From assembly GCA_964460805.1 (NCBI GenBank), contig CAYWPU010000003.1:32014-96013 (forward strand): a stretch of DNA of 64,000 bases. Direction: 5' to 3'. Under the pieces are notes generated by a model, which saw nothing but the letters and a program-made list of their open reading frames with translations, did no database searches and was not told the origin of the DNA. Shown here piece by piece: positions 1-64,000 of this stretch. Each line of letters opens with the position of its first letter. Positions within the stretch are counted from its first letter, which is position 1. The position numbers were made by a program, and so were the translations under genes. This stretch comes from an uncultured Candidatus Saccharibacteria bacterium. GTDB taxonomy: Bacteria; Patescibacteriota; Minisyncoccia; Phycocordibacterales; JACOZG01.

Positions 1-91
1 ACAGCGCCAGCATAGCATAAGCGGCGGGAGGGGAGTAGAATGGATCTCGGGTGAGTTCTTGTGTGTCATAAACTAGAACCAGAGAGGAGGT

Positions 92-409
92 GTGATTATG
101 TTCTACTACATCAATCTGCAACTCCACTTCAAGGATGGTGGGGTAGCATGCGCTCTGATTGGTCCATTCAAACGGTTGAAGCGTCGTGTCGAGTGGCATG
201 AGGGGGTGCTGGAGGCGGCATTCGGGTGGCGTGAGGGTGATGTGTCATTGGCCGTGCTCGATCGCAAGCGCCGTGTGGCATATGCTGTTTCGGCCAATAT
301 TCATCCACGAGCAATTATTGGGTTGGTGGAGCGGCGCTATCGGGAGTATCTGTACAGACTTGAACTAGAACGGCTGGGAGTCAGGGATCACACAGAAGAT
401 GAAGATTGA
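92..409 (+). CDS. hypothetical protein (105 aa), no recognisable domain
   Basis: Intact ORF followed by a strong intrinsic terminator; no family recognised from sequence. Confidence 0.35.
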   Translation: MIMFYYINLQLHFKDGGVACALIGPFKRLKRRVEWHEGVLEAAFGWREGDVSLAVLDRKRRVAYAVSANIHPRAIIGLVERRYREYLYRLELERLGVRDHTEDED

Positions 410-410
410 A

Positions 411-452
411 AGCCCGACCTCACTACTTGTGAGGTCGGGCTTAAATTGTTTC
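411..452 (+). terminator. rho-independent terminator
   Basis: Perfect GC-rich inverted repeat agcccgacctcac/gtgaggtcgggct followed by a T-rich tract. Confidence 0.7.
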
Positions 453-486
453 TTATTTTTTAATGTTTCCGCGATTAAAATTGAAG

Positions 487-559
487 TGGGCGGTAGAGGA
501 CTCGAACCTCTGACCCTGTCTACGTCAAAGACATGCTCTACCAACTGAGCTAACCGCCC
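487..559 (-). tRNA. tRNA-Val (anticodon GAC)
   Basis: Reverse complement folds as a cloverleaf: acceptor GGGCGGT/ACCGCCC, D-arm GCTCAGTTGGTAGAGC, anticodon loop TTGACGT, T-loop GGTTCGAGTCC. Confidence 0.85.
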
Positions 560-597
560 TGCTTGGTGCCAACAATTTAGCAGAGTTTCCCCTTTTG

Positions 598-684
598 CGG
601 AAGAGGTGGGATTTGAACCCACGATGAGCTTTCGCCCATGCCGGTTTTCGAAACCGGTGCCTTCAACCACTCAGCCACTCTTCC
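598..684 (-). tRNA. tRNA-Ser (anticodon CGA), long variable arm
   Basis: Reverse complement has acceptor GGAAGAG/CTCTTCC, anticodon stem-loop CCGGT-TTCGAAA-ACCGG, a long variable arm and T-loop GGGTTCAAATCCC. Confidence 0.85.
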
Positions 685-747
685 AGCCTTAAATTAGCAC
701 TTTTTTACTTTTATCGCCAGATTAGCTATAATCGCGATGTTTAGCTT

Positions 748-822
748 GGCCCCATCGTCTAACGGTTAGGACATCGGCTTTTCAAGCCGGTAATCCGGGT
801 TCGATTCCCGGTGGGGTCACCA
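748..822 (+). tRNA. tRNA-Glu (anticodon TTC), CCA encoded
   Basis: GGCCCCATCGTCTAACGGTTAGGAC...anticodon loop TTTTCAA...GGGTTCGATTCCCGGTGGGGTCACCA. Acceptor pairs with one G-U. Confidence 0.85.
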
Positions 823-883
823 AAATCTAAGTGAGTGGGCTTGTGTTCCACACCAGAGAAGAAGCTTGAATTCTCACACCACA

Positions 884-908
884 AAGCCCCGCATTTGCGG
901 GGCTTTGT
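884..908. terminator. bidirectional intrinsic terminator between tRNA-Glu and hsp20
   Basis: Hairpin aaagccccgc-attt-gcggggcttt with A/T runs on both sides. Confidence 0.65.
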
Positions 909-910
909 GG

Positions 911-1411
911 TTACTCAACATCTATCTTGACGCGCTTTTTTATCTCTTCCTCCGACTTCGGGAGTGTGATTGTAAGGACACCGTTTTTTGACTTTGCCAC
1001 AATGTCGTCCTTCTTGACCCGAGCAGGGAGAGCAAACTCTCGCCTGAACTCGCCATACTCGCGCTCGTAGCGATAGACTTTTCCTTTTCTTTCCTCTTTA
1101 TCTTCCTTGTCTATCTTGCCAGAGAGCGAGATGTAATCGTCCCCAACCTCTACATTGATGTCTTGCGGATCAATACCAGGCACATTTGCCATTACTTTGA
1201 TCTCATTATCCGTTTCCTCGACATCAACTCGGGGAAAGATCGTAGAGACATTACCGAGCCCGCGATTACGAAAGAGACTCGGCGTCATCATGTTGAACGG
1301 ATCCCACGAATCGTCGAAGAATCTGTCAATGAGAGAGAAGGGGCTCGCGAAGTTACCGCGCCTAGAAAGAGCTTGCGTATTGCCATCTCTTTTTTGGATT
1401 TCGTTTTTCAT
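911..1411 (-). CDS. Hsp20/alpha-crystallin family small heat-shock protein
   Basis: 166-aa product with an alpha-crystallin-domain-like core and the typical C-terminal I-x-I-like tail (ITLPK). Assigned by size and composition. Confidence 0.8.
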   Translation of the reverse strand: MKNEIQKRDGNTQALSRRGNFASPFSLIDRFFDDSWDPFNMMTPSLFRNRGLGNVSTIFPRVDVEETDNEIKVMANVPGIDPQDINVEVGDDYISLSGKIDKEDKEERKGKVYRYEREYGEFRREFALPARVKKDDIVAKSKNGVLTITLPKSEEEIKKRVKIDVE

Positions 1412-1748
1412 AGTTTTTTGCGATTAACTTCTAGTAATGTCCCCTTGCATTCGACCTCACACAAGGAATTAAATTTTCTTACACACAAGCTAAGGATACC
1501 CATTCGGTTTCCCCCTTAGCTCTAGAGAACTTCTGATTCCCGTATCCTCGCATTTGCGAATTTGCCTGCACTCTATTTAATTGTTTTTGAGGAGATGCTA
1601 AGTGGCATCAGAAATCGAACGAATGAATTTCTTTAGCCAAGCACCGCTCATTATCTGCTTCACTAAAGTCATACATTATTTTCTGCTTAGCGGCGGTCGA
1701 CTACTCCGCCTACACTTTATTCAACGACCACCGGGGCAAAAGGTGTCA

Positions 1749-2090
1749 TCAGAAACTGTACCATAACGACCTGAAGAAATTTTCTTGTTCACGGAAATAG
1801 TCATCCACTTCCTTTAACCTTGCCTCCGTTTGTTTTCGCATCTGATCTAAATCTTCTTCTGTAATTGGTGTTGTGGTGGCATGGGTTTTGGCTTTGCCGT
1901 TTTCATACACCGCCACCACCTCACTTCGGAATCCATAAGGCGAGTCAATGGAAACCTCATCTGACGAGGTCACAACTTGCGTTGGCACCGAGGATCGTGG
2001 CCCCTGTGACCTGTTCCACAAGTATATGTTCGCTATAACGCTTGCCACTAAAAAAGCCGAAATTATGTAGACAGTTTCGCGTTCTCTCAT
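1749..2090 (-). CDS. membrane-anchored hypothetical protein immediately downstream of the ECF sigma factor (possible anti-sigma/partner)
   Basis: 113 aa with one N-terminal TM helix, then an extracytoplasmic segment. Co-directional with and 35 nt downstream of the sigma gene. Partner role is inferred from context only. Confidence 0.4.
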   Translation of the reverse strand: MRERETVYIISAFLVASVIANIYLWNRSQGPRSSVPTQVVTSSDEVSIDSPYGFRSEVVAVYENGKAKTHATTTPITEEDLDQMRKQTEARLKEVDDYFREQENFFRSLWYSF

Positions 2091-2124
2091 ATACTAAAAT
2101 AAACGGGTAAAGACCAAAAAGGTG

Positions 2125-2709
2125 TCATTTGTTGAGAAAGCGCGGTTTGGTGTATCTTAGTTTTTTATGTCCGAAGGAGGCAATGTCTCTCAGATATGGA
2201 TGTGCGGCTAATTTCTTGCGGGTGCGGGAGAGATTGAGTTTTATAGCATTTTCTGTTGATCTTGTAATGGCGGCAATATCCTTAATTGATTTTTCGTCCT
2301 GGTATCTCATCAGAAGAACATCTCGATTTGATGCGGGTAGGTCTTGGATTGCGTGCCACAAGGCGTCGGCGTCTGATTTTCTCTCAATCCCATCAGTTAC
2401 TTCGTATGGGATGTCCCCCACATCTTCTATTGGTACAGAGATCGGTTTACGGTAGTGATCAATTAGCAAATGTCGAGCAATGGTGAGAAGATAGGTGAGG
2501 TACGAGTATCCACGAATACGAAATCTGGAAAGATTTTGAAAAGCTCTGAGAAAAGTTTCTTGCATTAAATCTTCAGCCAGCATCGTATTGTGGCCAGTGC
2601 GATACCAGATATAGTTAAAAACCTTGTTTGCATATTTTCTATACAACTTCTCATACGCCCCAGGGTTTTTCTTGGCCATTTCAACAAACCTTGTGTCCTC
2701 GGTATCCAT
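2125..2709 (-). CDS. RNA polymerase sigma-70 family, ECF subfamily sigma factor
   Basis: Region 2 motif (ETFLRAFQNLSRF) and region 4 helix-turn-helix (SIKDIAAITRSTENAIKLNLSRTRKKL) in a 194-aa product. Confidence 0.85.
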   Translation of the reverse strand: MDTEDTRFVEMAKKNPGAYEKLYRKYANKVFNYIWYRTGHNTMLAEDLMQETFLRAFQNLSRFRIRGYSYLTYLLTIARHLLIDHYRKPISVPIEDVGDIPYEVTDGIERKSDADALWHAIQDLPASNRDVLLMRYQDEKSIKDIAAITRSTENAIKLNLSRTRKKLAAHPYLRDIASFGHKKLRYTKPRFLNK

Positions 2710-2785
2710 AGACTATCCCATCTTATCAAAAAACTATTTTGGGTCGTAGTGATATGGGTTGTTCGTTTGTTTCTCGTTAAGCGAG

Positions 2786-3148
2786 TCATTGCCCGAACCA
2801 CTCTGTTCGCCACCTTTTCATTGTCTGTATCTCGCCAGTCTGTGCGCTAATGATGTCGTTGCCGAGTCGGATAAGTTCCGGACGTTTGGTGCTCTTGAGG
2901 AGTATCTGCGCCATTTCCACTGCGCCCTCGTGATGGATAATCATCTGGTCAATAAATGCTTGATCCAATGCGTCACCGCTCTTCCCTTCTAAGCCACCCA
3001 TCATGCCTTGCATTGCTCCGTGCATGTTGTGTGGGGGCGTGTAAATAGTAGACATCTTTTGTCCTACAGCGTGTGTTCCTGCAAAGTAGCCAATGCCCAA
3101 GCCGAGTAGAAGTATTACAATGCTAGTCATGATATTTTTATTTTCCAT
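2786..3148 (-). CDS. DUF305 family protein (secreted/membrane-anchored; metal-stress associated family)
   Basis: N-terminal TM/signal segment and the conserved DQMIIHHEGAVEMA motif characteristic of DUF305. Confidence 0.65.
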   Translation of the reverse strand: MENKNIMTSIVILLLGLGIGYFAGTHAVGQKMSTIYTPPHNMHGAMQGMMGGLEGKSGDALDQAFIDQMIIHHEGAVEMAQILLKSTKRPELIRLGNDIISAQTGEIQTMKRWRTEWFGQ

Positions 3149-3179
3149 AATAACTATTGTAGCAAATTAACAACAAGTT

Positions 3180-3461
3180 ATGAAGCCTGCTAAGATTAAC
3201 AGAATGCTAATCCCTCACGGCGTCGTTCACCAGGTGCCAGCCGACCTGCGGGCGATCTTGCTTGCGGATGCTAAAGCGCGAGCGGCGTGGGAGGACATCA
3301 CGCCGCTCGCGCGCAACGAGTGGCTTTGCTGGATTGAGTCGGTGAAGAAGCCGGAGACGAGACGGCTCCACCTCAAGCGCACCAGAGAGGAGCTCAAGCA
3401 AGGCAAACGCCGGCCGTGTTGCTGGCCAGGTTGCCCGCATCGCTCCAGCTTGCGCGATTAG
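3180..3461 (+). CDS. YdeI/OmpD-associated family protein
   Basis: C-terminal motif WLCWIESVKKPETRRLHLKRT...GKRRPCCWPGCPHR matches the YdeI/OmpD-associated family signature. Confidence 0.7.
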   Translation: MKPAKINRMLIPHGVVHQVPADLRAILLADAKARAAWEDITPLARNEWLCWIESVKKPETRRLHLKRTREELKQGKRRPCCWPGCPHRSSLRD

Positions 3462-3546
3462 ATTTTTTATACTATACTAGAAGTAGTAAGTTCTTCATTG
3501 TGAGGGACGGAATCTGGTAGCAGGTTGACCGAGAAAGGGGCTGCAG

Positions 3547-3900
3547 ATGTCTCGTGGTTTGTTGGATATTTTGGCTCGCGCTAACCTAACTTTGATCTCA
3601 AGCACAGATGGCAGGTCGGTTCAGGTCAAAGGTACGCTTGAGGCGCATCACGACAGCATTGTCGGTACTCAAAAAGGTCACACCCTGGATTTATCTGGAG
3701 AACTCACGGCCATTAGAGACGGCGATTTTGTGCAAGTCTCTCTGGTTCTGGGTAATATCAGGATTCAAGGCAAGCTTGAGCTTTCTGGACTGACTTTGGA
3801 ACAGACTCTGTTTCTTTGTGGTCGGCCAATGCCCGGAGCGGTGTTGGCGGGAAGTGGAGAGGATGTCGGCACCTCAATGACCAGTGAAGCGTGGCATTAA
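3547..3900 (+). CDS. hypothetical protein (117 aa)
   Basis: Intact ORF with a downstream terminator; no recognisable domain. Confidence 0.35.
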   Translation: MSRGLLDILARANLTLISSTDGRSVQVKGTLEAHHDSIVGTQKGHTLDLSGELTAIRDGDFVQVSLVLGNIRIQGKLELSGLTLEQTLFLCGRPMPGAVLAGSGEDVGTSMTSEAWH

Positions 3901-3904
3901 TAGT

Positions 3905-3950
3905 CAAGAATTCAAGCCCGCGGATTTAGCGAAATCCGCGGGCTTTTCTC
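3905..3950. terminator. bidirectional intrinsic terminator
   Basis: Hairpin gcccgcggattt-agcg-aaatccgcgggc followed by ttttctcttttt. Lies between the convergent hypothetical ORF and murA. Confidence 0.7.
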
Positions 3951-3953
3951 TTT

Positions 3954-5270
3954 TTATTCCACCACCTCAATCTTCGCACCCAGTTCTTTGAGACGATTTA
4001 CCAAGTCTTCGTAGCCTCTATTGATAGAGTAAATATTGCGGAGGATAGAAGTGCCGCGGGCGGCGAGCATGGAGATGAGGATGATCGCCGCCGGACGGAG
4101 CGCCGGCGGGCAGATCACTTCAGTGCCGCGCAAGTGGCTTGGTCCCTCTATGTAAACGCGATGCGGATCAGCGAGCTTAATATTTGCACCCAGTTTATTT
4201 AATTCTAAATAATAAATCGCGCGGTTCTCAAAGACCCAGTCATGGATCAGTGTCGTCCCAGTAGCCTGGGTGGCGATTGGGACAAAGAAAGGGAGATTAT
4301 CAATATTGAGGCCGGGGAAGGGGAGAGGGTGGATTTTGTCCTCCAATGCGCGCAACTCAGACGGCTGGGTGCTGATGTCTACCAGCTCAGTGTGGCCGTT
4401 GGCGCTCTTGTGTCGCTCGCTCAAGGAGAACTTTAACCCCATCTTTTCTAGCTTCAAGAGCTCTAGTTCCAAGAAGTCTATGGGGCAACGCTTGATGGTG
4501 AGACTAGATTTAGTCGTAGCCGCAATAGCTAGGAAGAGCATTGATTCAATCGGATCCTCGCTCAGCTCAAATTCCACATCTTTTGCTATTTTCTCTGCGC
4601 CGGTAATCTTGAGCGTGCTGGTGCCAATGCCGTCTATTTTTACCCCCAGGAGCTCTAGGAAGTAACAGAGATCGCGCACCATGTAGTTGCTGGAGGCCAG
4701 TTTGATGGTCGTCTGGCCAGTGATTAGACTAGCCGCGATCAGAGCGTTCTCTGTCACCGTGTCTCCCGTCTCATAGAGTACAATCTCGGCCGGATGCAAG
4801 CCTGGCACTTCTACCTCGTAATCATCTTCTCGCGATTTGATATCTATCCCCAGTTTTTCTAGCGCAAAGAGGTGGGGTCGGACTGTGCGCTCACCCAGCT
4901 TGCAGCCTCCCGGATGAGGGAAGCTGAAGCGTTGGTACTGGTGCACCAGCGTGCCGATCAAGAGTAATGCGTTCCTTGTCTTGCTGGCCGCTTCTGTGTC
5001 AATTTTTTCTACTGCCAATTTCTCCGGCGGCTGGATCACTAGGTCGTGGCCGTATTCTTGCACACTCACGCCCAGGCTCACCAGCACTTCAATAATTCGG
5101 TTCACCTCTTCAATCCTTGGCACGTTCTTGAGCGTGGTTTTGCCCTTATTGAGCATGGAGGCACAGAGTAGCGCCACCGCGGCGTTCTTAGAGCGGTTAG
5201 TTGTAACCGTACCCGAGAGCGTTGCACCGCCCTCTATCTTGACGTTAACTGTTCCGGTGGAGGTGGGCAT
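3954..5270 (-). CDS. murA: UDP-N-acetylglucosamine 1-carboxyvinyltransferase
   Basis: EPSP-synthase-fold MurA sequence throughout (MPTSTGTVNVKIEGGATLSGTV...KNAAVALL...). The start is placed at an internal Met that matches canonical MurA N-termini. The longer ORF would begin at 5342. Confidence 0.85.
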   Translation of the reverse strand: MPTSTGTVNVKIEGGATLSGTVTTNRSKNAAVALLCASMLNKGKTTLKNVPRIEEVNRIIEVLVSLGVSVQEYGHDLVIQPPEKLAVEKIDTEAASKTRNALLLIGTLVHQYQRFSFPHPGGCKLGERTVRPHLFALEKLGIDIKSREDDYEVEVPGLHPAEIVLYETGDTVTENALIAASLITGQTTIKLASSNYMVRDLCYFLELLGVKIDGIGTSTLKITGAEKIAKDVEFELSEDPIESMLFLAIAATTKSSLTIKRCPIDFLELELLKLEKMGLKFSLSERHKSANGHTELVDISTQPSELRALEDKIHPLPFPGLNIDNLPFFVPIATQATGTTLIHDWVFENRAIYYLELNKLGANIKLADPHRVYIEGPSHLRGTEVICPPALRPAAIILISMLAARGTSILRNIYSINRGYEDLVNRLKELGAKIEVVE

Positions 5271-6174
5271 AGATATTCTCCAGCGCTTTAATAGCATCGC
5301 CGGCGGCGATATTGTTCTGGTGGTAGAGCGCGTCGGTCGCATCGCCGGCGGCCCAGATGCCAGACACAGACGTGGCCTGAGTTCTTGGGTCTACCATAAT
5401 AGAACCGTAGTCGTTAAGTTTAACCAGATTCTTCACAAACCAAGTTGTTGGCACCAGGCCGATTTCTATAAAGACGCCGGCTGTTTTAAGCTCTTTTACC
5501 TCGCCAGTTTTGAGATCTTTATAACTCAAGCTGTTTACAAATTTATCGCCGGAAAATTTAATAGTCTCGGCGTTGGTGATGATCTGCATCTTGGGATTCT
5601 GCCTCACTTTTTCTACTGTGATCTCATCAGCGCGGAAGGTCTCACCGCGGTGCACAAGCGTGACGCTCTGGCAATAAGCTAGTAACTGCGCGGCAGTCTC
5701 AAACGCCGCGTTGCCGCCGCCGATCACCACCACATCTTTGCCAGCAAAGAGCGGGCCATCGCAAGTGGCGCAATAAGTGATGCCTTTCTGCTCAAATTCT
5801 TTCGCTCCTGGCACGTCCAGTTTGCGTCGCTCGGCACCGGTGGTGATGAGCGCGGTCTTGCTCTCATAAGTTTTATCACTATCAGTCTTGATCTGGAAAT
5901 TGCTGCCAGACTGGGAAATATCAACCACCTTCTCGCCTGTGGCGATTACAAAGTCAGCAGACTCGTAAGCATAGAGATGAGACTTAAGCTGTTCGGCCAG
6001 TTCTGTGCCAGAGATCGCTTTGGTGCCAATCCAGTTCTGGATCTCGGCCGAGACACTAGACTGCCCGCCAAAGTCAAAGGTGATAAAAAGCGTTTTTAAT
6101 TTTTTTCGTGCCGCATAGACGCCAGCCGCCACACCTGCTGGTCCGCCGCCAATGATAACTAAATCAAACAGCAT
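5245..6174 (-). CDS. trxB: thioredoxin-disulfide reductase
   Basis: FAD-binding GGGPAG motif, redox-active CATCDG pair and an NADPH-binding GGGNAA motif. Confidence 0.9.
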   Translation of the reverse strand: MLFDLVIIGGGPAGVAAGVYAARKKLKTLFITFDFGGQSSVSAEIQNWIGTKAISGTELAEQLKSHLYAYESADFVIATGEKVVDISQSGSNFQIKTDSDKTYESKTALITTGAERRKLDVPGAKEFEQKGITYCATCDGPLFAGKDVVVIGGGNAAFETAAQLLAYCQSVTLVHRGETFRADEITVEKVRQNPKMQIITNAETIKFSGDKFVNSLSYKDLKTGEVKELKTAGVFIEIGLVPTTWFVKNLVKLNDYGSIMVDPRTQATSVSGIWAAGDATDALYHQNNIAAGDAIKALENIYAHLHRNS

Positions 6175-6206
6175 TTATTTATTTTTTAATTTTCTATTTT
6201 TTTAAA

Positions 6207-7340
6207 CTACTTTTTTGGCCGTCTGAGGAAAGCGGGGATAGAGGACCAGTCTTCATCTTCTGTTGCTCCGGTGCTGTTATCATCTTTCTTGTTGTTCTTG
6301 AGATCCGGCAGTGAGCTCTCTGGCTCGTCTTTTTTGTCGTCCATAATTTTCGCTTCTGAAATGGGTCCGCTCTTCTTGCGCGAGTTCTCGGGGAAGCCGC
6401 TCGCGATCACGGTAACTTTAATCTCATTTTTAGCAAGCTTATCATCGTGGATAGCACCAAAGATCACTTTAGCATTCGGATCAATAGAAGCGATAATCAC
6501 TTTAGCCGCTTCTTGGATCTCAAACATCGTCATATTCTGGTCGCCAGCAATGGCAAAGAGCACGCCCTTGGCGCCGTCTATCGCCACGTCTAGCAGTGGG
6601 GAATTGATCGCGGCCTTGGCCGCCTCCACCGCGCGGTTCTCACCAGCGCTCTTACCAATGCCCATCAGCGCCGAGCCGGTATTGGCCATGATCGCTCTGA
6701 TATCAGCAAAGTCTACGTTGATGATGCCGGGCGTGGTAATCAAGTCAGAGATGCCCTCCACCGCCTGGCGCAAGATCTCGTCACACATCGCAAATGCTGT
6801 GCTCGCCGTGGTGTTCTTATCAATCAAGCCCAGCAGTCTATCGTTTGGCACGATGATGATAGAGTCTACCTCTTTGCGGATATCCTCCACTGCGCGCTCG
6901 GCGATCTGCATGCGCTGGTTGCCCTCAAAGAAGAAAGGTTTGGTCATCACCGCCACAGTGAGGATGCCCTGATCCTTGGCCGCCTTGGCCACCAGCGCGC
7001 TGGCGCCGCTCGCCGTGCCGCCGCCTGCCCCGCCGGCGATGAAGACCATATCCGCGCCCTTGAGCGCGTTCTGCACCTCCTCCATGCTCTCCTCAGCCGC
7101 CTTGCGGCCCACTTCCGGATTCATCCCCGCGCCCAGGCCTCGGGTCAAGTTCTTGCCAATATGCACCTTTTTCTTAGCTAGCGCGTGGTGCAGCTTCTGC
7201 GCATCAGTATCAATAGCAATAAATTCCACGCCCTTCACGTGCGAGCGCACCATGTGGCTCACGGCGTTGGTGCCCGAGTTGCCTACGCCGATCACCTTGA
7301 TCCGGGCAAAAGCCTCAATCTCTGGCTCAATCTTAGGCAT
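6207..7340 (-). CDS. ftsZ: cell division GTPase FtsZ
   Basis: Tubulin signature GGAGGGTASGASALVAKAAKD, N-terminal IKVIGVGNSGTNAV, and a C-terminal disordered tail. An alternative TTG start lies at 7388. Confidence 0.9.
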   Translation of the reverse strand: MPKIEPEIEAFARIKVIGVGNSGTNAVSHMVRSHVKGVEFIAIDTDAQKLHHALAKKKVHIGKNLTRGLGAGMNPEVGRKAAEESMEEVQNALKGADMVFIAGGAGGGTASGASALVAKAAKDQGILTVAVMTKPFFFEGNQRMQIAERAVEDIRKEVDSIIIVPNDRLLGLIDKNTTASTAFAMCDEILRQAVEGISDLITTPGIINVDFADIRAIMANTGSALMGIGKSAGENRAVEAAKAAINSPLLDVAIDGAKGVLFAIAGDQNMTMFEIQEAAKVIIASIDPNAKVIFGAIHDDKLAKNEIKVTVIASGFPENSRKKSGPISEAKIMDDKKDEPESSLPDLKNNKKDDNSTGATEDEDWSSIPAFLRRPKK

Positions 7341-7404
7341 AATTCTGCCTAGTTTAGCAGTCTCAAGAGAAAATGCAACTAGCGCCAAATCGCGATTTTT
7401 GGCA

Positions 7405-7440
7405 CGAAAAAAGCCACTACGAACGAGTCGTAGTGGCTAA
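7405..7440 (-). terminator. intrinsic terminator (minus strand) between the orphan 122-aa gene and ftsZ
   Basis: On the minus strand: agccactacgactcgttcgtagtggc followed by ttttttcgtg. Confidence 0.65.
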
Positions 7441-7443
7441 ATG

Positions 7444-7812
7444 TTAATGAGTGTCTAAGCGGAGTATTCCTTGATTGGTTGACGACGAATAGGTTCCGCT
7501 AGCGTTCACTGCCGATATTCCAGACCTGTTAGGCAGGAGGCACAGACCAATGAACTCGCAGACTTCGCCCGCAATTTTTAGTTCTGTGATGGTCATTACA
7601 GGATTTTTTGCCTTGCTACCATCTGGCGAAGCGCAACAAAACGTGACCACTTTTTCCAGATCGAACCGCCGAAGTTTCCGGGCTTCATTGCTGGCGTCAA
7701 ATGATTCCTGCAATTGTTCCAGTGTCGGTCCGCTGACAATCTCCCATGGACCCCAGTCGTCAAATTTGGGTGGGGGAACGATTGTTTCTTTTCTCTTGAA
7801 TGGCCACCACAT
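7444..7812 (-). CDS. hypothetical protein (122 aa) inserted between ftsA and ftsZ
   Basis: Intact ORF with its own consensus promoter upstream and terminator downstream; several Cys residues; no recognisable domain. Confidence 0.45.
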   Translation of the reverse strand: MWWPFKRKETIVPPPKFDDWGPWEIVSGPTLEQLQESFDASNEARKLRRFDLEKVVTFCCASPDGSKAKNPVMTITELKIAGEVCEFIGLCLLPNRSGISAVNASGTYSSSTNQGILRLDTH

Positions 7813-7875
7813 GAGCGACCTCCTTCCTTCTATTTCAAAGACCCGCTTGTTTCGTACCCAGTACTACCAACCCCC

Positions 7876-7910
7876 ATTATACACCCAAGTGGCTATTTTT
7901 GTCAATACCA
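7876..7910 (-). promoter_or_regulatory. sigma-70-type promoter (TTGACA-18-TATAAT) directed leftward; copy 1 of a repeated promoter
   Basis: attatacacccaagtggctatttttgtcaatacca is the exact reverse complement of 11556-11590. Confidence 0.6.
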
Positions 7911-7977
7911 CTAATCCGCCAGCTGGCGGACGGCTAGAAATAAGCTTATTTTGGCTACACTAAGTTTTTCTAAAAAA

Positions 7978-9141
7978 TCACGGCCAGAACTCTTTGAGCC
8001 AACGCACAAGGCTAGATTTGGTATCGCGGATGAGGGTTACGCTTGGCGAATCTTCTGGCACCAAGCCAAAGCCAAATAAGCACAAGCCATAAGGCACCAC
8101 CCAGGCGGCGTCTTTGATTTGATTTTTCAATTGTGGCGCTTGGAGTGGATCAAAGATGCGCGCTGGCAAGCGGAGCGAGCTCTTGGCCAGTCTCTCAATA
8201 TTTTCCAAATTTCCGCCGCCGCCCACAATGATCACACCGGCGGGGAGCAGGCCGTTCCGGCCAATTTTCTTAAGATGCGCTTCTACTGATTCAAAAATGT
8301 CTGTCAGTCTGGCTTCTATTATTTCATCTAATTTTTTCTTGAGTCCCACGGCATGTTGTCCGCCCAGCTTAAGTTGCTCGGCTTCCTCCATCTGCACGCG
8401 CAGGCCGAGCGCAATATCTTTAGTCACATCGCTAGAGCCAAAAGGGAAGACTTGCACTGAGATTGGGATACCTTCCTCAAAAGTGATGATAGAAGTTGTC
8501 TCTGAGCCAATATTGACGAGCGCTACACCGGCCATCTTCTGCGCTGTGGAGAGCGCGGTAAAGCTTGCCGCTAGTGGCGCGGCCACCACGTCCTCCACAC
8601 TCAGCCCAGCCAGGCCCACCACGCGCACCAAGTCGTTCAAGTGTTGACTCAGGCAATACATAAAGAGCGTGCGGACTTCCAATTTAGCTCCCCTCATTCC
8701 CTCCACGCGGCTCAGTACGCGCTCGCCGTCCAGCTTCCACACCTGAGGCACTTGGTGGATCACTTGCTTGTTTGTCAGCTCGCCCAGCTGGGCGCGGCTC
8801 GCCTCAATAGCGCGGTTGATATCCGCCTCGCTCACTTCCAAGTCAGCGCGGGAGATCGCTACCTGGCCCGTGGCTGTTTTAGCATCTAGCGTGATGCCGC
8901 CAATGGACAAGAAGACGTTTTTTAATTTAACTTTAGTCTGTCTTTCTGCCTCTCGCACCGCTTCTTTCAAGTTTTCCAGCGTTTCGTCAAAGTTGACGAT
9001 GTAACCGCGCTTGAGTCCGCGCGACTCCTTGCGCACTTGGCACACAATCCGGGGCACGGCAGACTCTGGCACAACCTCAGTGACCACTAGCCGGATGCTA
9101 GAGGTGCCGATGTCTAATCCCGTGACGAGTTGGCGCGCCAT
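7978..9141 (-). CDS. ftsA: cell division protein FtsA
   Basis: Actin-like ATPase with N-terminal GLDIGTSSIRLVV phosphate-1 motif and FtsA-length architecture. Lies in the ftsA-ftsZ neighbourhood. Confidence 0.85.
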   Translation of the reverse strand: MARQLVTGLDIGTSSIRLVVTEVVPESAVPRIVCQVRKESRGLKRGYIVNFDETLENLKEAVREAERQTKVKLKNVFLSIGGITLDAKTATGQVAISRADLEVSEADINRAIEASRAQLGELTNKQVIHQVPQVWKLDGERVLSRVEGMRGAKLEVRTLFMYCLSQHLNDLVRVVGLAGLSVEDVVAAPLAASFTALSTAQKMAGVALVNIGSETTSIITFEEGIPISVQVFPFGSSDVTKDIALGLRVQMEEAEQLKLGGQHAVGLKKKLDEIIEARLTDIFESVEAHLKKIGRNGLLPAGVIIVGGGGNLENIERLAKSSLRLPARIFDPLQAPQLKNQIKDAAWVVPYGLCLFGFGLVPEDSPSVTLIRDTKSSLVRWLKEFWP

Positions 9142-9424
9142 TAGTGGTGAAGCGTTTGATTAATTTTTGCTCTTCTCTCTCCATTCTACTACCGTGGCGC
9201 ATTCCTTTCAAATGTAAAAGTCCGTGGATAAAGAGCTCCAGCACGGTGTGGCCGGTTTTCTTTGCTTCTTTTTTGTTTATCAAAATTTCCCCGCTACTTT
9301 TTGAGAGCGGATAGCTCAGGACGTTGTGATCAGATTCTTGGTCAGTAACAAAAGCGAGGCTTAGTTCGTAAGCCTCGCCCAGGACCTCGCTTTTAATTTT
9401 TTCCCAGTTTCTTAAGCCGTTCAT
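9098..9424 (-). CDS. ybeY: rRNA maturation endoribonuclease YbeY
   Basis: Zinc-binding HGLLHLKGMRH (H-x3-H-x5-H) motif in a 108-aa product. Confidence 0.8.
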   Translation of the reverse strand: MNGLRNWEKIKSEVLGEAYELSLAFVTDQESDHNVLSYPLSKSSGEILINKKEAKKTGHTVLELFIHGLLHLKGMRHGSRMEREEQKLIKRFTTNGAPTRHGIRHRHL

Positions 9425-9614
9425 ATTCCGTGCGGCGAGCCAGGCGAGTGAGAGCCGACTTCTTACGCTTGTAGTGCGACTGAGCGCGGGTGGCCGCCTT
9501 CAGGCTCTTAACGCGGCGGATAATGCCGGCGCCTTGCACGCGCTTCTGGAAGCGGCGCAAGAGACTAGAGCTAGACTCGCCCTGTTCCCGCTTGATTTCT
9601 ATTACTGTTACCAT
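9393..9614 (-). CDS. rpsU: 30S ribosomal protein S21
   Basis: 73-aa basic protein with N-terminal MVTVIEIKREQGESSSSLLRRFQKR, typical of bS21. Confidence 0.85.
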   Translation of the reverse strand: MVTVIEIKREQGESSSSLLRRFQKRVQGAGIIRRVKSLKAATRAQSHYKRKKSALTRLARRTEYERLKKLGKN

Positions 9615-9627
9615 AGAGGCTTATAAG

Positions 9628-10920
9628 CTAACACTTTTTAATATATTCCGCAAGGGCGCTCACGGGCACGGTCTCCTGCGAGCGGGTCTGCATGTTCCGC
9701 ACAATCACCGTGTTCTCCATCGCTTCTTTTTGTCCCAGGATGATTGTATAAGGCACGCCCAGCTTCTCTGCCAAGCCCAATTGCACACCCAAGCTGTCTT
9801 TAGAGATAGACTGAGCAATCGGCACCTTCGCTTTCCGCAAGATTTCAATCACGCCAAAGCTCTTGAGCTTGGCATCAAACGAGAGTTGAATAAAAAATAC
9901 TTTAGGCTTCTTGATTATTCTGGGATAAATCGGCTTATAGTTAGCCGAGAGCGCTAGCCTGTCTACACTGATAGCCACACCCACGGCTGGCACATCTTTT
10001 TTACCACCGATCATCTTGGCTAAGTAGTCATAGCGCCCGCCGCCAGCAATAGAGAGCGGCGGCTCGGTCATCTCTGGCGTTACCGGCTCGCTGATCTCAA
10101 AAACGGTTCTAGAATAATAATCTAAGCCGCGCACCAGACTATTATTGATCTCATAATTAATCTCCATCATATCTAAGTACTCCAGCACTTCCTGGAAGTG
10201 CTTCTGGCAATTGTGGCAGAGGTAAGTGATAGAGCTGGGCGCACCGGCTTTAATCGGCTGGCACTCCGGCTTTTTGCAGTCTAGGAGACGCAGGGGATTA
10301 TGCTTGAGCCGCTCGCGGCAGTCAGCGCAGATATCTTTTACATGCTTTTTATAATAATTTACTAATTCTTTGCGATAGTTCTGCCGGCAGTCTTTATCGC
10401 CGATGCTATTGATAGAGACTTGCAGTTTATCTAAGCCAACCTCGGCGAGAATCAAGAGCATTAGTTTAATAATTAAAGCATCAGCAACGGGTTTGCTGGT
10501 GCCGATCACGTCTAAATTGAACTGCCGGAACTCGCGATAGCGCCCGCGCTGGGGCCGATCGTGACGGAAAACGGGTCCGTAAGTGTAGAGCAGTACCGGT
10601 TGCGGCTCGCTCTGCAGGCCGAGCTCAAAATAAGCGCGGATCACACCCGGTGTATATTCCGGCCGCATGGCGAGATGATCGCCGCCCTTGGTCTTGAGTG
10701 TGTACATCTCTTTATCTACGATGTCTGAGGTCTCGCCCTCAGCTTTAGCAAAGAGTGAAGCGTGCTCTAGTGTGGGCGTCTCCAGAGGCTTAAAGCCGTA
10801 ATAGGCCGCGATCTCGGCCGCGCGCTCGGCAAAGCCCTGGAAGTGGTAATAAGTCTCGTCGTAAATATCGCGCGTGCCCTTGGGTGCTTGGAGCGGAGCG
10901 ATTTTGGGAGCTTTTTTCAT
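9628..10920 (-). CDS. hisS: histidine--tRNA ligase
   Basis: Class II aaRS motifs, N-terminal APKGTRDIY, HisA-like anticodon-binding C-terminus, and an internal Cys4 insertion (CADC...CHNC). Confidence 0.85.
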   Translation of the reverse strand: MKKAPKIAPLQAPKGTRDIYDETYYHFQGFAERAAEIAAYYGFKPLETPTLEHASLFAKAEGETSDIVDKEMYTLKTKGGDHLAMRPEYTPGVIRAYFELGLQSEPQPVLLYTYGPVFRHDRPQRGRYREFRQFNLDVIGTSKPVADALIIKLMLLILAEVGLDKLQVSINSIGDKDCRQNYRKELVNYYKKHVKDICADCRERLKHNPLRLLDCKKPECQPIKAGAPSSITYLCHNCQKHFQEVLEYLDMMEINYEINNSLVRGLDYYSRTVFEISEPVTPEMTEPPLSIAGGGRYDYLAKMIGGKKDVPAVGVAISVDRLALSANYKPIYPRIIKKPKVFFIQLSFDAKLKSFGVIEILRKAKVPIAQSISKDSLGVQLGLAEKLGVPYTIILGQKEAMENTVIVRNMQTRSQETVPVSALAEYIKKC

Positions 10921-10944
10921 GTTTTTCTAAAAATTTTATAAAAA

Positions 10945-11487
10945 CTACTCCGGCTGGCCGGGGAGCAAGCTGGCGCGAGTGGGCGGCAATAAACGGAGGA
11001 AGACGCGCCCGGTCATCATCTCGCGGGGGAGTGGTCCCCAGGCGCGCGAGTCCAGGCTCACATCGCGGTTATCGCCCATCACAAAATATTCTGTTTTCCC
11101 CAGCTTCACGCGCACGTTGGCAGTAAAGTCTCCGACGATATAACTCTCATCTAAATTAATTTCCTCACCAGCTACTGTTTCTATTTTCACTTTGCTGTCT
11201 TGGATTGTTACCGTCTCGCCCGGCAGGCCAATGATCCGCTTGATGAAGTGGATTTTCGGCTCTTTAGGATAACGAAAAACAACCACCTCGCCGCGCTCCG
11301 GCTCGCGCAGGTGATAAGAGAGCTCGTCTATGATCAGATATTCTTTATCCTCAAAAGTGGGCGACATGGAGGTGCCGCTGACGATGAAGGGTTGGGCCAC
11401 ATAAGCGCGGATCGGGAGCACAATGACCAGTGTAATCACCACAAACTTGATGATTTCCCAGATTCCCGACCTGATCTTGGGCCACAT
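10945..11487 (-). CDS. lepB: signal peptidase I
   Basis: N-terminal TM segment, catalytic Ser box (VSGTSMSPT) and Lys box, and GDNRDVSLDSRAWG box E. Confidence 0.85.
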   Translation of the reverse strand: MWPKIRSGIWEIIKFVVITLVIVLPIRAYVAQPFIVSGTSMSPTFEDKEYLIIDELSYHLREPERGEVVVFRYPKEPKIHFIKRIIGLPGETVTIQDSKVKIETVAGEEINLDESYIVGDFTANVRVKLGKTEYFVMGDNRDVSLDSRAWGPLPREMMTGRVFLRLLPPTRASLLPGQPE

Positions 11488-11550
11488 GATGCGCCAGTTT
11501 ATAACAAATTTTCACCTCCCGCAAGCGCCTGATTTTAAGCCGTTTTTTTG

Positions 11551-11590
11551 GTGGTATTGACAAAAATAGCCACTTGGGTGTATAATAGGG
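11551..11590 (+). promoter_or_regulatory. sigma-70-type promoter TTGACA-18-TATAAT; copy 2 of a repeated promoter
   Basis: ttgacaaaaatagccacttgggtgtataat lies upstream of the 11658 gene and is the reverse-complement duplicate of 7876-7910. Confidence 0.6.
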
Positions 11591-11657
11591 GTTGGAAGCT
11601 AGGGTTGTCCTGGCTAGATCTTTGTAAGACAAACAAAGTAAGAAAGGTGGGTTTGCT

Positions 11658-12317
11658 ATGTCTGTGCGCAACAAGATGTTTGCGGACTCGCTTTTTGCGG
11701 TCCAAGTCATTGGCGGTTGTGTTTTATGCGGGAGCCAGTTTGTCCGGTTTCTTGATACAACCGATGGCTATAGTCTGGCCATGCTCCTGCTGATGGAAGT
11801 CTATCTGCTTCTGCATCTGGCCTTGGCTCTTGGTTCTCATCGTGCTGCCCCAAGTCGTGTAACTTATCAGACACTTCTGACTTTTGTGATCTGGATTGTT
11901 CTGATTGGTTCGAACATTGGCGCATTGTGGTGGAACGGGAAGTATCGTTGGAGCGCTAACGACACCTGGACTTCGATATTGGCTTTCGGTGGTGCTGTTG
12001 TCGTGTTTAGCGCAACGAAGCTGACGAATCTTAGTTGGCGCGATCCATTACCCAAGAGCGTTCTCGCCGTACTCTTCAAAGCCTTGCCCCAGTCTATGAT
12101 GACTTACAAGGTGTTACAGATTGGTGGGGCCGGAGTTCCAGCTTTGGCTATTATTGCTGGCAACATAACTATCTTGATTAGAATCGGTCAGACAGTAATG
12201 GCAATCCGCGAGGCGGGTTGGGAGCGTAATCGCACTTGGTTGCTGGTGAGCGAGACCCTTAACTGGTTGAGTTGGACTGCTGTTGGTGTGGCCTGGTTCT
12301 GCTGGTGGATACGCTAA
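11658..12317 (+). CDS. hypothetical polytopic membrane protein (219 aa)
   Basis: About six hydrophobic helices, a strong promoter upstream and a terminator downstream. Confidence 0.45.
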   Translation: MSVRNKMFADSLFAVQVIGGCVLCGSQFVRFLDTTDGYSLAMLLLMEVYLLLHLALALGSHRAAPSRVTYQTLLTFVIWIVLIGSNIGALWWNGKYRWSANDTWTSILAFGGAVVVFSATKLTNLSWRDPLPKSVLAVLFKALPQSMMTYKVLQIGGAGVPALAIIAGNITILIRIGQTVMAIREAGWERNRTWLLVSETLNWLSWTAVGVAWFCWWIR

Positions 12318-12328
12318 AAAGCGTGGCT

Positions 12329-12380
12329 AGACCCGTCCTGTTTCTTCTGCATTCATTTGCGGAGGAGCAGGGCGGGTCTT
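12329..12380 (+). terminator. intrinsic terminator
   Basis: agacccgtcctg...cagggcgggtcttttatttttc. Confidence 0.65.
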
Positions 12381-12419
12381 TTATTTTTCTATATTTTCTG
12401 TGCTAATATCTCTCATAAC

Positions 12420-12980
12420 ATGGCTTATTTGATCTTGGGATTGGGGAATCCGGGGGAAAAATATGAGAACACGCGGCATAATGCGGGGAAAATTATCGTG
12501 GCTGAATTGGAGAAGATTTGGGGCGACCCTTCAACCTCGTTCAGGGCAGGAAAGTCGCCGGCTAAGCTCATACAATCTGAGACGATGATGAACCACTCGG
12601 GCCGGAATCTAATTAAATTAGTGAAGAGTAAAAAGCAGGCTAGTCAGTTGATCGTGCTACACGATGATCTAGACTTGGGCTTGGGCAGTATCCGGATTAG
12701 CTATAATCGCGGCACGGGCGGGCATCGGGGGTTGGATTCTATTGTGCGGCAAGTCAAGACCAGAGAGTTTATCAGAGTGAGACTGGGTATCGCGCCGGTA
12801 ACGCCGAGCGGGAAAGTGAAGAAGCCGCGTGGTGAGCAGGCCGTGCTCAAGCACATCTTGGGTGAGTTCAAGCCGGCGGAACGGAAGATGCTAGAGAGAC
12901 TGGCCAAAAAAATTGCCTCAGCGATTGAGACAATTCTTAATGAGAGCTTGGAGAAGGCGATGACGCTCTATAATCAGTAA
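12420..12980 (+). CDS. pth: peptidyl-tRNA hydrolase
   Basis: MAYLILGLGNPGEKYENTRHNAG N-terminus with the catalytic His motif. The start is taken at the internal Met of the longer ORF. Confidence 0.85.
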   Translation: MAYLILGLGNPGEKYENTRHNAGKIIVAELEKIWGDPSTSFRAGKSPAKLIQSETMMNHSGRNLIKLVKSKKQASQLIVLHDDLDLGLGSIRISYNRGTGGHRGLDSIVRQVKTREFIRVRLGIAPVTPSGKVKKPRGEQAVLKHILGEFKPAERKMLERLAKKIASAIETILNESLEKAMTLYNQ

Positions 12981-12999
12981 TTCTAGCTCGCTTTTTTCG

Positions 13000-14160
13000 C
13001 TACTTTTGTTTTGCCGCTTTTTCTACTTTTTCTGGCTTTTCTGTTTTTGGCGTCTCGGCCTTGGGCGGATTATGGCCAAAGGAGAGTGTCATCTTGTGAT
13101 TCTTAGGTTCAAAGATATTGATCGTGAAGGGGTAGCTCTTGCCTAGCGCGAGCTTCTGCTTCAGCTCATCCTCGCTCGCGAACTCCGAGACGTGTACTAA
13201 TCCAGCCACGCCCTCCTCAATGCTCACCAGCGCGCCGTGCTTATTGTGCTTGATCACCACGCCGGTAACGTGCTCGTCTTTGTGATATTTAGCTTCTGCC
13301 GCTTGCCACGGGTTAGGCTTGAGCGCCTTCACCGAGAGGGAGATTTTGTCCTCTTTAATTTCAATAATTTTAGCCGTGATCTTATCACCAGTCTTATAGA
13401 GATCACGCGGGTTCTCTACCAGCGACCAGTCTAGTTCAGAAATGTGGACTAGACCCTCAAAGCCTTCCTCAATCTTCACAAAGACGCCAAAGTCCACCAC
13501 GCCGGTAACCGTGCCTTTTACCACATCACCGAGGCTATATTTAGCCACAATATCGCGCCGGCTCTTGCTGGAGACAGCCTTTTCCGAGAAGATGAGCTTG
13601 CCATCTCGGGGGTCAGCGCTAATCAGATAAACTTCCAATTGCTCGCCCACCAACTTCTTGAGCTCCTCCATGATCTTGTTCTTGTCGCCATCTTCCACTT
13701 TAGGGTAATGCTCCGGCTTGAGCTGTGATGCGGGGATAAAGCCGTCCAAGCCTTGCCAATCCAAGGTGAGTCCGCCTTTGTTCGCGTTCTTAACTGTGAC
13801 GGTAAAGAGTGTGCTGTCTTCAATCGCGCGCTTGGCCTCCGCCCAGATCAGTGCTTGCTTGGCCTCCTTGAGCGAGAGCTCAATATAGCCGTTCTCACCC
13901 TCCGAGGCGACCACCTTGGCGCTCACCGTGTCGCCCACGCTGATCTCTTTAAGCAGCTCTCTGGCGTTCAAGTATTCCCGACCAAAGATTAGACCCGTAC
14001 CAAAGGGTGGGATATCTACATACACAGCCATCTTGTCCTTGCCGATCACCGTGCCCGACACAATAGTCTGCTCGCGCGGCCTCTCTGGCGCCTCGCGTAG
14101 CACCTCGTCCATCTGGGTCTGGGGTTGCACTTCTATTACTTCATCTTTTGACATATCCAC
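13000..14160 (-). CDS. rpsA: 30S ribosomal protein S1 (multi-S1-domain RNA-binding protein)
   Basis: Four repeated S1 domains (G-x-V-x-G-x-V...G-x-F-V...GL-x-H-x-SE) and a C-terminal basic tail. Confidence 0.8.
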   Translation of the reverse strand: MDMSKDEVIEVQPQTQMDEVLREAPERPREQTIVSGTVIGKDKMAVYVDIPPFGTGLIFGREYLNARELLKEISVGDTVSAKVVASEGENGYIELSLKEAKQALIWAEAKRAIEDSTLFTVTVKNANKGGLTLDWQGLDGFIPASQLKPEHYPKVEDGDKNKIMEELKKLVGEQLEVYLISADPRDGKLIFSEKAVSSKSRRDIVAKYSLGDVVKGTVTGVVDFGVFVKIEEGFEGLVHISELDWSLVENPRDLYKTGDKITAKIIEIKEDKISLSVKALKPNPWQAAEAKYHKDEHVTGVVIKHNKHGALVSIEEGVAGLVHVSEFASEDELKQKLALGKSYPFTINIFEPKNHKMTLSFGHNPPKAETPKTEKPEKVEKAAKQK

Positions 14161-14241
14161 AGCATTATATACATTCTCAGCTTCTTATCAAGTATAATTG
14201 GTGGGTATTATCAGAATTAACAGATTTTAGCGTTTTTCATT

Positions 14242-15006
14242 ATGTTTAAAAATTTAGCAATGTTTTTGGCTGTTTTGGCGCTCTTGGTGGTACCTGCCGC
14301 TCTCACACACGCGCAGGCTCAGCCCTCGCAGACCTCGGGTCTCTCGGCTTCCGCGATTGCTGATCTCTTTTCTCAGATTGCCGGCAACTTGACCACCGGC
14401 GTGAGCACGCCTGTTAGCTCGGGCGGTGGCGCAGGCAACTTCTCCAACGTGAGCCAGGGCAATGCGCAGACTAACCTGACCAGCTTCAATACCAATCTCA
14501 ACGTGAGCGGCTTGAGCGTGGCGGGTGATATTGCCGTCTTGCCTCAGGGTAGCATCGGCTCGGGTAAAGCTTATGGTTGCCCAGGTTGTAATCACAGCAA
14601 CGAGATCCAGCTCTACGATGGCACAGGCCAGATGAGCTTCTCTGTTGGTGGTGGGGCTAATCCTAAGTACATCTTCTATGGCGGCCGGGTGGGCGTGGGC
14701 GTAGCTAACCCAGAGGCGGCCTTGGATGTGAACGGCGATATCCGCGCCGGTGGTGATGGCGGTACCATCTATGCCAAGCGTCTCTGCGTGGGCGAGAACT
14801 CCATGGATCCGGCCAACTGCAGTAACGACGCCAATCCTCGCGGTACCTGGTGTGGTGTCTCCTTTGGCAGCGCTGGCGGCCAGATGGACTGCAAAGGAAA
14901 GTCCATTGGCGTGGCGCCTCTGCTGAGCTGCCCGACTGGCTACACTGGCATGACGATTGGTATTGGCACTTCCATGGGTTACTTTGGCACTTGCGTGAAG
15001 AACTAA
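14242..15006 (+). CDS. secreted Cys-containing Gly/Ser/Asn-rich protein of unknown function
   Basis: Cleavable signal peptide (ALTHAQAQ), 8 Cys, and the motif GVANPEAALDVNGDIRAGG. A terminator follows. Confidence 0.5.
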   Translation: MFKNLAMFLAVLALLVVPAALTHAQAQPSQTSGLSASAIADLFSQIAGNLTTGVSTPVSSGGGAGNFSNVSQGNAQTNLTSFNTNLNVSGLSVAGDIAVLPQGSIGSGKAYGCPGCNHSNEIQLYDGTGQMSFSVGGGANPKYIFYGGRVGVGVANPEAALDVNGDIRAGGDGGTIYAKRLCVGENSMDPANCSNDANPRGTWCGVSFGSAGGQMDCKGKSIGVAPLLSCPTGYTGMTIGIGTSMGYFGTCVKN

Positions 15007-15035
15007 AGACGAATTAGACCACAGTATCACAACGC

Positions 15036-15066
15036 AAAAAGCTGGCTCTAGAGCCAGCTTTTTGTT
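15036..15066 (+). terminator. intrinsic terminator
   Basis: Perfect palindrome aaaaagctggctctagagccagcttttt. Confidence 0.75.
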
Positions 15067-15077
15067 ATAATAGAGAG

Positions 15078-16085
15078 ATGAAAACATCAAACATCTGGGG
15101 CATTATTGTGATTATCTTGCTCGTTATCGGCGGCATATGGGCGGCCAAGAATCCGACTGGGCAGGTACCCGCAGAGGGAGAGGTGATTAAGATTGGAGTG
15201 ATTGCACCTCTCACTGGACCAGTAGCTGATTTTGGGGAAGAAATTCGTAAGGGTGTCCAGGCTGGCCTTGTTGCTGGTGTGGAAGCAATTTTCGAAGACG
15301 ACAAATGCGATCCCAAAGAAGCTGTTTCGGCTTATCAGAAGTTGATTGAGTTTAATAAAGTGAAATTTTTGATTGGCCCGGCTTGTGGTTCGCCACAAGA
15401 GGCTATCGTGCCGTTGTTAACAGACAAAGAGGCGCTGACAGTCGTACCAGCTGCCGCTTCCACCGATCTATTTGGCCAGAGCGGGAGTAATTTTTACAAC
15501 ATCCAGTATTCACTCCAAGACGAGTCTAAATTTATTGCTGAGCGGATGTTGGCTTTAGGCTACAACAAAGTAGCTCTGGTTTATTATGCAAATGCATTCT
15601 CGCAAACTCATGTTGATAGTTTTAAACAGAACTTCAAGGGTCAGATTGCAATAGAGTCTAGGTTTCTAGATGAGACCACTGACGTTTCTACTGAGGTGAC
15701 CAAGATTGGTGCGGCACAGGTGGATGCAATTTATTCTCCGGACATCTCATTTTTCTTCGCTAATGGTGTAAGCAAACTCCGCGAGCGTAAGGTGACCGTT
15801 CCAATTTTTACAACTTATGTAGCAGAGTTGCCTGCGGTGCGTGCGCTAGTACCCGATGTTTACTACTCTTTCCCTGGTGATTTGGCGGGTGCAGAGGGCG
15901 CGGTGTACGAATTATCCAAACAGGCGGCAGAATTATTGTCGTCAGCAGTCAAAGATTGCCAAGGTGATTACGCTTGTGTGAAAGATAAGCTGAATTCTTC
16001 TGGTAATTTTGACGTAAACGGAATCTACCAACGTCAGATTATTCTGAAGCAAATTAAGAACGGCGAACCGGTGAACTTGAATTAA
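15078..16085 (+). CDS. ABC transporter substrate-binding protein, branched-chain amino acid (LivJ/LivK-like, type I periplasmic binding fold)
   Basis: N-terminal anchor followed by IKIGVIAPLTGPVADFGEEIRKGVQAG, characteristic of the Leu/Ile/Val-binding family. Confidence 0.75.
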   Translation: MKTSNIWGIIVIILLVIGGIWAAKNPTGQVPAEGEVIKIGVIAPLTGPVADFGEEIRKGVQAGLVAGVEAIFEDDKCDPKEAVSAYQKLIEFNKVKFLIGPACGSPQEAIVPLLTDKEALTVVPAAASTDLFGQSGSNFYNIQYSLQDESKFIAERMLALGYNKVALVYYANAFSQTHVDSFKQNFKGQIAIESRFLDETTDVSTEVTKIGAAQVDAIYSPDISFFFANGVSKLRERKVTVPIFTTYVAELPAVRALVPDVYYSFPGDLAGAEGAVYELSKQAAELLSSAVKDCQGDYACVKDKLNSSGNFDVNGIYQRQIILKQIKNGEPVNLN

Positions 16086-16088
16086 CCC

Positions 16089-16712
16089 ATGATCATCAAT
16101 CACTACGGCTTGGGGATGGTGAAGGTGGCGCTCGGCGAGCGGGTGATTGTGTTCAATCCGATTGGTGATAAGGCGAGCCGCGAGCCGGTCAAGTTTGGCG
16201 CGGATATTGCGCTGGTCAGCCTGGGTGATAACGGCTACAATGGCGTGCGCCACGTCTCGCGCGGCGAACGTGTGCCCTTTGTGATAGATGGCCCCGGCGA
16301 GTATGAGGTGGATGGCAATTTCATCAAGGGTTTTGCCACTGCTGGTCCCGCCGCAGGCGGGCAAGCCGGCGGGCGGATTAATACAGCTTATCTCTTGGTG
16401 CTGGACGGCGTGCGGCTGGTGCACCTGGGCGCGCTGGCGTCTGCCGCGCTACCTAACGAGGTGGTGGAGGCATTGGGGGCGGTGGATGTGCTCTTCCTGC
16501 CTCTGGCTAACTTGGAAGCTAAAGCGGCCAGCAAATTGCTCACCTTGCTCAAGCCGCGCGCAGTGGTGCCGGTGGATTATGATGAGAAGGGTCTCAATGC
16601 TTTTCTCAAAGATCAGGGCGAGGAGGGAAACGGCGTGATGGAAGGCTGGACGTTTAAGAAGAAGGACTTGAGCGACAAGGAGAGCCAGGTGATGGTGGTC
16701 AAATCTTTTTAG
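16089..16712 (+). CDS. MBL-fold metallo-hydrolase-like protein (Lactamase_B_3-type, degenerate motifs)
   Basis: Beta-lactamase-fold-like layout (INHYGLGMVKV...VDVLFLP...VVPVDYDEKG). Metal-binding histidines are partly missing. Confidence 0.45.
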   Translation: MIINHYGLGMVKVALGERVIVFNPIGDKASREPVKFGADIALVSLGDNGYNGVRHVSRGERVPFVIDGPGEYEVDGNFIKGFATAGPAAGGQAGGRINTAYLLVLDGVRLVHLGALASAALPNEVVEALGAVDVLFLPLANLEAKAASKLLTLLKPRAVVPVDYDEKGLNAFLKDQGEEGNGVMEGWTFKKKDLSDKESQVMVVKSF

Positions 16713-16731
16713 AAAATCTCTATAATAACTT

Positions 16732-16992
16732 ATGCAAGCCGTGATCGCTTATGTAGAGAAGTTACGCCAGGAGCCGGAGGCCAAGCGGCGGCGCTTCCTC
16801 TGGTGGAGCACCTCGCTAATCACGCTGATCATCGCACTGGGCTGGTTTGCTACGTGGCGGGCTGGCACGCCGGTTGAGCTGCCAGCGCCGGTGGCTGAGC
16901 AGGCAAGCGTAGCACCAGACTGGCGGCAAGGCTTGGCGGATGCTAAATTAAAAATTATTACCGGATGGCAAACGATAATACCGAAAAATTAA
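16732..16992 (+). CDS. small membrane protein, hypothetical (86 aa)
   Basis: Single TM helix; overlaps the gyrA start by 28 nt; weak support. Confidence 0.3.
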
Positions 16993-19430
16993 ATAAAGAC
17001 GCGAGCGGACAGGTCATCTCTATAGATATCGTCAAGGAGATGAAGGAGTCTTATATTGACTACGCCATGAGCGTGATTGTGGCGCGCGCGCTGCCAGATG
17101 TGCGCGATGGTCTCAAGCCGGTGCACCGGCGCATCCTCTACTCCATGCATGAGCTGGGTTTGAGCTCGGCGGCCAAGTTCCGCAAGTCGGCGCTGGTGGT
17201 GGGTGATGTGCTGGGCAAATATCATCCGCACGGCGATGTGGCTTGTTATGACGCTCTCACCCGTTTGGCGCAGAACTTCTCGCTCTTGCACCCACTAGCG
17301 CTTGGCCAGGGCAACTTTGGCTCTATTGATGGCGACCCGCCGGCGGCGATGCGTTATACGGAGGTCAAGATGGCGCCTCTCGCGGCGGAGTTATTGCGGG
17401 ATATAGAAAAAGAGACGGTAGACTTTGCGCCTAACTATGACGCTACCCGGCAAGAGCCGGTAGTCTTGCCCTCGGCTATCCCCAATCTGTTGATCAACGG
17501 CACAGTCGGCATTGCCGTGGGTATGGCCACCAAGATCTTGCCGCACAACTTGGGCGAGGTGATGCAGGCTCTGGTGCACTTGATAGATAATCCGGAAGCA
17601 ACGACTGAGGATTTATTGAAATTTGTGAAAGGTCCGGACTTCCCCACTGGCGGTCTCGCGTTTAATGAGAAGGATATCGCGCACGCCTCGGCCACGGGCC
17701 GCGGCGGCGTGCTAGTGCGCGGCGAGACGGAAATTGTGGAGGCTAAGAGTGGCTCGTTCCAGATTGTGATCTCTTCTATCCCGTATCAGGTTAATAAAGC
17801 TGATTTGATCACCAAGATCGCTGACCTAGTGCGGGAGAAGAAGATAGAAGGTATCAGGGATATGCGCGATGAGTCTACCACGTTGGAGGACATGCGCATT
17901 GTAATTGATCTCAAGCAGGGCGCTTACCCGCAGAAGGTGGTGAATGCACTGTATAAAAATACAGAGCTAGAGACCACTTTTCACTATAATCAACTCGCGC
18001 TGGTAGACGGCGTGCCTAGACTACTCTCGTTGCGGGATATTACAGAAGAATTCATCAAGCATCGGCTGAATATTGTGACCAAGCGCTCGCAGTTTGACTT
18101 AAACCGAGCCGAAGAGCGCGAGCACATCTTGCTGGGACTCAAGAAAGCGATTGATATTATTGATGAAATTATCGCGACCATTAAGAAGAGCGCTGACGCG
18201 GAGGCGGCTAAAGTTAATTTAATTACGAAATTTAAATTCACCGAGCGGCAGGCGGTGGCGATCTTGGAACTGCGCCTGCAGAAGCTGGCTGGACTGGAAA
18301 TCAAGAAAATTCTGGAAGAGCTGGAAGAGAAGCAAAAGTTGATCAAGTATCTCAAGGCGCTACTTGCGAGCGAAGAGAAGATCCTTGCTGTCATTAAGAC
18401 TGAATTTGAAGAAATCTCGCAAAAATACGCTCTGCCTCGGAAGACTAAAATTATCAAGACGGGCGTGAAGGAGATCAGTACGGAAGATCTAGTGCCAGAG
18501 AAAGAGAACGTGCTGGTGGTCACAGCCGGTGGTTACATCAAGCGCACTGATCCGAGCGAGTATCGCTCGCAACGTCGCGGCGGTGTGGGCGTGGCGGACT
18601 TGAATGTGAAAGAAGAAGATTTTGTTACCATCTTGCTCTCAGCTAACACGCACAGTGATCTCTTGTTCTTTACTGACAAGGGCAAGGCTTACCAACTCAA
18701 GATGTACGATATCCCCGAGGGAAAGCGCGCCACGCGCGGTAAGAGTGTGATGAACTTCCTCCCTCTTGCTGACGGCGAGAAGATCACCTCGGTGCTATCT
18801 GTGCCCAAGGCGGCTAAGGGCAAGCAGAGCGCGCTCTTGATGGTGACTAAAGCTGGTGTGGCCAAGAAGGTGGCGAGCGGGAGCTTTGCCGACGTGCGGC
18901 GCAACGGCATCATTGCTATTAGACTTGCGCCGGGCGATGCCCTACTTTCTGTTTTGCTCGTAGAGACAGGCGATGAGGTAGTAGTGGCGAGCGCGGCTGG
19001 CCAGGCGATCAGGTTTAAAGAGAAAGATATCCGCGAGATGGGCCGCGGCGCCGGTGGCGTGCGGGGGATGAAGCTCAAGAAAGGCGATGAGGTGATCGGC
19101 GCCAGCGTGATCAAGCAAGCGCATGGCGAGAGCGCACTCCTGGTGATGACGGCCAATGGCTATGGTAAAAAAACTAAACTGAAAGAATATAAAACACAGA
19201 AACGTGGCGGCTCGGGTATCAAGACAGCTCAGATCACCAGCAAGACGGGCAAACTGGTGGGCGGCAAGGTGATCTACCCGGAAGAGAGTGAGGTGGTGGC
19301 GATGAGCAAGCAGAGTCAGGTGATCCGCACTGCTCTTGGCGAGATCCCATCTCTTGGCCGTCAGACTCAGGGTGTGCGGATTATGAAGTTGCGCGAGGGC
19401 GATAGCTTGGCCAGCTTGGCGTTCCTCTAG
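16965..19430 (+). CDS. gyrA: DNA gyrase subunit A
   Basis: N-terminal [27 protein letters not shown] with the active-site Tyr region, plus C-terminal beta-pinwheel repeats. Confidence 0.9.
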
Positions 19431-19529
19431 TACCAAATTACATCATAAAATTAGACCACATTGTGTTGTAATTATGTGGTGTAATTTAACCTGCACTTAA
19501 GTAGCGGTAAGTTGTGTTATAATTTCCTC

Positions 19530-20066
19530 ATGTTCTCTGATCCGGCTGAGAATGTGAGGAAGTTTGGCCTGACGGAAGGCGCATGGGTGGCCGACTTTGG
19601 CACTGGCACCGGTGCTTATGCCCTTGCGCTCTCGCAGCAAGTGGGGCACACGGGAGTGGTCTACGCGGTGGAAATCCAGAAAGATCTGCTAGAGCGCCTG
19701 AGCAAAGAGGTCAAGCAGGCGCGCGCGGGGAATATTAAAATTGTGTGGGGTGATGTGGATAAACTTGGCGGCTCCACTCTGCGGGACGCTTCGCTAGATG
19801 CGGTAGTGATCGCCAACGTGCTGTTTCAATCTGAGCAGAAGTATACGCTAGCGCTGGAGGCCAAGCGGGTGCTCCAGCCTGGCGGGCGGGCGATTGTGAT
19901 TGACTGGCTGGGCGCGGGCGGGCAGTTCTCGCCGCCGCCCGAGCGCGTGGTGCGGGCGGAGGAGGTGAAAAAGATTTTTGCTCAAGCTGGCTTCCAATTT
20001 GCCAGCGAGTTCCCAGCCGGCGCGCAACATTACGGACTGATTTTTCTGAAAGCTAAAACCACTTAA
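19530..20066 (+). CDS. class I SAM-dependent methyltransferase
   Basis: Motif I VADFGTGTGAYA. The start is taken at ATG 19530 because the TTG at 19512 lies inside a TGTTATAAT -10 element. Confidence 0.7.
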   Translation: MFSDPAENVRKFGLTEGAWVADFGTGTGAYALALSQQVGHTGVVYAVEIQKDLLERLSKEVKQARAGNIKIVWGDVDKLGGSTLRDASLDAVVIANVLFQSEQKYTLALEAKRVLQPGGRAIVIDWLGAGGQFSPPPERVVRAEEVKKIFAQAGFQFASEFPAGAQHYGLIFLKAKTT

Positions 20067-20090
20067 TCATGAATCCCGTTAGAGACTAAG

Positions 20091-20351
20091 ATGTTTTACA
20101 CTTATGTTCTAGAGAGCCGAAAGAACAGTCGTTGGTACACTGGATATACGACTGATTTGCGGAAACGCCTTAAGGAACACAATAATGGCTTGTCTACGTG
20201 GACAAAAGGACGTGGACCGTTTAAAATTATTTACTATGAAGGGTGTCTCAATGAATATGACGCTCGGTCGAGAGAAAAATATCTCAAATCTGGCATGGGC
20301 AAACGTTATATAAAAAATAGATTAAGGCGTTTCCTGTCTCTAACGGGATGA
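20091..20351 (+). CDS. GIY-YIG nuclease family protein (UPF0213-like)
   Basis: MFYTYVLES...WYTGYTTDLRKRLKEHN shows the GIY...YIG pattern with conserved Arg/Glu. Confidence 0.7.
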   Translation: MFYTYVLESRKNSRWYTGYTTDLRKRLKEHNNGLSTWTKGRGPFKIIYYEGCLNEYDARSREKYLKSGMGKRYIKNRLRRFLSLTG

Positions 20352-21661
20352 ACGGCTTCCAGATGATCATCCTTGCTGTTTTCATTATCGCGCTCGTGGT
20401 GGGGACGCTGATCTTTGCTGGTGTGATACCCGGCTTCCGCGCTCCCAGTGGCGGCGTGGGTGGCACAGTGCTCTGGTGGGGGACGATCCCGGAAGAGCGC
20501 CTGGCCAATTTTCTCCAGACTATCGGCCGCGACTACCGCAAAGACTTCACGCTCCAGTATGTGGAGAAGAGCGAGGCCACACTAGAGAGCGACCTAGTAG
20601 AGGCGCTGGCGCTGGGTCGCGGTCCAGACTTGGTGACTCTCTCTTCCAGCATGCTCCTGCGCCAGTCAGCCAAGCTCTTGCCGGTTCCCTACTCAGTTTT
20701 ATCTAAACAAGACTTCCGCAACACGTTTGTTCTTGGCACGCATATCCGCGAGTGGGAGTTATTATTTGGCACTGATGGCGTGCTTGGCCTGCCGCTCTAC
20801 GTGGATCCGCTCGTGCTCTACTATAACCAGAACTTGCTCGCCAACGCCAAGTTGCCGGTGCCGCCCCAGACCTGGAGCGATTTGGCAAGCGTGATCCGCC
20901 TGCTCACCAAGGCTGATGGCCAAGGCAATATCACCGAGAGCGCTGCGGCGCTTGGCTCGTTTAGCAACATTACTCATGCTAAAGATATTTTAGCTCTGCT
21001 CCTCATGCAGGCTGGCAATCCTATTGTGGCGCGTAACGCCGGCCTGCCGGAGGTAACGCTCAAGGACCCGCTCGGCTTTAATCGTCCACCAGCAGGGGAG
21101 GCGGCGGCCTTCTTCCTCCGCTTTGCTGACCCGGCAAACACGCTCTACTCTTGGAATAGTTCCCAGCCGGAGGCGCGAGAGGCCTTCCTCCGTGGGCGCT
21201 TGGCCTTCTACTTAGGATGGGGCAGTGAGCGGACTAGGCTAGAAGCACAGAATCCTCAGCTCAACTTTGCACTCATGCTCCCGTTCCAGCGAGATCTTGG
21301 CGCTAACCAGCTTACCTTGGGCCGGTTCCACTTCCTGGCTATACCGCGCGCATCTGCCAATCCGCAAACGGCTTATACTGTTGCGCAGTTGCTCACTGGT
21401 CCTCAGTTCGCCGCCGAGCTGGCTACCGCGGCCTCTCTGCCGCCGGCGCGCAATGACTTGCTTGCTACCCTACCCGGTGAGCCAGATGAAGACTTGCTTT
21501 ACCAAGCGGCAGTGGTTGCCCGCGATTGGCTAGATCCGGACCGTGTGCAGTCGGCAACCGTGTTGCGCCGGATGATCGAGTCTATCAATCTTGGTCGAGC
21601 GGATGTGAATCGCGCAATCAATGAGGCCGACGCAGAACTTGAAGCACTCTTGCCGCGTTAA
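20348..21661 (+). CDS. extracellular solute-binding protein (family 1-like), membrane-anchored
   Basis: N-terminal TM anchor and SBP_bac_1-like length and composition. No cognate permease is adjacent. Confidence 0.5.
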   Translation: MNGFQMIILAVFIIALVVGTLIFAGVIPGFRAPSGGVGGTVLWWGTIPEERLANFLQTIGRDYRKDFTLQYVEKSEATLESDLVEALALGRGPDLVTLSSSMLLRQSAKLLPVPYSVLSKQDFRNTFVLGTHIREWELLFGTDGVLGLPLYVDPLVLYYNQNLLANAKLPVPPQTWSDLASVIRLLTKADGQGNITESAAALGSFSNITHAKDILALLLMQAGNPIVARNAGLPEVTLKDPLGFNRPPAGEAAAFFLRFADPANTLYSWNSSQPEAREAFLRGRLAFYLGWGSERTRLEAQNPQLNFALMLPFQRDLGANQLTLGRFHFLAIPRASANPQTAYTVAQLLTGPQFAAELATAASLPPARNDLLATLPGEPDEDLLYQAAVVARDWLDPDRVQSATVLRRMIESINLGRADVNRAINEADAELEALLPR

Positions 21662-21669
21662 ATAAATAT

Positions 21670-22062
21670 ATGAGAATCTTAAAAATATCTGGTGCGATGT
21701 TTGCTTGTTTTGTTTTTATTGTGTTGCCAGTATTGGCGCAAGATGGGGGGCTGGTGCCTTGCGATGGCGCGGATTGCAACGTTAACGCCTTTTTTGCTCT
21801 AGCTAATAATATCGTGCGATATTTTGTATTTACTCTCGCGGTCCCCGCAGCAGTGATTGCGATTACTTACGCTGGTATCACTCGGATACTTCATCCTAAG
21901 GAGTCCGGCAAGCTAGCTGAGTCTAATGGCATTATCATGACAGCAGTAATCGGCTTGGCGCTGGCCTTGGGCGCCTGGCTGATCGTCACCACTATCACTA
22001 ATTACCTGCTCAACGATACACTCAAGAGCAACATTAACCAGTCTCTCCCTAGCGGGACTTAG
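21670..22062 (+). CDS. small 2-TM protein, paralog 1 of a tandem array (VirB2/TrbC-pilin-like, tentative)
   Basis: Signal peptide (VLAQD), a CDGADC pair, then TM1, charged loop (HPKESGKLAESNG) and TM2. Confidence 0.6.
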   Translation: MRILKISGAMFACFVFIVLPVLAQDGGLVPCDGADCNVNAFFALANNIVRYFVFTLAVPAAVIAITYAGITRILHPKESGKLAESNGIIMTAVIGLALALGAWLIVTTITNYLLNDTLKSNINQSLPSGT

Positions 22063-22096
22063 TGAGACTTGTTAGAATTATTTCCAAGATATAAAT

Positions 22097-22450
22097 ATGG
22101 TTGATATTTTCAATAGTTTTGTGGTTTATGCGCAACAATCTTTCCCTACCGGTTCCGGACAGTCTTTTCCCACTGGTTCAGGTGGTGGCTTGATCAAGAA
22201 TCCCATCAACGTCAATACTCTGCGCGAGTTTGTGGGTAAGATATTAGAGGTCGTGGTCTATGTGGGCCTGCCAGTGCTGGTGGTGGCGGTGGTCTATGTG
22301 GGCTTCCTCTTCGTGGCCGCACGGGGGAGTGAGACTAAATTGACAGAAGCCAAACACGCTCTCTTGGCCGTGGTGATTGGCGCGGCCATTGTGCTTGGCG
22401 CCTTTGTGATCGCCGCGGCGATTGAGAATACGGTGAACAGTCTAAGATAA
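22097..22450 (+). CDS. small 2-TM protein, paralog 2 of the tandem array
   Basis: N-terminal tandem QSFPTGSG repeat, then TM1-charged loop-TM2. The C-terminal helix hairpin is shared with the neighbouring ORFs. Confidence 0.6.
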   Translation: MVDIFNSFVVYAQQSFPTGSGQSFPTGSGGGLIKNPINVNTLREFVGKILEVVVYVGLPVLVVAVVYVGFLFVAARGSETKLTEAKHALLAVVIGAAIVLGAFVIAAAIENTVNSLR

Positions 22451-22458
22451 ATTAAAAT

Positions 22459-22764
22459 ATGCCAAACGGTAACCCTGATTTTGCCAGTCTTGTCTCGCTC
22501 GTGATCGGCAGCGTATTCAGCCCGCTCACAGGCTTGCTCATTGGTGCCGCGGTTGTGTACTTCCTTGCTGGCGTGCTAAAATATGTCCGGCAAGTCAGTG
22601 ACGACAAGGCTCGGGAAGAGGGTCGGAAGATGATGCTCTACGGGATTGTCGCTCTCTTTGTCATGATCTCGGTGTGGGGGTTGGTCAATGTCTTGAGGGG
22701 GACGTTCCTCCTTGAGGATTATAGTCCTCCCGTGCCCGATTTCAGAGGGCTGAATCAAGGTTAG
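22459..22764 (+). CDS. small 2-TM protein, paralog 3 of the tandem array
   Basis: TM1 ...GAAVVYFLAGVLKYV, charged loop, TM2 MMLYGIVALFVMISVWGLVNVL. Near-identical block in paralogs 4 and 5. Confidence 0.65.
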   Translation: MPNGNPDFASLVSLVIGSVFSPLTGLLIGAAVVYFLAGVLKYVRQVSDDKAREEGRKMMLYGIVALFVMISVWGLVNVLRGTFLLEDYSPPVPDFRGLNQG

Positions 22765-22803
22765 TGAGGTTGTTTGGTTTATTAATTAATTTATAAAAAT
22801 TAG

Positions 22804-23154
22804 ATGAACAAGTTATCTAGAATCCTGACTGCCGGCGCAATGAGCGCTCTGCCAGTGCTCGCTTTTGCCCAGGGACGCAATATCCAGAGCATCTTTGATC
22901 TCGTTTTGGATCTCATCAATCGCTATATTATCCCGATCATCATTGGTTTGGCGGTGGTTTGGTTCCTCTGGGGTGTGGCTCAGTATGTGATGGCCGCTGG
23001 TGATGAAGATAAAAAGAAGACGGGTCGTGATCACATGATCTATGGCATCATCGCGCTCTTTGTGATGGTTGCTGTTTGGGGATTGGTGAACGTGTTGGGC
23101 GGTACTCTCAACCTCACCACCACGCCGCCACCACTGCCAGAGATCAGGCAATAA
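22804..23154 (+). CDS. small 2-TM protein, paralog 4 of the tandem array
   Basis: Signal peptide (VLAFAQG), TM1, loop AAGDEDKKKTGRDH, TM2 MIYGIIALFVMVAVWGLVNVL. Confidence 0.65.
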   Translation: MNKLSRILTAGAMSALPVLAFAQGRNIQSIFDLVLDLINRYIIPIIIGLAVVWFLWGVAQYVMAAGDEDKKKTGRDHMIYGIIALFVMVAVWGLVNVLGGTLNLTTTPPPLPEIRQ

Positions 23155-23162
23155 GCTCTGCC

Positions 23163-23435
23163 ATGCCCTGGCTCGCCGCCACTGCCTACGCCGCCGCGCC
23201 GCCGATACTGCAGAAGATCAACCAGGCGATTGTGAACCCGTTGATCATGTTCCTATCCGCGCTCGCCTTTATCACCTTCCTCTACGGAGTGTATGAGATG
23301 GTGTCGCAATCAGACAACGAAACAGCGCGGCAGACTGGCCAACAGCACATGCTCTGGGGTGTGGTGGGACTCTTCATTATGTTCTCGGTGATGGGGATAC
23401 TGAACGTGGTTTGCCGCACGATTGGTTGTAACTGA
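23163..23435 (+). CDS. small 2-TM protein, paralog 5 of the tandem array
   Basis: Start taken at the internal ATG (23163). TM1, loop SQSDNETARQTGQQH, TM2 MLWGVVGLFIMFSVMGILNVV, C-terminal CRTIGC. Confidence 0.6.
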   Translation: MPWLAATAYAAAPPILQKINQAIVNPLIMFLSALAFITFLYGVYEMVSQSDNETARQTGQQHMLWGVVGLFIMFSVMGILNVVCRTIGCN

Positions 23436-23479
23436 GGCTGGCTGGTTAAAAAAATATAAGAAATAATTAGACAAAAAAG

Positions 23480-23519
23480 AAAACCCCGCGGCAACAAGTA
23501 GTTGCGCGCGGGGTTTTGG
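23480..23519. terminator. bidirectional intrinsic terminator between the paralog array and the convergent SPFH operon
   Basis: aaaaccccgcg...cgcgcggggtttt hairpin flanked by A- and T-runs. Confidence 0.7.
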
Positions 23520-23528
23520 TTGTTGCGA

Positions 23529-24185
23529 TTAACGCCGCTCCCAAAATACTCTAACTGTGATCGGAGAATTCCTGGCTTTGAACCTCAATTCTCCTGGTGC
23601 TACTTCGGGCCAGCGCACGTTAACATCTGGACCAATTTCTCGCACTTCGCCGGATGGGAACTTGATCCATCCGTATCCGTCTTCGTAGATTTGACACTCG
23701 GATTGGGGAGGGACGATAATGGGTCTAGACCAACCGTCACTTGTAGCGATCAGTTCGTCGTAACCCGGCTGTCTCGGCTTTTGCGCGACAGCCACCTCTC
23801 GTCCCGGGCTCTGAGATGTTCTTGGTTTCTCCCACCACCCATAGCCTAGGTATATCACCCAGCCTATGAGAACGCAGATAGCCACCGTCCCCAGCGATTT
23901 GCCGAATTTCTTCCAGCCTGCATAGTTTCTGGGGGGTGGGTCAGTATCGCCATTCTTTTTTGTGATGGATCGCCAGACCCATCGGATGAGGAGCGAGAAC
24001 AACAAGATCGTCCCCGCTATCAGTCCCCAGACTACGGCCGTTTCAGTCGCAGTAAGTGGATTGGTTGCTGTTATGGGAGCTTCTGCGGCAATCTTAGTAG
24101 AAGTGCTGGAGTTGCACCTTGCAATCAAGACCCAGATCCCACAACACAGAGTCACGACAATCACTAAACCTCGGAATTTCCTCAT
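23529..24185 (-). CDS. hypothetical membrane protein (3 TM helices plus C-terminal soluble domain)
   Basis: 218 aa; last gene of the minus-strand SPFH operon; no recognisable domain. Confidence 0.45.
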   Translation of the reverse strand: MRKFRGLVIVVTLCCGIWVLIARCNSSTSTKIAAEAPITATNPLTATETAVVWGLIAGTILLFSLLIRWVWRSITKKNGDTDPPPRNYAGWKKFGKSLGTVAICVLIGWVIYLGYGWWEKPRTSQSPGREVAVAQKPRQPGYDELIATSDGWSRPIIVPPQSECQIYEDGYGWIKFPSGEVREIGPDVNVRWPEVAPGELRFKARNSPITVRVFWERR

Positions 24186-24189
24186 TAGT

Positions 24190-24474
24190 TCACCTCACTT
24201 TCTTGTTCTGTGTTTTTTCAGCTTTTGACAGTTTCAGGAGTAGGGAGATGATCTTTGTTCCCAGTCTCCACCAACGTTCACCTTGATCCCAGAAGAAGCG
24301 ACTGACCCTCCAAGCATCAGCGATGCGCCGGAGTACCCAGCCGATCTCTGCCCGGCAGTGATAGATCAGCTCTATCGTCATCCAGATCACGATTACCAGA
24401 GCGAACAATTTAACCGGGTCCATTTTTACCTCACGTTTCTGGAGCCGTTCTTGCCCCTCAGTTTCAGTTGTCAA
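24190..24474 (-). CDS. small single-TM hypothetical protein (94 aa)
   Basis: Lies between the SPFH gene and the 218-aa membrane gene on the same strand. Confidence 0.4.
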   Translation of the reverse strand: MTTETEGQERLQKREVKMDPVKLFALVIVIWMTIELIYHCRAEIGWVLRRIADAWRVSRFFWDQGERWWRLGTKIISLLLKLSKAEKTQNKKVR

Positions 24475-24609
24475 AAAGTGGCTAACTTAAGCCGCTTTAC
24501 TATGTATCTAACCCTATTATAGCAAATACACAGATTTTGTCAAGTATAAGAAAAGCCCCGGACGGAATACCGCCTAGGGCTTGTTTTCTTCTAGGAGCTC
24601 TCCCCCGTG

Positions 24610-25728
24610 TCACGGTTCGTCTGTGACAGAACCGGGACCGGCAACGGGAACAGTGTTGATCGGAGGTTGTCCGCCGATACTCAGGACTTTGACATTGGTT
24701 TGCTTCAATGCCTCTGCTTCCGCCAGTCTTGCAACCAGGCGGTTGTCATCTCCTGCGGCTTTTCTTTTTCTGCGGACTACAGCAGCTTCAGCATTGCCCT
24801 TCTTGAGAATCGCTGTGCCCTCTCCTCTTGCTTTAGCAATGACTCCAGCCGCTGTCCTCTTCTCAACCTCTTCTTTCCGGAAAGCTTCACCGACGGCAGG
24901 ATCACTGAACTCGAAGTTCTGGAACTCCACAGAGACAATCCTGACACCGCAGAGTCTGAGGATGCCATCCTCGGCCTCTGCTATTGCCGGTTCTGTACCG
25001 ACAGATGGCACCGCTTCTCCGTTCATTTCCATAATCCGGGTACGCAAGTCATTCGTGGCCCCCGCTTCCTTTGCTTTCAAGGCTCGTAGAGTCTCGATAG
25101 TGACATCTTTTTCTCCAGCGTAGCCACGCGTTGCTTCTGCGACCTTGGCTACAACCAGCCCAAGCCAGTTCCCGGTTGGTTGCAACCGGAACAGAGTAGT
25201 CTCGGGCCTGACTATCTCTATGGTTACCACCAGTACGATGTTCACTTCTGCGAGTCCTTCCATGTTGACCTTTTTTACCTCTATCCCGTATGGGTAACGG
25301 AACAGCAGAGAGTCTACATCCTCTCGGTCTCGGGATATGAGGGCAAACTCATCGCTACCCTCTGCTTTATCCCACTTGACCCAAGAGAACTTGTAGGTGA
25401 GTACTCGCCAGAAAGGTGGTAGACCAATCCAATACATGCCCAGGAAGCTCCTGGGTTCTTTTGGTTTTGGTTGGCCTGGGTCTACTCTTTTAATTTCTCG
25501 CGCAGCTTCGTCGTAATAGTACCCACCCACATTCACCAAGATCCTCTTGAGAGAGTCTCCTCGCATGATTGCTTTGATCTGTCCTTGAGGGACAAATCCC
25601 AAAAACCTGTCTTTCTCTGCGAGTTTGTACACACCCAGATATAGCAGAATCATCATAAAGACAATTCCCAAGCTTACTACGTAGGGGCTTGCCACAGACC
25701 AAATGCTTGTCCAGTTGATATCTGTCAT
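24610..25728 (-). CDS. SPFH/band-7 (stomatin/flotillin-like) family membrane protein
   Basis: N-terminal TM helix followed by an SPFH core and a long Ala/Glu/Lys-rich coiled-coil tail. Confidence 0.7.
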   Translation of the reverse strand: MTDINWTSIWSVASPYVVSLGIVFMMILLYLGVYKLAEKDRFLGFVPQGQIKAIMRGDSLKRILVNVGGYYYDEAAREIKRVDPGQPKPKEPRSFLGMYWIGLPPFWRVLTYKFSWVKWDKAEGSDEFALISRDREDVDSLLFRYPYGIEVKKVNMEGLAEVNIVLVVTIEIVRPETTLFRLQPTGNWLGLVVAKVAEATRGYAGEKDVTIETLRALKAKEAGATNDLRTRIMEMNGEAVPSVGTEPAIAEAEDGILRLCGVRIVSVEFQNFEFSDPAVGEAFRKEEVEKRTAAGVIAKARGEGTAILKKGNAEAAVVRRKRKAAGDDNRLVARLAEAEALKQTNVKVLSIGGQPPINTVPVAGPGSVTDEP

Positions 25729-25837
25729 CTCAATCTCCTTTTCTGTTTGAGGCTTTTCAGCCTGTTGTCAAACAACACTTATCCTGCTCGGAGGGCTAAC
25801 CTTAGCCCTAGAAACGCACCGAGGGAAAGAACTATAC

Positions 25838-25869
25838 CCATTATACACCCATCGCTATCTGTTTGTCAA
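25838..25869 (-). promoter_or_regulatory. sigma-70-type promoter (third, diverged copy of the repeated promoter) driving the SPFH operon
   Basis: Minus-strand reading ttgacaaacagatagcgatgggtgtataatggg, similar to the copies at 7876 and 11551. Confidence 0.5.
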
Positions 25870-25870
25870 G

Positions 25871-25957
25871 TGGTGCCGAGGAGAGGACTTGAACCTCCAT
25901 GGGGTTGCCCCCGACAGCTCCTAAGGCTGTTGCGTCTGCCAATTTCGCCACCTCGGC
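25871..25957 (-). tRNA. tRNA-Leu (anticodon TAG), CCA encoded
   Basis: Reverse complement GCCGAGGTGGCGAAATTGGCAGACGC...loop CTTAGGA...long variable arm...GGTTCAAGTCC...CTCGGCACCA. Confidence 0.85.
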
Positions 25958-25979
25958 GTTTTCTCAAAAACCAGAACTG

Positions 25980-26052
25980 TGCCCTGTGAGGGATTTGAAC
26001 CCCCGACCGTTCGCTTAAGAGGCGACTGCTCTACCAACTGAGCTAACAGGGC
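25980..26052 (-). tRNA. tRNA-Lys (anticodon CTT)
   Basis: Reverse complement GCCCTGTTAGCTCAGTTGGTAGAGC...loop CTCTTAA...GGGTTCAAATCCC...ACAGGGC. One non-canonical pair closes the anticodon stem. Confidence 0.75.
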
Positions 26053-26076
26053 GTGCTTAAATTTATAACACAGAAG

Positions 26077-26158
26077 TGCCCGGGGTGGGAATCGAACCCA
26101 CATCTCTTGCGAGACACGATTTTAAGTCGTGCGCGTATACCAGTTCCGCCACCCGGGC
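26077..26158 (-). tRNA. tRNA-Leu (anticodon TAA)
   Basis: Reverse complement GCCCGGGTGGCGGAACTGGTA...loop CTTAAAA...long variable arm...GGGTTCGATTCCC...CCCGGGC. Confidence 0.85.
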
Positions 26159-26200
26159 GGGCCAGCTCCTGCCAGTTCCTGAGAAACCGGCGATGCCGGG

Positions 26201-26272
26201 AGGCCTAGGGCGGAATCGAACCGCCGTGTAAGGGTTTTGCAGACCCTTGCCTTACCACTTGGCGACTAGGCC
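26201..26272 (-). tRNA. tRNA-Cys (anticodon GCA)
   Basis: Reverse complement GGCCTAGTCGCCAAGTGGTAAGGC...loop CTGCAAA...GGTTCGATTCCGCC CTAGGCC. Confidence 0.85.
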
Positions 26273-26312
26273 GGAGCCTCTTTATATCACAAAAAAGTTT
26301 TTTCTGCTTTAA

Positions 26313-26675
26313 CTAAGCCGACGTTTCAGTCGGCTCCCCGACATCTCCAGATTGTCGGGGCTGTAGCAATTTATCAATTTTTTGGCGATGCTTCTCGCCT
26401 TCATCTAGTGCAAAGCGCACCTGCGGCAAGTGGCCAGCGCGCAAGTGCTCGTGCACATAACGGACAAAGTCGCCCCGTTGGCGCTGGGCAAAGCCGAGTG
26501 CCGCGCGCTCTCGCTCCTCCGGCAAAACAGAAAAGAGGATGGTGGCGTGCTGGCCATCGGCCGAGAGCAAGCAATCAGTAACAGTGATCATAGATTGCGG
26601 CCCGGCCACGCGCTGGAGGAACTCAGCCGCGAGTCGCTTCAATTCTGCCACCAGCCGCTCGTTGTGCCTGCTCAT
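26313..26675 (-). CDS. rbfA: ribosome-binding factor A
   Basis: RbfA-like KH-fold N-terminus (RVAELKRLAAEFLQ...ITVTDCLLSADGQHATILFSVL), directly downstream of infB as in the canonical nusA-infB-rbfA context. Confidence 0.75.
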   Translation of the reverse strand: MSRHNERLVAELKRLAAEFLQRVAGPQSMITVTDCLLSADGQHATILFSVLPEERERAALGFAQRQRGDFVRYVHEHLRAGHLPQVRFALDEGEKHRQKIDKLLQPRQSGDVGEPTETSA

Positions 26676-26681
26676 ATCTGG

Positions 26682-28160
26682 CTAGCGCTCCACAATATCT
26701 ACTGCTTCCAGCACGTCACCAACTGCAAGCGGCAACTTGCACTCCACCAGCGCGCCAAACTGGTGATCTGTCCCAACTTCTTTAGCCGGTAATTTCTGTT
26801 CTTGCAATTCCAGCACTTTACCGCGGGCTACTTCGTTATCCCGCCGCCAGACTTTAACCGTTTTGCCGAGCACCAATCGTCCTTCTATTACCACGCCGCC
26901 TACCACTTGCTTATCTCTGGTCTGACTGAAGATTTTTAACAATTTTGCTTTTCCAACAGTGACAACCTCTTCCCGCTTAGGCATTTTAGATTTAATTTTC
27001 TCTTCCAGCCATTCAGACAATTTATAAATAATATTGAACGTGACGATTTCTACACTTAATTTTTCTGCCAGATCAACCGCACTTTTTTCTGCATTGGTGT
27101 TAAAGCCGAGCACAATCTCCGCTCCCAGCTTGATGTCGTTATCACTGATCCGCCCCACGCTTGCGCCCAGTATCTTGAGCCTCACCTGATCGCTGCCCAA
27201 TTTTACCACTTCTTTCTCTAGTGCCTCCAGGCTGCCTGCCACATCAGCCTTTAAGACAAGTGGAATCTCTATCGCGTTCTCCGCGAGAGCAGAAGTCGTG
27301 TTTTTATTCTTCTGTTTTAGGCCAGCCTTTTCTCCCTCAGCTTGTTTTTCCGCCTCTTTTTTGTTTGCAAAAGTTTGGAAATTAGCACCCACTGGCGGCA
27401 AGCTGGCTAATCCGATCACCTGCGCCGGAGCGGCGGGTCCAAGCTCCTTTCTGGCTTCACCAGCAAAGTTCTTGAGATTTTTCACTTTACTAATTTCGCC
27501 AGCAATCACTAGATAGTCACCAGTGCGCAGAGTACCTTCTCGGATGATCAGCATGGCGGCAATGCCGGCGCGCGGATCCAGGTGGCTCTCTAGTACATAG
27601 CCAGTCGCCGTCTTGCTTGAGTCAGCTTCTAAGTTCTGCATCTCGGCCAAGAGCAAGAGTAGATCTAGTAAATCAGAGACACCTTGTCCCGTTTTGGCAG
27701 AGATCTCCGCCACTGGCACTGTGCCGCCGTAACCCTCCAGCAGGATATTTTTTTCAGCTAGTTGTTGCTTAATCAGCTCTGGGTTCGCGTTCGGCCGGTC
27801 TATTTTATTTATCGCTACAATATAAGGCAGATTAGCCGCCGCGATATCTGCTTGCGCTTCCAGCGTCTGCGCTTTTACTCCCTCTTCTGCCGAGATCACC
27901 AGGATAGCAATATCGGCAATCGCCGCTCCGCGCTCGCGCATGCCGGCAAATGCCGCGTGCCCCGGCGTGTCGAGGAAGGTGATAGAGTACCGCTTGCCGC
28001 CGCTCTCGTGGCTCGCCTCGTAAGCGCTGGTGGACTGCGTGATGCCGCCAGCCTCGGTGGCCACCACATTAGATTGCCGAATATAGTCCAGCAGGGTGGA
28101 TTTGCCGTGGTCAATGTGACCCATAACAACAACTATTGGTGATCTGGTGATTTTTGCCAT
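26682..28160 (-). CDS. infB: translation initiation factor IF-2 (short form lacking N-terminal domains)
   Basis: G-domain VVVMGHIDHGKSTLLD, DTPGHAAF, NKIDR, then IF-2 C-terminal beta-barrels. Product is only about 490 aa. Confidence 0.85.
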   Translation of the reverse strand: MAKITRSPIVVVMGHIDHGKSTLLDYIRQSNVVATEAGGITQSTSAYEASHESGGKRYSITFLDTPGHAAFAGMRERGAAIADIAILVISAEEGVKAQTLEAQADIAAANLPYIVAINKIDRPNANPELIKQQLAEKNILLEGYGGTVPVAEISAKTGQGVSDLLDLLLLLAEMQNLEADSSKTATGYVLESHLDPRAGIAAMLIIREGTLRTGDYLVIAGEISKVKNLKNFAGEARKELGPAAPAQVIGLASLPPVGANFQTFANKKEAEKQAEGEKAGLKQKNKNTTSALAENAIEIPLVLKADVAGSLEALEKEVVKLGSDQVRLKILGASVGRISDNDIKLGAEIVLGFNTNAEKSAVDLAEKLSVEIVTFNIIYKLSEWLEEKIKSKMPKREEVVTVGKAKLLKIFSQTRDKQVVGGVVIEGRLVLGKTVKVWRRDNEVARGKVLELQEQKLPAKEVGTDHQFGALVECKLPLAVGDVLEAVDIVER

Positions 28161-28191
28161 AACTCTGTTTAGCACTTATTTGCCCACCGCG

Positions 28192-28635
28192 CTACTTGGC
28201 GATGGCCTGCCGCTCTTCTTTAGTCAGTTCAAATTCTGAAGCACGATTTTTAATTGGCTTGGCATAGACGCTCGTCTTCTCGCGCGAGTAGAGTGTGGAG
28301 ATCACCACGCCGTCACCACGCTCGTCCAAGAGGCCGAGCGCGAAGCTGTGATTCCCGCCCTGGTCGGGGAAGGGATTAAATCGGACAGTCTGGACTTGCT
28401 GGAGGCTCTTCTGTAGACGCTCTTCCATTTTGATCAAGTGTTGCTGGATTGCCTCGTTTACTTTGTCTGTCTCGTTTACACTCTGGACTAGTGCTGTGAT
28501 CGCGTCTTCCAGACTGGCGCCGCTCTTGCCGACCAGTAAACGCCGGAGCCGCCACTCCAGGTAGCCGATCCAGGCGAGCAGGATCAAGACAGCGGCTAAC
28601 AACAAATAGAACGGATCTAGAGCAAATAGTGGCAT
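28192..28635 (-). CDS. membrane-anchored hypothetical protein (DUF4446-like)
   Basis: N-terminal TM, a coiled-coil, and a C-terminal FNPFPDQGGNHSFALGLLDERGDGVVISTLYSRE block reminiscent of DUF4446. Assignment from memory, not tested. Confidence 0.4.
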   Translation of the reverse strand: MPLFALDPFYLLLAAVLILLAWIGYLEWRLRRLLVGKSGASLEDAITALVQSVNETDKVNEAIQQHLIKMEERLQKSLQQVQTVRFNPFPDQGGNHSFALGLLDERGDGVVISTLYSREKTSVYAKPIKNRASEFELTKEERQAIAK

Positions 28636-28662
28636 CGTGACGGAAATTATACTAGAATCGCG

Positions 28663-29721
28663 ATGATGAAGCAAATTAAGCGGATTAACCTAGATGCGGC
28701 AGCGGGTGCGTCCAATCCCTCAAGTATCCACCGCGAGGGAGTACTGGTGAGCCAGAAGTTGGCTCAAGCCAGAGCGCGCGTGGCGCGAGTATTAGATTGC
28801 CAGCCGGACGAGGTTATTTTTACCGGTTCTGGGACAGAGGCAAATAATCTTGCTATTTTTGGCTCGCAACCCAGGCACTTGATCACCACAGAGTCAGAAC
28901 ACGCGTCTGTGTTAGAACCAGCTAAGAGGTTTAGAAACACTTTTCTCGCGCAAGTCACAGATTCTGCGCTGAAAAAAGCACTGGAAAATCAGACAGATCT
29001 GGTTTCTGTGATCTACGCGCATAACGAGATTGGCACAGTGCATGACACTAGAGCGATTAGTAAAATAATCAGAAAATTTAGATTAGCAAATAAGACCAGA
29101 ACGCCTTACCTGCACATAGATGCCTGCCAAGCGGCAAGATTTTTAGACTTAAATGTGCAGAGGCTGGGCGTGGACTTGCTGACGCTAAACGGTAGCAAGC
29201 TTGGTGTGCCGGGCGTGGGTTGCTTGTTTGTGCGGCGTGGAATTAGATTACAGCCGATTGTCTTGGGCGGCGGACAAGAGCAAGGATTAAGATCGGGGAC
29301 GGAAAATGTAGCTGGAATTGTGAAGTTCGCGCGCGAATTGGAGTTGGCTAATAAAAACTGGGAGATAAATAATAAAAAAGTGAGCAAATTACGCGATTAT
29401 TTTATTAAAAAAATATTAAAATTGCCTGGAACTAAATTGAACGGTCCGGAGCCGACGAGTGGCGCTAGATTGGCGAATAACGTGAACGTGAGCTTCTCTG
29501 GTCTGCTGGGCGAGCAGATTGTGCTGGAACTGGATGCGCGCGGTGTGGCTTGTTCTACCGGTGCGGCTTGCAGTTTGCCTGGCAAAAATGACGAGCGTGC
29601 TATAATAGACGCAGTGAGGTTCAGTTTGAGCTTGGAGACGAAAAAGTCAGATTTAAATTATGTTTTAAAAGTCCTGCCGGATATTTTGCAGAAATTAAAC
29701 AGTGTGAAAAATTTAAAATAA
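28663..29721 (+). CDS. class V aminotransferase / cysteine desulfurase family protein
   Basis: [15 protein letters not shown] and PLP-lysine region HIDACQA...[12 protein letters not shown], typical of NifS/IscS-like enzymes. Confidence 0.7.
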
Positions 29722-29722
29722 T

Positions 29723-30307
29723 ATGTTTACTCTAACCAAATTAAATTACGCTTATAACGCACTTGAGCCGTGGATTGATGAGCAGACGATGCTGATTCAT
29801 CACACTAAACACCACCAGGCTTATATTGATAAATTAAACGCCGCGTTGGAGAAGTATCCGGAATTGCAGGAAAAGAGCGTGGAATGGTTGCTGGAGAATC
29901 TGGCTAGCGTGCCGGAAGAAATTAAGACAACAGTGAAAAATAATGCGGGCGGGCACTGGAATCACAGTTTCTTTTGGGAGATTTTGGGTGCAAAAGAGAA
30001 TGAAGAAGCGAAGAATAAGATTGGCGAGAGCTTTGGCAGTTTTGCTAATTTCCAGAAAGAATTTAAAGAGGCGGCTCTCGGCAGATTTGGCTCTGGTTGG
30101 GCTTGGCTCGGTCTAGATCCGGCAGGGAAACTGGTGATAGAGACTACAGCTAATCAGGATACGCCGGTTGCTCACGTAGTCTTGGGTCTGGACCTGTGGG
30201 AACATGCTTATTATCTCAAGTACCAGAACAAGCGCGCGGATTACATAGACGCCTTCTGGAACATTGTGAATTGGGATAAAGTATGGTATATTATGACAAA
30301 TAAATAA
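29723..30307 (+). CDS. sodA: Fe/Mn superoxide dismutase
   Basis: [14 protein letters not shown] metal-ligand motif, ...WEHAYY, and D-x-WEHAYYL C-terminal signature. Confidence 0.9.
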
Positions 30308-30309
30308 AA

Positions 30310-31119
30310 ATGGACGAATTAAATAAAAACCAAATCGTTTTGCTGGTCTTGCTAGTGAGCTTTGTCACTTCTATTGCCACTGGCATCGTAACAGTCACCC
30401 TACTACAGCAGGCGCCTGCGGCCGTAACCCAGACGATCAATCGCGTGGTGGAGCGGACTATTGAGAAGACAGTCCCCGGCGATACCAAAACTGAGACGGT
30501 TATCAAAGAGGTGCCGGTGATTGTGACCGAAGAGCAATTGATTGTGGACGTGATCAACTCGGCCTCACCCTCAGTGGTGCGTATTGCTGGACGCGACGGG
30601 ACAACCATTGGTTCCGGATTTATTGTGGGTGATGCCGGCATGCTCGCGAGTGTGAGCAAGCTCTTCCCAACTCGTCCGGCCGATAGCGAGCCTTATCAAG
30701 TCTTCCTCAGTCAGGGGCGTCAGGGCACAGCGCGGGTGGTGGCCTCCAAGGTTGATCGCGGGGTTACTTTGCTCCAACTAGATCCCGCCAGCTTGCGCGA
30801 TAGCAGAGGTGATCCGGTAACCGTGGCTCAGTTAGCTAAGTTGGAACTCGCCGAGGCTGAGGCCTTACCCGGCCAGACGGTGGTGACGATTGGTGTGCCG
30901 GATAGCGGGCCGATCACCGTCTCTGGCGGTATTGTCTCTGGCCTCTTTACCAACTCCACTACTGGCATTGCTACCATCAATACCAGCGCTGCTAACCAGG
31001 CTAACCTAGGTGGCCCCTTGCTCAATATCCGGGGCAAAGTAATTGGTATCAGCAATGACCCCGGCGTAGCTCTGACCTCTGGGATGATCAACGCCGTGCT
31101 CGCAGGTGTCAGTCAGTAG
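30310..31119 (+). CDS. membrane-anchored trypsin-like (HtrA/S1C-like) domain protein, predicted catalytically inactive
   Basis: HtrA-like blocks GSGFIVGD, DRGVTLLQLD, TVVTIGVPDSGPITVSGGIVSG are present. The His-box lacks His. The Ser box GNSGGP is replaced by ANLGGP. There is no PDZ domain. Confidence 0.6.
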   Translation: MDELNKNQIVLLVLLVSFVTSIATGIVTVTLLQQAPAAVTQTINRVVERTIEKTVPGDTKTETVIKEVPVIVTEEQLIVDVINSASPSVVRIAGRDGTTIGSGFIVGDAGMLASVSKLFPTRPADSEPYQVFLSQGRQGTARVVASKVDRGVTLLQLDPASLRDSRGDPVTVAQLAKLELAEAEALPGQTVVTIGVPDSGPITVSGGIVSGLFTNSTTGIATINTSAANQANLGGPLLNIRGKVIGISNDPGVALTSGMINAVLAGVSQ

Positions 31120-31135
31120 TTTATATTTATTCTCT

Positions 31136-33829
31136 ATGCCTCCATTTGCTAACTTCACTGCCAAAGCTAAAGAAGTGATCAGGAAAACGCACGAGCTGGC
31201 CATTGAGCGCGGGCAGAACCACGTGAGTCCACTGCACTTGCTGGCCGGCTTGCTCTTGCAGGACGAGAGCATGTTTGTGTCTATTTTAGATAAAATTGAA
31301 GTGGATACCGTGATGCTCACGGACTATGTGGTTGAGAGCCTGGAGGGGCAAGAGCAAACGGGAGTGCTCTCGGCGGCTTACCAGATCTATCTCACGCCCG
31401 AGCTGGTGAAAGTTTTTGATACTTCTGGCAAGATCGCCGCTAACTTGCAAGACGAGTTCGTCTCTACCGAGCACTTATTGCTCGCACTGCTGGAGACGCC
31501 GAACCAAGCGCACGAGATCCTGGCGCGCTTTAGAGTTACCAAAGAGCGCGTGCTTAAGGTGTTGCAGGAGATGCGCATGAGTCAGACTCGGGAAGTAGAT
31601 CAGGGTAAAAAGTTTAAAAATATTGAAAAGTTTACTAAGAATCTCACTGATCTTGCGCGGGCGGATAAACTGGATCCGGTCATTGGTCGCGAGGAAGAGA
31701 TCCAGAGACTGATGGAGATCTTGTCTCGCCGGACGAAAAACAATCCAATCTTGATTGGCGAAGCGGGCACGGGCAAAACGGCGATTGCAGAAGGCTTGGC
31801 AATCAAGATCGCCAAGAACGATGTACCAGAGTCGCTGAGAGAGAAGGAGCTGGTCTCGCTTGACTTGGGCCTGCTGGTGGCTGGCACCAAGTATCGCGGT
31901 GAGTTTGAAGAGCGCTTGAAGGGCGTGCTTAAGGAGCTGGAACGCTCGGGTAATAAATTTATCTTGTTTATTGACGAGATTCACACCATTGTGGGCGCTG
32001 GCGCGGCTGAGGGCGCGATTGACGCCTCCAATATGCTCAAGCCGGCGCTCGCACGTGGCGAATTGCGCGCGATTGGTGCCACAACCATCAAAGAATATCA
32101 AAAGTATATAGAGAAAGACCAGGCGCTCACGCGTCGCTTCCAGCCCGTGCATGTGGAGGAGCCCAGCGTGGAGGATGCTATTACTATCTTACGCGGACTC
32201 AAGCCGCGCTATGAGAGTCATCACGGTGTGCATATCACAGATAGTGCGATTGTGGCGGCGGTACAGCTCTCTAGCCGGTATATTACTGATCGCTTTTTGC
32301 CGGATAAAGCTATTGATCTAGTAGACGAGGCGGCGAGCGCGTTGAGACTGCAACTGGAGAATAAGCCGGAGGCGCTGGGTGAGGCGGATACTAAGATCAT
32401 GCATCTGGAAGTGGAAAAAGAAGCGCTGAAAAAAGAGCTTGCGCTGAATGAGTCTAATAGGAAAATAAAAAGCCGAGTGAAGCAGATTGAGAAGGAGATC
32501 GGCGACTTGCGCGAGCAGGTGAGTGAGCTGGAGCTGAAGTGGAAGAACGAGAAGGAGGTGATCAGCGAGATTAAGTCGCTGAAGCGCGACTTGGATAGTT
32601 TGCGACTGGAGGCCGAGCAGGCGGAACTGCGCACGGATCTCTCGCGCGCGGCGGAGATCCGATATGGCAAGATTCCTAATATCCAGAAGGAACTGAAAGC
32701 GCGCGATGCTAAGCTCAAGAAATTGCAGAGCTCTCGGAGAATCTTAAAAGAAGAAGTGACGGACGAGGAGATCGCTAAAGTGGTGGCGCGCTGGACGCAT
32801 ATCCCTGTCACCAAGATGCTGGAGGGCGAGGTGACTAAGCTTGCCCGCGTGGAGGAGGAACTGCGCTCGCGCGTGCGCGGCCAGGACGAAGCGATCCGGA
32901 AGATTGCCGAGGCGGTGAAGCGCTCGCGCGCCGGTGTGGGCGACCCCGACCGGCCGATTGGCTCGTTTATGTTGCTTGGCCCGACTGGCGTGGGTAAAAC
33001 GGAACTTGCTAGAACCTTGGCGCACTTTATGTTTGATGACGAAAAGGCGCTGGTGCGGATTGACATGAGCGAGTATATGGAGAAGTTCTCGGTTTCCAAA
33101 CTAATCGGCTCGCCGCCGGGCTATGTGGGCTATGAGGAAGGCGGCGCGCTCACGGAAATCGTCCGACACAGGCCTTACTCTGTGCTGCTCTTTGATGAAA
33201 TAGAAAAGGCCAATCCAGAAGTCTTCAATATTCTCTTGCAAGTTCTAGACAACGGACGCTTAACTGACGGCAAAGGCCGGACGGTCAACTTTAAGAACAC
33301 CATCGTCATCCTCACGTCCAATATCGGCAGTGAGTTCATCCAGCGCTTGCAGAAGATCGGCTTCTCGGCTGGCGAGAGCTCGGATGCCTCTGACTACAAC
33401 GAGACCAAACAGCGCATTATGGATAGCCTCAAGAATCACTTCCGGCCCGAGTTCTTGAACCGCCTGGACGATATCATCATCTTCAATCCCTTGCCGGCGG
33501 AGGTGATAAAAGAAATTGTAGATATCCAGCTCCGGCTAGTCCGCGAGCGCCTGGCGCACAAGAACATCACGCTCAGTGTCTCGCCCGAGACGATGGCCTA
33601 CCTGGCACGCGAGGGCTATAGCGCCGAGTATGGCGTGCGGCCGCTCAAGCGCTTGATCCAGAACAAGATCTTGAACCAAGTGGCTGAGTTTATCATCGCT
33701 CGCAAGATTGATGCCGCTGGCGGTGTGCTGGAAGTAGGGATGAAGGGCGGCGAGCCAGTGCTGGAGCTCAAGAAGGGGAGCAGGCGCGTGGCTAGGTCTG
33801 ACGGCGTTGCCACAGCTGGTGCTAAGTAG
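31136..33829 (+). CDS. clpB: ATP-dependent chaperone ClpB
   Basis: Clp N-domain repeats, NBD1 [18 protein letters not shown], long middle coiled-coil, NBD2 [17 protein letters not shown], and sensor-2 motif. Start is at an internal Met; the longer ORF begins at 31106. Confidence 0.9.
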
Positions 33830-33843
33830 TATAGTGGAGCCGC

Positions 33844-33927
33844 GCGTCGGTGGCGGAGTGGTCAATCGCAACAGACTGTAAATCTGTCGCCCTCTGGGCT
33901 ACGTAGGTTCGAATCCTACCCGGCGCA
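33844..33927 (+). tRNA. tRNA-Tyr (anticodon GTA), long variable arm
   Basis: Acceptor GCGTCGG/CCGGCGC (one G-U), D-arm GCGG-AGTGGTCAA-TCGC, anticodon stem-loop ACAGA-CTGTAAA-TCTGT, variable arm, T-arm GTAGG-TTCGAAT-CCTAC. Confidence 0.75.
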
Positions 33928-33935
33928 CATAAACT

Positions 33936-34532
33936 ATGTCTATAAACTGGAAGCAATCTAGTACCTTGGTGTCTCACAGTTATGTTTGTGGTTACTGTGG
34001 TGCATCCATCGCCTCTTCCGTGGGATTTGTCGGTGATTATAAAGATCTTGCAAGCCATATCCCGTCAGCTTACAGCATCTACATCTGTCATTTTTGTGAT
34101 CGTCCAACTTTTTTCACTCGAAATTTTGAAACCCAGACTCCGGGACCAAAATTTGGAAATGATGTACGTGGTGTCGAGGATCAAAAAGTCCTCATGTTAT
34201 ACAACGAGGCTCGCAAGTGCTTCTCTCAGAATGCTTTTACTGCGGTAGTTTTGTCTTGTCGTAAGCTTCTAATGCATGTCGCTGTGGCGAAGGGTGCCCA
34301 GCCAAACTTAAAATTTATCGAATATGTTGAATATCTTTCAGACAAGAACTATATTCCTCCCGATGCCAGAGAGTGGGTAAACCACATCAGGGAAAAAGGA
34401 AACGAGGCAAACCACGAGATTGTTATTATGGATGAAAAAAGTGCCACAGACCTACTCGCATTTTCTGAAATGCTATTGAAGTTGGTGTACGAATTTCCGG
34501 CGAATGTGAAAAATAAGAAAAAGACAACATAG
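33936..34532 (+). CDS. zinc-ribbon + DUF4145 domain protein (defence/abortive-infection-associated family)
   Basis: N-terminal C-x2-C...C-x2-C (CGYCG...CHFCD). C-terminal ARKCFSQNAFTAVVLSCRKLLMHVAVAKG...WVNHIREKGNEANHEI matches the DUF4145 R-x-GN-x-x-H signature. Confidence 0.65.
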   Translation: MSINWKQSSTLVSHSYVCGYCGASIASSVGFVGDYKDLASHIPSAYSIYICHFCDRPTFFTRNFETQTPGPKFGNDVRGVEDQKVLMLYNEARKCFSQNAFTAVVLSCRKLLMHVAVAKGAQPNLKFIEYVEYLSDKNYIPPDAREWVNHIREKGNEANHEIVIMDEKSATDLLAFSEMLLKLVYEFPANVKNKKKTT

Positions 34533-34592
34533 ATCCTACGTTTATATCTCATTCTTGCCTTTTTCTAGCCTTTATATTAGTCTTATTCCACT

Positions 34593-34754
34593 ATGTCACA
34601 AGACCAACTAATCAAGCTGGCCTGCCAGACCTGCAAGCGGGTTAATTATTGGAGCCGCAAGAACCGCAAGCTGGTGGAGCGCAAGATTGAGATCAAGAAG
34701 CACTGCCGCTGGTGCAAGAAGCACACGGTGCATAAGGAGGCTAAGAAAGGCTAA
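34593..34754 (+). CDS. rpmG: 50S ribosomal protein L33 (absent from the ORF track; 53 aa)
   Basis: MSQDQLIKLACQTCKRVNYWSRKNRKLVERKIEIKKHCRWCKKHTVHKEAKKG: C4 zinc ribbon and the NY...KN...KLEL/IKKYC.WC.KHT.HKE pattern of bL33. Confidence 0.8.
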   Translation: MSQDQLIKLACQTCKRVNYWSRKNRKLVERKIEIKKHCRWCKKHTVHKEAKKG

Positions 34755-34811
34755 GGGACAGGCTGATGATGGCGGGTTTACCCGCCGGGGTGATGCGGAG
34801 CAGAACGGAGG

Positions 34812-34883
34812 CGGGCCCGCCGCGACTCGAACGCGGAACCTCGGTTTTGGAGACCGATGTTTTACCATTGAAACTACAGGCCC
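34812..34883 (-). tRNA. tRNA-Trp (anticodon CCA)
   Basis: Reverse complement GGGCCTGTAGTTTCAATGGTAAAAC...loop CTCCAAA...GGTTCCGCGTTCGAGTCGCGG CGGGCCC. Confidence 0.85.
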
Positions 34884-34977
34884 AAGTGAGGGATAAAATG
34901 GGAGCAAGCTCACATTTTTCCCGAGCGCCGGGCATGCATTGTAAATACAGGCCCAACTCTGCTAGGATATAGGAATC

Positions 34978-35739
34978 ATGACAGAAAATCAATTGAGTGG
35001 TAAGGAGCTCTACGAGCAGAAGAAGGCGGAGAAGGCGCGTGGATCCGGTGCGGCTAGCACTGGCGGTTCCGGCTCGCGCTGGTGGACCTGGCTGGTGGTG
35101 GCGCTGGTGTTGGCCGGGGCCGTGTATGGCGTCTATAAGCTGGCTACCAGCACGCCGCCGGGCGGCGCTGGTCCTGCCGGTTCGCTCACCGAGCCGCTCA
35201 ATGCTGGGGATTGGCTAGCCGGCAACCCCGAGGCGGCCATCCAGCTGGTGGAGTATAGCGACCTGCAATGCCCGGCTTGTGCTGACTATGCGCCAATGCT
35301 GGCGCGTTTGGTGGAGGAGCATGGCGAGGAGATCGCTGTAGCCTACCGCCACTTCCCGCTCCGGAGTATCCACCAGAACGCCCAAGCCGCGGCGGAGGTT
35401 GCCGAGGCCGCTGGCGTGCAGGGTAAATTCTGGGAGGCGGTAGAGATCCTCTTCCAGAACCAGAGCGCCTGGGCCAGTCAGATCGCGCCACAGGAGACCT
35501 TCTACCGCCTGCTCGCCCCGCTCGGCCTCAATCTGGTTAAACTCAAGCAAGATGCCGAGAGTAGCGCGGCTAAGAACAAAGTTGACCAGCATTACCAGAG
35601 CGGCCTGCGGAGCGGCGTAGATGCCACACCCAGCTTCTTCCTGAACGGCGAGCGGATCCGCCTACCCAATACTTATGAGGACTTCCGCGATCTCGTGCTT
35701 GGTGTCGTCGCTCCCGCTCCTATTACCAATGTCCAATAA
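34978..35739 (+). CDS. DsbA-like thioredoxin-fold thiol:disulfide oxidoreductase, membrane-anchored
   Basis: N-terminal TM and CPAC active site (VEYSDLQCPACADYAP) in a DsbA/BdbD-like fold. Confidence 0.75.
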   Translation: MTENQLSGKELYEQKKAEKARGSGAASTGGSGSRWWTWLVVALVLAGAVYGVYKLATSTPPGGAGPAGSLTEPLNAGDWLAGNPEAAIQLVEYSDLQCPACADYAPMLARLVEEHGEEIAVAYRHFPLRSIHQNAQAAAEVAEAAGVQGKFWEAVEILFQNQSAWASQIAPQETFYRLLAPLGLNLVKLKQDAESSAAKNKVDQHYQSGLRSGVDATPSFFLNGERIRLPNTYEDFRDLVLGVVAPAPITNVQ

Positions 35740-36169
35740 ACGCTTCTCTATTTTGGTTCTGGTGTTTGCGCTGGTTGGCTTCCTAGACGCCACTTATCTC
35801 AGTATCAAGCATTACACCGGCGGCACCTTGCCCTGCTCTATTTTAGACGGCTGCGATACGGTAACGACCAGCGCTTATGCCAGCTTTGGTCCGGTGCCAG
35901 TGGCATTGCTCGGCGCGCTCTTCTATCTCTCGGTGATTGTGTTAGCGATCCTGCGTCTGCAGAATCAAGATAGCGCCAAGCCTCTTAATCTCATCTTCTG
36001 GCTCTCATCGCTCGCCTTCCTCGCTTCGCTCTGGTTCGTTTATCTGCAGTTCTTTGTTATTAAAGCGCTCTGCTTGTATTGCTTGATCTCCGCCACCACT
36101 TCTACTCTCATCTTTCTGCTAGCGCTCTGGTGGCGTAGGAGAGCACGGCGTGAGGTGCTAGCCAGTTAA
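35729..36169 (+). CDS. vitamin K epoxide reductase (VKOR) family protein (DsbB-functional analogue)
   Basis: 4-TM protein with a loop Cys pair (CSILDGC) and C-terminal CLYC redox motif. Adjacent to the DsbA-like gene, a known DsbA-VKOR pairing. Confidence 0.7.
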   Translation: MSNKRFSILVLVFALVGFLDATYLSIKHYTGGTLPCSILDGCDTVTTSAYASFGPVPVALLGALFYLSVIVLAILRLQNQDSAKPLNLIFWLSSLAFLASLWFVYLQFFVIKALCLYCLISATTSTLIFLLALWWRRRARREVLAS

Positions 36170-37055
36170 TCCGCTCATCTCGCTTCCACCAGGTCATTTG
36201 CCGCTTGGCGTAGTGCCAGATCGCGTTTTCTAATTTTTCTGTCATCTCTGGCTTCGTCATTTTATTTTGCAAATAGAGCGCAACAAATCTGTATTCTAGT
36301 CCAAAATTCTCCAGCCTCTTCCAGCTCAGTTTATCTCGCTCGTGTAAGTTTTTCACTTCTGCAATCAAGCCGGACTTTAATCTCTTCTGCAATCTCGTTT
36401 TGATATTCTGTCTCAATTTTTCTTTTTCCAGTTTTAAGCCAATAAAAATTACATCATAATCTCGGGCCAAACTATGCCCTGATCCGTGTTGTAATTCTGG
36501 CACTTTGCCAAGCTTTCTCGCAATTTCTATCGCTCTGATTAGGCGCCTTTTGTTGTTCTGGTCTATATTTTCCGCTCTAGCTTGATCCAAATTACGCAAC
36601 ATCGCATAGAGTTGTGTTGCAGTTTTGTGTTCTAATTTGTGGCGTAATTTTGCGTCAGGCTTCACTTCCGGCAAAATTAGATTATCTACCACGGCTTGAA
36701 TATAGAATCCGGTGCCGCCGCAAATAATTGGCAATTTCCTCCTTTTGATAATTTCAGTAATTTTTTTATGCGCCAACTTTTGATACTGCGCGACTGAGAA
36801 TCCACCTACTTGCCGCACTTTGGGATTTGCGATGTCTAAGAGATGGTGCGGCACGCCATCCATTTCTTTTTTTGTAATTTTCCCTGAGCCGATATCTAGT
36901 CCACGATAAACCTGCCGCGAATCAGCGCTTACTACTTCGCCATCAAATTTTTTCGCCAGCTTCACCGCCAAGTCAGATTTGCCAGAAGCCGTTGGCCCGA
37001 GGAGGACTAAGACCAGGTTCCGTTTATGAGATTTTCTTTTTTCTGTCGAGTCCAT
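36108..37055 (-). CDS. miaA: tRNA dimethylallyltransferase
   Basis: P-loop LLGPTASGKSDLAVKLA, SADSRQVYRGLDIGSGK substrate motif. The start may be an internal TTG/GTG. Confidence 0.85.
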   Translation of the reverse strand: MDSTEKRKSHKRNLVLVLLGPTASGKSDLAVKLAKKFDGEVVSADSRQVYRGLDIGSGKITKKEMDGVPHHLLDIANPKVRQVGGFSVAQYQKLAHKKITEIIKRRKLPIICGGTGFYIQAVVDNLILPEVKPDAKLRHKLEHKTATQLYAMLRNLDQARAENIDQNNKRRLIRAIEIARKLGKVPELQHGSGHSLARDYDVIFIGLKLEKEKLRQNIKTRLQKRLKSGLIAEVKNLHERDKLSWKRLENFGLEYRFVALYLQNKMTKPEMTEKLENAIWHYAKRQMTWWKRDERINWLAPHAVLSYATRALAER

Positions 37056-37261
37056 TTCTTTATTTGTGCTTCGCGTTTTCTGGCTTCTGATTTGGTGATA
37101 AACGGTGGAGATGTATAGACCAAGACGAAAGGTCCCTGTTGTTTGGCCATAAGGGAACCTTTGCCAGCATTGTGATCACTTATCCTCTTGTCGGGATTAG
37201 TGGAAATGCCGACATAATAATTATTAGTCCTGGCTCTGGCAATATAGACAAACCAATTCAT
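37007..37261 (-). CDS. GIY-YIG nuclease family protein (UPF0213-like), second copy
   Basis: MNWFVYIARARTNNYYVGISTNPDKRISDHN shows the GIY...YIG pattern. Start is at the internal Met. Confidence 0.65.
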   Translation of the reverse strand: MNWFVYIARARTNNYYVGISTNPDKRISDHNAGKGSLMAKQQGPFVLVYTSPPFITKSEARKREAQIKKWTRQKKENLINGTWS

Positions 37262-37345
37262 GATTGGCCCTTCGACAAGCTCAGGGTACTTCGCCTCGCT
37301 CACTTGGTGGGTGTTTACACTGAGCGAGCGTAGCGAGTCGAAGTG

Positions 37346-37417
37346 TGCTCTCGGCAGGAATTGAACCTACATCGTCTCCTTCGGAGGGAGATATTCTATC
37401 CGTTGAACTACGAGAGC
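37346..37417 (-). tRNA. tRNA-Arg (anticodon CCG)
   Basis: Reverse complement GCTCTCGTAGTTCAACGGATAGAAT...loop CTCCGAA...GGTTCAATTCC...CGAGAGC. Confidence 0.8.
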
Positions 37418-37423
37418 TTGCTG

Positions 37424-37506
37424 TGCCGGAGGTGGGACTTGAACCCACAAGGGCTTGCGCCCGTACGATTTTGAGTCGTATGCGTATGCCATTCCGCCAC
37501 TCCGGC
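37424..37506 (-). tRNA. tRNA-Leu (anticodon CAA), long variable arm
   Basis: Reverse complement GCCGGAGTGGCGGAATGGCA...loop CTCAAAA...variable arm...GGGTTCAAGTCCC...CTCCGGC. Confidence 0.85.
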
Positions 37507-37578
37507 CTCGCTGAGAGCTTAGCACAGAAGGGTCTAATTTGAAATATCTAAAATATGCTAAAATAGGGCTAATAAAAC

Positions 37579-38526
37579 ATGAGCGAGACTTATAATAACG
37601 CCGTCTTCTGGATTGAAGTAGAGAAGATCAAGCCCAACCCCTTCCAGCCGCGGCATGAGTTTGACCCAGATAAACTGCGCGCGCTGGCTGATTCTATCAG
37701 GCAATACGGCGTGCTCCAGCCGCTGGTGGTAACGCGGCGGGAGTTCCAGCGCGAGGACGGCGGCATTGGCGTGGAGTATGAGCTGATTGCTGGCGAGCGG
37801 CGCTGGCGCGCTTCTAAAATTGCCGGCATCTCACAAGTACCGGCCGTGATCAAAGATGGCGAGCAGAGTGATAAATTGAAGCTGGAGATGGCGATCATTG
37901 AGAACCTGCAGCGCGAGGATCTCAATCCGGTAGACCGCGCACGGGCTTTCCGTCAACTTGTGGACGACTTCACGCTCACGCACGGCGAGGTGGCCAAGCG
38001 TGTGGGCAAGAGCCGCGAGTACGTCTCTAATTCTATTAGGCTGCTCGGTATGCCGGAGGAGATGATCGCGGCGCTGGTGGCAGGCAAGATCAGTGAGGGC
38101 CACTCTCGGCCAATCTTAATGCTCATAGATAGACCGGAAGAGCAGAAGACGCTGTTCCAGGAAATTATGACGAAAAGGCTGACCGTGCGCGAAACAGAAT
38201 CTATCGCGCGGCGCATCGCTTACGACAAAGTGCGGAAGAAGGAATATCTGGTTGACCCGCAGATTATAGAGCTGGAGCAAAAATTGACGGAAAAATTGGG
38301 GACGAGAGTGAAGGTGGATAGGAAGGAGGTGGGCGGCAAGGTGGTGATTGACTTCTTCTCTAATGATGATTTGGCTCAGATCCTCGCGCTCTTGAATCAG
38401 GAAGAGAATCAAACAGTAGCGCCGGAGCTAGAACAGGCGAGCTTGGAGGATAGCACTTCTACTATTGAGACTGCCGAGGAACCGGCAGACGAGGATTTGT
38501 ATAATATTAAGAATTTTTCTATTTAG
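37579..38526 (+). CDS. parB: ParB/Spo0J-family partition/nucleoid-binding protein
   Basis: ParB box LQPLVV..R and ELIAGERRWRAS motif, HTH region, and an acidic C-terminal tail. No parA is adjacent. Confidence 0.8.
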   Translation: MSETYNNAVFWIEVEKIKPNPFQPRHEFDPDKLRALADSIRQYGVLQPLVVTRREFQREDGGIGVEYELIAGERRWRASKIAGISQVPAVIKDGEQSDKLKLEMAIIENLQREDLNPVDRARAFRQLVDDFTLTHGEVAKRVGKSREYVSNSIRLLGMPEEMIAALVAGKISEGHSRPILMLIDRPEEQKTLFQEIMTKRLTVRETESIARRIAYDKVRKKEYLVDPQIIELEQKLTEKLGTRVKVDRKEVGGKVVIDFFSNDDLAQILALLNQEENQTVAPELEQASLEDSTSTIETAEEPADEDLYNIKNFSI

Positions 38527-39058
38527 ACGGCACAAAGTGATGCGGCAAGAGGAGCGCGACCAGGATTGCTAGCAAAACTAGAGCCAGGTAGCCGCTCATG
38601 ATCTCTGGATAGCTAAAGGGGATGCCGCGCCAAGCTCCCAATATCACTGCCGTGGCCCAAGAGGTTACGGACACCGCGCCGCTCGCTACCAAGAGCGAGC
38701 GGCGCCGCATAAATTCATCAGAAGAGGGGAAGTGTGAGCCAGCGTGGCGGCGGATGCGTGGCAGGTGCGAGAGATGGAAGAGTAAGCCATTTAGGATAAT
38801 CACTCCCACCACCGTCATTTTTGATAAAAACTTGGCCGAGGCGAGATAAGCAGCTGGGTCGCGGAGGAAGAGCGCCAGGCCGGAGATGAGCAAAATTGCT
38901 AAGCCGGTCCAGACCATCCGACTGCCTAGCCTGATGAACTTGGCCTCGGTGTGCGAGATCCGGCCATCGCGGACGGAACTCAGGAAGATCCAATCGCTCG
39001 CAAAGGCGCCGCCCGCGCCCAGGATCACGCCAAAGAGGTGGAGGGTCGTGAATAGCAT
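38519..39058 (-). CDS. hypothetical 4-TM membrane protein (179 aa)
   Basis: Hydrophobicity pattern only; no recognisable domain. Confidence 0.4.
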   Translation of the reverse strand: MLFTTLHLFGVILGAGGAFASDWIFLSSVRDGRISHTEAKFIRLGSRMVWTGLAILLISGLALFLRDPAAYLASAKFLSKMTVVGVIILNGLLFHLSHLPRIRRHAGSHFPSSDEFMRRRSLLVASGAVSVTSWATAVILGAWRGIPFSYPEIMSGYLALVLLAILVALLLPHHFVPSK

Positions 39059-39075
39059 TCTGCAATTCTAGCAGA

Positions 39076-41238
39076 TTATTTAAGCTTATGCGGATTGTGA
39101 TTGGGGCAGGCTTTGCTGGAGCATCTATTTGGAATCGTTTTTGTCCCCGCCATCATTAGCGCGCCGCACATGGTGCAGAGCTCGCCCGTTGGTTTAGTTT
39201 TGATGATATTTTTGCAGTCAGGGTAGTTGGAACAGCCGTAGAAGATGCCAAATCTACCCCTCTTTTCTCTCATTGTTCCCTTTTTGCAAGTTGGACACTC
39301 TACGCCAGTATCGCCAGCGGCCTCTTGAGCCGGATCTTTCTTAATAAACTTACACTTGGGGTAATTAGCACAGGCGATGAACTTGCCATAGCGGCCCTCG
39401 CGCTCTATCAGTTTGCCGCTTCCGCAATCAGGGCAGAGTTCGCCGGTTTCCTTTGGCCCTGCCAGCTCCTCGCCGTCTAGCTTGCGTGCGCCAGTGCACT
39501 CGGGGAAGCGCGCGCAGGAGTAGAATTTGCCAGACTTGCTTAATTTAATAATCATCTTATCGCCGCACTTGGGGCACTTGATCTCATCCGGCGCGTCGCC
39601 GAGATTGGTGATCTTGGGGATACTCTTCTTGGATTTAATCTCTTTAGTGAACGGCCCGTAAAAATTTTCCAAGGTTTTCACATATTCTTTTTTGCCAGCT
39701 GCGATCTCGTCCAGATCATCTTCCATCTCGCGGGTAAAGTCGTCTGAGATATAACTGGCAAAATATTGTTCTAAGAAAGCGCTGACTACTTCGCCCGTTT
39801 CTGTCGGCTTCAAGCTTCGCGCTTCTTTTTCCACGTAGCCTCTGTCTATGATTGTTTTAATAGTTGGCGCATAAGTACTCGGCCGGCCAATTCCTCTTTT
39901 TTCTAGTTCTTTCACCAAGCCAGCCTCGCTGTATCTCTTGGGCGGCTGGGTCTCTTTGCCGGTTGCTTCAATCTTTTGCAGGTCTAATTTCTCGCCCTCG
40001 CTAATTTTAGGCAGTTCTATATCTTCGCCCCGCGCCGCCGGGTCTGCCCTCAGCCAACCGTCAAAAGTGATCACCGAGCCAAGTGTCTTGAATTCTGGTA
40101 CAGCTTGTTCGTTGGCCTTGGCAATAATTTCTGTCTTCAAGATCTCGGCATCCTGCATCTGGCTTGCCACCGCGCGCGACCAGATCAGCCGGTACAACTT
40201 CTGCTCTTGCGGCGAGTTGCCAGCGGTGAGGTTGCTTGCGTGGCTGGGCCGGATCGCCTCGTGCGCCTCTTGGGCGTTTTTGCTTTTTGTCGCAAAGTTC
40301 TTGCTCGCCAAGTACTTCTCGCCAAATTGGCTCTGCACCACGCCAGCGATCTCGCCCAGCGCTTGCCTGGATAAATTAGTGCTGTCTGTGCGCATATAAG
40401 TGATGTGGCCGGCTTCATACAGCTTCTGCGCTAACCTCATAGTGATAGAAGGCGAGTAGCCCAAGCGCGAGCTGGCCGCTTGTTGCAGTGTGGAAGTGGT
40501 GAAAGGTGCGCGCGCCGCGCGCTTGGCTGGTGCTTGCTTCACGCTTGCCACCTGCCACCGACTTTCCCGGGCCAAGTTCACGATCTCATCTGCGCGCTCT
40601 TGCGTCTTTGGCTCTTCTGCGCAGGTAAAAGCTAGATCTTGCTTCCCCTCAGTCTTAAATATCGCCTCTATTGTCCAGAACTTTTCCGGAATAAACGCTC
40701 TGATTTCTCGCTCTCGCTCCACCAATATCCTCAGAGCCGGGGACTGCACGCGGCCGGCGGATAAGCCGTAGCGCAATTTTTGCCAGATTAGACCAGATAG
40801 ATCGTAGCCAAATAATCTATCCAGCACGCGCCGCGCCTCCTGCGCGGCGCGCAAATTCTCGTCTATCTTCCGCGGATGCGCCATCGCTTCCTGCACGGCT
40901 TCTCTGGTGATCTCATGGAACACAACCCGCTCCGGATTCTTCAGTTTAATCGCCTCTTTAATATGCCAGGCAATCGCTTCGCCTTCTCTGTCCGGATCAG
41001 TAGCGAGCAAGACTTGCTCGGCTTTTTTCGCCAGACTTTTCAATTCGCTCACCACCTTCTCTTTGCCCGGGCTCACCACATAGTGGGGGACAAAGCCGGC
41101 GGCAATATCAATCGCGTTCTTATTACTTTTCGGCAGATCACGAATATGTCCCACGCTCGCGCGCACGGTGTACTTGCCGTCAAGATATTTAGAAATAGTT
41201 TTCGCTTTCGCCGGCGACTCAACGATCAAAAGTTTCAT
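39076..41238 (-). CDS. topA: DNA topoisomerase I
   Basis: TOPRIM N-terminus MKLLIVESPAKAKTISKYL, active-site Tyr region, and multiple C-terminal C4 zinc ribbons. Confidence 0.9.
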   Translation of the reverse strand: MKLLIVESPAKAKTISKYLDGKYTVRASVGHIRDLPKSNKNAIDIAAGFVPHYVVSPGKEKVVSELKSLAKKAEQVLLATDPDREGEAIAWHIKEAIKLKNPERVVFHEITREAVQEAMAHPRKIDENLRAAQEARRVLDRLFGYDLSGLIWQKLRYGLSAGRVQSPALRILVEREREIRAFIPEKFWTIEAIFKTEGKQDLAFTCAEEPKTQERADEIVNLARESRWQVASVKQAPAKRAARAPFTTSTLQQAASSRLGYSPSITMRLAQKLYEAGHITYMRTDSTNLSRQALGEIAGVVQSQFGEKYLASKNFATKSKNAQEAHEAIRPSHASNLTAGNSPQEQKLYRLIWSRAVASQMQDAEILKTEIIAKANEQAVPEFKTLGSVITFDGWLRADPAARGEDIELPKISEGEKLDLQKIEATGKETQPPKRYSEAGLVKELEKRGIGRPSTYAPTIKTIIDRGYVEKEARSLKPTETGEVVSAFLEQYFASYISDDFTREMEDDLDEIAAGKKEYVKTLENFYGPFTKEIKSKKSIPKITNLGDAPDEIKCPKCGDKMIIKLSKSGKFYSCARFPECTGARKLDGEELAGPKETGELCPDCGSGKLIEREGRYGKFIACANYPKCKFIKKDPAQEAAGDTGVECPTCKKGTMREKRGRFGIFYGCSNYPDCKNIIKTKPTGELCTMCGALMMAGTKTIPNRCSSKACPNHNPHKLK

Positions 41239-41368
41239 GACGTGAATACATTAGTACTATTTATTACAAATATTTGCAAATTATAACTATGATAACCACC
41301 CACCCCCCCCTTGATTAAGGGGGGGTGCCCCGAGTGGTAACGAGGAGCGGGGGAGGTAAAATGTCCCA

Positions 41369-42235
41369 TTATCCCACCCGCAATTCTCCCATCATTTCTT
41401 TTATTATTCCTTTTATTTCCATCGTTGCGAGTAGCACGTTTGCTTCACTGATTGGCAGGTTTAAATTTCTGATCAACTCATCGCGCGGGAGCGGTTCTAT
41501 TTTGAGAATCTCATAAACTTTTTTCTCTGTCGCCGACAAATTTTGCAAATCCAATTTCTGCTGGCCGTTTTCGTCCGGCAAGTCAAAGCCGAGGGCGAGT
41601 AGCACATCGCGGCCACTGCAGACTGGCGCGGCGCCTTGTTTGATCAAATTATTAGTGCCGAGTGAGCCAGCAGAAAAGATAGAACCCGGGACAGCCAGCA
41701 CATCGCGGTTATAGTCTGTTGCCAATTTTGCCGTGATCAGCGTGCCGGATTTTTCTCCAGCTTCTATCACCAAGATCGCTTTAGACAAGCCAGCCATAAT
41801 CCTGTTTCTTCTCGGGAAAGTGTGCAGTCCAGCTGGATAATTTTCCGGGAACTCGCTCAAGAGCGCGCCGCCAGCTTCTATTATCTCATCAGCTAGCTTT
41901 CTATTAGAACTGGGATGCAAAACGCTCCTGCCCAAGCCGGAGCCGGGGATAGCGAGAGTGAGCAACCTGGCTTGCAGAGCTGATTTGTGCGCAATCGTGT
42001 CTATCCCCACGGCCAGGCCAGATACTATTACCACCGGATAGCCGGCTAGTTCTGCGATTATTTTCTCGCACGCCTCGCGGCCATAATTAGAATATTTTCT
42101 AGAGCCAACCACTGTGAGATAGATGCTCTCTGGCGGCGGTAATTCGCCTTCTAAGTATAATTTCTCTGGCGGGTCGTTTATTTCCCGCAAGAGAGCCGGG
42201 AACTGCTTTGGGGATAAAGTCCTGATTGCGCTCAT
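41369..42235 (-). CDS. dprA: DNA-processing protein DprA (Smf)
   Basis: Rossmann-like DprA core (VVGSRKYSNYG...IVSGLAVGIDTIAHKSAL...GALLSEFP). Confidence 0.8.
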   Translation of the reverse strand: MSAIRTLSPKQFPALLREINDPPEKLYLEGELPPPESIYLTVVGSRKYSNYGREACEKIIAELAGYPVVIVSGLAVGIDTIAHKSALQARLLTLAIPGSGLGRSVLHPSSNRKLADEIIEAGGALLSEFPENYPAGLHTFPRRNRIMAGLSKAILVIEAGEKSGTLITAKLATDYNRDVLAVPGSIFSAGSLGTNNLIKQGAAPVCSGRDVLLALGFDLPDENGQQKLDLQNLSATEKKVYEILKIEPLPRDELIRNLNLPISEANVLLATMEIKGIIKEMMGELRVG

Positions 42236-42304
42236 GCGTGAGACATTGTAACATTGGGGCAGGTTAGATCTCTAAAATCCACTCTTTTTTCTGGGAGGAA
42301 AGTT

Positions 42305-42706
42305 ATGAGTCGTGTCTTGGGTCGTGATCAAAAGACGGTCTACGTACACGTTTTTCGGGACAAAGTGGGAGAGTGCCGAGGGCGGGTACTGCATGTTTAC
42401 CACTTTTTGGTTGAGTCGCCCAATCGTTACATCAATGGCGAATGCGGAGACTATAATTCTCCGGAAGAGATGTTGGTGGCACTAAAGAGTGCTGTACGCA
42501 AAGCTGGTGAAGGTGGTTGGCCAGCAGAGCGGATCATTCTGTTTGGTACTCGTGGACACAACGGCTCGCTACATCCTGTAATTGAAGAGGTGTTCCCAGA
42601 CGCTGTTCCCCTGAGCCGCGAAGAGTTTGATATTGTGCTGGAGGCACTAGAGGCGTTAAGGGTGCCGGAGACCTTTCTGCCACAGCACTCTAGACTGTTT
42701 AGGTAG
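42305..42706 (+). CDS. hypothetical protein (about 133 aa)
   Basis: GGAGG Shine-Dalgarno 8 nt upstream of ATG 42305; no recognisable domain. Confidence 0.4.
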   Translation: MSRVLGRDQKTVYVHVFRDKVGECRGRVLHVYHFLVESPNRYINGECGDYNSPEEMLVALKSAVRKAGEGGWPAERIILFGTRGHNGSLHPVIEEVFPDAVPLSREEFDIVLEALEALRVPETFLPQHSRLFR

Positions 42707-42799
42707 TTTTTAAGTAGTTTGTTAGTTTGGGTTGATTGTTTACACCGCGCTCTCGTCTTACCCACGGGAGCGCTTTTTTGTTATAATGACGAGACAAAG

Positions 42800-44059
42800 A
42801 TGCTAGATATCAAGTTTATCAGGGAGAACGCTGATCTGATCCGAGAAGCCGCGCGCAAGAAGCGGATTGAGTTTAAAGTGGAGGATTTGCTAGAAGTAGA
42901 CGAGAAGCGGCTCAAACTGATGCAGGAGGTGGAAGCGCTTCGCTCTGAGCAAAACAAGCTTGGCGAGGAGATGGCCAGAGCGCGCACGCCAGAACTGGCG
43001 GAGAAGCTGAAAGATCTTAAAATTAAATTTAAGTCTGGGGAAGAAGAACTGCGGGAAGTGATGAAGACTTGGCAGAGCTTAATGCTACAAGTGCCAAACG
43101 TGCCGGATATCTCTGTTCCCGAGGGCAAAGACGATAGCGATAATCAAGAGATCAAAACTTGGGGCGAGAAAACTAAATTTGACTTTACGCCGCTGGATCA
43201 CATCACGCTGATGACCAAACTGAGGATGCTGGATCTGGAGCGCGGGACTAAAGTTGCCGGCTTCCGCGGCTATGTGCTCAAGAACGAGGGCGTAGCTCTC
43301 TCGCTGGCGATCTGGCAATTGGCGCTAGAGTTCTTTAGTGCGCGTGCTTTCACGCCAGTGATCGTGCCCTCGCTGGTCAAGAAGGAGAATCTCTTTGGCA
43401 CCGGCTTCTTGCCTCAAAGTGAAGAAGATTTATATAAAACCCAAGATGGCGAATACTTAGCCGGCACGGCGGAAGTGGCCACAATGGGACTGCACGCTGA
43501 CGAGATTTTAGAAAAAGCTAATTTACCAGTCAAATATCTCGCATTCTCGCCCTGTTTCCGTCGTGAGGCGGGGAGTCATAGCAAAGATGTGAAGGGTCTG
43601 ATCCGCGTGCACGAGTTCTATAAGTGGGAGCAAGTGATCCTGTGCGAGGCGAGCCATGAGCTCTCGGTGCAAGAGCACGAGCAGTTGAATAAAAATACTG
43701 AAGCGTTTATAGAATTATTGGGTATCCCGTATCGCACGGTGCTCAATTGCGGCGGCGACCTGGGTTTGGGTCAGGTTAAGAAGTACGACATTGAGCTCTG
43801 GGTGCCGCTGGAGCAGAAATATAGAGAAATCAGCTCAGCTTCTTATTTCCACGACTTCCAAGCTCGCCGGCTGGGTATCCGTTATCGCGAGGCTGACGGC
43901 AAGCTCAAGTACGCGCACTCACTTAATAGCACCGCCATCCCCACGCCGCGCATCTTGGTGTCGCTAGTAGAGAATTATCAGCAAGCCGACGGGAGTATCA
44001 AGATCCCAAGCGCTTTAAGCAAGTACCTTGGCTATGACACCATTGGTCCTGCCGTTTAG
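42800..44059 (+). CDS. serS: serine--tRNA ligase
   Basis: N-terminal coiled-coil arm (MLDIKFIRENADLIREAARKK...) and class II core motifs (FRREAGSHSKD..., GLIRVHEF). Start is at the internal ATG. Confidence 0.9.
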   Translation: MLDIKFIRENADLIREAARKKRIEFKVEDLLEVDEKRLKLMQEVEALRSEQNKLGEEMARARTPELAEKLKDLKIKFKSGEEELREVMKTWQSLMLQVPNVPDISVPEGKDDSDNQEIKTWGEKTKFDFTPLDHITLMTKLRMLDLERGTKVAGFRGYVLKNEGVALSLAIWQLALEFFSARAFTPVIVPSLVKKENLFGTGFLPQSEEDLYKTQDGEYLAGTAEVATMGLHADEILEKANLPVKYLAFSPCFRREAGSHSKDVKGLIRVHEFYKWEQVILCEASHELSVQEHEQLNKNTEAFIELLGIPYRTVLNCGGDLGLGQVKKYDIELWVPLEQKYREISSASYFHDFQARRLGIRYREADGKLKYAHSLNSTAIPTPRILVSLVENYQQADGSIKIPSALSKYLGYDTIGPAV

Positions 44060-44420
44060 CTACCTGCGCTGGCATTACTCACACGCCTGGGTGGAGCTCT
44101 GGGCTATTGAGCGCAACCTGATCTGGTTCCTGTATCACTTTTTCTCTATTCGTGTTTTGTCACGCACGCTCTTAGCTCCTTGGCGGCGCCTGGGTGAGAC
44201 TTATCCTGAGCGATTTAACGTGGCCGCCTATCTGAGTGTTTTTTTTATCAATAGCCTCATGCGCCTGGTTGGCTTGGTGGCTCGCTTGGCGGTCATTATG
44301 TTTGGCTATCTGGTTATGCTAGTTGCTTTATTAATTGGCTTTCTGATCTTCCTGATCTGGCTGACTCTGCCGCTATTATTAATTGCCGTGTTTGTCCTCG
44401 CCCTCAATCTTATCTTTTGA
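44028..44420 (+). CDS. small polytopic membrane protein, hypothetical
   Basis: Highly hydrophobic 130-aa ORF. Overlaps the serS 3' end and abuts the Clp-like gene. The real start is uncertain. Confidence 0.35.
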   Translation: MAMTPLVLPFSYLRWHYSHAWVELWAIERNLIWFLYHFFSIRVLSRTLLAPWRRLGETYPERFNVAAYLSVFFINSLMRLVGLVARLAVIMFGYLVMLVALLIGFLIFLIWLTLPLLLIAVFVLALNLIF

Positions 44421-46855
44421 TCATCATGAGTGAACTGCAACAGAGAGTCAGAGCTAGTAGACTTTATCCGGTACTCTTGCTGGAGCAGGTTATCTCTCGT
44501 CGCGCGCGACACACCTTGCTGGTAATTACCCAGCTCTTATTTCTTGCCTTTCTACTCGTGCTAATTTTTGATCAACAGGGCAGCTTTGTGGCTGGTCAAG
44601 AAAAGTTGCTCTCTGGTTTGGCTTTGCTCACACTGGTGGTGGCCACCAAGTTCTACTTATTAGAACTTTATTTTCGCTCTCATTATTATTCCAGCATCAT
44701 TAGCAATAATTATCAGACTGCCGACCTTTTCTCTTTCACCGTTGGCCGGATTCTCTTCCGCGCGCGCGATGGTGATATCGCGCGCGCTTTTGTGCAGTCT
44801 GAGACTGGTGCGCTGGTCTTGCGCCGGCTGGGGATCACTGCCGAAGAATCCAGATCCTTTCTCCAGTCTCGCGGTAATCAATCTAATATTAATCTAGAAT
44901 TGGCTGGTGCTAAACCTCTAACTCTCCGCGCGCTGGCTGATTGGCTCTGTGCCAACAATTCCGCTTTTGCCAAGTTTCTGTTTCGTCAACAGTTAAATAC
45001 CTCTGACCTCCACGCGGCCGTGGATTGGGTGGTGGGCGATATTGAACGTGAGGCAAGACAAGCGCGCTGGTGGAGCCGCGAGCAATTGGCGCGCGTGCCT
45101 GGTCTGGCTAAAGATTGGTCTTACGGCGGGGCTTATGCCTTGGAGCGTTACGGTGAGGACATGCTCCAATCCGAGCAGTCTGGTATTTTCAATACCGCAG
45201 TTAGCGCCAGAGAAGAGGAGATGAAACAGTTAGAGACTATCTTGAGTCGCAGTGAGGAGGCCAACGCTCTCCTGGTGGGTCCGGCGGGCGAGAGTAAGCT
45301 GGATGTGGTCTGGCAACTGGCTAATGAGATCAAAAGCGGTCGGGTCCCGCCTGGCTTGGAGTACCGGCGTCCGTGGCTCTTGCGCACGGCTTTGCTGCTT
45401 GCCGATCATCGCGAGCGGCAGGACTTTGAGCGTACCATGCTCAGACTCTTGCTGGAGGCGGAGCGCTCGGGGAATGTTATTTTAGTAATAGACGACCTGG
45501 GCGTGCTGCTTGCCGGTGCCGAGCGATTGGGTAGCAAGTTGGTCTCTTTGCTCGGTCCTTATCTGCGCTCGGCATCACTGCCCGTGATCGCTCTAGTTGA
45601 AGCGGGTCTTTATCAGAAGTTATCATTTGAGCAGGCGGATCTACTGAGCCGCTTTGAGACGCTCACGATTAATGAGATTGATCAGTTGCGTCTTTATCAT
45701 TTATTAGAGCAACGAGCCTCACGGTTTGAGGAAACTCAAAATATCTTTTTTACCTACCCGGCAATTAAGGCGACTATTGAGAGTGCTGAGCGTTATTTCC
45801 CCGGCGAGCAGCTCTCTGACCAAGCACTGGATTTAATAGTGGAGATTGTGCCTTGGTCCATCGCGCACCATGTCCAAACAATTGAGCCGGAGCATGTATT
45901 GGCATTGGTGCAGGAGAAGACAAAGATCCCCATGGGTGCAATCGGGCAAGCCGAGCGTGTGGCTTTGGCCAGTTTAGAGCAGAGCCTGCGAGCGCAGGTC
46001 ATTGGTCAAGAGCCGGCACTCCGGAGCATTAGTGAGGCACTCCGGCGTAATCGTGCTGGTGTCTCTAATCGACGCAAACCGATCGGTTCTTTTCTATTCT
46101 TGGGTCCGACTGGTGTGGGTAAAACCGAGACGGCCAAAGCGCTGGCGCGCTCACTCTTTGGCCGGGAGGAGGCACTCTTGCGCTTGGACATGAGTGAGTA
46201 TCAATCCAGTGATGCCCTCACACGCTTGCTTGGCTCGTTCTCCGATAATCGTCCCGGCATCTTGGCCACCATGTTGCGCGAGACCCCATATGGCGTCCTC
46301 TTGCTTGATGAATTTGAGAAAACCTCACCAGAGGTACTTAATCTGTTTTTGCAAATTTTTGACGAGGGATTCTTTAGCGACGCTTTTGGCCGGCGGGTGA
46401 ACGCGCGTAATTTGATCTTGATTGCCACCTCCAATGCTGCCGCTGAGAGCATCTGGCGGATGGTGCAAGCGGGCAATGATCCGGTCGCCGCGCGTGATGA
46501 ATTGGTAGACGAGATGATTAGCAAAGCTATCTTCCGCCCAGAGTTGCTTAATCGTTTTGATGATATCATCATCTTCCATCCGCTTAGTCCTCTGGAGTTG
46601 CAGAAGGTAGCCAAGCTCTTGCTGGAGAGATTGACTACCCGCTTGCTGGAGCAGGGTATCAAGCTCAAGATCACTCAGGATCTGGTGGATCAGGTGGCGC
46701 AAGCCGGTAGCGATCGCGTCTTTGGTGCTCGTCCGCTTAATCGCCATATCCAGAGCAAGGTAGAACAAGTGGTAGCCGATGCGATTATCAGTGGCCGTCT
46801 GACTCCGGGGACGAGTGTGGAGTTCCGTGGCGGCAAATTGATCTCGACTGCTTAA
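44417..46855 (+). CDS. membrane-anchored Clp/Hsp100-family AAA+ protein with degenerate NBD1 and intact NBD2
   Basis: Two N-terminal TM helices and a Clp-N-like repeat. NBD1 Walker A is degraded to GPAGESKL and Walker B to VIDDLG. NBD2 is intact ([24 protein letters not shown], sensor-2 GARPL). Confidence 0.7.
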   Translation: MIIMSELQQRVRASRLYPVLLLEQVISRRARHTLLVITQLLFLAFLLVLIFDQQGSFVAGQEKLLSGLALLTLVVATKFYLLELYFRSHYYSSIISNNYQTADLFSFTVGRILFRARDGDIARAFVQSETGALVLRRLGITAEESRSFLQSRGNQSNINLELAGAKPLTLRALADWLCANNSAFAKFLFRQQLNTSDLHAAVDWVVGDIEREARQARWWSREQLARVPGLAKDWSYGGAYALERYGEDMLQSEQSGIFNTAVSAREEEMKQLETILSRSEEANALLVGPAGESKLDVVWQLANEIKSGRVPPGLEYRRPWLLRTALLLADHRERQDFERTMLRLLLEAERSGNVILVIDDLGVLLAGAERLGSKLVSLLGPYLRSASLPVIALVEAGLYQKLSFEQADLLSRFETLTINEIDQLRLYHLLEQRASRFEETQNIFFTYPAIKATIESAERYFPGEQLSDQALDLIVEIVPWSIAHHVQTIEPEHVLALVQEKTKIPMGAIGQAERVALASLEQSLRAQVIGQEPALRSISEALRRNRAGVSNRRKPIGSFLFLGPTGVGKTETAKALARSLFGREEALLRLDMSEYQSSDALTRLLGSFSDNRPGILATMLRETPYGVLLLDEFEKTSPEVLNLFLQIFDEGFFSDAFGRRVNARNLILIATSNAAAESIWRMVQAGNDPVAARDELVDEMISKAIFRPELLNRFDDIIIFHPLSPLELQKVAKLLLERLTTRLLEQGIKLKITQDLVDQVAQAGSDRVFGARPLNRHIQSKVEQVVADAIISGRLTPGTSVEFRGGKLISTA

Positions 46856-46857
46856 GT

Positions 46858-47712
46858 ATGGTGTCGCGCCCCAATATAGATCGTGCCGAGATCCTGAGAC
46901 GCTCGCGCGAGTTGCGGTCAACACGGCGCAAACATCGCTTTTATGTCCTGCTTGCCTTGCCTGTGGTGTTAGTCATCACTCTGGTAGCCCTGGCACACTG
47001 GGATCGGCTGTTAATTTCAGAAGTAGCTGTGCAGGGTGCGCAAACTATTGCAACGGAGAGAGTGCAAGCTACTGCTCTGGAGGTTTTGGTTGGACGCTAC
47101 GCTGGACTTTTCCCCCGGCGCAATATTTTACTCTGGCCTAGGCAGGCAATCCAAGATCGCCTGGCACGAGATTATCCGGCTTTTAGGCAAATTGATCTGG
47201 AACGTTCAAAGCAAAAGTTGCTGATCATAGTTCAAGAGCGTGTCGCTGAGTATCTCTGGTGCGGAGCTGAGGAGAGCTCGCCTTGCCTCTTCCTAGACCG
47301 CGACGGGTTCGCTTTTGATCACGCGCCCGAGTTCTCGGGTCATCCTTTTTTTGAGATCATAGATCACTCGGCGTTGCCGGTCCTTGGCCGTTCGCCACTC
47401 CCACCAGGCGAGTTCTCATCCACAGTTTTGCTCTCGCGCAGCCTATCTTCTGTACTCAGCGACTCTGTGATCGCCTCTGTCCCCACCATGGTTGATTTAA
47501 AAGAGACAGGTGAACTCCACTTCCAGGTCGGCCGCACTGTGGTGCTGGTAATGCAGAGCTCAGATCCAATTATTTTAGAGCGCGATTTGCGTGCGGCTAT
47601 CAACTCAGAGTCCTTTCTTGATGAATATCGCAAGAGCGTTGCGGCGGGCCACCAGCTGGAATATCTAGACTTGCGCTCGGCAGGCAAGATGTTCTATAAA
47701 TTTGGTCCATGA
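46858..47712 (+). CDS. ftsQ: cell division protein FtsQ/DivIB
   Basis: Short cytoplasmic N-terminus, single TM, POTRA-like region (EVAVQGAQTIATERVQ...LIIVQERVAEYLWC), and an FtsQ-like beta domain. Confidence 0.65.
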   Translation: MVSRPNIDRAEILRRSRELRSTRRKHRFYVLLALPVVLVITLVALAHWDRLLISEVAVQGAQTIATERVQATALEVLVGRYAGLFPRRNILLWPRQAIQDRLARDYPAFRQIDLERSKQKLLIIVQERVAEYLWCGAEESSPCLFLDRDGFAFDHAPEFSGHPFFEIIDHSALPVLGRSPLPPGEFSSTVLLSRSLSSVLSDSVIASVPTMVDLKETGELHFQVGRTVVLVMQSSDPIILERDLRAAINSESFLDEYRKSVAAGHQLEYLDLRSAGKMFYKFGP

Positions 47713-48743
47713 GTCACAAGCTTGTTTGGGTCATAGTGATAGCACTAGCGATAGCTGGCGTTTTGGCGTTGGCTTATGCTCTGTTTTACACCGGACTATC
47801 AGACTCTGAATCAGAGCCGCTATCACCAATACCAATTAGAGCGCTAATTGGTTCTGTTGTTCAGCCGGAACCGGACACAATCACACTGGCACTAGTGGGC
47901 GATATCATGCTAGACCGCGGCGTAGAGCACTCAGTGATGCGCCACGGCAATGGCGACTTCTCCTGGCTATTTGCTAGCACAAGAGACTTGCGCGAGGTGG
48001 ATATTTTATTCGGCAATTTGGAGGGCCCCGTTTCTGATTTGGGCCGGAACGTGGGGAGTATTTATTCTTTCCGGATGCAACCAGCTGTTGCGGGTGCGCT
48101 GGCAACGGCTGGTTTTGATATCCTCTCTCTAGCCAACAATCACATTGGCGACTGGACGCTGGCGGCCGCGCTCGACACCAAGCGGCTCTTGCTAGAAGCG
48201 GGGATTGAGGCTGTGGGCTTGGGTAGCAATAAATCAGAAGTAATACAGCCAGTCGTTCTAGAGAAATCTGGTCAGAAGATTGGCTGGCTCGCCTTTAGCG
48301 ACGTTGGCCCCAACTGGTTGGCAGCGGGTGCGACAAGCGGCGGGATCATCCTGGCGGCTGATCCGGATCTGCCGGAGATTATTGCCTTCGCTTCTCAGGT
48401 TGTTGATCACCTGCTTGTCTCTTTCCACTTTGGCAATGAGTACGAGGCTCGCGCCAGCCTGCGCCAGCGAGAGTTAGCACGCCTGGCGATTGATCACGGC
48501 GCGCGAGTGGTGGTGGGGCATCATCCGCACGTGGCGCAGGAGGTGGAGAGGTATCAAGACGGTCTGATTGCTTATAGCCTGGGCAATTTTATTTTTGATC
48601 AAGACTTCTCGCCCGAGACAATGCGCGGCTTGGTGCTGGAGCTGGAGTTGTCTAGAGAAGGGATTAAATCTGCCCGCACGCGCGCCTCTCAACTAGACCA
48701 ATACTTCCGTCCCACGCTGGCTAATACCGCAACTGATGTCTAA
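47709..48743 (+). CDS. CapA/PgsA-family metallophosphoesterase
   Basis: GDIMLDRG, LANNHIGDW and VVGHHPHV metal-binding motifs of the CapA family, with an N-terminal anchor. Confidence 0.75.
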   Translation: MSHKLVWVIVIALAIAGVLALAYALFYTGLSDSESEPLSPIPIRALIGSVVQPEPDTITLALVGDIMLDRGVEHSVMRHGNGDFSWLFASTRDLREVDILFGNLEGPVSDLGRNVGSIYSFRMQPAVAGALATAGFDILSLANNHIGDWTLAAALDTKRLLLEAGIEAVGLGSNKSEVIQPVVLEKSGQKIGWLAFSDVGPNWLAAGATSGGIILAADPDLPEIIAFASQVVDHLLVSFHFGNEYEARASLRQRELARLAIDHGARVVVGHHPHVAQEVERYQDGLIAYSLGNFIFDQDFSPETMRGLVLELELSREGIKSARTRASQLDQYFRPTLANTATDV

Positions 48744-49723
48744 TGTCTAAAAATACACAATCAAACTTTTGGCAGCAGCTCCCGCGACCCTTCTTTGTGC
48801 TCGCGCCCATGGCTGATGTGACTGACGCTGCCTTTCGCCGCATCATCGCCAAGTACAGCAAACCAGACGTGTTGTGGACAGAATTTGTCTCGGCAGATGG
48901 CCTGATGAGCCCAGGTCGGGAAGTTTTGCTTAATTCGCTGAAATATACAGAAGCAGAGCGGCCCATCCTCGCGCAACTCTTCACTAGCAAACCAGAGAAA
49001 ATGGAACAAGCGGCTCGGCTCTGCGCCGAGCTCGGCTTTGACGGCGTGGATATCAATATGGGTTGCCCGGATAAGAGCGTGGAGAAGCAGGGTGCCGGAG
49101 CAGCGCTCATTAAGAGTCCCAAACTGGCGCAAGAGTTAATCAAGTCAGCCAAGCGAGGGGTGGGTGATAAATTGCCCGTCTCGGTGAAGACGCGCCTGGG
49201 CTACCGGCGAGACGAACTGGATACTTGGCTGCCGGCGCTCCTGGAGGCCGAGCCGGCGGCGGTAACGATCCACGCGCGGACAAGGCAAGAGATGTCCAAG
49301 GTGCCGGCGCGCTGGGGGGATGTAGCGCGAGCTGTTGATATTAGGAATAAGCTCGGCAGTAGCGCGTTGATTATCGGCAATGGCGACTTGCGCGACTTGG
49401 CCGATGCCAAGGCGCGGGTGGCCGAGAGCGGCGCTGACGGTGCGATGCTCGGGCGTGCAATCTTTGGCAATCCGTGGCTCTTTGCTAATCCGCCTCATCA
49501 GCCGGATATTGCTGAACGATTGCGCGTGCTGGTAGAGCACACCAGATTATTTGCCGAGCTTTTGGGCGGCATCAAGAGCTTTGCGGTGATGAAGAAGCAT
49601 TATAAAGCGTACGTAAATGGCTGGGATGGAGCAAAGGAGTTGCGGTTAGAGCTGATGGAAGCTAATAATGCAGATGAAGTGGCGCTGATTGTGGAGCGAT
49701 ATTTAAAAAATGGCTTAAAATAA
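48743..49723 (+). CDS. dus: tRNA-dihydrouridine synthase
   Basis: APMADVTDAAFRRI, DINMGCP, and catalytic Cys/Lys region of the Dus family TIM barrel. Confidence 0.85.
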   Translation: MSKNTQSNFWQQLPRPFFVLAPMADVTDAAFRRIIAKYSKPDVLWTEFVSADGLMSPGREVLLNSLKYTEAERPILAQLFTSKPEKMEQAARLCAELGFDGVDINMGCPDKSVEKQGAGAALIKSPKLAQELIKSAKRGVGDKLPVSVKTRLGYRRDELDTWLPALLEAEPAAVTIHARTRQEMSKVPARWGDVARAVDIRNKLGSSALIIGNGDLRDLADAKARVAESGADGAMLGRAIFGNPWLFANPPHQPDIAERLRVLVEHTRLFAELLGGIKSFAVMKKHYKAYVNGWDGAKELRLELMEANNADEVALIVERYLKNGLK

Positions 49724-49763
49724 GGCTTTTCTGGCGTTCATCAACGATAATCGCGAAAAAAGC

Positions 49764-49791
49764 TTGACAAATTCTGTGGGCTTGCTATACT
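49764..49791 (+). promoter_or_regulatory. sigma-70-type promoter TTGACA-16-TATACT
   Basis: cttgacaaattctgtgggcttgctatact drives a roughly 350-nt unit that ends at the terminator 50104-50145. Confidence 0.55.
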
Positions 49792-50103
49792 GTCCATACA
49801 GATGGTTTAACGCCTGCTCTGTGCCGGCAACCATCTGGGGTAGATCTTTCAAGGAGGCCATTATGGCATCGTACAAGCATTACGGCGGCGGTCATTCTCT
49901 TCTCAAGGTTTCTATTATGATTCGCAACGACGACAACGACGGCGCGCACTGATCTCGGCGACGACCTTTCCAGGTGGTCTGGAGAGGTAAACTGAGGCCC
50001 AATGTGTCTATTTGGGAGGAAGACCTGCCTGGCCCCGGGCTGGCAACCCTGAGTAAGAGTAGCGACAACTGCTCTGAAAACTGGCCAAAAGTTCCAACCA
50101 AAC

Positions 50104-50145
50104 AAAGCCCGACCTACGTTTTCTAACGAGGCGGGCTTTTTTTAT
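50104..50145 (+). terminator. intrinsic terminator immediately upstream of pepF
   Basis: aaagcccgacc...ggcgggctttttttatt. Confidence 0.6.
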
Positions 50146-50170
50146 TGCTAATTTTTGCTAAGATAGCCGG

Positions 50171-51949
50171 ATGGGAGCAAAGCAGAAACTGGAGGCTAAG
50201 ATGCAGACAAAATGGAATCTCGGGCTTTTATATCAAAACGCGCAAGATCCACAGATCGCGCGCGATCTTAAAGCGGCCCAGCAGGCTTATGTCGCTTTTG
50301 CGGAAAAATATCGCGGGCGGGAGGATTACTTGAGTGATGAGCAGGCGCTCGCGTTGGCGCTCGCGGATTATGAGAAGCTATCAGATTTAGACTTAGAGAA
50401 GCCACTGCTCTACTTCTCTTATCGCCAGAGCTTGGACAGCGCGGATAAGGAGGTCGAGGCGCAGGTTAATCTCTTGAGTGAGCAGGCGAGCAAGAACGGC
50501 AACTTGATCGCTTTCTTCACGCTCGCGCTGGGGCAGATTAAGCCCGAGAAGCAAGAGCAATTCTTGCAGAGCAAATTATTAGCGCCGTATCGTTATTTTC
50601 TCCAGCAGATATTTGCCGAGAGCAAGCACTTTTTGTCTGAGCCGGAAGAGAAGCTCTTGAACTTGCTCAGCTTGCCGGCGAGTCAGCTCTGGGTGCAGGG
50701 GAATGAGAAGGCGCTGGCGAGCCTGGAACTGCGCTGGCAGGGCAAGAAGATTGCTCTGCCGGAGGCAATGGGTCGGCTCTCTACCTTGCCCACGCGGGAG
50801 CGGCGGGCGCTGGGCGAGCTGATCAACGAGAGCTTAAAGAGCTCTGCCCACTTTGCCGAGAGTGAGCTGAACGCGCTGGTGATTGGTAAAAAAATCAGAG
50901 ATGAACTGCGCGGTTATGCTCAGCCGTACTCAGCTACTGTGCTAGGTTACGAGAACGAGCCGGAGACAGTTGAGAACTTGGTGAAGACAGTTACCGAGCA
51001 CTTCCCGCTCGCGCACCGCTTCTACAAGCTTAAGGCAAAATTATTGAAGCAAAAGACGCTGGTTTACGCCGATCGCTCAGCGCGAGTGGGGCGCGTGGAG
51101 CGGCCGATCCCGTTCCCTCGCGCGGTGGAGCTGGTGCGGCGGGCGTTCGCGCGCATTAGCTCGGATTACTCCGCTGTGTTAGACGAATTTTTGCAGAACG
51201 GCCAGATTGACGTCTTGCCTCGCAAGGGCAAGCACGGCGGCGCGTTCTGCTCTAGTTACGGCCATCTACCTACTTTTATCTTGCTCAACCATACACCCGA
51301 CTTCCGCTCGGTGACCACGCTAGCGCACGAGCTGGGGCACGCGATCCATTGGCGGCTCTCGGCGGCGGCCCAGCCGCCACTCTACCGCGATCACAGCACG
51401 GCTACGGCTGAGGTTGCGAGCACGCTCTTTGAGAACTTTGTATTTGATGAGATTTTGCCCACACTCTCGCCAGCCGAGCGGGTGATAGCATTGCACGACA
51501 AATTAAACGACTCTGTTTCTACTATTTTTCGCCAGATTGCTTGTTTCAACTTTGAACTGGAACTGCACCAGACTATCCGCGCGCGTGGTAGTCTGGCTAA
51601 AGAAGAAATCGCCAAGCTGATGAACAAGCACATGCAGGCTTATCTTGGGCCCAAGTTTAAGCTTACAGAAGCTGATGGCTACTTCTTCGTCAATTGGTCG
51701 CACCTGCGCAACTTTTTCTACGTCTATTCTTACGCTTTTGGTGAGCTAGTCTCCAGCGCGCTGTATGCGCGTTATCAGACTGACAATAATTTTGAGCAAA
51801 AGATCAGGCAATTTCTCTCTGCTGGCGGTAGTGCCTCGCCGGAGGAAATTTTCGGGCAAATTGGTATTGACGTACGCGAGCCGCAGTTCTTCCGCACCGG
51901 GCTAGAGAAGATTAGCACTGATCTAGATAGACTAGAGAGCCTGATATAA
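50171..51949 (+). CDS. pepF: M3B-family oligoendopeptidase F
   Basis: HELGHAIHW zinc motif (HExxH) in an approximately 590-aa M3-like protein. Confidence 0.8.
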   Translation: MGAKQKLEAKMQTKWNLGLLYQNAQDPQIARDLKAAQQAYVAFAEKYRGREDYLSDEQALALALADYEKLSDLDLEKPLLYFSYRQSLDSADKEVEAQVNLLSEQASKNGNLIAFFTLALGQIKPEKQEQFLQSKLLAPYRYFLQQIFAESKHFLSEPEEKLLNLLSLPASQLWVQGNEKALASLELRWQGKKIALPEAMGRLSTLPTRERRALGELINESLKSSAHFAESELNALVIGKKIRDELRGYAQPYSATVLGYENEPETVENLVKTVTEHFPLAHRFYKLKAKLLKQKTLVYADRSARVGRVERPIPFPRAVELVRRAFARISSDYSAVLDEFLQNGQIDVLPRKGKHGGAFCSSYGHLPTFILLNHTPDFRSVTTLAHELGHAIHWRLSAAAQPPLYRDHSTATAEVASTLFENFVFDEILPTLSPAERVIALHDKLNDSVSTIFRQIACFNFELELHQTIRARGSLAKEEIAKLMNKHMQAYLGPKFKLTEADGYFFVNWSHLRNFFYVYSYAFGELVSSALYARYQTDNNFEQKIRQFLSAGGSASPEEIFGQIGIDVREPQFFRTGLEKISTDLDRLESLI

Positions 51950-51969
51950 TAATTTTAAAATAAAAAGAC

Positions 51970-53007
51970 ATGTCTGAGATCTCGCTCTATCGCAAATATC
52001 GTCCGGCTAAGTTTGCTGAAGTGATCGGGCAGGAGACTGTGATCCGCGTGCTCTCTGGCGCGCTCAAGCTGGGCAATGTTGCCCATGCTTACCTCTTTGC
52101 CGGCTCGCGTGGCACGGGCAAGACGAGCATTGCACGGATCCTCGCCCGCGAGCTGGAGACTGAGCCAGAAGATCTCTATGAGATAGACGGCGCGTCTAAT
52201 AGAGGTATAGACGAGATCCGCGCGCTGAGGGAAGCAGTGGGGACGATGCCGTTCCGCTCGCCGCGGAAGGTCTATATTATTGATGAGGTGCACATGCTCA
52301 CGCGTGATGCTTTTAACGCTCTCCTTAAAACTCTAGAAGAGCCGCCGGCGCATGTGGTCTTCATCCTCGCTACTACGGAACTGAACCGCGTACCCGAGAC
52401 AATTATTTCGCGTTGCCAGTCTTTCACTTTCGCTAAGCCAAGCCTGGCGGACATCCGCGCGCTCTTAGAGAGAATCGCCAAGAGCGAGAAAATTAAACTA
52501 GAAGTTGAAGCGTCTGAACTGCTCGCTCTCATCGCTGAGGGCTCCTTCCGTGATGCTGTTGGTCTCCTCCAGCAAGCGATCAGTGCCTCACGTGATAACA
52601 AGATCACGTTGACGGAAGCCGAGCTGGTCACTGGCGCGCCAGCCGCCAGCCTGGTCCGCGATCTGGCACGGGCAATTATTGCCTCAGACATTGCCGTTGC
52701 ACTCGCTACCATAGAGCAAGCGGTGAGCAATAATCATGATATTAGAGTGTTGATCAGGCTGACAATGCGGCAGATGAGGCTGGCGCTCTTGATTAATCTA
52801 GATGAGAAAAATCAAACCAAGTGGCTGGCTGGCCTGAGCGGGGAAGAAGTGGGTTTTATCAAAGAATTGGGGAAGAGAGAGAACACCCGACGCTTGCCAG
52901 ATACTCTGCGCGCGCTACTCTCGGCGCATGAGGAAGTGGGGAAGGCGGTGGTGCCCAGCCTGCCGCTGGAGCTCGCGCTGGTGGGGCTTGCGTCTGGACA
53001 GGAGTAA
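51970..53007 (+). CDS. dnaX: DNA polymerase III subunit gamma/tau (short form)
   Basis: N-terminus YRKYRPAKFAEVIGQE...HAYLFAGSRGTGKTSIARILA, Walker B IIDEVHML, SRC/sensor motifs. Only 345 aa. Confidence 0.8.
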   Translation: MSEISLYRKYRPAKFAEVIGQETVIRVLSGALKLGNVAHAYLFAGSRGTGKTSIARILARELETEPEDLYEIDGASNRGIDEIRALREAVGTMPFRSPRKVYIIDEVHMLTRDAFNALLKTLEEPPAHVVFILATTELNRVPETIISRCQSFTFAKPSLADIRALLERIAKSEKIKLEVEASELLALIAEGSFRDAVGLLQQAISASRDNKITLTEAELVTGAPAASLVRDLARAIIASDIAVALATIEQAVSNNHDIRVLIRLTMRQMRLALLINLDEKNQTKWLAGLSGEEVGFIKELGKRENTRRLPDTLRALLSAHEEVGKAVVPSLPLELALVGLASGQE

Positions 53008-53337
53008 TTAACTCGCTAGCGTCCCCGGCGGGATGCTGGAGTTAGGTTCCAGGATAGAGAAGGCGCCCTCTGGCGTGGAGAGAGCAAAGAGCATACCTCG
53101 GCTCTCGTGGCCCCTGATCACGCGCGGCTCTAGGTTAGCTACAAACATCGCCGTCCGGCCCACTAGCACACTGGGGTCAGGGAAGTGCATAGCAATGCCC
53201 GAGACAATCTGCCGCGGCTCCGGCTCGCCAAGGTCCACGCTCAGTTTGAGTAATTTATCAGTATCAGGAATTTTCTCCGCGCTCAGGATCTTGCCCGCAC
53301 GGATTTCTATTTTCTTAAAGTCGTCGTAGGTGAGCAT
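53008..53337 (-). CDS. tRNA-binding domain protein (CsaA/Trbp111-like)
   Basis: OB-fold tRNA-binding domain signature IEIRAGKIL...EKIPDTDKLLKLSVDLGE...RQIVSGI. Confidence 0.7.
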   Translation of the reverse strand: MLTYDDFKKIEIRAGKILSAEKIPDTDKLLKLSVDLGEPEPRQIVSGIAMHFPDPSVLVGRTAMFVANLEPRVIRGHESRGMLFALSTPEGAFSILEPNSSIPPGTLAS

Positions 53338-53442
53338 GGGGTCGTTATTATAACACGAAACTATTGAACAAGTGTGGTGTAATGTGAGAGGACATCGCTG
53401 TTTTTTTGTATAAAAGTCGTTGTTTTTGCTTACGGCTTGTGT

Positions 53443-54000
53443 CTAAGGTTCCGTGGCAATCTTGTATGTATTTTTGCCAACCGCGTAGAGAAAAAATAAA
53501 AAAAGAACTAGAAATAGTACAGCGATCACAACGCTAACATAAGATGGGATGGCTTCCAGTAACCATTTAGTTAGTACAAGTGACGCAAGAGAAATTGCGA
53601 TTATGTTTAGACCGATCGTCATTCCCACTTTGAACGACACAAATATTTTTGTCCTCAAATCAACTAGTTTTTTGAACAGATCGTATTCTTTCGCGGTGAA
53701 TCCTGGATCACTGGTTCCTATTCTGTTGGGTTCTGTGCGCTGTATTTCAAGCAATTCGTGAAAAATTTTAAGAAGCTCAGCGTTGTTTTTCTCATGAAGG
53801 TTACGAGTATGAATTATCTCGTAACCTTTAGTATTGGAAGAAATGTAAGAAATTGTATTGATGGCTTTATTCTTTGAATTATCTAAGACCCCCGATAACT
53901 CTTGAAGTTTATAAACCACAAAGATTGAGAACAATCCAACTAAGGCAGCTGCGACTTGCGCGGCTGTGCTGAAGGTGTAGTACCAAGAATTTGCGTCCAT
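53443..54000 (-). CDS. hypothetical membrane protein in an AT-rich islet
   Basis: 185 aa, N-terminal TM plus C-terminal TM hairpin. Markedly AT-richer than its surroundings. Confidence 0.45.
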   Translation of the reverse strand: MDANSWYYTFSTAAQVAAALVGLFSIFVVYKLQELSGVLDNSKNKAINTISYISSNTKGYEIIHTRNLHEKNNAELLKIFHELLEIQRTEPNRIGTSDPGFTAKEYDLFKKLVDLRTKIFVSFKVGMTIGLNIIAISLASLVLTKWLLEAIPSYVSVVIAVLFLVLFLFFLYAVGKNTYKIATEP

Positions 54001-54096
54001 GTTGCTGTTTTACTAATACTCCTAGTTGTTGAGTATGGTTTTTCTATAATTTTTACTAACTTCCAACACTGCCCAAAATTCAAACTTATCAGCGTG

Positions 54097-54167
54097 TTGC
54101 CAGACTAGGACTCGAACCTAGATACTCGCCTCCAGAGGGCGATGTCCTACCATTAGACGATCTGGCA
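54097..54167 (-). tRNA. tRNA-Gln (anticodon CTG)
   Basis: Reverse complement TGCCAGATCGTCTAATGGTAGGAC...loop CTCTGGA...GGTTCGAGTCC...TCTGGCA, with a U1:A72 pair as typical for bacterial tRNA-Gln. Confidence 0.8.
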
Positions 54168-54382
54168 AGGCGCTCTTACCTTAGCACACTTGTGGCGTAA
54201 TTTGAACTGGCAGAGAAAAACCGCATATGCTATACTGGGGCTTGATCTGTTCCTTTTCCTCTTTGGTGAAGAAGGGAGGTGATAACCCGAGGTTCCGTCC
54301 TATATTCCACGAAGTTCTCCCTGAAGTGCGCCCCCGCTGTGCCTTGTGCATGGCGGGGGCGATTTTATGCTAGAATAAACTT

Positions 54383-55303
54383 ATGAATAAAATAATCATT
54401 TTGCTGGTTATCGTGCTGGCGGGCTTGGGCTTCTATGTCTTTAAGCAAGGTTCTAGCCAGGATATGGGGCTAGATACGCCTCCAAGCTCAGTGCCGGATG
54501 AAGCTGCTCCAGTAGCCACAACCACACCCAAGCAGCCGGTGGTGGATAAGACCAAGACAGTCCTCGGCACTTCCATTGATGGCCGGGAGATCACGGCTTA
54601 TCACTACGGTGAGGGGAGTAAGGAGTTGCTTTTCGTCGGTGGCATCCACGGCGGCTACTCGGCTAACACGGCGCTGGTGGCGCGCGAGCTGATGGATCAC
54701 TTGGCCAGCAACCCGAGCGCTGTGCCGGCTGGTCTCAAGCTCACGGTGGTACCAGTACTCAACCCGGATGGCTTGGCTAAAGTGGTGAGTGATCCAGACG
54801 TGGCTTTCTCTCCCAGCGAGATCACGGCGGGGACTGCAGAGCGGGTGGCCGCGCGCTTCAACTCGCGCGAAGTGGATCTCAACCGCAACTTTGCTTGCGA
54901 CTGGCAAGCCACAGGCAAGTGGCAGAGTCGGAGCGTGAGCGGCGGCAGTGCTGAGTTTTCCGAGCCGGAGAGTCAGGCAATCCGCGACTATGTACTCGCC
55001 AGCAAGCCGGTAGCGGTGGTGGTGTGGTATAGCGCGGCGGGTGGCGTCTTTGCTTCCAGTTGCCACAACGAGAGCTCGGCGACTGTGGCGGAATCACGCG
55101 CGCTCACCACGCTCTTTGCTAAAGCTTCCGGCTATCGCGCTCATGAGGAATTTGATTATTACGAGATCACTGGCGATCTCACCAACTGGCTCTCTCGCGA
55201 GGGCGTCCCGGCCATTAGCGTCTTGCTCAGCGACCACACCAGCAGTGAGTGGAGCAAGAATAAGTCTGGAATTGAGGCGCTCATCAAGCATTACGCGCAG
55301 TAG
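54383..55303 (+). CDS. M14-family zinc carboxypeptidase (murein-peptide/gamma-D-Glu-DAP peptidase-like), membrane-anchored
   Basis: DLNRNF signature, IHGGY metal-ligand region, SEPES motif, and an N-terminal TM. Confidence 0.7.
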   Translation: MNKIIILLVIVLAGLGFYVFKQGSSQDMGLDTPPSSVPDEAAPVATTTPKQPVVDKTKTVLGTSIDGREITAYHYGEGSKELLFVGGIHGGYSANTALVARELMDHLASNPSAVPAGLKLTVVPVLNPDGLAKVVSDPDVAFSPSEITAGTAERVAARFNSREVDLNRNFACDWQATGKWQSRSVSGGSAEFSEPESQAIRDYVLASKPVAVVVWYSAAGGVFASSCHNESSATVAESRALTTLFAKASGYRAHEEFDYYEITGDLTNWLSREGVPAISVLLSDHTSSEWSKNKSGIEALIKHYAQ

Positions 55304-55315
55304 GCGAGATCAATA

Positions 55316-56176
55316 ATGTCTCGGCGCGCGTTGTTCGTTTGTTTGGTTCTAATTATCACTGTTGTTCTGGCGGGTGTTCTGACTTTCTCTCGCCAAGCGC
55401 CAGAGAGTGCGCCACTGCCGGCCGAGCCGGCTGGCAAATCTGTAGCGTTCAAGAGACAAGTGATCGGCCAGAGCGTGGAGGGTCGCGCGATAGAGGCTTT
55501 CACTTTTGGCACCGGTGCCAGGGAATTATTATTTATTGGCGGTATCCATGGCGGTTATGAGTGGAATAGTGTTTTGCTCGCTTATCAGTTTATAGATTAT
55601 TTCTCTGCTCAGCCGGAGCAAGTGCCAAGCTCTTTGCGCGTTACAATTATTCCCAACCTCAATCCCGACGGCGTTTATAAAGTAATTAAAAAAGAGGGGA
55701 GATTTGCGCTTGCAGATGTGCCGAGTGGTGATGCTTCCCCTGGCCGCTTCAACGCGCACAATGTTGATCTCAATCGCAATTTTGCCTGCAAGTGGCAGGC
55801 GCAGAGTGCTTGGCGCGGCCAGCCGGTGAGCACAGGTCTTGCCGCCTTCTCCGAGCCGGAGAGTCGGGCTTTGCGAGACTATGTGCTGGCCAGCAGGCCG
55901 AGCGCGGTAGTTTTCTGGCACAGTCAAGCCGGAGCTGTGTATGCCTCTGAGTGCGAGGCGGGGATTTTGCCCGAGACACGCGCCATCATGAGCGCTTATG
56001 CGAAGGCGGCTGGTTATCAGGCAGTGGAGACTTTTGACGCTTATCCGATCACTGGCGATGCTGAAGGCTGGCTGGCTTCTATTGATGTACCGGCGATCAC
56101 TGTGGAGCTCACTACGCACGAGAGCGTGGAATGGGAACAGAACTTGGCTGGCGTGCGCGCTCTGTTGCAGCGCTAG
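55316..56176 (+). CDS. M14-family zinc carboxypeptidase, tandem paralog
   Basis: Same motif set (GGIHGGYEWNS, DLNRNFACKWQ, SEPESRALRDYVLAS). Clearly paralogous to the upstream gene. Confidence 0.7.
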   Translation: MSRRALFVCLVLIITVVLAGVLTFSRQAPESAPLPAEPAGKSVAFKRQVIGQSVEGRAIEAFTFGTGARELLFIGGIHGGYEWNSVLLAYQFIDYFSAQPEQVPSSLRVTIIPNLNPDGVYKVIKKEGRFALADVPSGDASPGRFNAHNVDLNRNFACKWQAQSAWRGQPVSTGLAAFSEPESRALRDYVLASRPSAVVFWHSQAGAVYASECEAGILPETRAIMSAYAKAAGYQAVETFDAYPITGDAEGWLASIDVPAITVELTTHESVEWEQNLAGVRALLQR

Positions 56177-56874
56177 ACCCTCTGCGCGTACACCGAGATA
56201 CTGCGCCGCTTGCCGCCGGCCTCGCGTGTGTGGCGGTGGGACTTGTTGATCTTGTGGATGAAGAAGTCTTTCTCTAGTGCCGATTTAATTTCTTCTTCCG
56301 TGGAGACGTGCTCGGCTACGCCAATCTCGGGGTGGAGGTAAGTGCCCTCTTCGCCAGCCGGATGCTCGCGCAAAAGTCTCTCAGCATGCTCGTCTTCTTC
56401 TCGTAAAAAAGTTTTATAGAACAGCCAACCATTTGGCTTGAGCACGCGCGCGATCTCTTTTCTCAGATTTTCCCGCTCTATTTTATTTAAAAAGTGCGAA
56501 CTCATCATGTCTAAGACGATTGTTTGCGAGGCGTCAGGTAGAAGTAGAGGCTTAGCAATAGAGTGCTCTGTAAACTTTAGATTTAAGCCAGCGCTGAGTG
56601 TTCGCGCTTGGGCCAGTGCTACGCCGGAGCTATCGTAACCCGCGGCGCGCAAGCCATACTCGCGCGCGAGGTAGACCAGATTGCGGCCATTGCCGCAGCC
56701 AAGATCTAGAACTGAAGCGATGGGATTGAGATATTTCCGGCCCGCTTCGCGCTCTAGCCAGCGGCAGAACTTGAGCAAATCCTCGCTCGGCTCGGTAGAG
56801 AGCGCCAGGTGGCTCTCTGGCCCCCGTCTCCTCTTTTGCTTAGCCCCTCGCCGGTACTCTTTATTCCAGAACAT
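56173..56874 (-). CDS. class I SAM-dependent methyltransferase
   Basis: Motif I VLDLGCGNGRN. Start taken at MFWNKEY (internal Met of the longer ORF). Confidence 0.7.
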   Translation of the reverse strand: MFWNKEYRRGAKQKRRRGPESHLALSTEPSEDLLKFCRWLEREAGRKYLNPIASVLDLGCGNGRNLVYLAREYGLRAAGYDSSGVALAQARTLSAGLNLKFTEHSIAKPLLLPDASQTIVLDMMSSHFLNKIERENLRKEIARVLKPNGWLFYKTFLREEDEHAERLLREHPAGEEGTYLHPEIGVAEHVSTEEEIKSALEKDFFIHKINKSHRHTREAGGKRRSISVYAQRV

Positions 56875-56902
56875 TATTAGTTTAGTATACTGAGGAACAG
56901 AG

Positions 56903-57496
56903 ATGAAACAAGCGCCTAAACACAGACTGAGCAAACACGTCCTCGCCGCTAGCCGTGGCGCTGGGGCTAATCTAGTGCGCAGTTATGCTGAGTTTATCGC
57001 GAGTCTCGCTATCACTCCCGACACCGCTCTGGTCTTGCTAGACGAATTGCAAGACCCGCAGAACGTGGGCGCAATTATCCGCAGTGCCGCCGCTTTTGGC
57101 CTCGCTGGCGTGCTCTTGCCGGAGCATAACCAGGCGCCAGTGACGGATGCAGTGATCAGCGTCTCGGCTGGCATGGCTTATCAGATTCCTCTCGTCCAGA
57201 TTGGCAACGTGAACCAGACAGTGAGAGATCTTAAAGAGCGCGGCTTCTGGATCTATGGCCTGGAGGGTAGTGCTGGCAAGAACTTGAGTGAGGAGAAGTT
57301 TGACGCGCCAGCCGTCTTCATCCTCGGCAACGAGAGCAAGGGTATCCGCGAGAAGACGCGCGAGCACTGCGATGTGTTGCTCCGCATCCCGCTCCACCCG
57401 CGTTGTGACTCGCTGAACGTGGCCGCCAGCGCGGCAATTGCGCTCCACGCCTGGAGCCGCCAGCACCAGCCTGCGCTTGATCCTCGGCTGGCTTGA
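56903..57496 (+). CDS. SpoU/TrmH-family RNA 2'-O-methyltransferase
   Basis: SPOUT motifs LQDPQNVGAIIRSAAAFG, ILGNESKGI, and IPLHPRCDSLNVAASAAIALH. Confidence 0.8.
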   Translation: MKQAPKHRLSKHVLAASRGAGANLVRSYAEFIASLAITPDTALVLLDELQDPQNVGAIIRSAAAFGLAGVLLPEHNQAPVTDAVISVSAGMAYQIPLVQIGNVNQTVRDLKERGFWIYGLEGSAGKNLSEEKFDAPAVFILGNESKGIREKTREHCDVLLRIPLHPRCDSLNVAASAAIALHAWSRQHQPALDPRLA

Positions 57497-57512
57497 GTGC
57501 TAAGATTGAGCC

Positions 57513-57548
57513 AGATTGGTCTTGCTGGCTTGGGTTTTTTATCCATTT
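57513..57548 (+). terminator. intrinsic terminator
   Basis: agccagattggtcttgctggcttgggtttttt. Confidence 0.6.
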
Positions 57549-57562
57549 AATTTTTACAAAAA

Positions 57563-58726
57563 ATGAGTAATTTCTCTAAAGGTATCTTGGTCATCATTGT
57601 TCTTCTGATCCTAGTTCTCGGTCTCTCCTTTTGGGCCAAAAACAGCGCTCCGGCCAGTCCAGCCAATCTGAGTGGCGAAACGGGTCCGATTAAGATTGGT
57701 ATGATTGGGCCGTTGACAGGTGAGGCGGCAGAATATGGCGTATCGGTACAACATGGTGTCTCCCTGGCAGTTGATGAAATCAACAAGACCGGTGGTATCA
57801 ATGACCAGTTGGTGGAGGTGATCTACGAGGACGGTAAATGTAATGGTAAAGATGCAGTCTCTGCGGCGCAGAAGCTGGTGAATGTTGATAAGGTGAAAGT
57901 AATCATTGGTGGCACTTGCAGTGGGGAAACACTGGCCGTTGCCCCCGTGACGACTCCAGCAAAAGTTATTTTATTTTCCCCGGTATCATCTGCGGCTAGC
58001 GTGGCCACGTTGGGTAACTATGTCTTCCGGAATCATCCTAACGATAATCTAGCTGGTCAACAGTTAGCTGAGTATGTAGCCAAGAAGTACAAGAAAGTGG
58101 CGGTTATTTCTGAGCAGACAGACTATGCTCAAGGGATTCGGGCGACTTTTGTTGATGGCGTGAAGGCTAACGGTGCTTCTGTGGTATTTGATGAAGTTTA
58201 TGTTTCAGACACCAAAGACTTCCGCGCTCTGATTACCAAGCTCAAGAACACAGGAGCAGAGGCTCTCTTCATGAGCTCTCAATCCGGCGCTAATGCTGGC
58301 CAGATTGCTAAACAAGTCCGCGATCTTGGCCTCAGTCAGGTTCAACTTTTCTCGGCTTATCTGACCGGACCGGAGTTTGTGAAGTCTGGCCCAGCGGCAG
58401 AGGGAACAATTCTGATTGATGTACCTGGATTAAGTGATGGCGCAAAAGCCCAAGCTCTCCTTGCCGCTTACATGGCAAAATACGGTAAAGAACCTAATTA
58501 CAAGTTCTTTGTTGGCACTTCTTATGACGCTACTCATATCCTTGCTGACGCGATTAAACTCAACGGCTTAGACACAGACAAAATTGCTGATTATCTGCAC
58601 GGATTGAAAAATTATGAGGGAAGCATTGGTACCTATTCTCTTGATCCTGAGATCCCCGAAGTAGTTGGCTTGGGTTTGGTCTTCAGACAGATCAAGAATG
58701 GCGAAGTGGTGGACTTAGTCCAATAA
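57563..58726 (+). CDS. branched-chain amino acid ABC transporter substrate-binding protein (LivJ-like)
   Basis: IKIGMIGPLTGEAAEYGVSVQHGVSLAVDEINKTGGI and EDGKCNGKDAVSAAQKLV motifs of the Leu/Ile/Val-binding family. Confidence 0.8.
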   Translation: MSNFSKGILVIIVLLILVLGLSFWAKNSAPASPANLSGETGPIKIGMIGPLTGEAAEYGVSVQHGVSLAVDEINKTGGINDQLVEVIYEDGKCNGKDAVSAAQKLVNVDKVKVIIGGTCSGETLAVAPVTTPAKVILFSPVSSAASVATLGNYVFRNHPNDNLAGQQLAEYVAKKYKKVAVISEQTDYAQGIRATFVDGVKANGASVVFDEVYVSDTKDFRALITKLKNTGAEALFMSSQSGANAGQIAKQVRDLGLSQVQLFSAYLTGPEFVKSGPAAEGTILIDVPGLSDGAKAQALLAAYMAKYGKEPNYKFFVGTSYDATHILADAIKLNGLDTDKIADYLHGLKNYEGSIGTYSLDPEIPEVVGLGLVFRQIKNGEVVDLVQ

Positions 58727-58733
58727 TCCCAAC

Positions 58734-59594
58734 TTGAGCATCCTTCCCCAACTCATCTTAAATAGCATTATTGCCGGCGCGATCTACTCTATGGTCGCGC
58801 TTGGCTTTAATCTGATCTATAGCACGGTCAAATTTTTTGACTTGAGCTATGGCGTGCTGGCCGCTGTGGGTGGCTATGCTGTCTTCTGGCTCTACAAGCT
58901 TAACGGCTGGCCGCTCTGGCTGGCAGTGCTGGTGGCACTCGCGGTGGCCGGCTTAGTCGCTTGGTCCTTCAATAAATTAGTCTACCAGAAGTTGCGCCTG
59001 AGGCGGTCCAGCAGCATGGTGCAGTTGGTTGCTTCGCTCGGACTCTTCACCGCGCTCCAAGCTGTGATCGCCATCATTTTCTCCAGCCAGTTCCAGACAC
59101 TCTCGGCTGGCGGGGCTAGAGTATATGGGATCTGGGGCGGGGCCATTACTCAAGTGCAGGTTATTATTTTACTCGCAAGCTTGGCCGTGATGCTCTTGCT
59201 GGCGCTCTTCTTGCGCTACACGCGACCGGGTCGGGCAATCCGCGCGGTGGGCGATGACGAGGAGGTGGCGCGGGTGGTGGGAGTCAATACCAATAAGATC
59301 ATCAGCATCGTCTTCCTGATTGCCGGTGCCATTGGCGGCCTGGCGGGCGTGCTGGTGGGCTTTGATACCGGCATTGAGCCCACGATGGGTCTTAGCTTAC
59401 TGCTCAAGGGCGTGATCGCGGCCATTGTGGGCGGCATTGGCAATGTGTACGGCGGCGTGCTGGGCGCCTTCATCCTCGGCGCGGTGGAGAACTTTGGCAT
59501 CTGGCAGATCAGCGGGGAGTGGAAGGATGCTATCGCCTTTGGTTTGCTTATTATTTTTCTGATTTTCCGTCCGCAAGGCTTGCTCAAGCAATAA
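58734..59594 (+). CDS. livH: branched-chain amino acid ABC transporter permease (LivH-like)
   Basis: Polytopic permease with LivH-like N-terminus. TTG start at 58734. Confidence 0.75.
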   Translation: MSILPQLILNSIIAGAIYSMVALGFNLIYSTVKFFDLSYGVLAAVGGYAVFWLYKLNGWPLWLAVLVALAVAGLVAWSFNKLVYQKLRLRRSSSMVQLVASLGLFTALQAVIAIIFSSQFQTLSAGGARVYGIWGGAITQVQVIILLASLAVMLLLALFLRYTRPGRAIRAVGDDEEVARVVGVNTNKIISIVFLIAGAIGGLAGVLVGFDTGIEPTMGLSLLLKGVIAAIVGGIGNVYGGVLGAFILGAVENFGIWQISGEWKDAIAFGLLIIFLIFRPQGLLKQ

Positions 59595-59600
59595 GCTAAA

Positions 59601-60467
59601 ATGCCTTACTTAATCCATCTCGCAATCTTGATTGGCATCTACGGCATCCTCGGCTTGAGCTTAAATCTCGTCGTAGGTTATACCGGCTTGCTTAGCGTAA
59701 CGCACGCGGCGTTCTATGGTCTTGGCGCTTATGCCACAGCGATCCTGCTCACCAGCACGGGGCTTAACTTCTTCCTTGCTCTCTTGCTGGGCGTGCTCAT
59801 CACGATCATTGCGTCAGGCTTGATCGGCCTGGTTCTCTCCCGCTTCCGCGGCGACTTCTACGCACTTGGCTCTTTTGGTTTTAACATCATCATCTATTCT
59901 GTTTTCCTCAACTGGCAGAGCTTGACCAGAGGCCCGTTAGGCATCCCCGGCATCGCTCGGCCGGAGATATTTGGTATTAATTTCAGCAATAATCTCGCAT
60001 TTCTGATTTTGTCACTGGTTATTTGTTTTCTTGTCTACTTATTTTGCCGTTTTCTCGTCAATTCCTCCTTCGGCCGTGTCTTGCGCGCGATCCGCGAAGA
60101 CGAGCAGGCCACGCAAGTCTTTGGCTATCGCACCGCGCATTATAAATTATTGATCTTCGTGATCGGCGCCGCACTGGCCGCGCTCTCTGGCGCGCTCTTT
60201 GCGAGCTATATCACCTTCATTGATCCTTCTAGCTTCGTCCTCTTTGAGTCTATTTTCATCCTCGCCATCATCATCCTTGGCGGCTTGGCTAACCTGAAAG
60301 GCTCGCTCCTCGGCGCGCTCTTCCTCATCTTGTTGCCAGAGGCCTTGCGCTTTGTGGGCTTTCCCGCTGATGTGGCGGCGCAGATGCGCCAGGTGGTCTA
60401 TGGCCTGATTCTGGTTATACTAATGCTGTACCGCCCGCAGGGCTTGCTGGGGGAGTATAAGTTATAA
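59601..60467 (+). CDS. livM: branched-chain amino acid ABC transporter permease (LivM-like)
   Basis: Polytopic permease paired with the LivH-like gene. Confidence 0.75.
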   Translation: MPYLIHLAILIGIYGILGLSLNLVVGYTGLLSVTHAAFYGLGAYATAILLTSTGLNFFLALLLGVLITIIASGLIGLVLSRFRGDFYALGSFGFNIIIYSVFLNWQSLTRGPLGIPGIARPEIFGINFSNNLAFLILSLVICFLVYLFCRFLVNSSFGRVLRAIREDEQATQVFGYRTAHYKLLIFVIGAALAALSGALFASYITFIDPSSFVLFESIFILAIIILGGLANLKGSLLGALFLILLPEALRFVGFPADVAAQMRQVVYGLILVILMLYRPQGLLGEYKL

Positions 60468-60532
60468 ACCCCCACACCACAGTATTAGACCACAAAATGT
60501 TATAATAATGTGTTGTAATTTAATATAAAAAT

Positions 60533-61657
60533 ATGAATAAACAAACAATTTGGACAATCGTTATCGTTCTCGCGCTGATTGCGGTGGGTGTATGGACGAG
60601 TCAGAAGTCTGAAGTACCGGTGAGTGGGGAGACGATTAAGATTGGAGCGGCGCTGACAATGACAGGTTTTGGTTCTACTTGGGGCGAAGCGGAGAGAAAT
60701 GGTATCCAGTTGGCAATTGAAGAAATAAACAGTAAAGGCGGAATGAATGGTCGGCCACTGGAGTTGGTTCTAGAAGATACGGCCTCAGATAATGCCAAAA
60801 CTGTTTCCGCAGTGATTAAGTTAGTGATTCTTGATAAAGCCGCAGTGATTCTGGGCCCGGGCTGGTTGGATAGCTTTGGTGGTGGTTCTCGCGAGTTGTC
60901 GAACCAATACAATATCTTGATGATGACGCCGTCGGCTTCTATCACTGCCGTCCAGACCCCAGTTGTTCATCCCAATATTTTTAGCACTTGGTATCGTTCG
61001 GATAAAGAAATTGCCCAACTGGCTGATTATATGAAAGAGAAAGGGCTGAAAACAGTTGCGCTCCTGATGCAGAATGACTCTTTCTGGGACGACAATTCTA
61101 ACCGTTTCCGCGCGCGGGCTGATGAAATCGGACTCAAATATACGGAAGTAAAATTCAATCCTGGTACCAGCGATTTCCGAACAGAATTAATCAAGCTGAG
61201 AGATCAGAAACCGGATGCCATCTTTTTTGGAGTCAATGGTGATAAAGAGTTGTTCTCGCTACTCAAGCAACGAAAAGAAATTTATCCTAATTCGCCGTTT
61301 TTCACCACCGAATATCTAATCGATTTTCTCAGCAACCAAGACTATACCGGTTTGTTAGACGGGATTGTTATTATCACGCCGCGCGATCCTAATCCGGCTT
61401 TCGCTGATAAATATACCAAGCGATTTAGTGTTCCGCCGGTTTTCTCGGCTGCTCCGGCTTACGATGCGATGAAGATTGTCGGCGAGGCACTGTCTGAGGT
61501 TGGCTCGGAAACAGAAAAATTACGAGAATATATTCGGTCGCAAGAATTCGACACCGTTACCTTCGGTCGGACGAAGTTTGATGAAATCGGCGGTGTAGTT
61601 AGTGGTGACTTTAGCTTCAAGAAAATTGAGGGAAATAAGTTAGTCGACATTAATTAA
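60533..61657 (+). CDS. LivJ-like substrate-binding protein, second copy in the operon
   Basis: N-terminal anchor and IKIGAALTMTGFGSTWGEAERNGIQLAIEEINSKGG. Confidence 0.75.
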   Translation: MNKQTIWTIVIVLALIAVGVWTSQKSEVPVSGETIKIGAALTMTGFGSTWGEAERNGIQLAIEEINSKGGMNGRPLELVLEDTASDNAKTVSAVIKLVILDKAAVILGPGWLDSFGGGSRELSNQYNILMMTPSASITAVQTPVVHPNIFSTWYRSDKEIAQLADYMKEKGLKTVALLMQNDSFWDDNSNRFRARADEIGLKYTEVKFNPGTSDFRTELIKLRDQKPDAIFFGVNGDKELFSLLKQRKEIYPNSPFFTTEYLIDFLSNQDYTGLLDGIVIITPRDPNPAFADKYTKRFSVPPVFSAAPAYDAMKIVGEALSEVGSETEKLREYIRSQEFDTVTFGRTKFDEIGGVVSGDFSFKKIEGNKLVDIN

Positions 61658-62401
61658 ATGCCTCTTCTCACCACCCACAATCTGGTTAAGAAATTTGACG
61701 CGGTGCACGCGGTGGATCATTTGTCGCTCGCTTTTGAGGCTGGGCAGATCACGAGCGTGATTGGGCCCAATGGCAGTGGCAAGAGTACGCTCATCAACTT
61801 GCTTACGGGCGTCTTGCCGCTAGGTGGCGGCGAAGTAATTATTTCTGGCGCCAAGCTGGCTAAGATCGCCGCGCCGGAGGTGGCGGCTTACGGTCTCACG
61901 CGCACCTTCCAAGACGTGCGACTATTTGAGCAGATGCCGGTGCTGGATAACGTGCTGGTGGTGCTCACCGAGCGTGGCGTGTGGAGCGCGCTATGGGAGC
62001 GGCACGGCACTCTGCACTTGCAGAAGGCGGAGGAAGTGCTCAAGAGAGTGGGCTTGTGGGAAAAGAGGCATGAGCTCGCGGTTAATCTCTCTTACGGTCA
62101 GAGAAAATTATTAGAGATCGCGCGGGTGCTGGCGCTGGGCCAGGCTTACCCGATCCAGATTTACCTCTTTGACGAGCCGTTTGCCGGTCTCTTCCCCGAG
62201 ATGGTCAAGCTGGTGAGCGGTGTCTTGCAGGAACTGCGCGCGGCGGGTAAGGCGGTAATTTTGGTGGAACATAACATGGATCTGATTAGAGAATTATCTG
62301 ATCGCGTTATTGTGCTGGACGCGGGCAAGCTCTTGGCCGAGGGCGAGCCGGAGGCCGTGCTGGCCAGGTCCGAGGTGGCGGAGGCTTATTTGGGAGAGTA
62401 G
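61658..62401 (+). CDS. livG: ABC transporter ATP-binding protein (LivG-like)
   Basis: Walker A GPNGSGKSTL, ABC signature LSYGQRKLLEIAR, Walker B IYLFDEP. Confidence 0.85.
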   Translation: MPLLTTHNLVKKFDAVHAVDHLSLAFEAGQITSVIGPNGSGKSTLINLLTGVLPLGGGEVIISGAKLAKIAAPEVAAYGLTRTFQDVRLFEQMPVLDNVLVVLTERGVWSALWERHGTLHLQKAEEVLKRVGLWEKRHELAVNLSYGQRKLLEIARVLALGQAYPIQIYLFDEPFAGLFPEMVKLVSGVLQELRAAGKAVILVEHNMDLIRELSDRVIVLDAGKLLAEGEPEAVLARSEVAEAYLGE

Positions 62402-62449
62402 ACTGGCTGTGTTAGCATCTAGGGTATTAGAATTTAAGCTAATTTTGAT

Positions 62450-63577
62450 ATGAACAAAAGTGTGAAAACTATTATCTGGCTCGTTGTTCTCGCTCTAGTC
62501 GCGTGGGGTCTCTCTAGTTTAAATAAAAAAGCGCCGGTTAATCCCGCCAGTGGTGAGGTGATTAAGATCGGTTACGTCGGGCCGTTCACGGGGCCTGTGG
62601 CTGGGACATCTGGTGAAGATGTGGCTAATGGCTGGAAGTTGGCTGTAGCGGAGCGTTCTGTGATTGCCGGGCGACCAGTAGAGGTGATTTATGAAGATGA
62701 CGCTTGCGATCCCAAGAAGGCTGTCTCTGCTGCGCAGAAGTTGATCAACATTGATAAAGTGAGAATCTTGGTGAATGGTGTGTGTAGTGGCTCCAATGTG
62801 GCGATGGGTCCGGTTGCCGAGCAAGCCAGAGTGATTTTATTTACTCCGGTATCTACCTCGCCCAAGATCACTGATTTGGGCGATTATGTTTTCCGGACTT
62901 CTGGCTCGGCTGTGCATACTGCTAAGGCTATGAGCGATTTTCTAGTGTCAAAAAAATACGACAAAGTGGCGCTGATGTATGAAAATCAAGAATATGTCGT
63001 TGGCATTAAAGATGCACTCCTGTCGCAAGGCCTATCTCCGGTAATTGCCGAGGGCTTCAATACCAGCGATACTGATTTGCGCACGCATATTCTGAAAGTG
63101 TCTCAGGCAAAGCCAGATGTTCTGGTCTTGATCACCAACTCTACTGTTACTGGCGTAGCGGCAGTCAAGCAACTCAAAGATCTCAATCTCACATTGCCGA
63201 TCTTGGCCAACGAATATTTTGCCTTCTCTACTATCGTGGAGAATCCTGATGCGGAAGGGATTTATGCCGCACAGTACAAGTATGATCCGCTGGCTAAGAA
63301 GTTGAACGACTTCTTGCAGACGTACCAGGCCACCTATGGCAAGAGTCCCAGTCAGAATATTTACGCGGCCCTGCCTTATGATGGCTACAACGTGCTTGCC
63401 GACGCCCTGGAAGCCTGCAAGGGCGATGATGACCCGGACTGTGTCAAACAGGAACTTTACGCTGTGCGAGGTTACGAGGGCATAACTGGCGCTATCAATA
63501 TTGACGCTAATGGTGATACTGAACGTGAGTTTGTAATTAAGCAGATCAGAAACAAGCAATTGGTGGATATAAACTAG
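62450..63577 (+). CDS. LivJ-like substrate-binding protein, third copy in the operon
   Basis: IKIGYVGPFTGPVAGTSGEDVANG...EDDACDPKKAVSAAQKLI. Confidence 0.75.
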   Translation: MNKSVKTIIWLVVLALVAWGLSSLNKKAPVNPASGEVIKIGYVGPFTGPVAGTSGEDVANGWKLAVAERSVIAGRPVEVIYEDDACDPKKAVSAAQKLINIDKVRILVNGVCSGSNVAMGPVAEQARVILFTPVSTSPKITDLGDYVFRTSGSAVHTAKAMSDFLVSKKYDKVALMYENQEYVVGIKDALLSQGLSPVIAEGFNTSDTDLRTHILKVSQAKPDVLVLITNSTVTGVAAVKQLKDLNLTLPILANEYFAFSTIVENPDAEGIYAAQYKYDPLAKKLNDFLQTYQATYGKSPSQNIYAALPYDGYNVLADALEACKGDDDPDCVKQELYAVRGYEGITGAINIDANGDTEREFVIKQIRNKQLVDIN

Positions 63578-64000
63578 ATGCCCGCCACTGAAACCCTCCT
63601 CAAGCTCTCGGATATCCACGTCCACTATGGCGGAGTGAAGGCGCTGGATGGCGCCAGTGTGCGGGTGGATGAGGGTGAGGTGGTGGCACTGATGGGGCCG
63701 AACGGTGCGGGTAAGAGCACGGTGCTCAAGGCGGTCTTTGGCTTGGCGCCGGTTAGCGCGGGGCGGGTGGCTTGGCGCGAGCAGGCTGTCCAGCCGGTCT
63801 CGCATCAGATGACGGCGCGAGGCATCGCTTTTGTCCCGCAAGGGCGGAGAGTGTTCCGGCGCTTGAGCGTGCGCGAGAACTTGGAACTGGGGGCCTGGAA
63901 TGTGCGGGATAAGAATATTGTGGCAGAGCGGTTACAGAGCGTGCTGGAGCTCTTCCCGGCGCTCAAGACTAAATTAACCGCCAAGAGCGGCAGTTTGTCT
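63578..64000 (+). CDS. livF: ABC transporter ATP-binding protein (LivF-like), truncated by the window end
   Basis: Walker A GPNGAGKSTVLKAV. The ORF runs off the window. Confidence 0.8.
   Translation, partial: MPATETLLKLSDIHVHYGGVKALDGASVRVDEGEVVALMGPNGAGKSTVLKAVFGLAPVSAGRVAWREQAVQPVSHQMTARGIAFVPQGRRVFRRLSVRENLELGAWNVRDKNIVAERLQSVLELFPALKTKLTAKSGSLS

Follow-up and report, generated by a model that had tools for sequence, protein, structure and literature searches.

The question raised by this locus is what five small membrane-protein genes, lying in tandem on the chromosome of a Paceibacteria-class patescibacterium, are and what they may build. A large part of the bacterial diversity that has not been cultured belongs to the Patescibacteria, which depend on host cells. 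In the one species of the group that has been tested, the T4SS-like genes and the pilin arrays are essential, and the literature calls their function completely unknown (PMC10633639, PMC12102498). The stretch of DNA analysed here, 64 kb in length and called the window below, is core chromosome, with gyrA, topA, ftsZ, infB and tRNAs. The features needed for the discussion are the following:

19512-20066, plus strand: SAM-dependent methyltransferase (MTase; Pfam annotation, identical contig)
20091-20351, plus strand: small GIY-YIG protein (Pfam annotation), overlapped by 4 nt by the start of the next gene
20348-21661, plus strand: membrane-anchored solute-binding protein (SBP), 437 aa (Pfam PF01547/PF13416, SBP_bac_1/SBP_bac_8)
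21670-22062, plus strand: P1, ORF of 130 aa
22097-22450, plus strand: P2, ORF of 117 aa
22459-22764, plus strand: P3, ORF of 101 aa
22804-23154, plus strand: P4, ORF of 116 aa
23163-23435, plus strand: P5, ORF of 90 aa
23480-23519, no strand assigned: G+C-rich hairpin separating the array from the convergent genes (RNAfold)

The initial annotation described five tightly spaced tandem ORFs of 90-130 aa with two TM segments each, and both hydropathy and sequence agree with this. The ORFs are consecutive on the plus strand over 21670-23435, with 8-39 nt between neighbours (34, 8, 39 and 8 nt for P1-P2, P2-P3, P3-P4 and P4-P5), and the SBP gene ends 8 nt before P1. On identical Logan contigs the gene caller starts P1 at the ATG at 21697, which gives 121 aa. 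A longer TTG ORF from 23076 was considered for P5, but it overlaps P4 by 79 nt and its length does not fit the orthologues, and this is unlikely to be the real start. The architecture common to P1-P5 is a leader or N-tail, TM1, a short charged loop and TM2, the two hydrophobic segments and their loop making up the C-terminal end in every case. The hairpin is also seen in the structure prediction, the AlphaFold2 model of P4 (mean pLDDT 81.8) having helices at residues 27-63 and 68-101 after the signal-peptide helix.

The sequence details picked out earlier, namely CDGADC in P1, two copies of QSFPTGSG in P2, signal peptides in P1 and P4, and CRTIGC in P5, are all present. P1 (type 1) has a signal peptide and a GLVPC..C motif, here GGLVPCDGADC, followed by the TM hairpin, and in P2 (type 2) the QSFPTGSG repeat and an NP motif precede the hairpin. 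P3 (type 3/4) is leaderless, with a short N-tail and a hairpin that has a WGLVNVL end, a block near-identical between P3 and P4; P4, also of type 3/4, has a signal peptide (..VLAFAQ/G), the hairpin and a Pro-rich C-tail. P5 (type 5) is short, has no leader, and shows a conserved AYA..NPLI N-tail and CRTIGCN at its end. The leaders of P1 and P4 are ca 22 aa long, and P3 and P5 have none. Pairwise identity among the five paralogues is 20-47%, and in the alignment they diverge most in the N-terminal, surface-exposed parts. The base composition of the array is like that of the remainder of the window. Separately, it can be mentioned that the window has DsbA-like and VKOR genes, in keeping with the extracytoplasmic Cys pairs of P1 and P5.

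The MTase and GIY-YIG genes, on the same strand, form the context of the module. In 76 loci an MTase homologue is found ca 0.5 kb 5' of the SBP gene, and in 69 gyrA lies ca 3 kb 5' of it. Conservation in other species does not extend to the GIY-YIG gene. At the other end, the hairpin at 23480-23519 has folding energies of -30.1 kcal/mol on the plus strand and -29.5 kcal/mol on the minus strand; an A-run precedes it and a T-run follows it, and it is likely a bidirectional terminator. Together with the short gaps, this bears out the operon-like packing and shared terminator that had been proposed. A simple consensus scan for promoters and terminators, which returned no more sites than in shuffled sequence, did not report this hairpin. 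The convergent operon had been labelled SPFH/band-7, for which we found no support: the ORF at 24610-25728 (372 aa) has no SPFH/Band_7 Pfam match at E <= 0.1 and no BLASTP similarity to the Band_7 protein that occupies the equivalent position in the related locus L013. It should be noted that the tight spacing also extends across gyrA, MTase and SBP; neighbourhood by itself could therefore be no more than a mark of conserved synteny in a streamlined genome.

We now turn to the family of the five proteins, for which VirB2/TrbC or T4SS_pilin had been guessed. PF18895 (T4SS_pilin) is the best Pfam match of all five, with E-values from 2.7e-10 to 3.3e-5. Against a gathering cut-off of 26.6 bits, P3 (39.3) and P4 (40.6) score above, P2 (26.6) is equal, and P1 (25.1) and P5 (24.3) fall just below. 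All five show the architecture of the family, that is, an optional leader and two hydrophobic helices around a short polar loop in a core of ca 70 residues. P1 and P5 may be admitted to it through orthology: in the related locus L014 both end genes of the array carry a PF18895 annotation, in L013 the first gene does and the last one only weakly, and long type-1 orthologues score 25.9-43 bits, nine of ten above the cut-off. A lineage-specific HMM matches all five proteins with E-values from 4e-45 to 6e-14 (2e-18 for P1 and 3e-26 for P5). With five matches to PF18895 and to the lineage HMM, the array is not a matter of chance.

The second match is PF04956 (TrbC/VirB2, cut-off 27.9 bits), which stays below threshold for P1 (23.4 bits, E 6.9e-5), P2 (22.3 bits, E 1.5e-4) and P4 (13.1 bits), and the same search gave no match for P3 and P5; P2 appears to be the most TrbC/VirB2-like of the five. 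The best NCBIfam match for P2-P5 is NF045849, the Mbov_0395 family of pilin-like conjugal transfer proteins (E 1.6e-8 for P3), all scores being below its 40-bit cut-off. In PDB, a profile of P4 relatives has the pKM101 pilin TraM (8cw4) as its best match, at a marginal E of 0.051. Foldseek with the P4 hairpin model returned nothing from PDB at E <= 0.001; its hits are non-specific, generic helical hairpins (best E 0.34; an archaeal conjugation pilus ranks 46th, at E 4.6), and we do not use them as evidence. Type IV pilins have a class III signal peptide with G/(F,M)xxxE and one hydrophobic helix at the N-terminus; this motif is absent from all five, whose hydrophobic pair is C-terminal, no type IV pilus family of Pfam matches, and neither Pfam nor NCBIfam gave a transporter family for the hairpins. 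The hairpin family comprises 18,109 representatives at 50% identity (E <= 1e-3). For P4 there are 211 homologues, PF18895 is annotated on every one listed, and the source names are Patescibacteria, Paceibacterota, Vogelbacteria and Minisyncoccota; the homologue and SBP-locus searches found relatives of the array in Patescibacteria only. The five genes thus almost certainly encode VirB2-like membrane hairpins of the T4SS_pilin family, as had been suspected.

The comparison between species shows how the array is organised. Its order is 1-2-(3/4)n-5, and the paralogues are positionally orthologous across at least 53 species, the best match in another species lying at the same array position in 95, 96, 56, 86 and 97% of comparisons for positions 1-5. 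Expanded arrays gain types 3/4 only (e.g. 123445, 1233445 and 1233335). The initial annotation had stressed that the N-termini are all different. This is true between paralogues, but positional orthologues share motifs and leader status that are specific to the position (type consensus; 53 orthologues). Type-1 orthologues always have at least two Cys residues and carry a leader in 52 of 53 cases, and those of type 5 consist of two hairpin segments and nothing further in 50 of 53. Types 1, 2 and 5 are single-copy, specialised subunits, and the genes are ancient paralogues rather than interchangeable variants. Type 3/4, present in 2-5 copies and often tandem-fused, is the sole type that varies in copy number; it is the dosage-variable and probably the bulk subunit. 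A comparison of copy number with relatives, as had been proposed, thus reveals variation in type 3/4 but not in types 1, 2 and 5.

The second constant element of the locus is the SBP. It has an N-terminal TM helix and a MalE-like fold, with weak sequence matches to sugar SBPs in PDB, and it is encoded in 340 species-representative loci. The 65 species loci that extend 3.5 kb or more downstream all have it directly 5' of an array of 4-7 pilin genes (five in 47 of them), at a median distance of 4 nt. No ABC permease or ATPase is found beside it in the window, L013 or L014, where its neighbours are the pilins and the MTase, with GIY-YIG in addition in the window; the adjoining BPD_transp_1-type permease and ABC ATPase that characterise an SBP-dependent ABC importer are thus absent from the locus. 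The only ABC genes of the window, at 57.5-64 kb, are of the Peripla_BP_6/BPD_transp_2 type.

In three loci (L037, L058 and L092) the SBP is fused in frame to type 1. Such fusion proteins form five clusters (P0126, P0127, P0129, P0196 and P0200) with two linker designs. The model of an SBP::pilin fusion, predicted from an alignment of SBP fusions that does not include P1 of the window, has a TM anchor, an SBP fold (pLDDT > 90), a disordered linker and the hairpin, and would be topologically consistent; in Foldseek, the model of the fusion orthologue reaches E 1.5e-21 to a mannobiose-binding protein. Hairpins are also fused to each other. Types 1 and 2 share one ORF in L019, L035 and L054, fusions of type 1::2 or of type 3/4 in tandem are seen in 13 loci, and polypeptides with up to 6-7 hairpins exist. 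Among ten long type-1 orthologues, one has a subtilase ectodomain, two are fn3-like and one has TSP1. The fusions are the sole direct argument for a physical coupling of SBP and array, and on their strength we consider it probable that the five hairpins and the SBP belong to a single complex.

Concerning secretion machinery, the earlier statement that VirB4, VirD4 and VirB6 are missing within 64 kb agrees with our search. Of the window ORFs with 120 aa or more, those covered by scan or annotation gave no match to the VirB4, VirD4, TrbL/VirB6, VirB3 and PrgI families, and the ORFs of at least 400 aa all belong to other families. No T4SS genes were found in the few kb beyond the window covered by Logan contigs, and in the sequence covered no virB4 cluster lies within 20 CDS of the array. 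In 80 related species loci, from which 22 large non-syntenic ORFs were searched, no T4SS partner within 10 kb on either side appeared among the best 25 of 43 matched families. These results can be set beside the phylum at large, in which VirB4 is widespread: pilins lie near virB4 in 1,135 of 1,948 assemblies and away from it in about 40% (PMC12102498). Four module-bearing genomes, all drafts, are listed in Table S1 of that work, where those with L072 and L074 are scored VirB4-positive and those with L046 and L066 VirB4-negative.

The locus had been put forward as an undescribed system, and this does not hold, since patescibacterial VirB2-like arrays are already published (PMC10633639, PMC12102498). 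In Southlakia epibionticum, six PF18895 pilins (SEML1_0014-0019) adjoin the T4SS core, and they and nearly all T4SS core genes are essential (Wang 2023, PMC10633639). Tandem arrays were surveyed in 3,035 patescibacterial genomes (Quinonero-Coronel 2025, PMC12102498), and a study of Paceibacterales MAGs that examined predicted structures of highly expressed genes of unknown function has T4SS pilins among them (PMC10936435). The present locus is likewise an array in this sense, with at least two tandem PF18895/PF04956 genes of low identity in a patescibacterium. It shares with the published ones PF18895 with a weaker PF04956 match, a chromosomal position, a tandem of 2-11 genes (six in Southlakia) and low paralogue identity, on average 25% in the survey against 20-47% here. 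There are three differences: the Southlakia array lies inside a T4SS cluster, whereas the window has no T4SS gene; the hairpins are coupled, and occasionally fused, to an SBP; and the survey reads the arrays as versatility towards different host strains, whereas here we see a fixed, positionally orthologous set of subunits. In the literature on patescibacterial VirB2-like pilin arrays we found no mention of an SBP, and neither the constant SBP partnership nor the SBP::pilin-1 and hairpin-hairpin fusions were found there.

More distant systems share single traits with the array. The VirB2/TrbC/TraA pilins of diderms (e.g. pKM101 TraM, 8cw4) also have a leader, two hydrophobic helices and a short, often basic loop. 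Pilins of this kind build an extracellular pilus together with phospholipid, and a long leader is cleaved from them, with cyclisation in TrbC/VirB2. However, the present proteins score under the family cut-off, in place of a long leader they have a short one or none, no virB operon is adjacent, and there are five different subunits instead of one major pilin. We know of no ectodomain or tandem-hairpin fusions of VirB2. Mbov_0395 / MMCAP2_0565 of Mycoplasma ICEs (NF045849), the best NCBIfam match, belongs to a monoderm T4SS and has two helices in 80 aa, but it is a single gene in a conjugative element and not part of a chromosomal five-gene set. By analogy, type IV pili with their major and minor pilins are also built from a fixed, ordered set of specialised small subunits, and the fused c-ring subunits of rotary ATPases are helical hairpins that tolerate covalent concatenation; neither is related in sequence, and the array has no prepilin-peptidase motif and no ATPase subunits nearby.

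The explanation towards which we lean, with some reserve, is that the array is a fixed set of VirB2-like subunits which, with the SBP, forms a heteromeric envelope assembly served by a distal T4SS at the host interface. As judged from sequence, the N- and C-termini would be outside and the short charged loop cytoplasmic, and the signal peptides of P1 and P4 are presumably cut by signal peptidase I. The five hairpins and the membrane-anchored MalE-like SBP would constitute one assembly with the hairpins side by side, a packing for which the type 1::2 and type 3/4 fusions and the polypeptides of 6-7 hairpins count. Type 1 would be the anchor that bears extracellular modules: here it is bare, with the SBP alongside, and in other species SBP, subtilase or Fn3/TSP1 domains are fused onto it. 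In the least certain step, by analogy with the essential pilins within the Saccharibacteria T4SS cluster, a T4SS (VirB4/VirB3/VirB6) whose genes lie in another part of the genome may draw the hairpins from a membrane pool and build a short filament or stalk from them. The assembled structure would act at the contact with the host cell, where the SBP could capture a host-derived glycan or glycerophospho-type ligand, or serve as an adhesin.

The T4SS dependence and the filament formation, for which homology is the argument, are the tentative parts of this explanation and fall just short of an even balance. The similarity to bona fide VirB2/TrbC stays under the Pfam threshold, no filament of any PF18895 protein is reported in the literature on these pilins, and the large ectodomain fusions and the 6-7-hairpin polypeptides are no less compatible with an anchor or ring that stays in the membrane than with an extruded pilus.

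The alternative that survives best does without a T4SS. The hairpins would stay in the membrane as a hetero-oligomeric ring or raft of at least ten TM helices that anchors or organises extracellular proteins, and might be the membrane part of an SBP-dependent uptake of host-derived compounds. We consider this unlikely but worth weighing. It draws on the lack of a T4SS ATPase in the window or within 10 kb (in the sampled species, among the best 25 of 43 families), on the constant SBP without adjacent ABC permease or ATPase, on the SBP::hairpin, subtilase::hairpin and Fn3::hairpin fusions, and on the natural concatenation of 2-7 hairpins, which is nearer to fused c-ring subunits than to any known pilin. 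The two drafts scored VirB4-negative in Table S1 would fit as well, although they are incomplete, VirB4 is found in most Patescibacteria, and pilins away from virB4 are common. Furthermore, the family is defined by its association with T4SS in monoderm ICEs and in Saccharibacteria, the array and the T4SS core being both essential in the latter, and the hairpins match no transporter family. A bolder form, which we rate as quite unlikely, takes the SBP and the ordered hairpins as a self-contained Paceibacteria envelope machine, a T4SS-free ring or short stalk that tethers the MalE/UgpB-like SBP for the capture and uptake of glycans or lipid head groups from the host; in other species, subtilase or adhesion domains could be tethered instead.

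Another option, raised in the initial annotation together with a rapid diversification of the N-termini, is a surface cassette of interchangeable paralogues that varies antigens or receptors, for different hosts or for evasion. An analogy to the VirB2 arrays of Bartonella and Anaplasma is raised in PMC12102498. These are also tandem amplifications of VirB2-type genes and are thought to serve antigenic variation, whereas the present array keeps its order, motifs and sequences and shows no variation at strain level. The within-array identity of only 20-47%, the concentration of differences in the surface-exposed N-terminal parts, the ectodomains of types 1 and 3, which vary between species in length and content, and the 2-5 copies of type 3/4 could all be taken to indicate variation. 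However, the positions are orthologous, the order is fixed and the motifs are type-specific, and orthologues evolve no faster than the SBP or the MTase (identities of 32-65% for the pilins, 42-68% for the SBP and 51-60% for the MTase). Between independent samples the SBP and P1-P5 show 0 nucleotide differences, while a neighbouring 670-bp patch has 30 substitutions and a 12-nt indel. Nor does the locus contain repeats, invertible elements or a recombinase. What looked like rapid diversification is thus a set of old paralogues in conserved order, and a varying cassette is very improbable. For the polymorphic patch itself (23904-24576) a diversity-generating retroelement was considered and rejected, as there are only two haplotypes whose differences are mostly transitions, spread over 670 bp.

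Finally, membrane-active toxin/immunity, holin-like or defence genes, which small two-TM proteins in tandem and a generic match of the upstream MTase to the PADLOC 'mad2' methyltransferase model could bring to mind, can be dismissed with near certainty, since neither PHROGs nor PADLOC has a match for P1-P5 or the SBP, no relatives occur on viral contigs, the base composition is that of the window, the PF18895 assignment is consistent, and the locus is syntenic core genome by gyrA in 69 loci, in a housekeeping context.

For the Paceibacteria, a large class, these results mean that the pilin-like genes are a conserved multi-subunit set and not a variation cassette, and they caution that paralogue divergence alone should not be read as antigenic variation. 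The set is genetically welded to a sugar/glycerophosphodiester-type binding protein, which gives a concrete handle on its function, and the locus bears on whether the patescibacterial T4SS is an uptake device. Should the self-contained envelope machine turn out to be true, it would be a new binding-protein-dependent uptake or host-interface device made from repurposed pilin hairpins.

Five consecutive ORFs on the plus strand occupy positions 21670-23435 of the window, as the initial annotation had it, and all the sequence motifs quoted there for the encoded proteins are found in the sequence. The first of them starts 8 nt after the gene of a membrane-anchored, MalE-like solute-binding protein (SBP), and the gaps between the successive array ORFs are 34, 8, 39 and 8 nt. 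The features of the region are as follows:

20348-21661, plus strand: SBP gene, 437 aa
21670 (start of the array), plus strand: paralogue 1 (P1), 130 aa, or 121 aa by an alternative start
Second in the array, plus strand: paralogue 2 (P2), 117 aa
Third in the array, plus strand: paralogue 3 (P3), 101 aa
Fourth in the array, plus strand: paralogue 4 (P4), 116 aa
ATG at 23163, to the end of the array at 23435, plus strand: paralogue 5 (P5), 90 aa
23480-23519, either strand: hairpin and candidate terminator, ca -30 kcal/mol, with flanking A and T runs

P5 probably starts at the ATG at 23163, because the longer ORF from a TTG overlaps P4 by 79 nt and the orthologues are 79-136 aa long. Array copies without any difference are present on contigs from several other sequencing runs, where an independent gene caller gives the same five genes, and the G+C content across the array is similar to that of the rest of the window. 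All five proteins have at their C-terminal end a hydrophobic segment, a short charged loop and another hydrophobic segment. For P4, AlphaFold2 (74 homologues, mean pLDDT 81.8) predicts a helix for the signal peptide and, after it, a helical hairpin (residues 27-63 and 68-101).

The top Pfam match of P1 to P5 is PF18895 (T4SS_pilin), with 25.1, 26.6, 39.3, 40.6 and 24.3 bits, respectively, at a cut-off of 26.6 bits, and the pilin family guessed initially is thus the right one. The borderline P1 and P5 were accepted as members because of their orthology to annotated array genes; in the distant relatives L014 and L013, PF18895 is annotated on the first and last array genes and on the first, respectively, and 9 of 10 long orthologues of P1 exceed the cut-off. 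Below threshold, P1 and P2 also match TrbC/VirB2 (PF04956), and the top NCBIfam match of P2 to P5 is a Mycoplasma ICE 'pilin-like conjugal transfer protein'. The 211 homologues of P4 are from Patescibacteria, mostly with Paceibacterota-type names, and every one listed carries PF18895. A profile search of 1.84 billion representatives gave 18,109 family members at E ≤ 1e-3, while PHROGs, PADLOC and viral contigs, searched with the hairpin proteins, gave no match.

We now consider the gene order. In L013 and L014, gyrA is followed by a SAM-methyltransferase gene, a membrane-anchored SBP_bac_1 gene and five or six PF18895 genes, in the same order as in the window. An SBP alignment, used to scan a single genome of each species, yielded 340 loci, and in the best 80 of these a lineage HMM finds same-strand pilin genes directly 3' of the SBP gene wherever sequence exists. 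Wherever the sequence continues for at least 3.5 kb past the SBP gene, which is the case in 65 loci, four to seven pilin genes follow (five in 47 loci), and the first pilin ORF begins at a median of 4 nt from the stop codon of the SBP gene. Foldseek places the SBP fold nearest to MalE-type oligosaccharide binders and to UgpB (lowest E 1.5e-21; the sequence matches are weak), and no ABC permease or ATPase gene lies beside the SBP gene in the window, L013 or L014. A methyltransferase homologue is found upstream of the SBP gene in 76 loci; the one in the window (19512-20066, SAM-dependent) matches the PADLOC model 'mad2' (E 1.2e-17), most likely through the general similarity of methyltransferase folds. 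Between it and the SBP gene there is a GIY-YIG gene (20091-20351, 86 aa) that overlaps the SBP start by 4 nt. As this gene is missing at that place in L013, L014 and most related species compared, the comparison indicates that it was inserted into an otherwise conserved gene order in this lineage.

Comparison of 53 five-gene loci shows that the genes are orthologous by position. The best match across species falls on the same position in 95, 96, 56, 86 and 97% of cases for positions 1 to 5, and positions 3 and 4 are mistaken chiefly for one another. Arrays larger than five gain only genes of this 3/4 type, and the general formula is therefore 1-2-(3/4)n-5, with n = 2-5. Type 1 has a leader and a GLVPC..C motif (at least two cysteines in 53/53), type 2 an NP motif and the most TrbC-like core, and type 4 a leader in 52/53; type 5 is short, lacks a leader in 50/53 and has a conserved AYA..NPLI N-terminal tail. 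Orthologue identity is 32-65% for the pilins of the window, comparable to the SBP (42-68%) and the methyltransferase (51-60%), and the paralogues inside the window share 20-47% with each other. The SBP gene and all five pilin genes are identical in the window and in five to six independent samples.

Recent duplication, hypervariation and antigenic switching are thus argued against by the positional orthology, the type signatures, the ordinary rate and the absence of strain differences. The rapid N-terminal diversification and antigen variation envisaged initially do not agree with these data, and the evolutionary and functional parts of that interpretation are mostly not upheld. On the same grounds we argue that the five genes probably encode a fixed heteromeric set of subunits.

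All 30 substitutions and a 12-nt indel are confined to a 670-bp patch (23904-24576) in the convergent downstream genes, with no other difference over ca 12 kb between the window and contigs from other samples. The patch touches the minus-strand ORFs 23529-24185 and 24190-24474 and changes a membrane protein of 218 aa in its N-terminal half, as well as an ORF of 94 aa. The substitutions are mostly transitions and, since just two haplotypes are seen, recombination or allelic replacement seems a better explanation of the patch than hypermutation. The neighbouring minus-strand ORF (24610-25728, 372 aa) has an N-terminal TM segment and homologues in only 15 related loci. It had been assigned to SPFH/band-7, but no Pfam family matches it at E ≤ 0.1, and BLASTP finds no similarity with the Band_7 protein that L013 has at this place. 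A minus-strand cluster of four tRNAs (25871-26272; Leu-tag, Lys-ctt, Leu-taa, Cys-gca) sits between the convergent unknown genes and rbfA/infB.

Gene fusions bear on how the products are arranged. The SBP and type 1 are joined in frame in three loci (L037, L058 and L092). Of at least 1,355 homologues of the SBP, the top 120 include five protein clusters with this SBP::type 1 fusion, and its linker comes in two designs. An AlphaFold2 model of one fusion protein (mean pLDDT 84.9) starts with a TM helix, continues with a confidently predicted SBP fold and a disordered linker, and ends in the hairpin; this matches the expected topology, where the SBP and the pilin N-terminus would both be outside. 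In other species, type 1 carries ectodomains of 250-450 residues, and Pfam recognises them in four of the ten long orthologues tested: Peptidase_S8 (subtilase) in one, fn3/purple-acid-phosphatase-N-like in two and thrombospondin type 1 (TSP1) in one. The type-1 hairpin seems to be a general anchor for surface modules. Fusions of type 1 to type 2, and of type 3/4 genes in tandem (2-3 hairpins), are found in 13 loci, including L062 (12801-13697), and the wider family contains polypeptides with 6-7 hairpins. The long and the poly-hairpin proteins are:

L029 (4722-6347), L065, L089, L085, L038, L064, L082, L043, L052 and L062, first pilin gene of each array: long type-1 orthologues, 356-541 aa, with a large N-terminal ectodomain and the PF18895 hairpin at the C-terminus
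Protein clusters P0342 (606 aa), P0374 (552 aa) and P0246 (335 aa), with L062 (12801-13697) and 12 other loci: poly-hairpin proteins, with 2-7 tandem T4SS_pilin hairpins behind one signal peptide and up to 14 TM helices

We know of no covalently concatenated VirB2-type pilin. The fusions follow the gene order, and no other evidence available speaks as strongly for an assembly in which the SBP and the five hairpin proteins are neighbours and the hairpins pack side by side.

The window is ordinary chromosome, with housekeeping genes (gyrA, topA, dprA, serS, hisS, ftsZ/ftsA, infB, parB, dnaX, lepB), two ClpB-like genes, an ABC amino-acid-type importer and 12 tRNAs. VirB4, VirD4, VirB6 and PrgI were sought among its ORFs of at least 120 aa and none was found; all ORFs of at least 400 aa fall in non-T4SS families, and no T4SS-like gene is seen within a few kb outside either end. 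The complete clpB is at 31106-33829, and the second gene (44417-46855, 812 aa), with strong matches for the C-terminal AAA_2/D2-small half only, is perhaps a paralogue that has degenerated or specialised. At 34978-36169, the gene of a DsbA-like thioredoxin-fold protein overlaps that of a VKOR homologue; the two are an extracytoplasmic disulfide-forming pair, in agreement with the paired cysteines of P1 and P5.

Six PF18895 genes (SEML1_0014-0019) lie beside the T4SS core in the Saccharibacterium Southlakia epibionticum (Wang et al. 2023), and these pilins and nearly all T4SS core genes are essential for its epibiotic growth (PMC10633639). In a survey of 3,035 genomes (Quinonero-Coronel et al. 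2025, PMC12102498), VirB2-like pilins were found in 1,948 VirB4-positive assemblies, near virB4 in 1,135 of these. The survey counted 441 arrays, each of 2-11 genes, in 383 assemblies that are mostly from Microgenomatia and Saccharimonadia; the mean identity is 25%, and this variability was proposed as a possible aid in adapting to different hosts. Arrays are depicted near virB4 (Fig. S9 there), the virB4 of Paceibacteria is usually near dnaA, and solute-binding proteins are not mentioned. According to a 2025 review, monoderm T4SSs as a rule lack VirB2, and the patescibacterial pilins are the sole exception. A study of Paceibacterales enrichment MAGs looked at predicted structures for highly expressed genes of unknown function, T4SS pilins among them (PMC10936435).

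From their sequences, the hairpins would be N-out/C-out with the loop in the cytoplasm. Signal peptidase I would cut the leaders of types 1 and 4, and mostly also of type 2, and the extracytoplasmic cysteine pairs would form disulfides; lepB and the DsbA-like and VKOR genes are all in the window. The fusions suggest a single complex in which extracellular modules, the SBP among them, would be attached through type 1 as adaptor, with type 3/4 as the bulk subunit. By homology and the precedent in Saccharibacteria, a T4SS encoded elsewhere may build a filament or stalk from the hairpins, for use at the host interface. The main alternative, which we consider rather improbable, is that the products of the SBP gene and array form a ring or anchor in the membrane that works independently of a T4SS and may serve SBP-dependent uptake. 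It is favoured by the facts that a T4SS ATPase is never near these genes in the species sampled, that two draft genomes bearing them scored VirB4-negative, and that the poly-hairpin proteins resemble polytopic membrane proteins more than pilins.

Considering its pilins, the locus belongs to the same known class as the patescibacterial VirB2-like arrays and is no new kind of system. Unlike the published arrays beside virB4, however, it is separate from virB4, its subunit order is fixed, and a MalE-like binding protein is coupled to it. This form is a widespread variant in Paceibacteria, which we did not find described in the literature searched, and the locus offers a useful starting point for the function of an essential patescibacterial apparatus.
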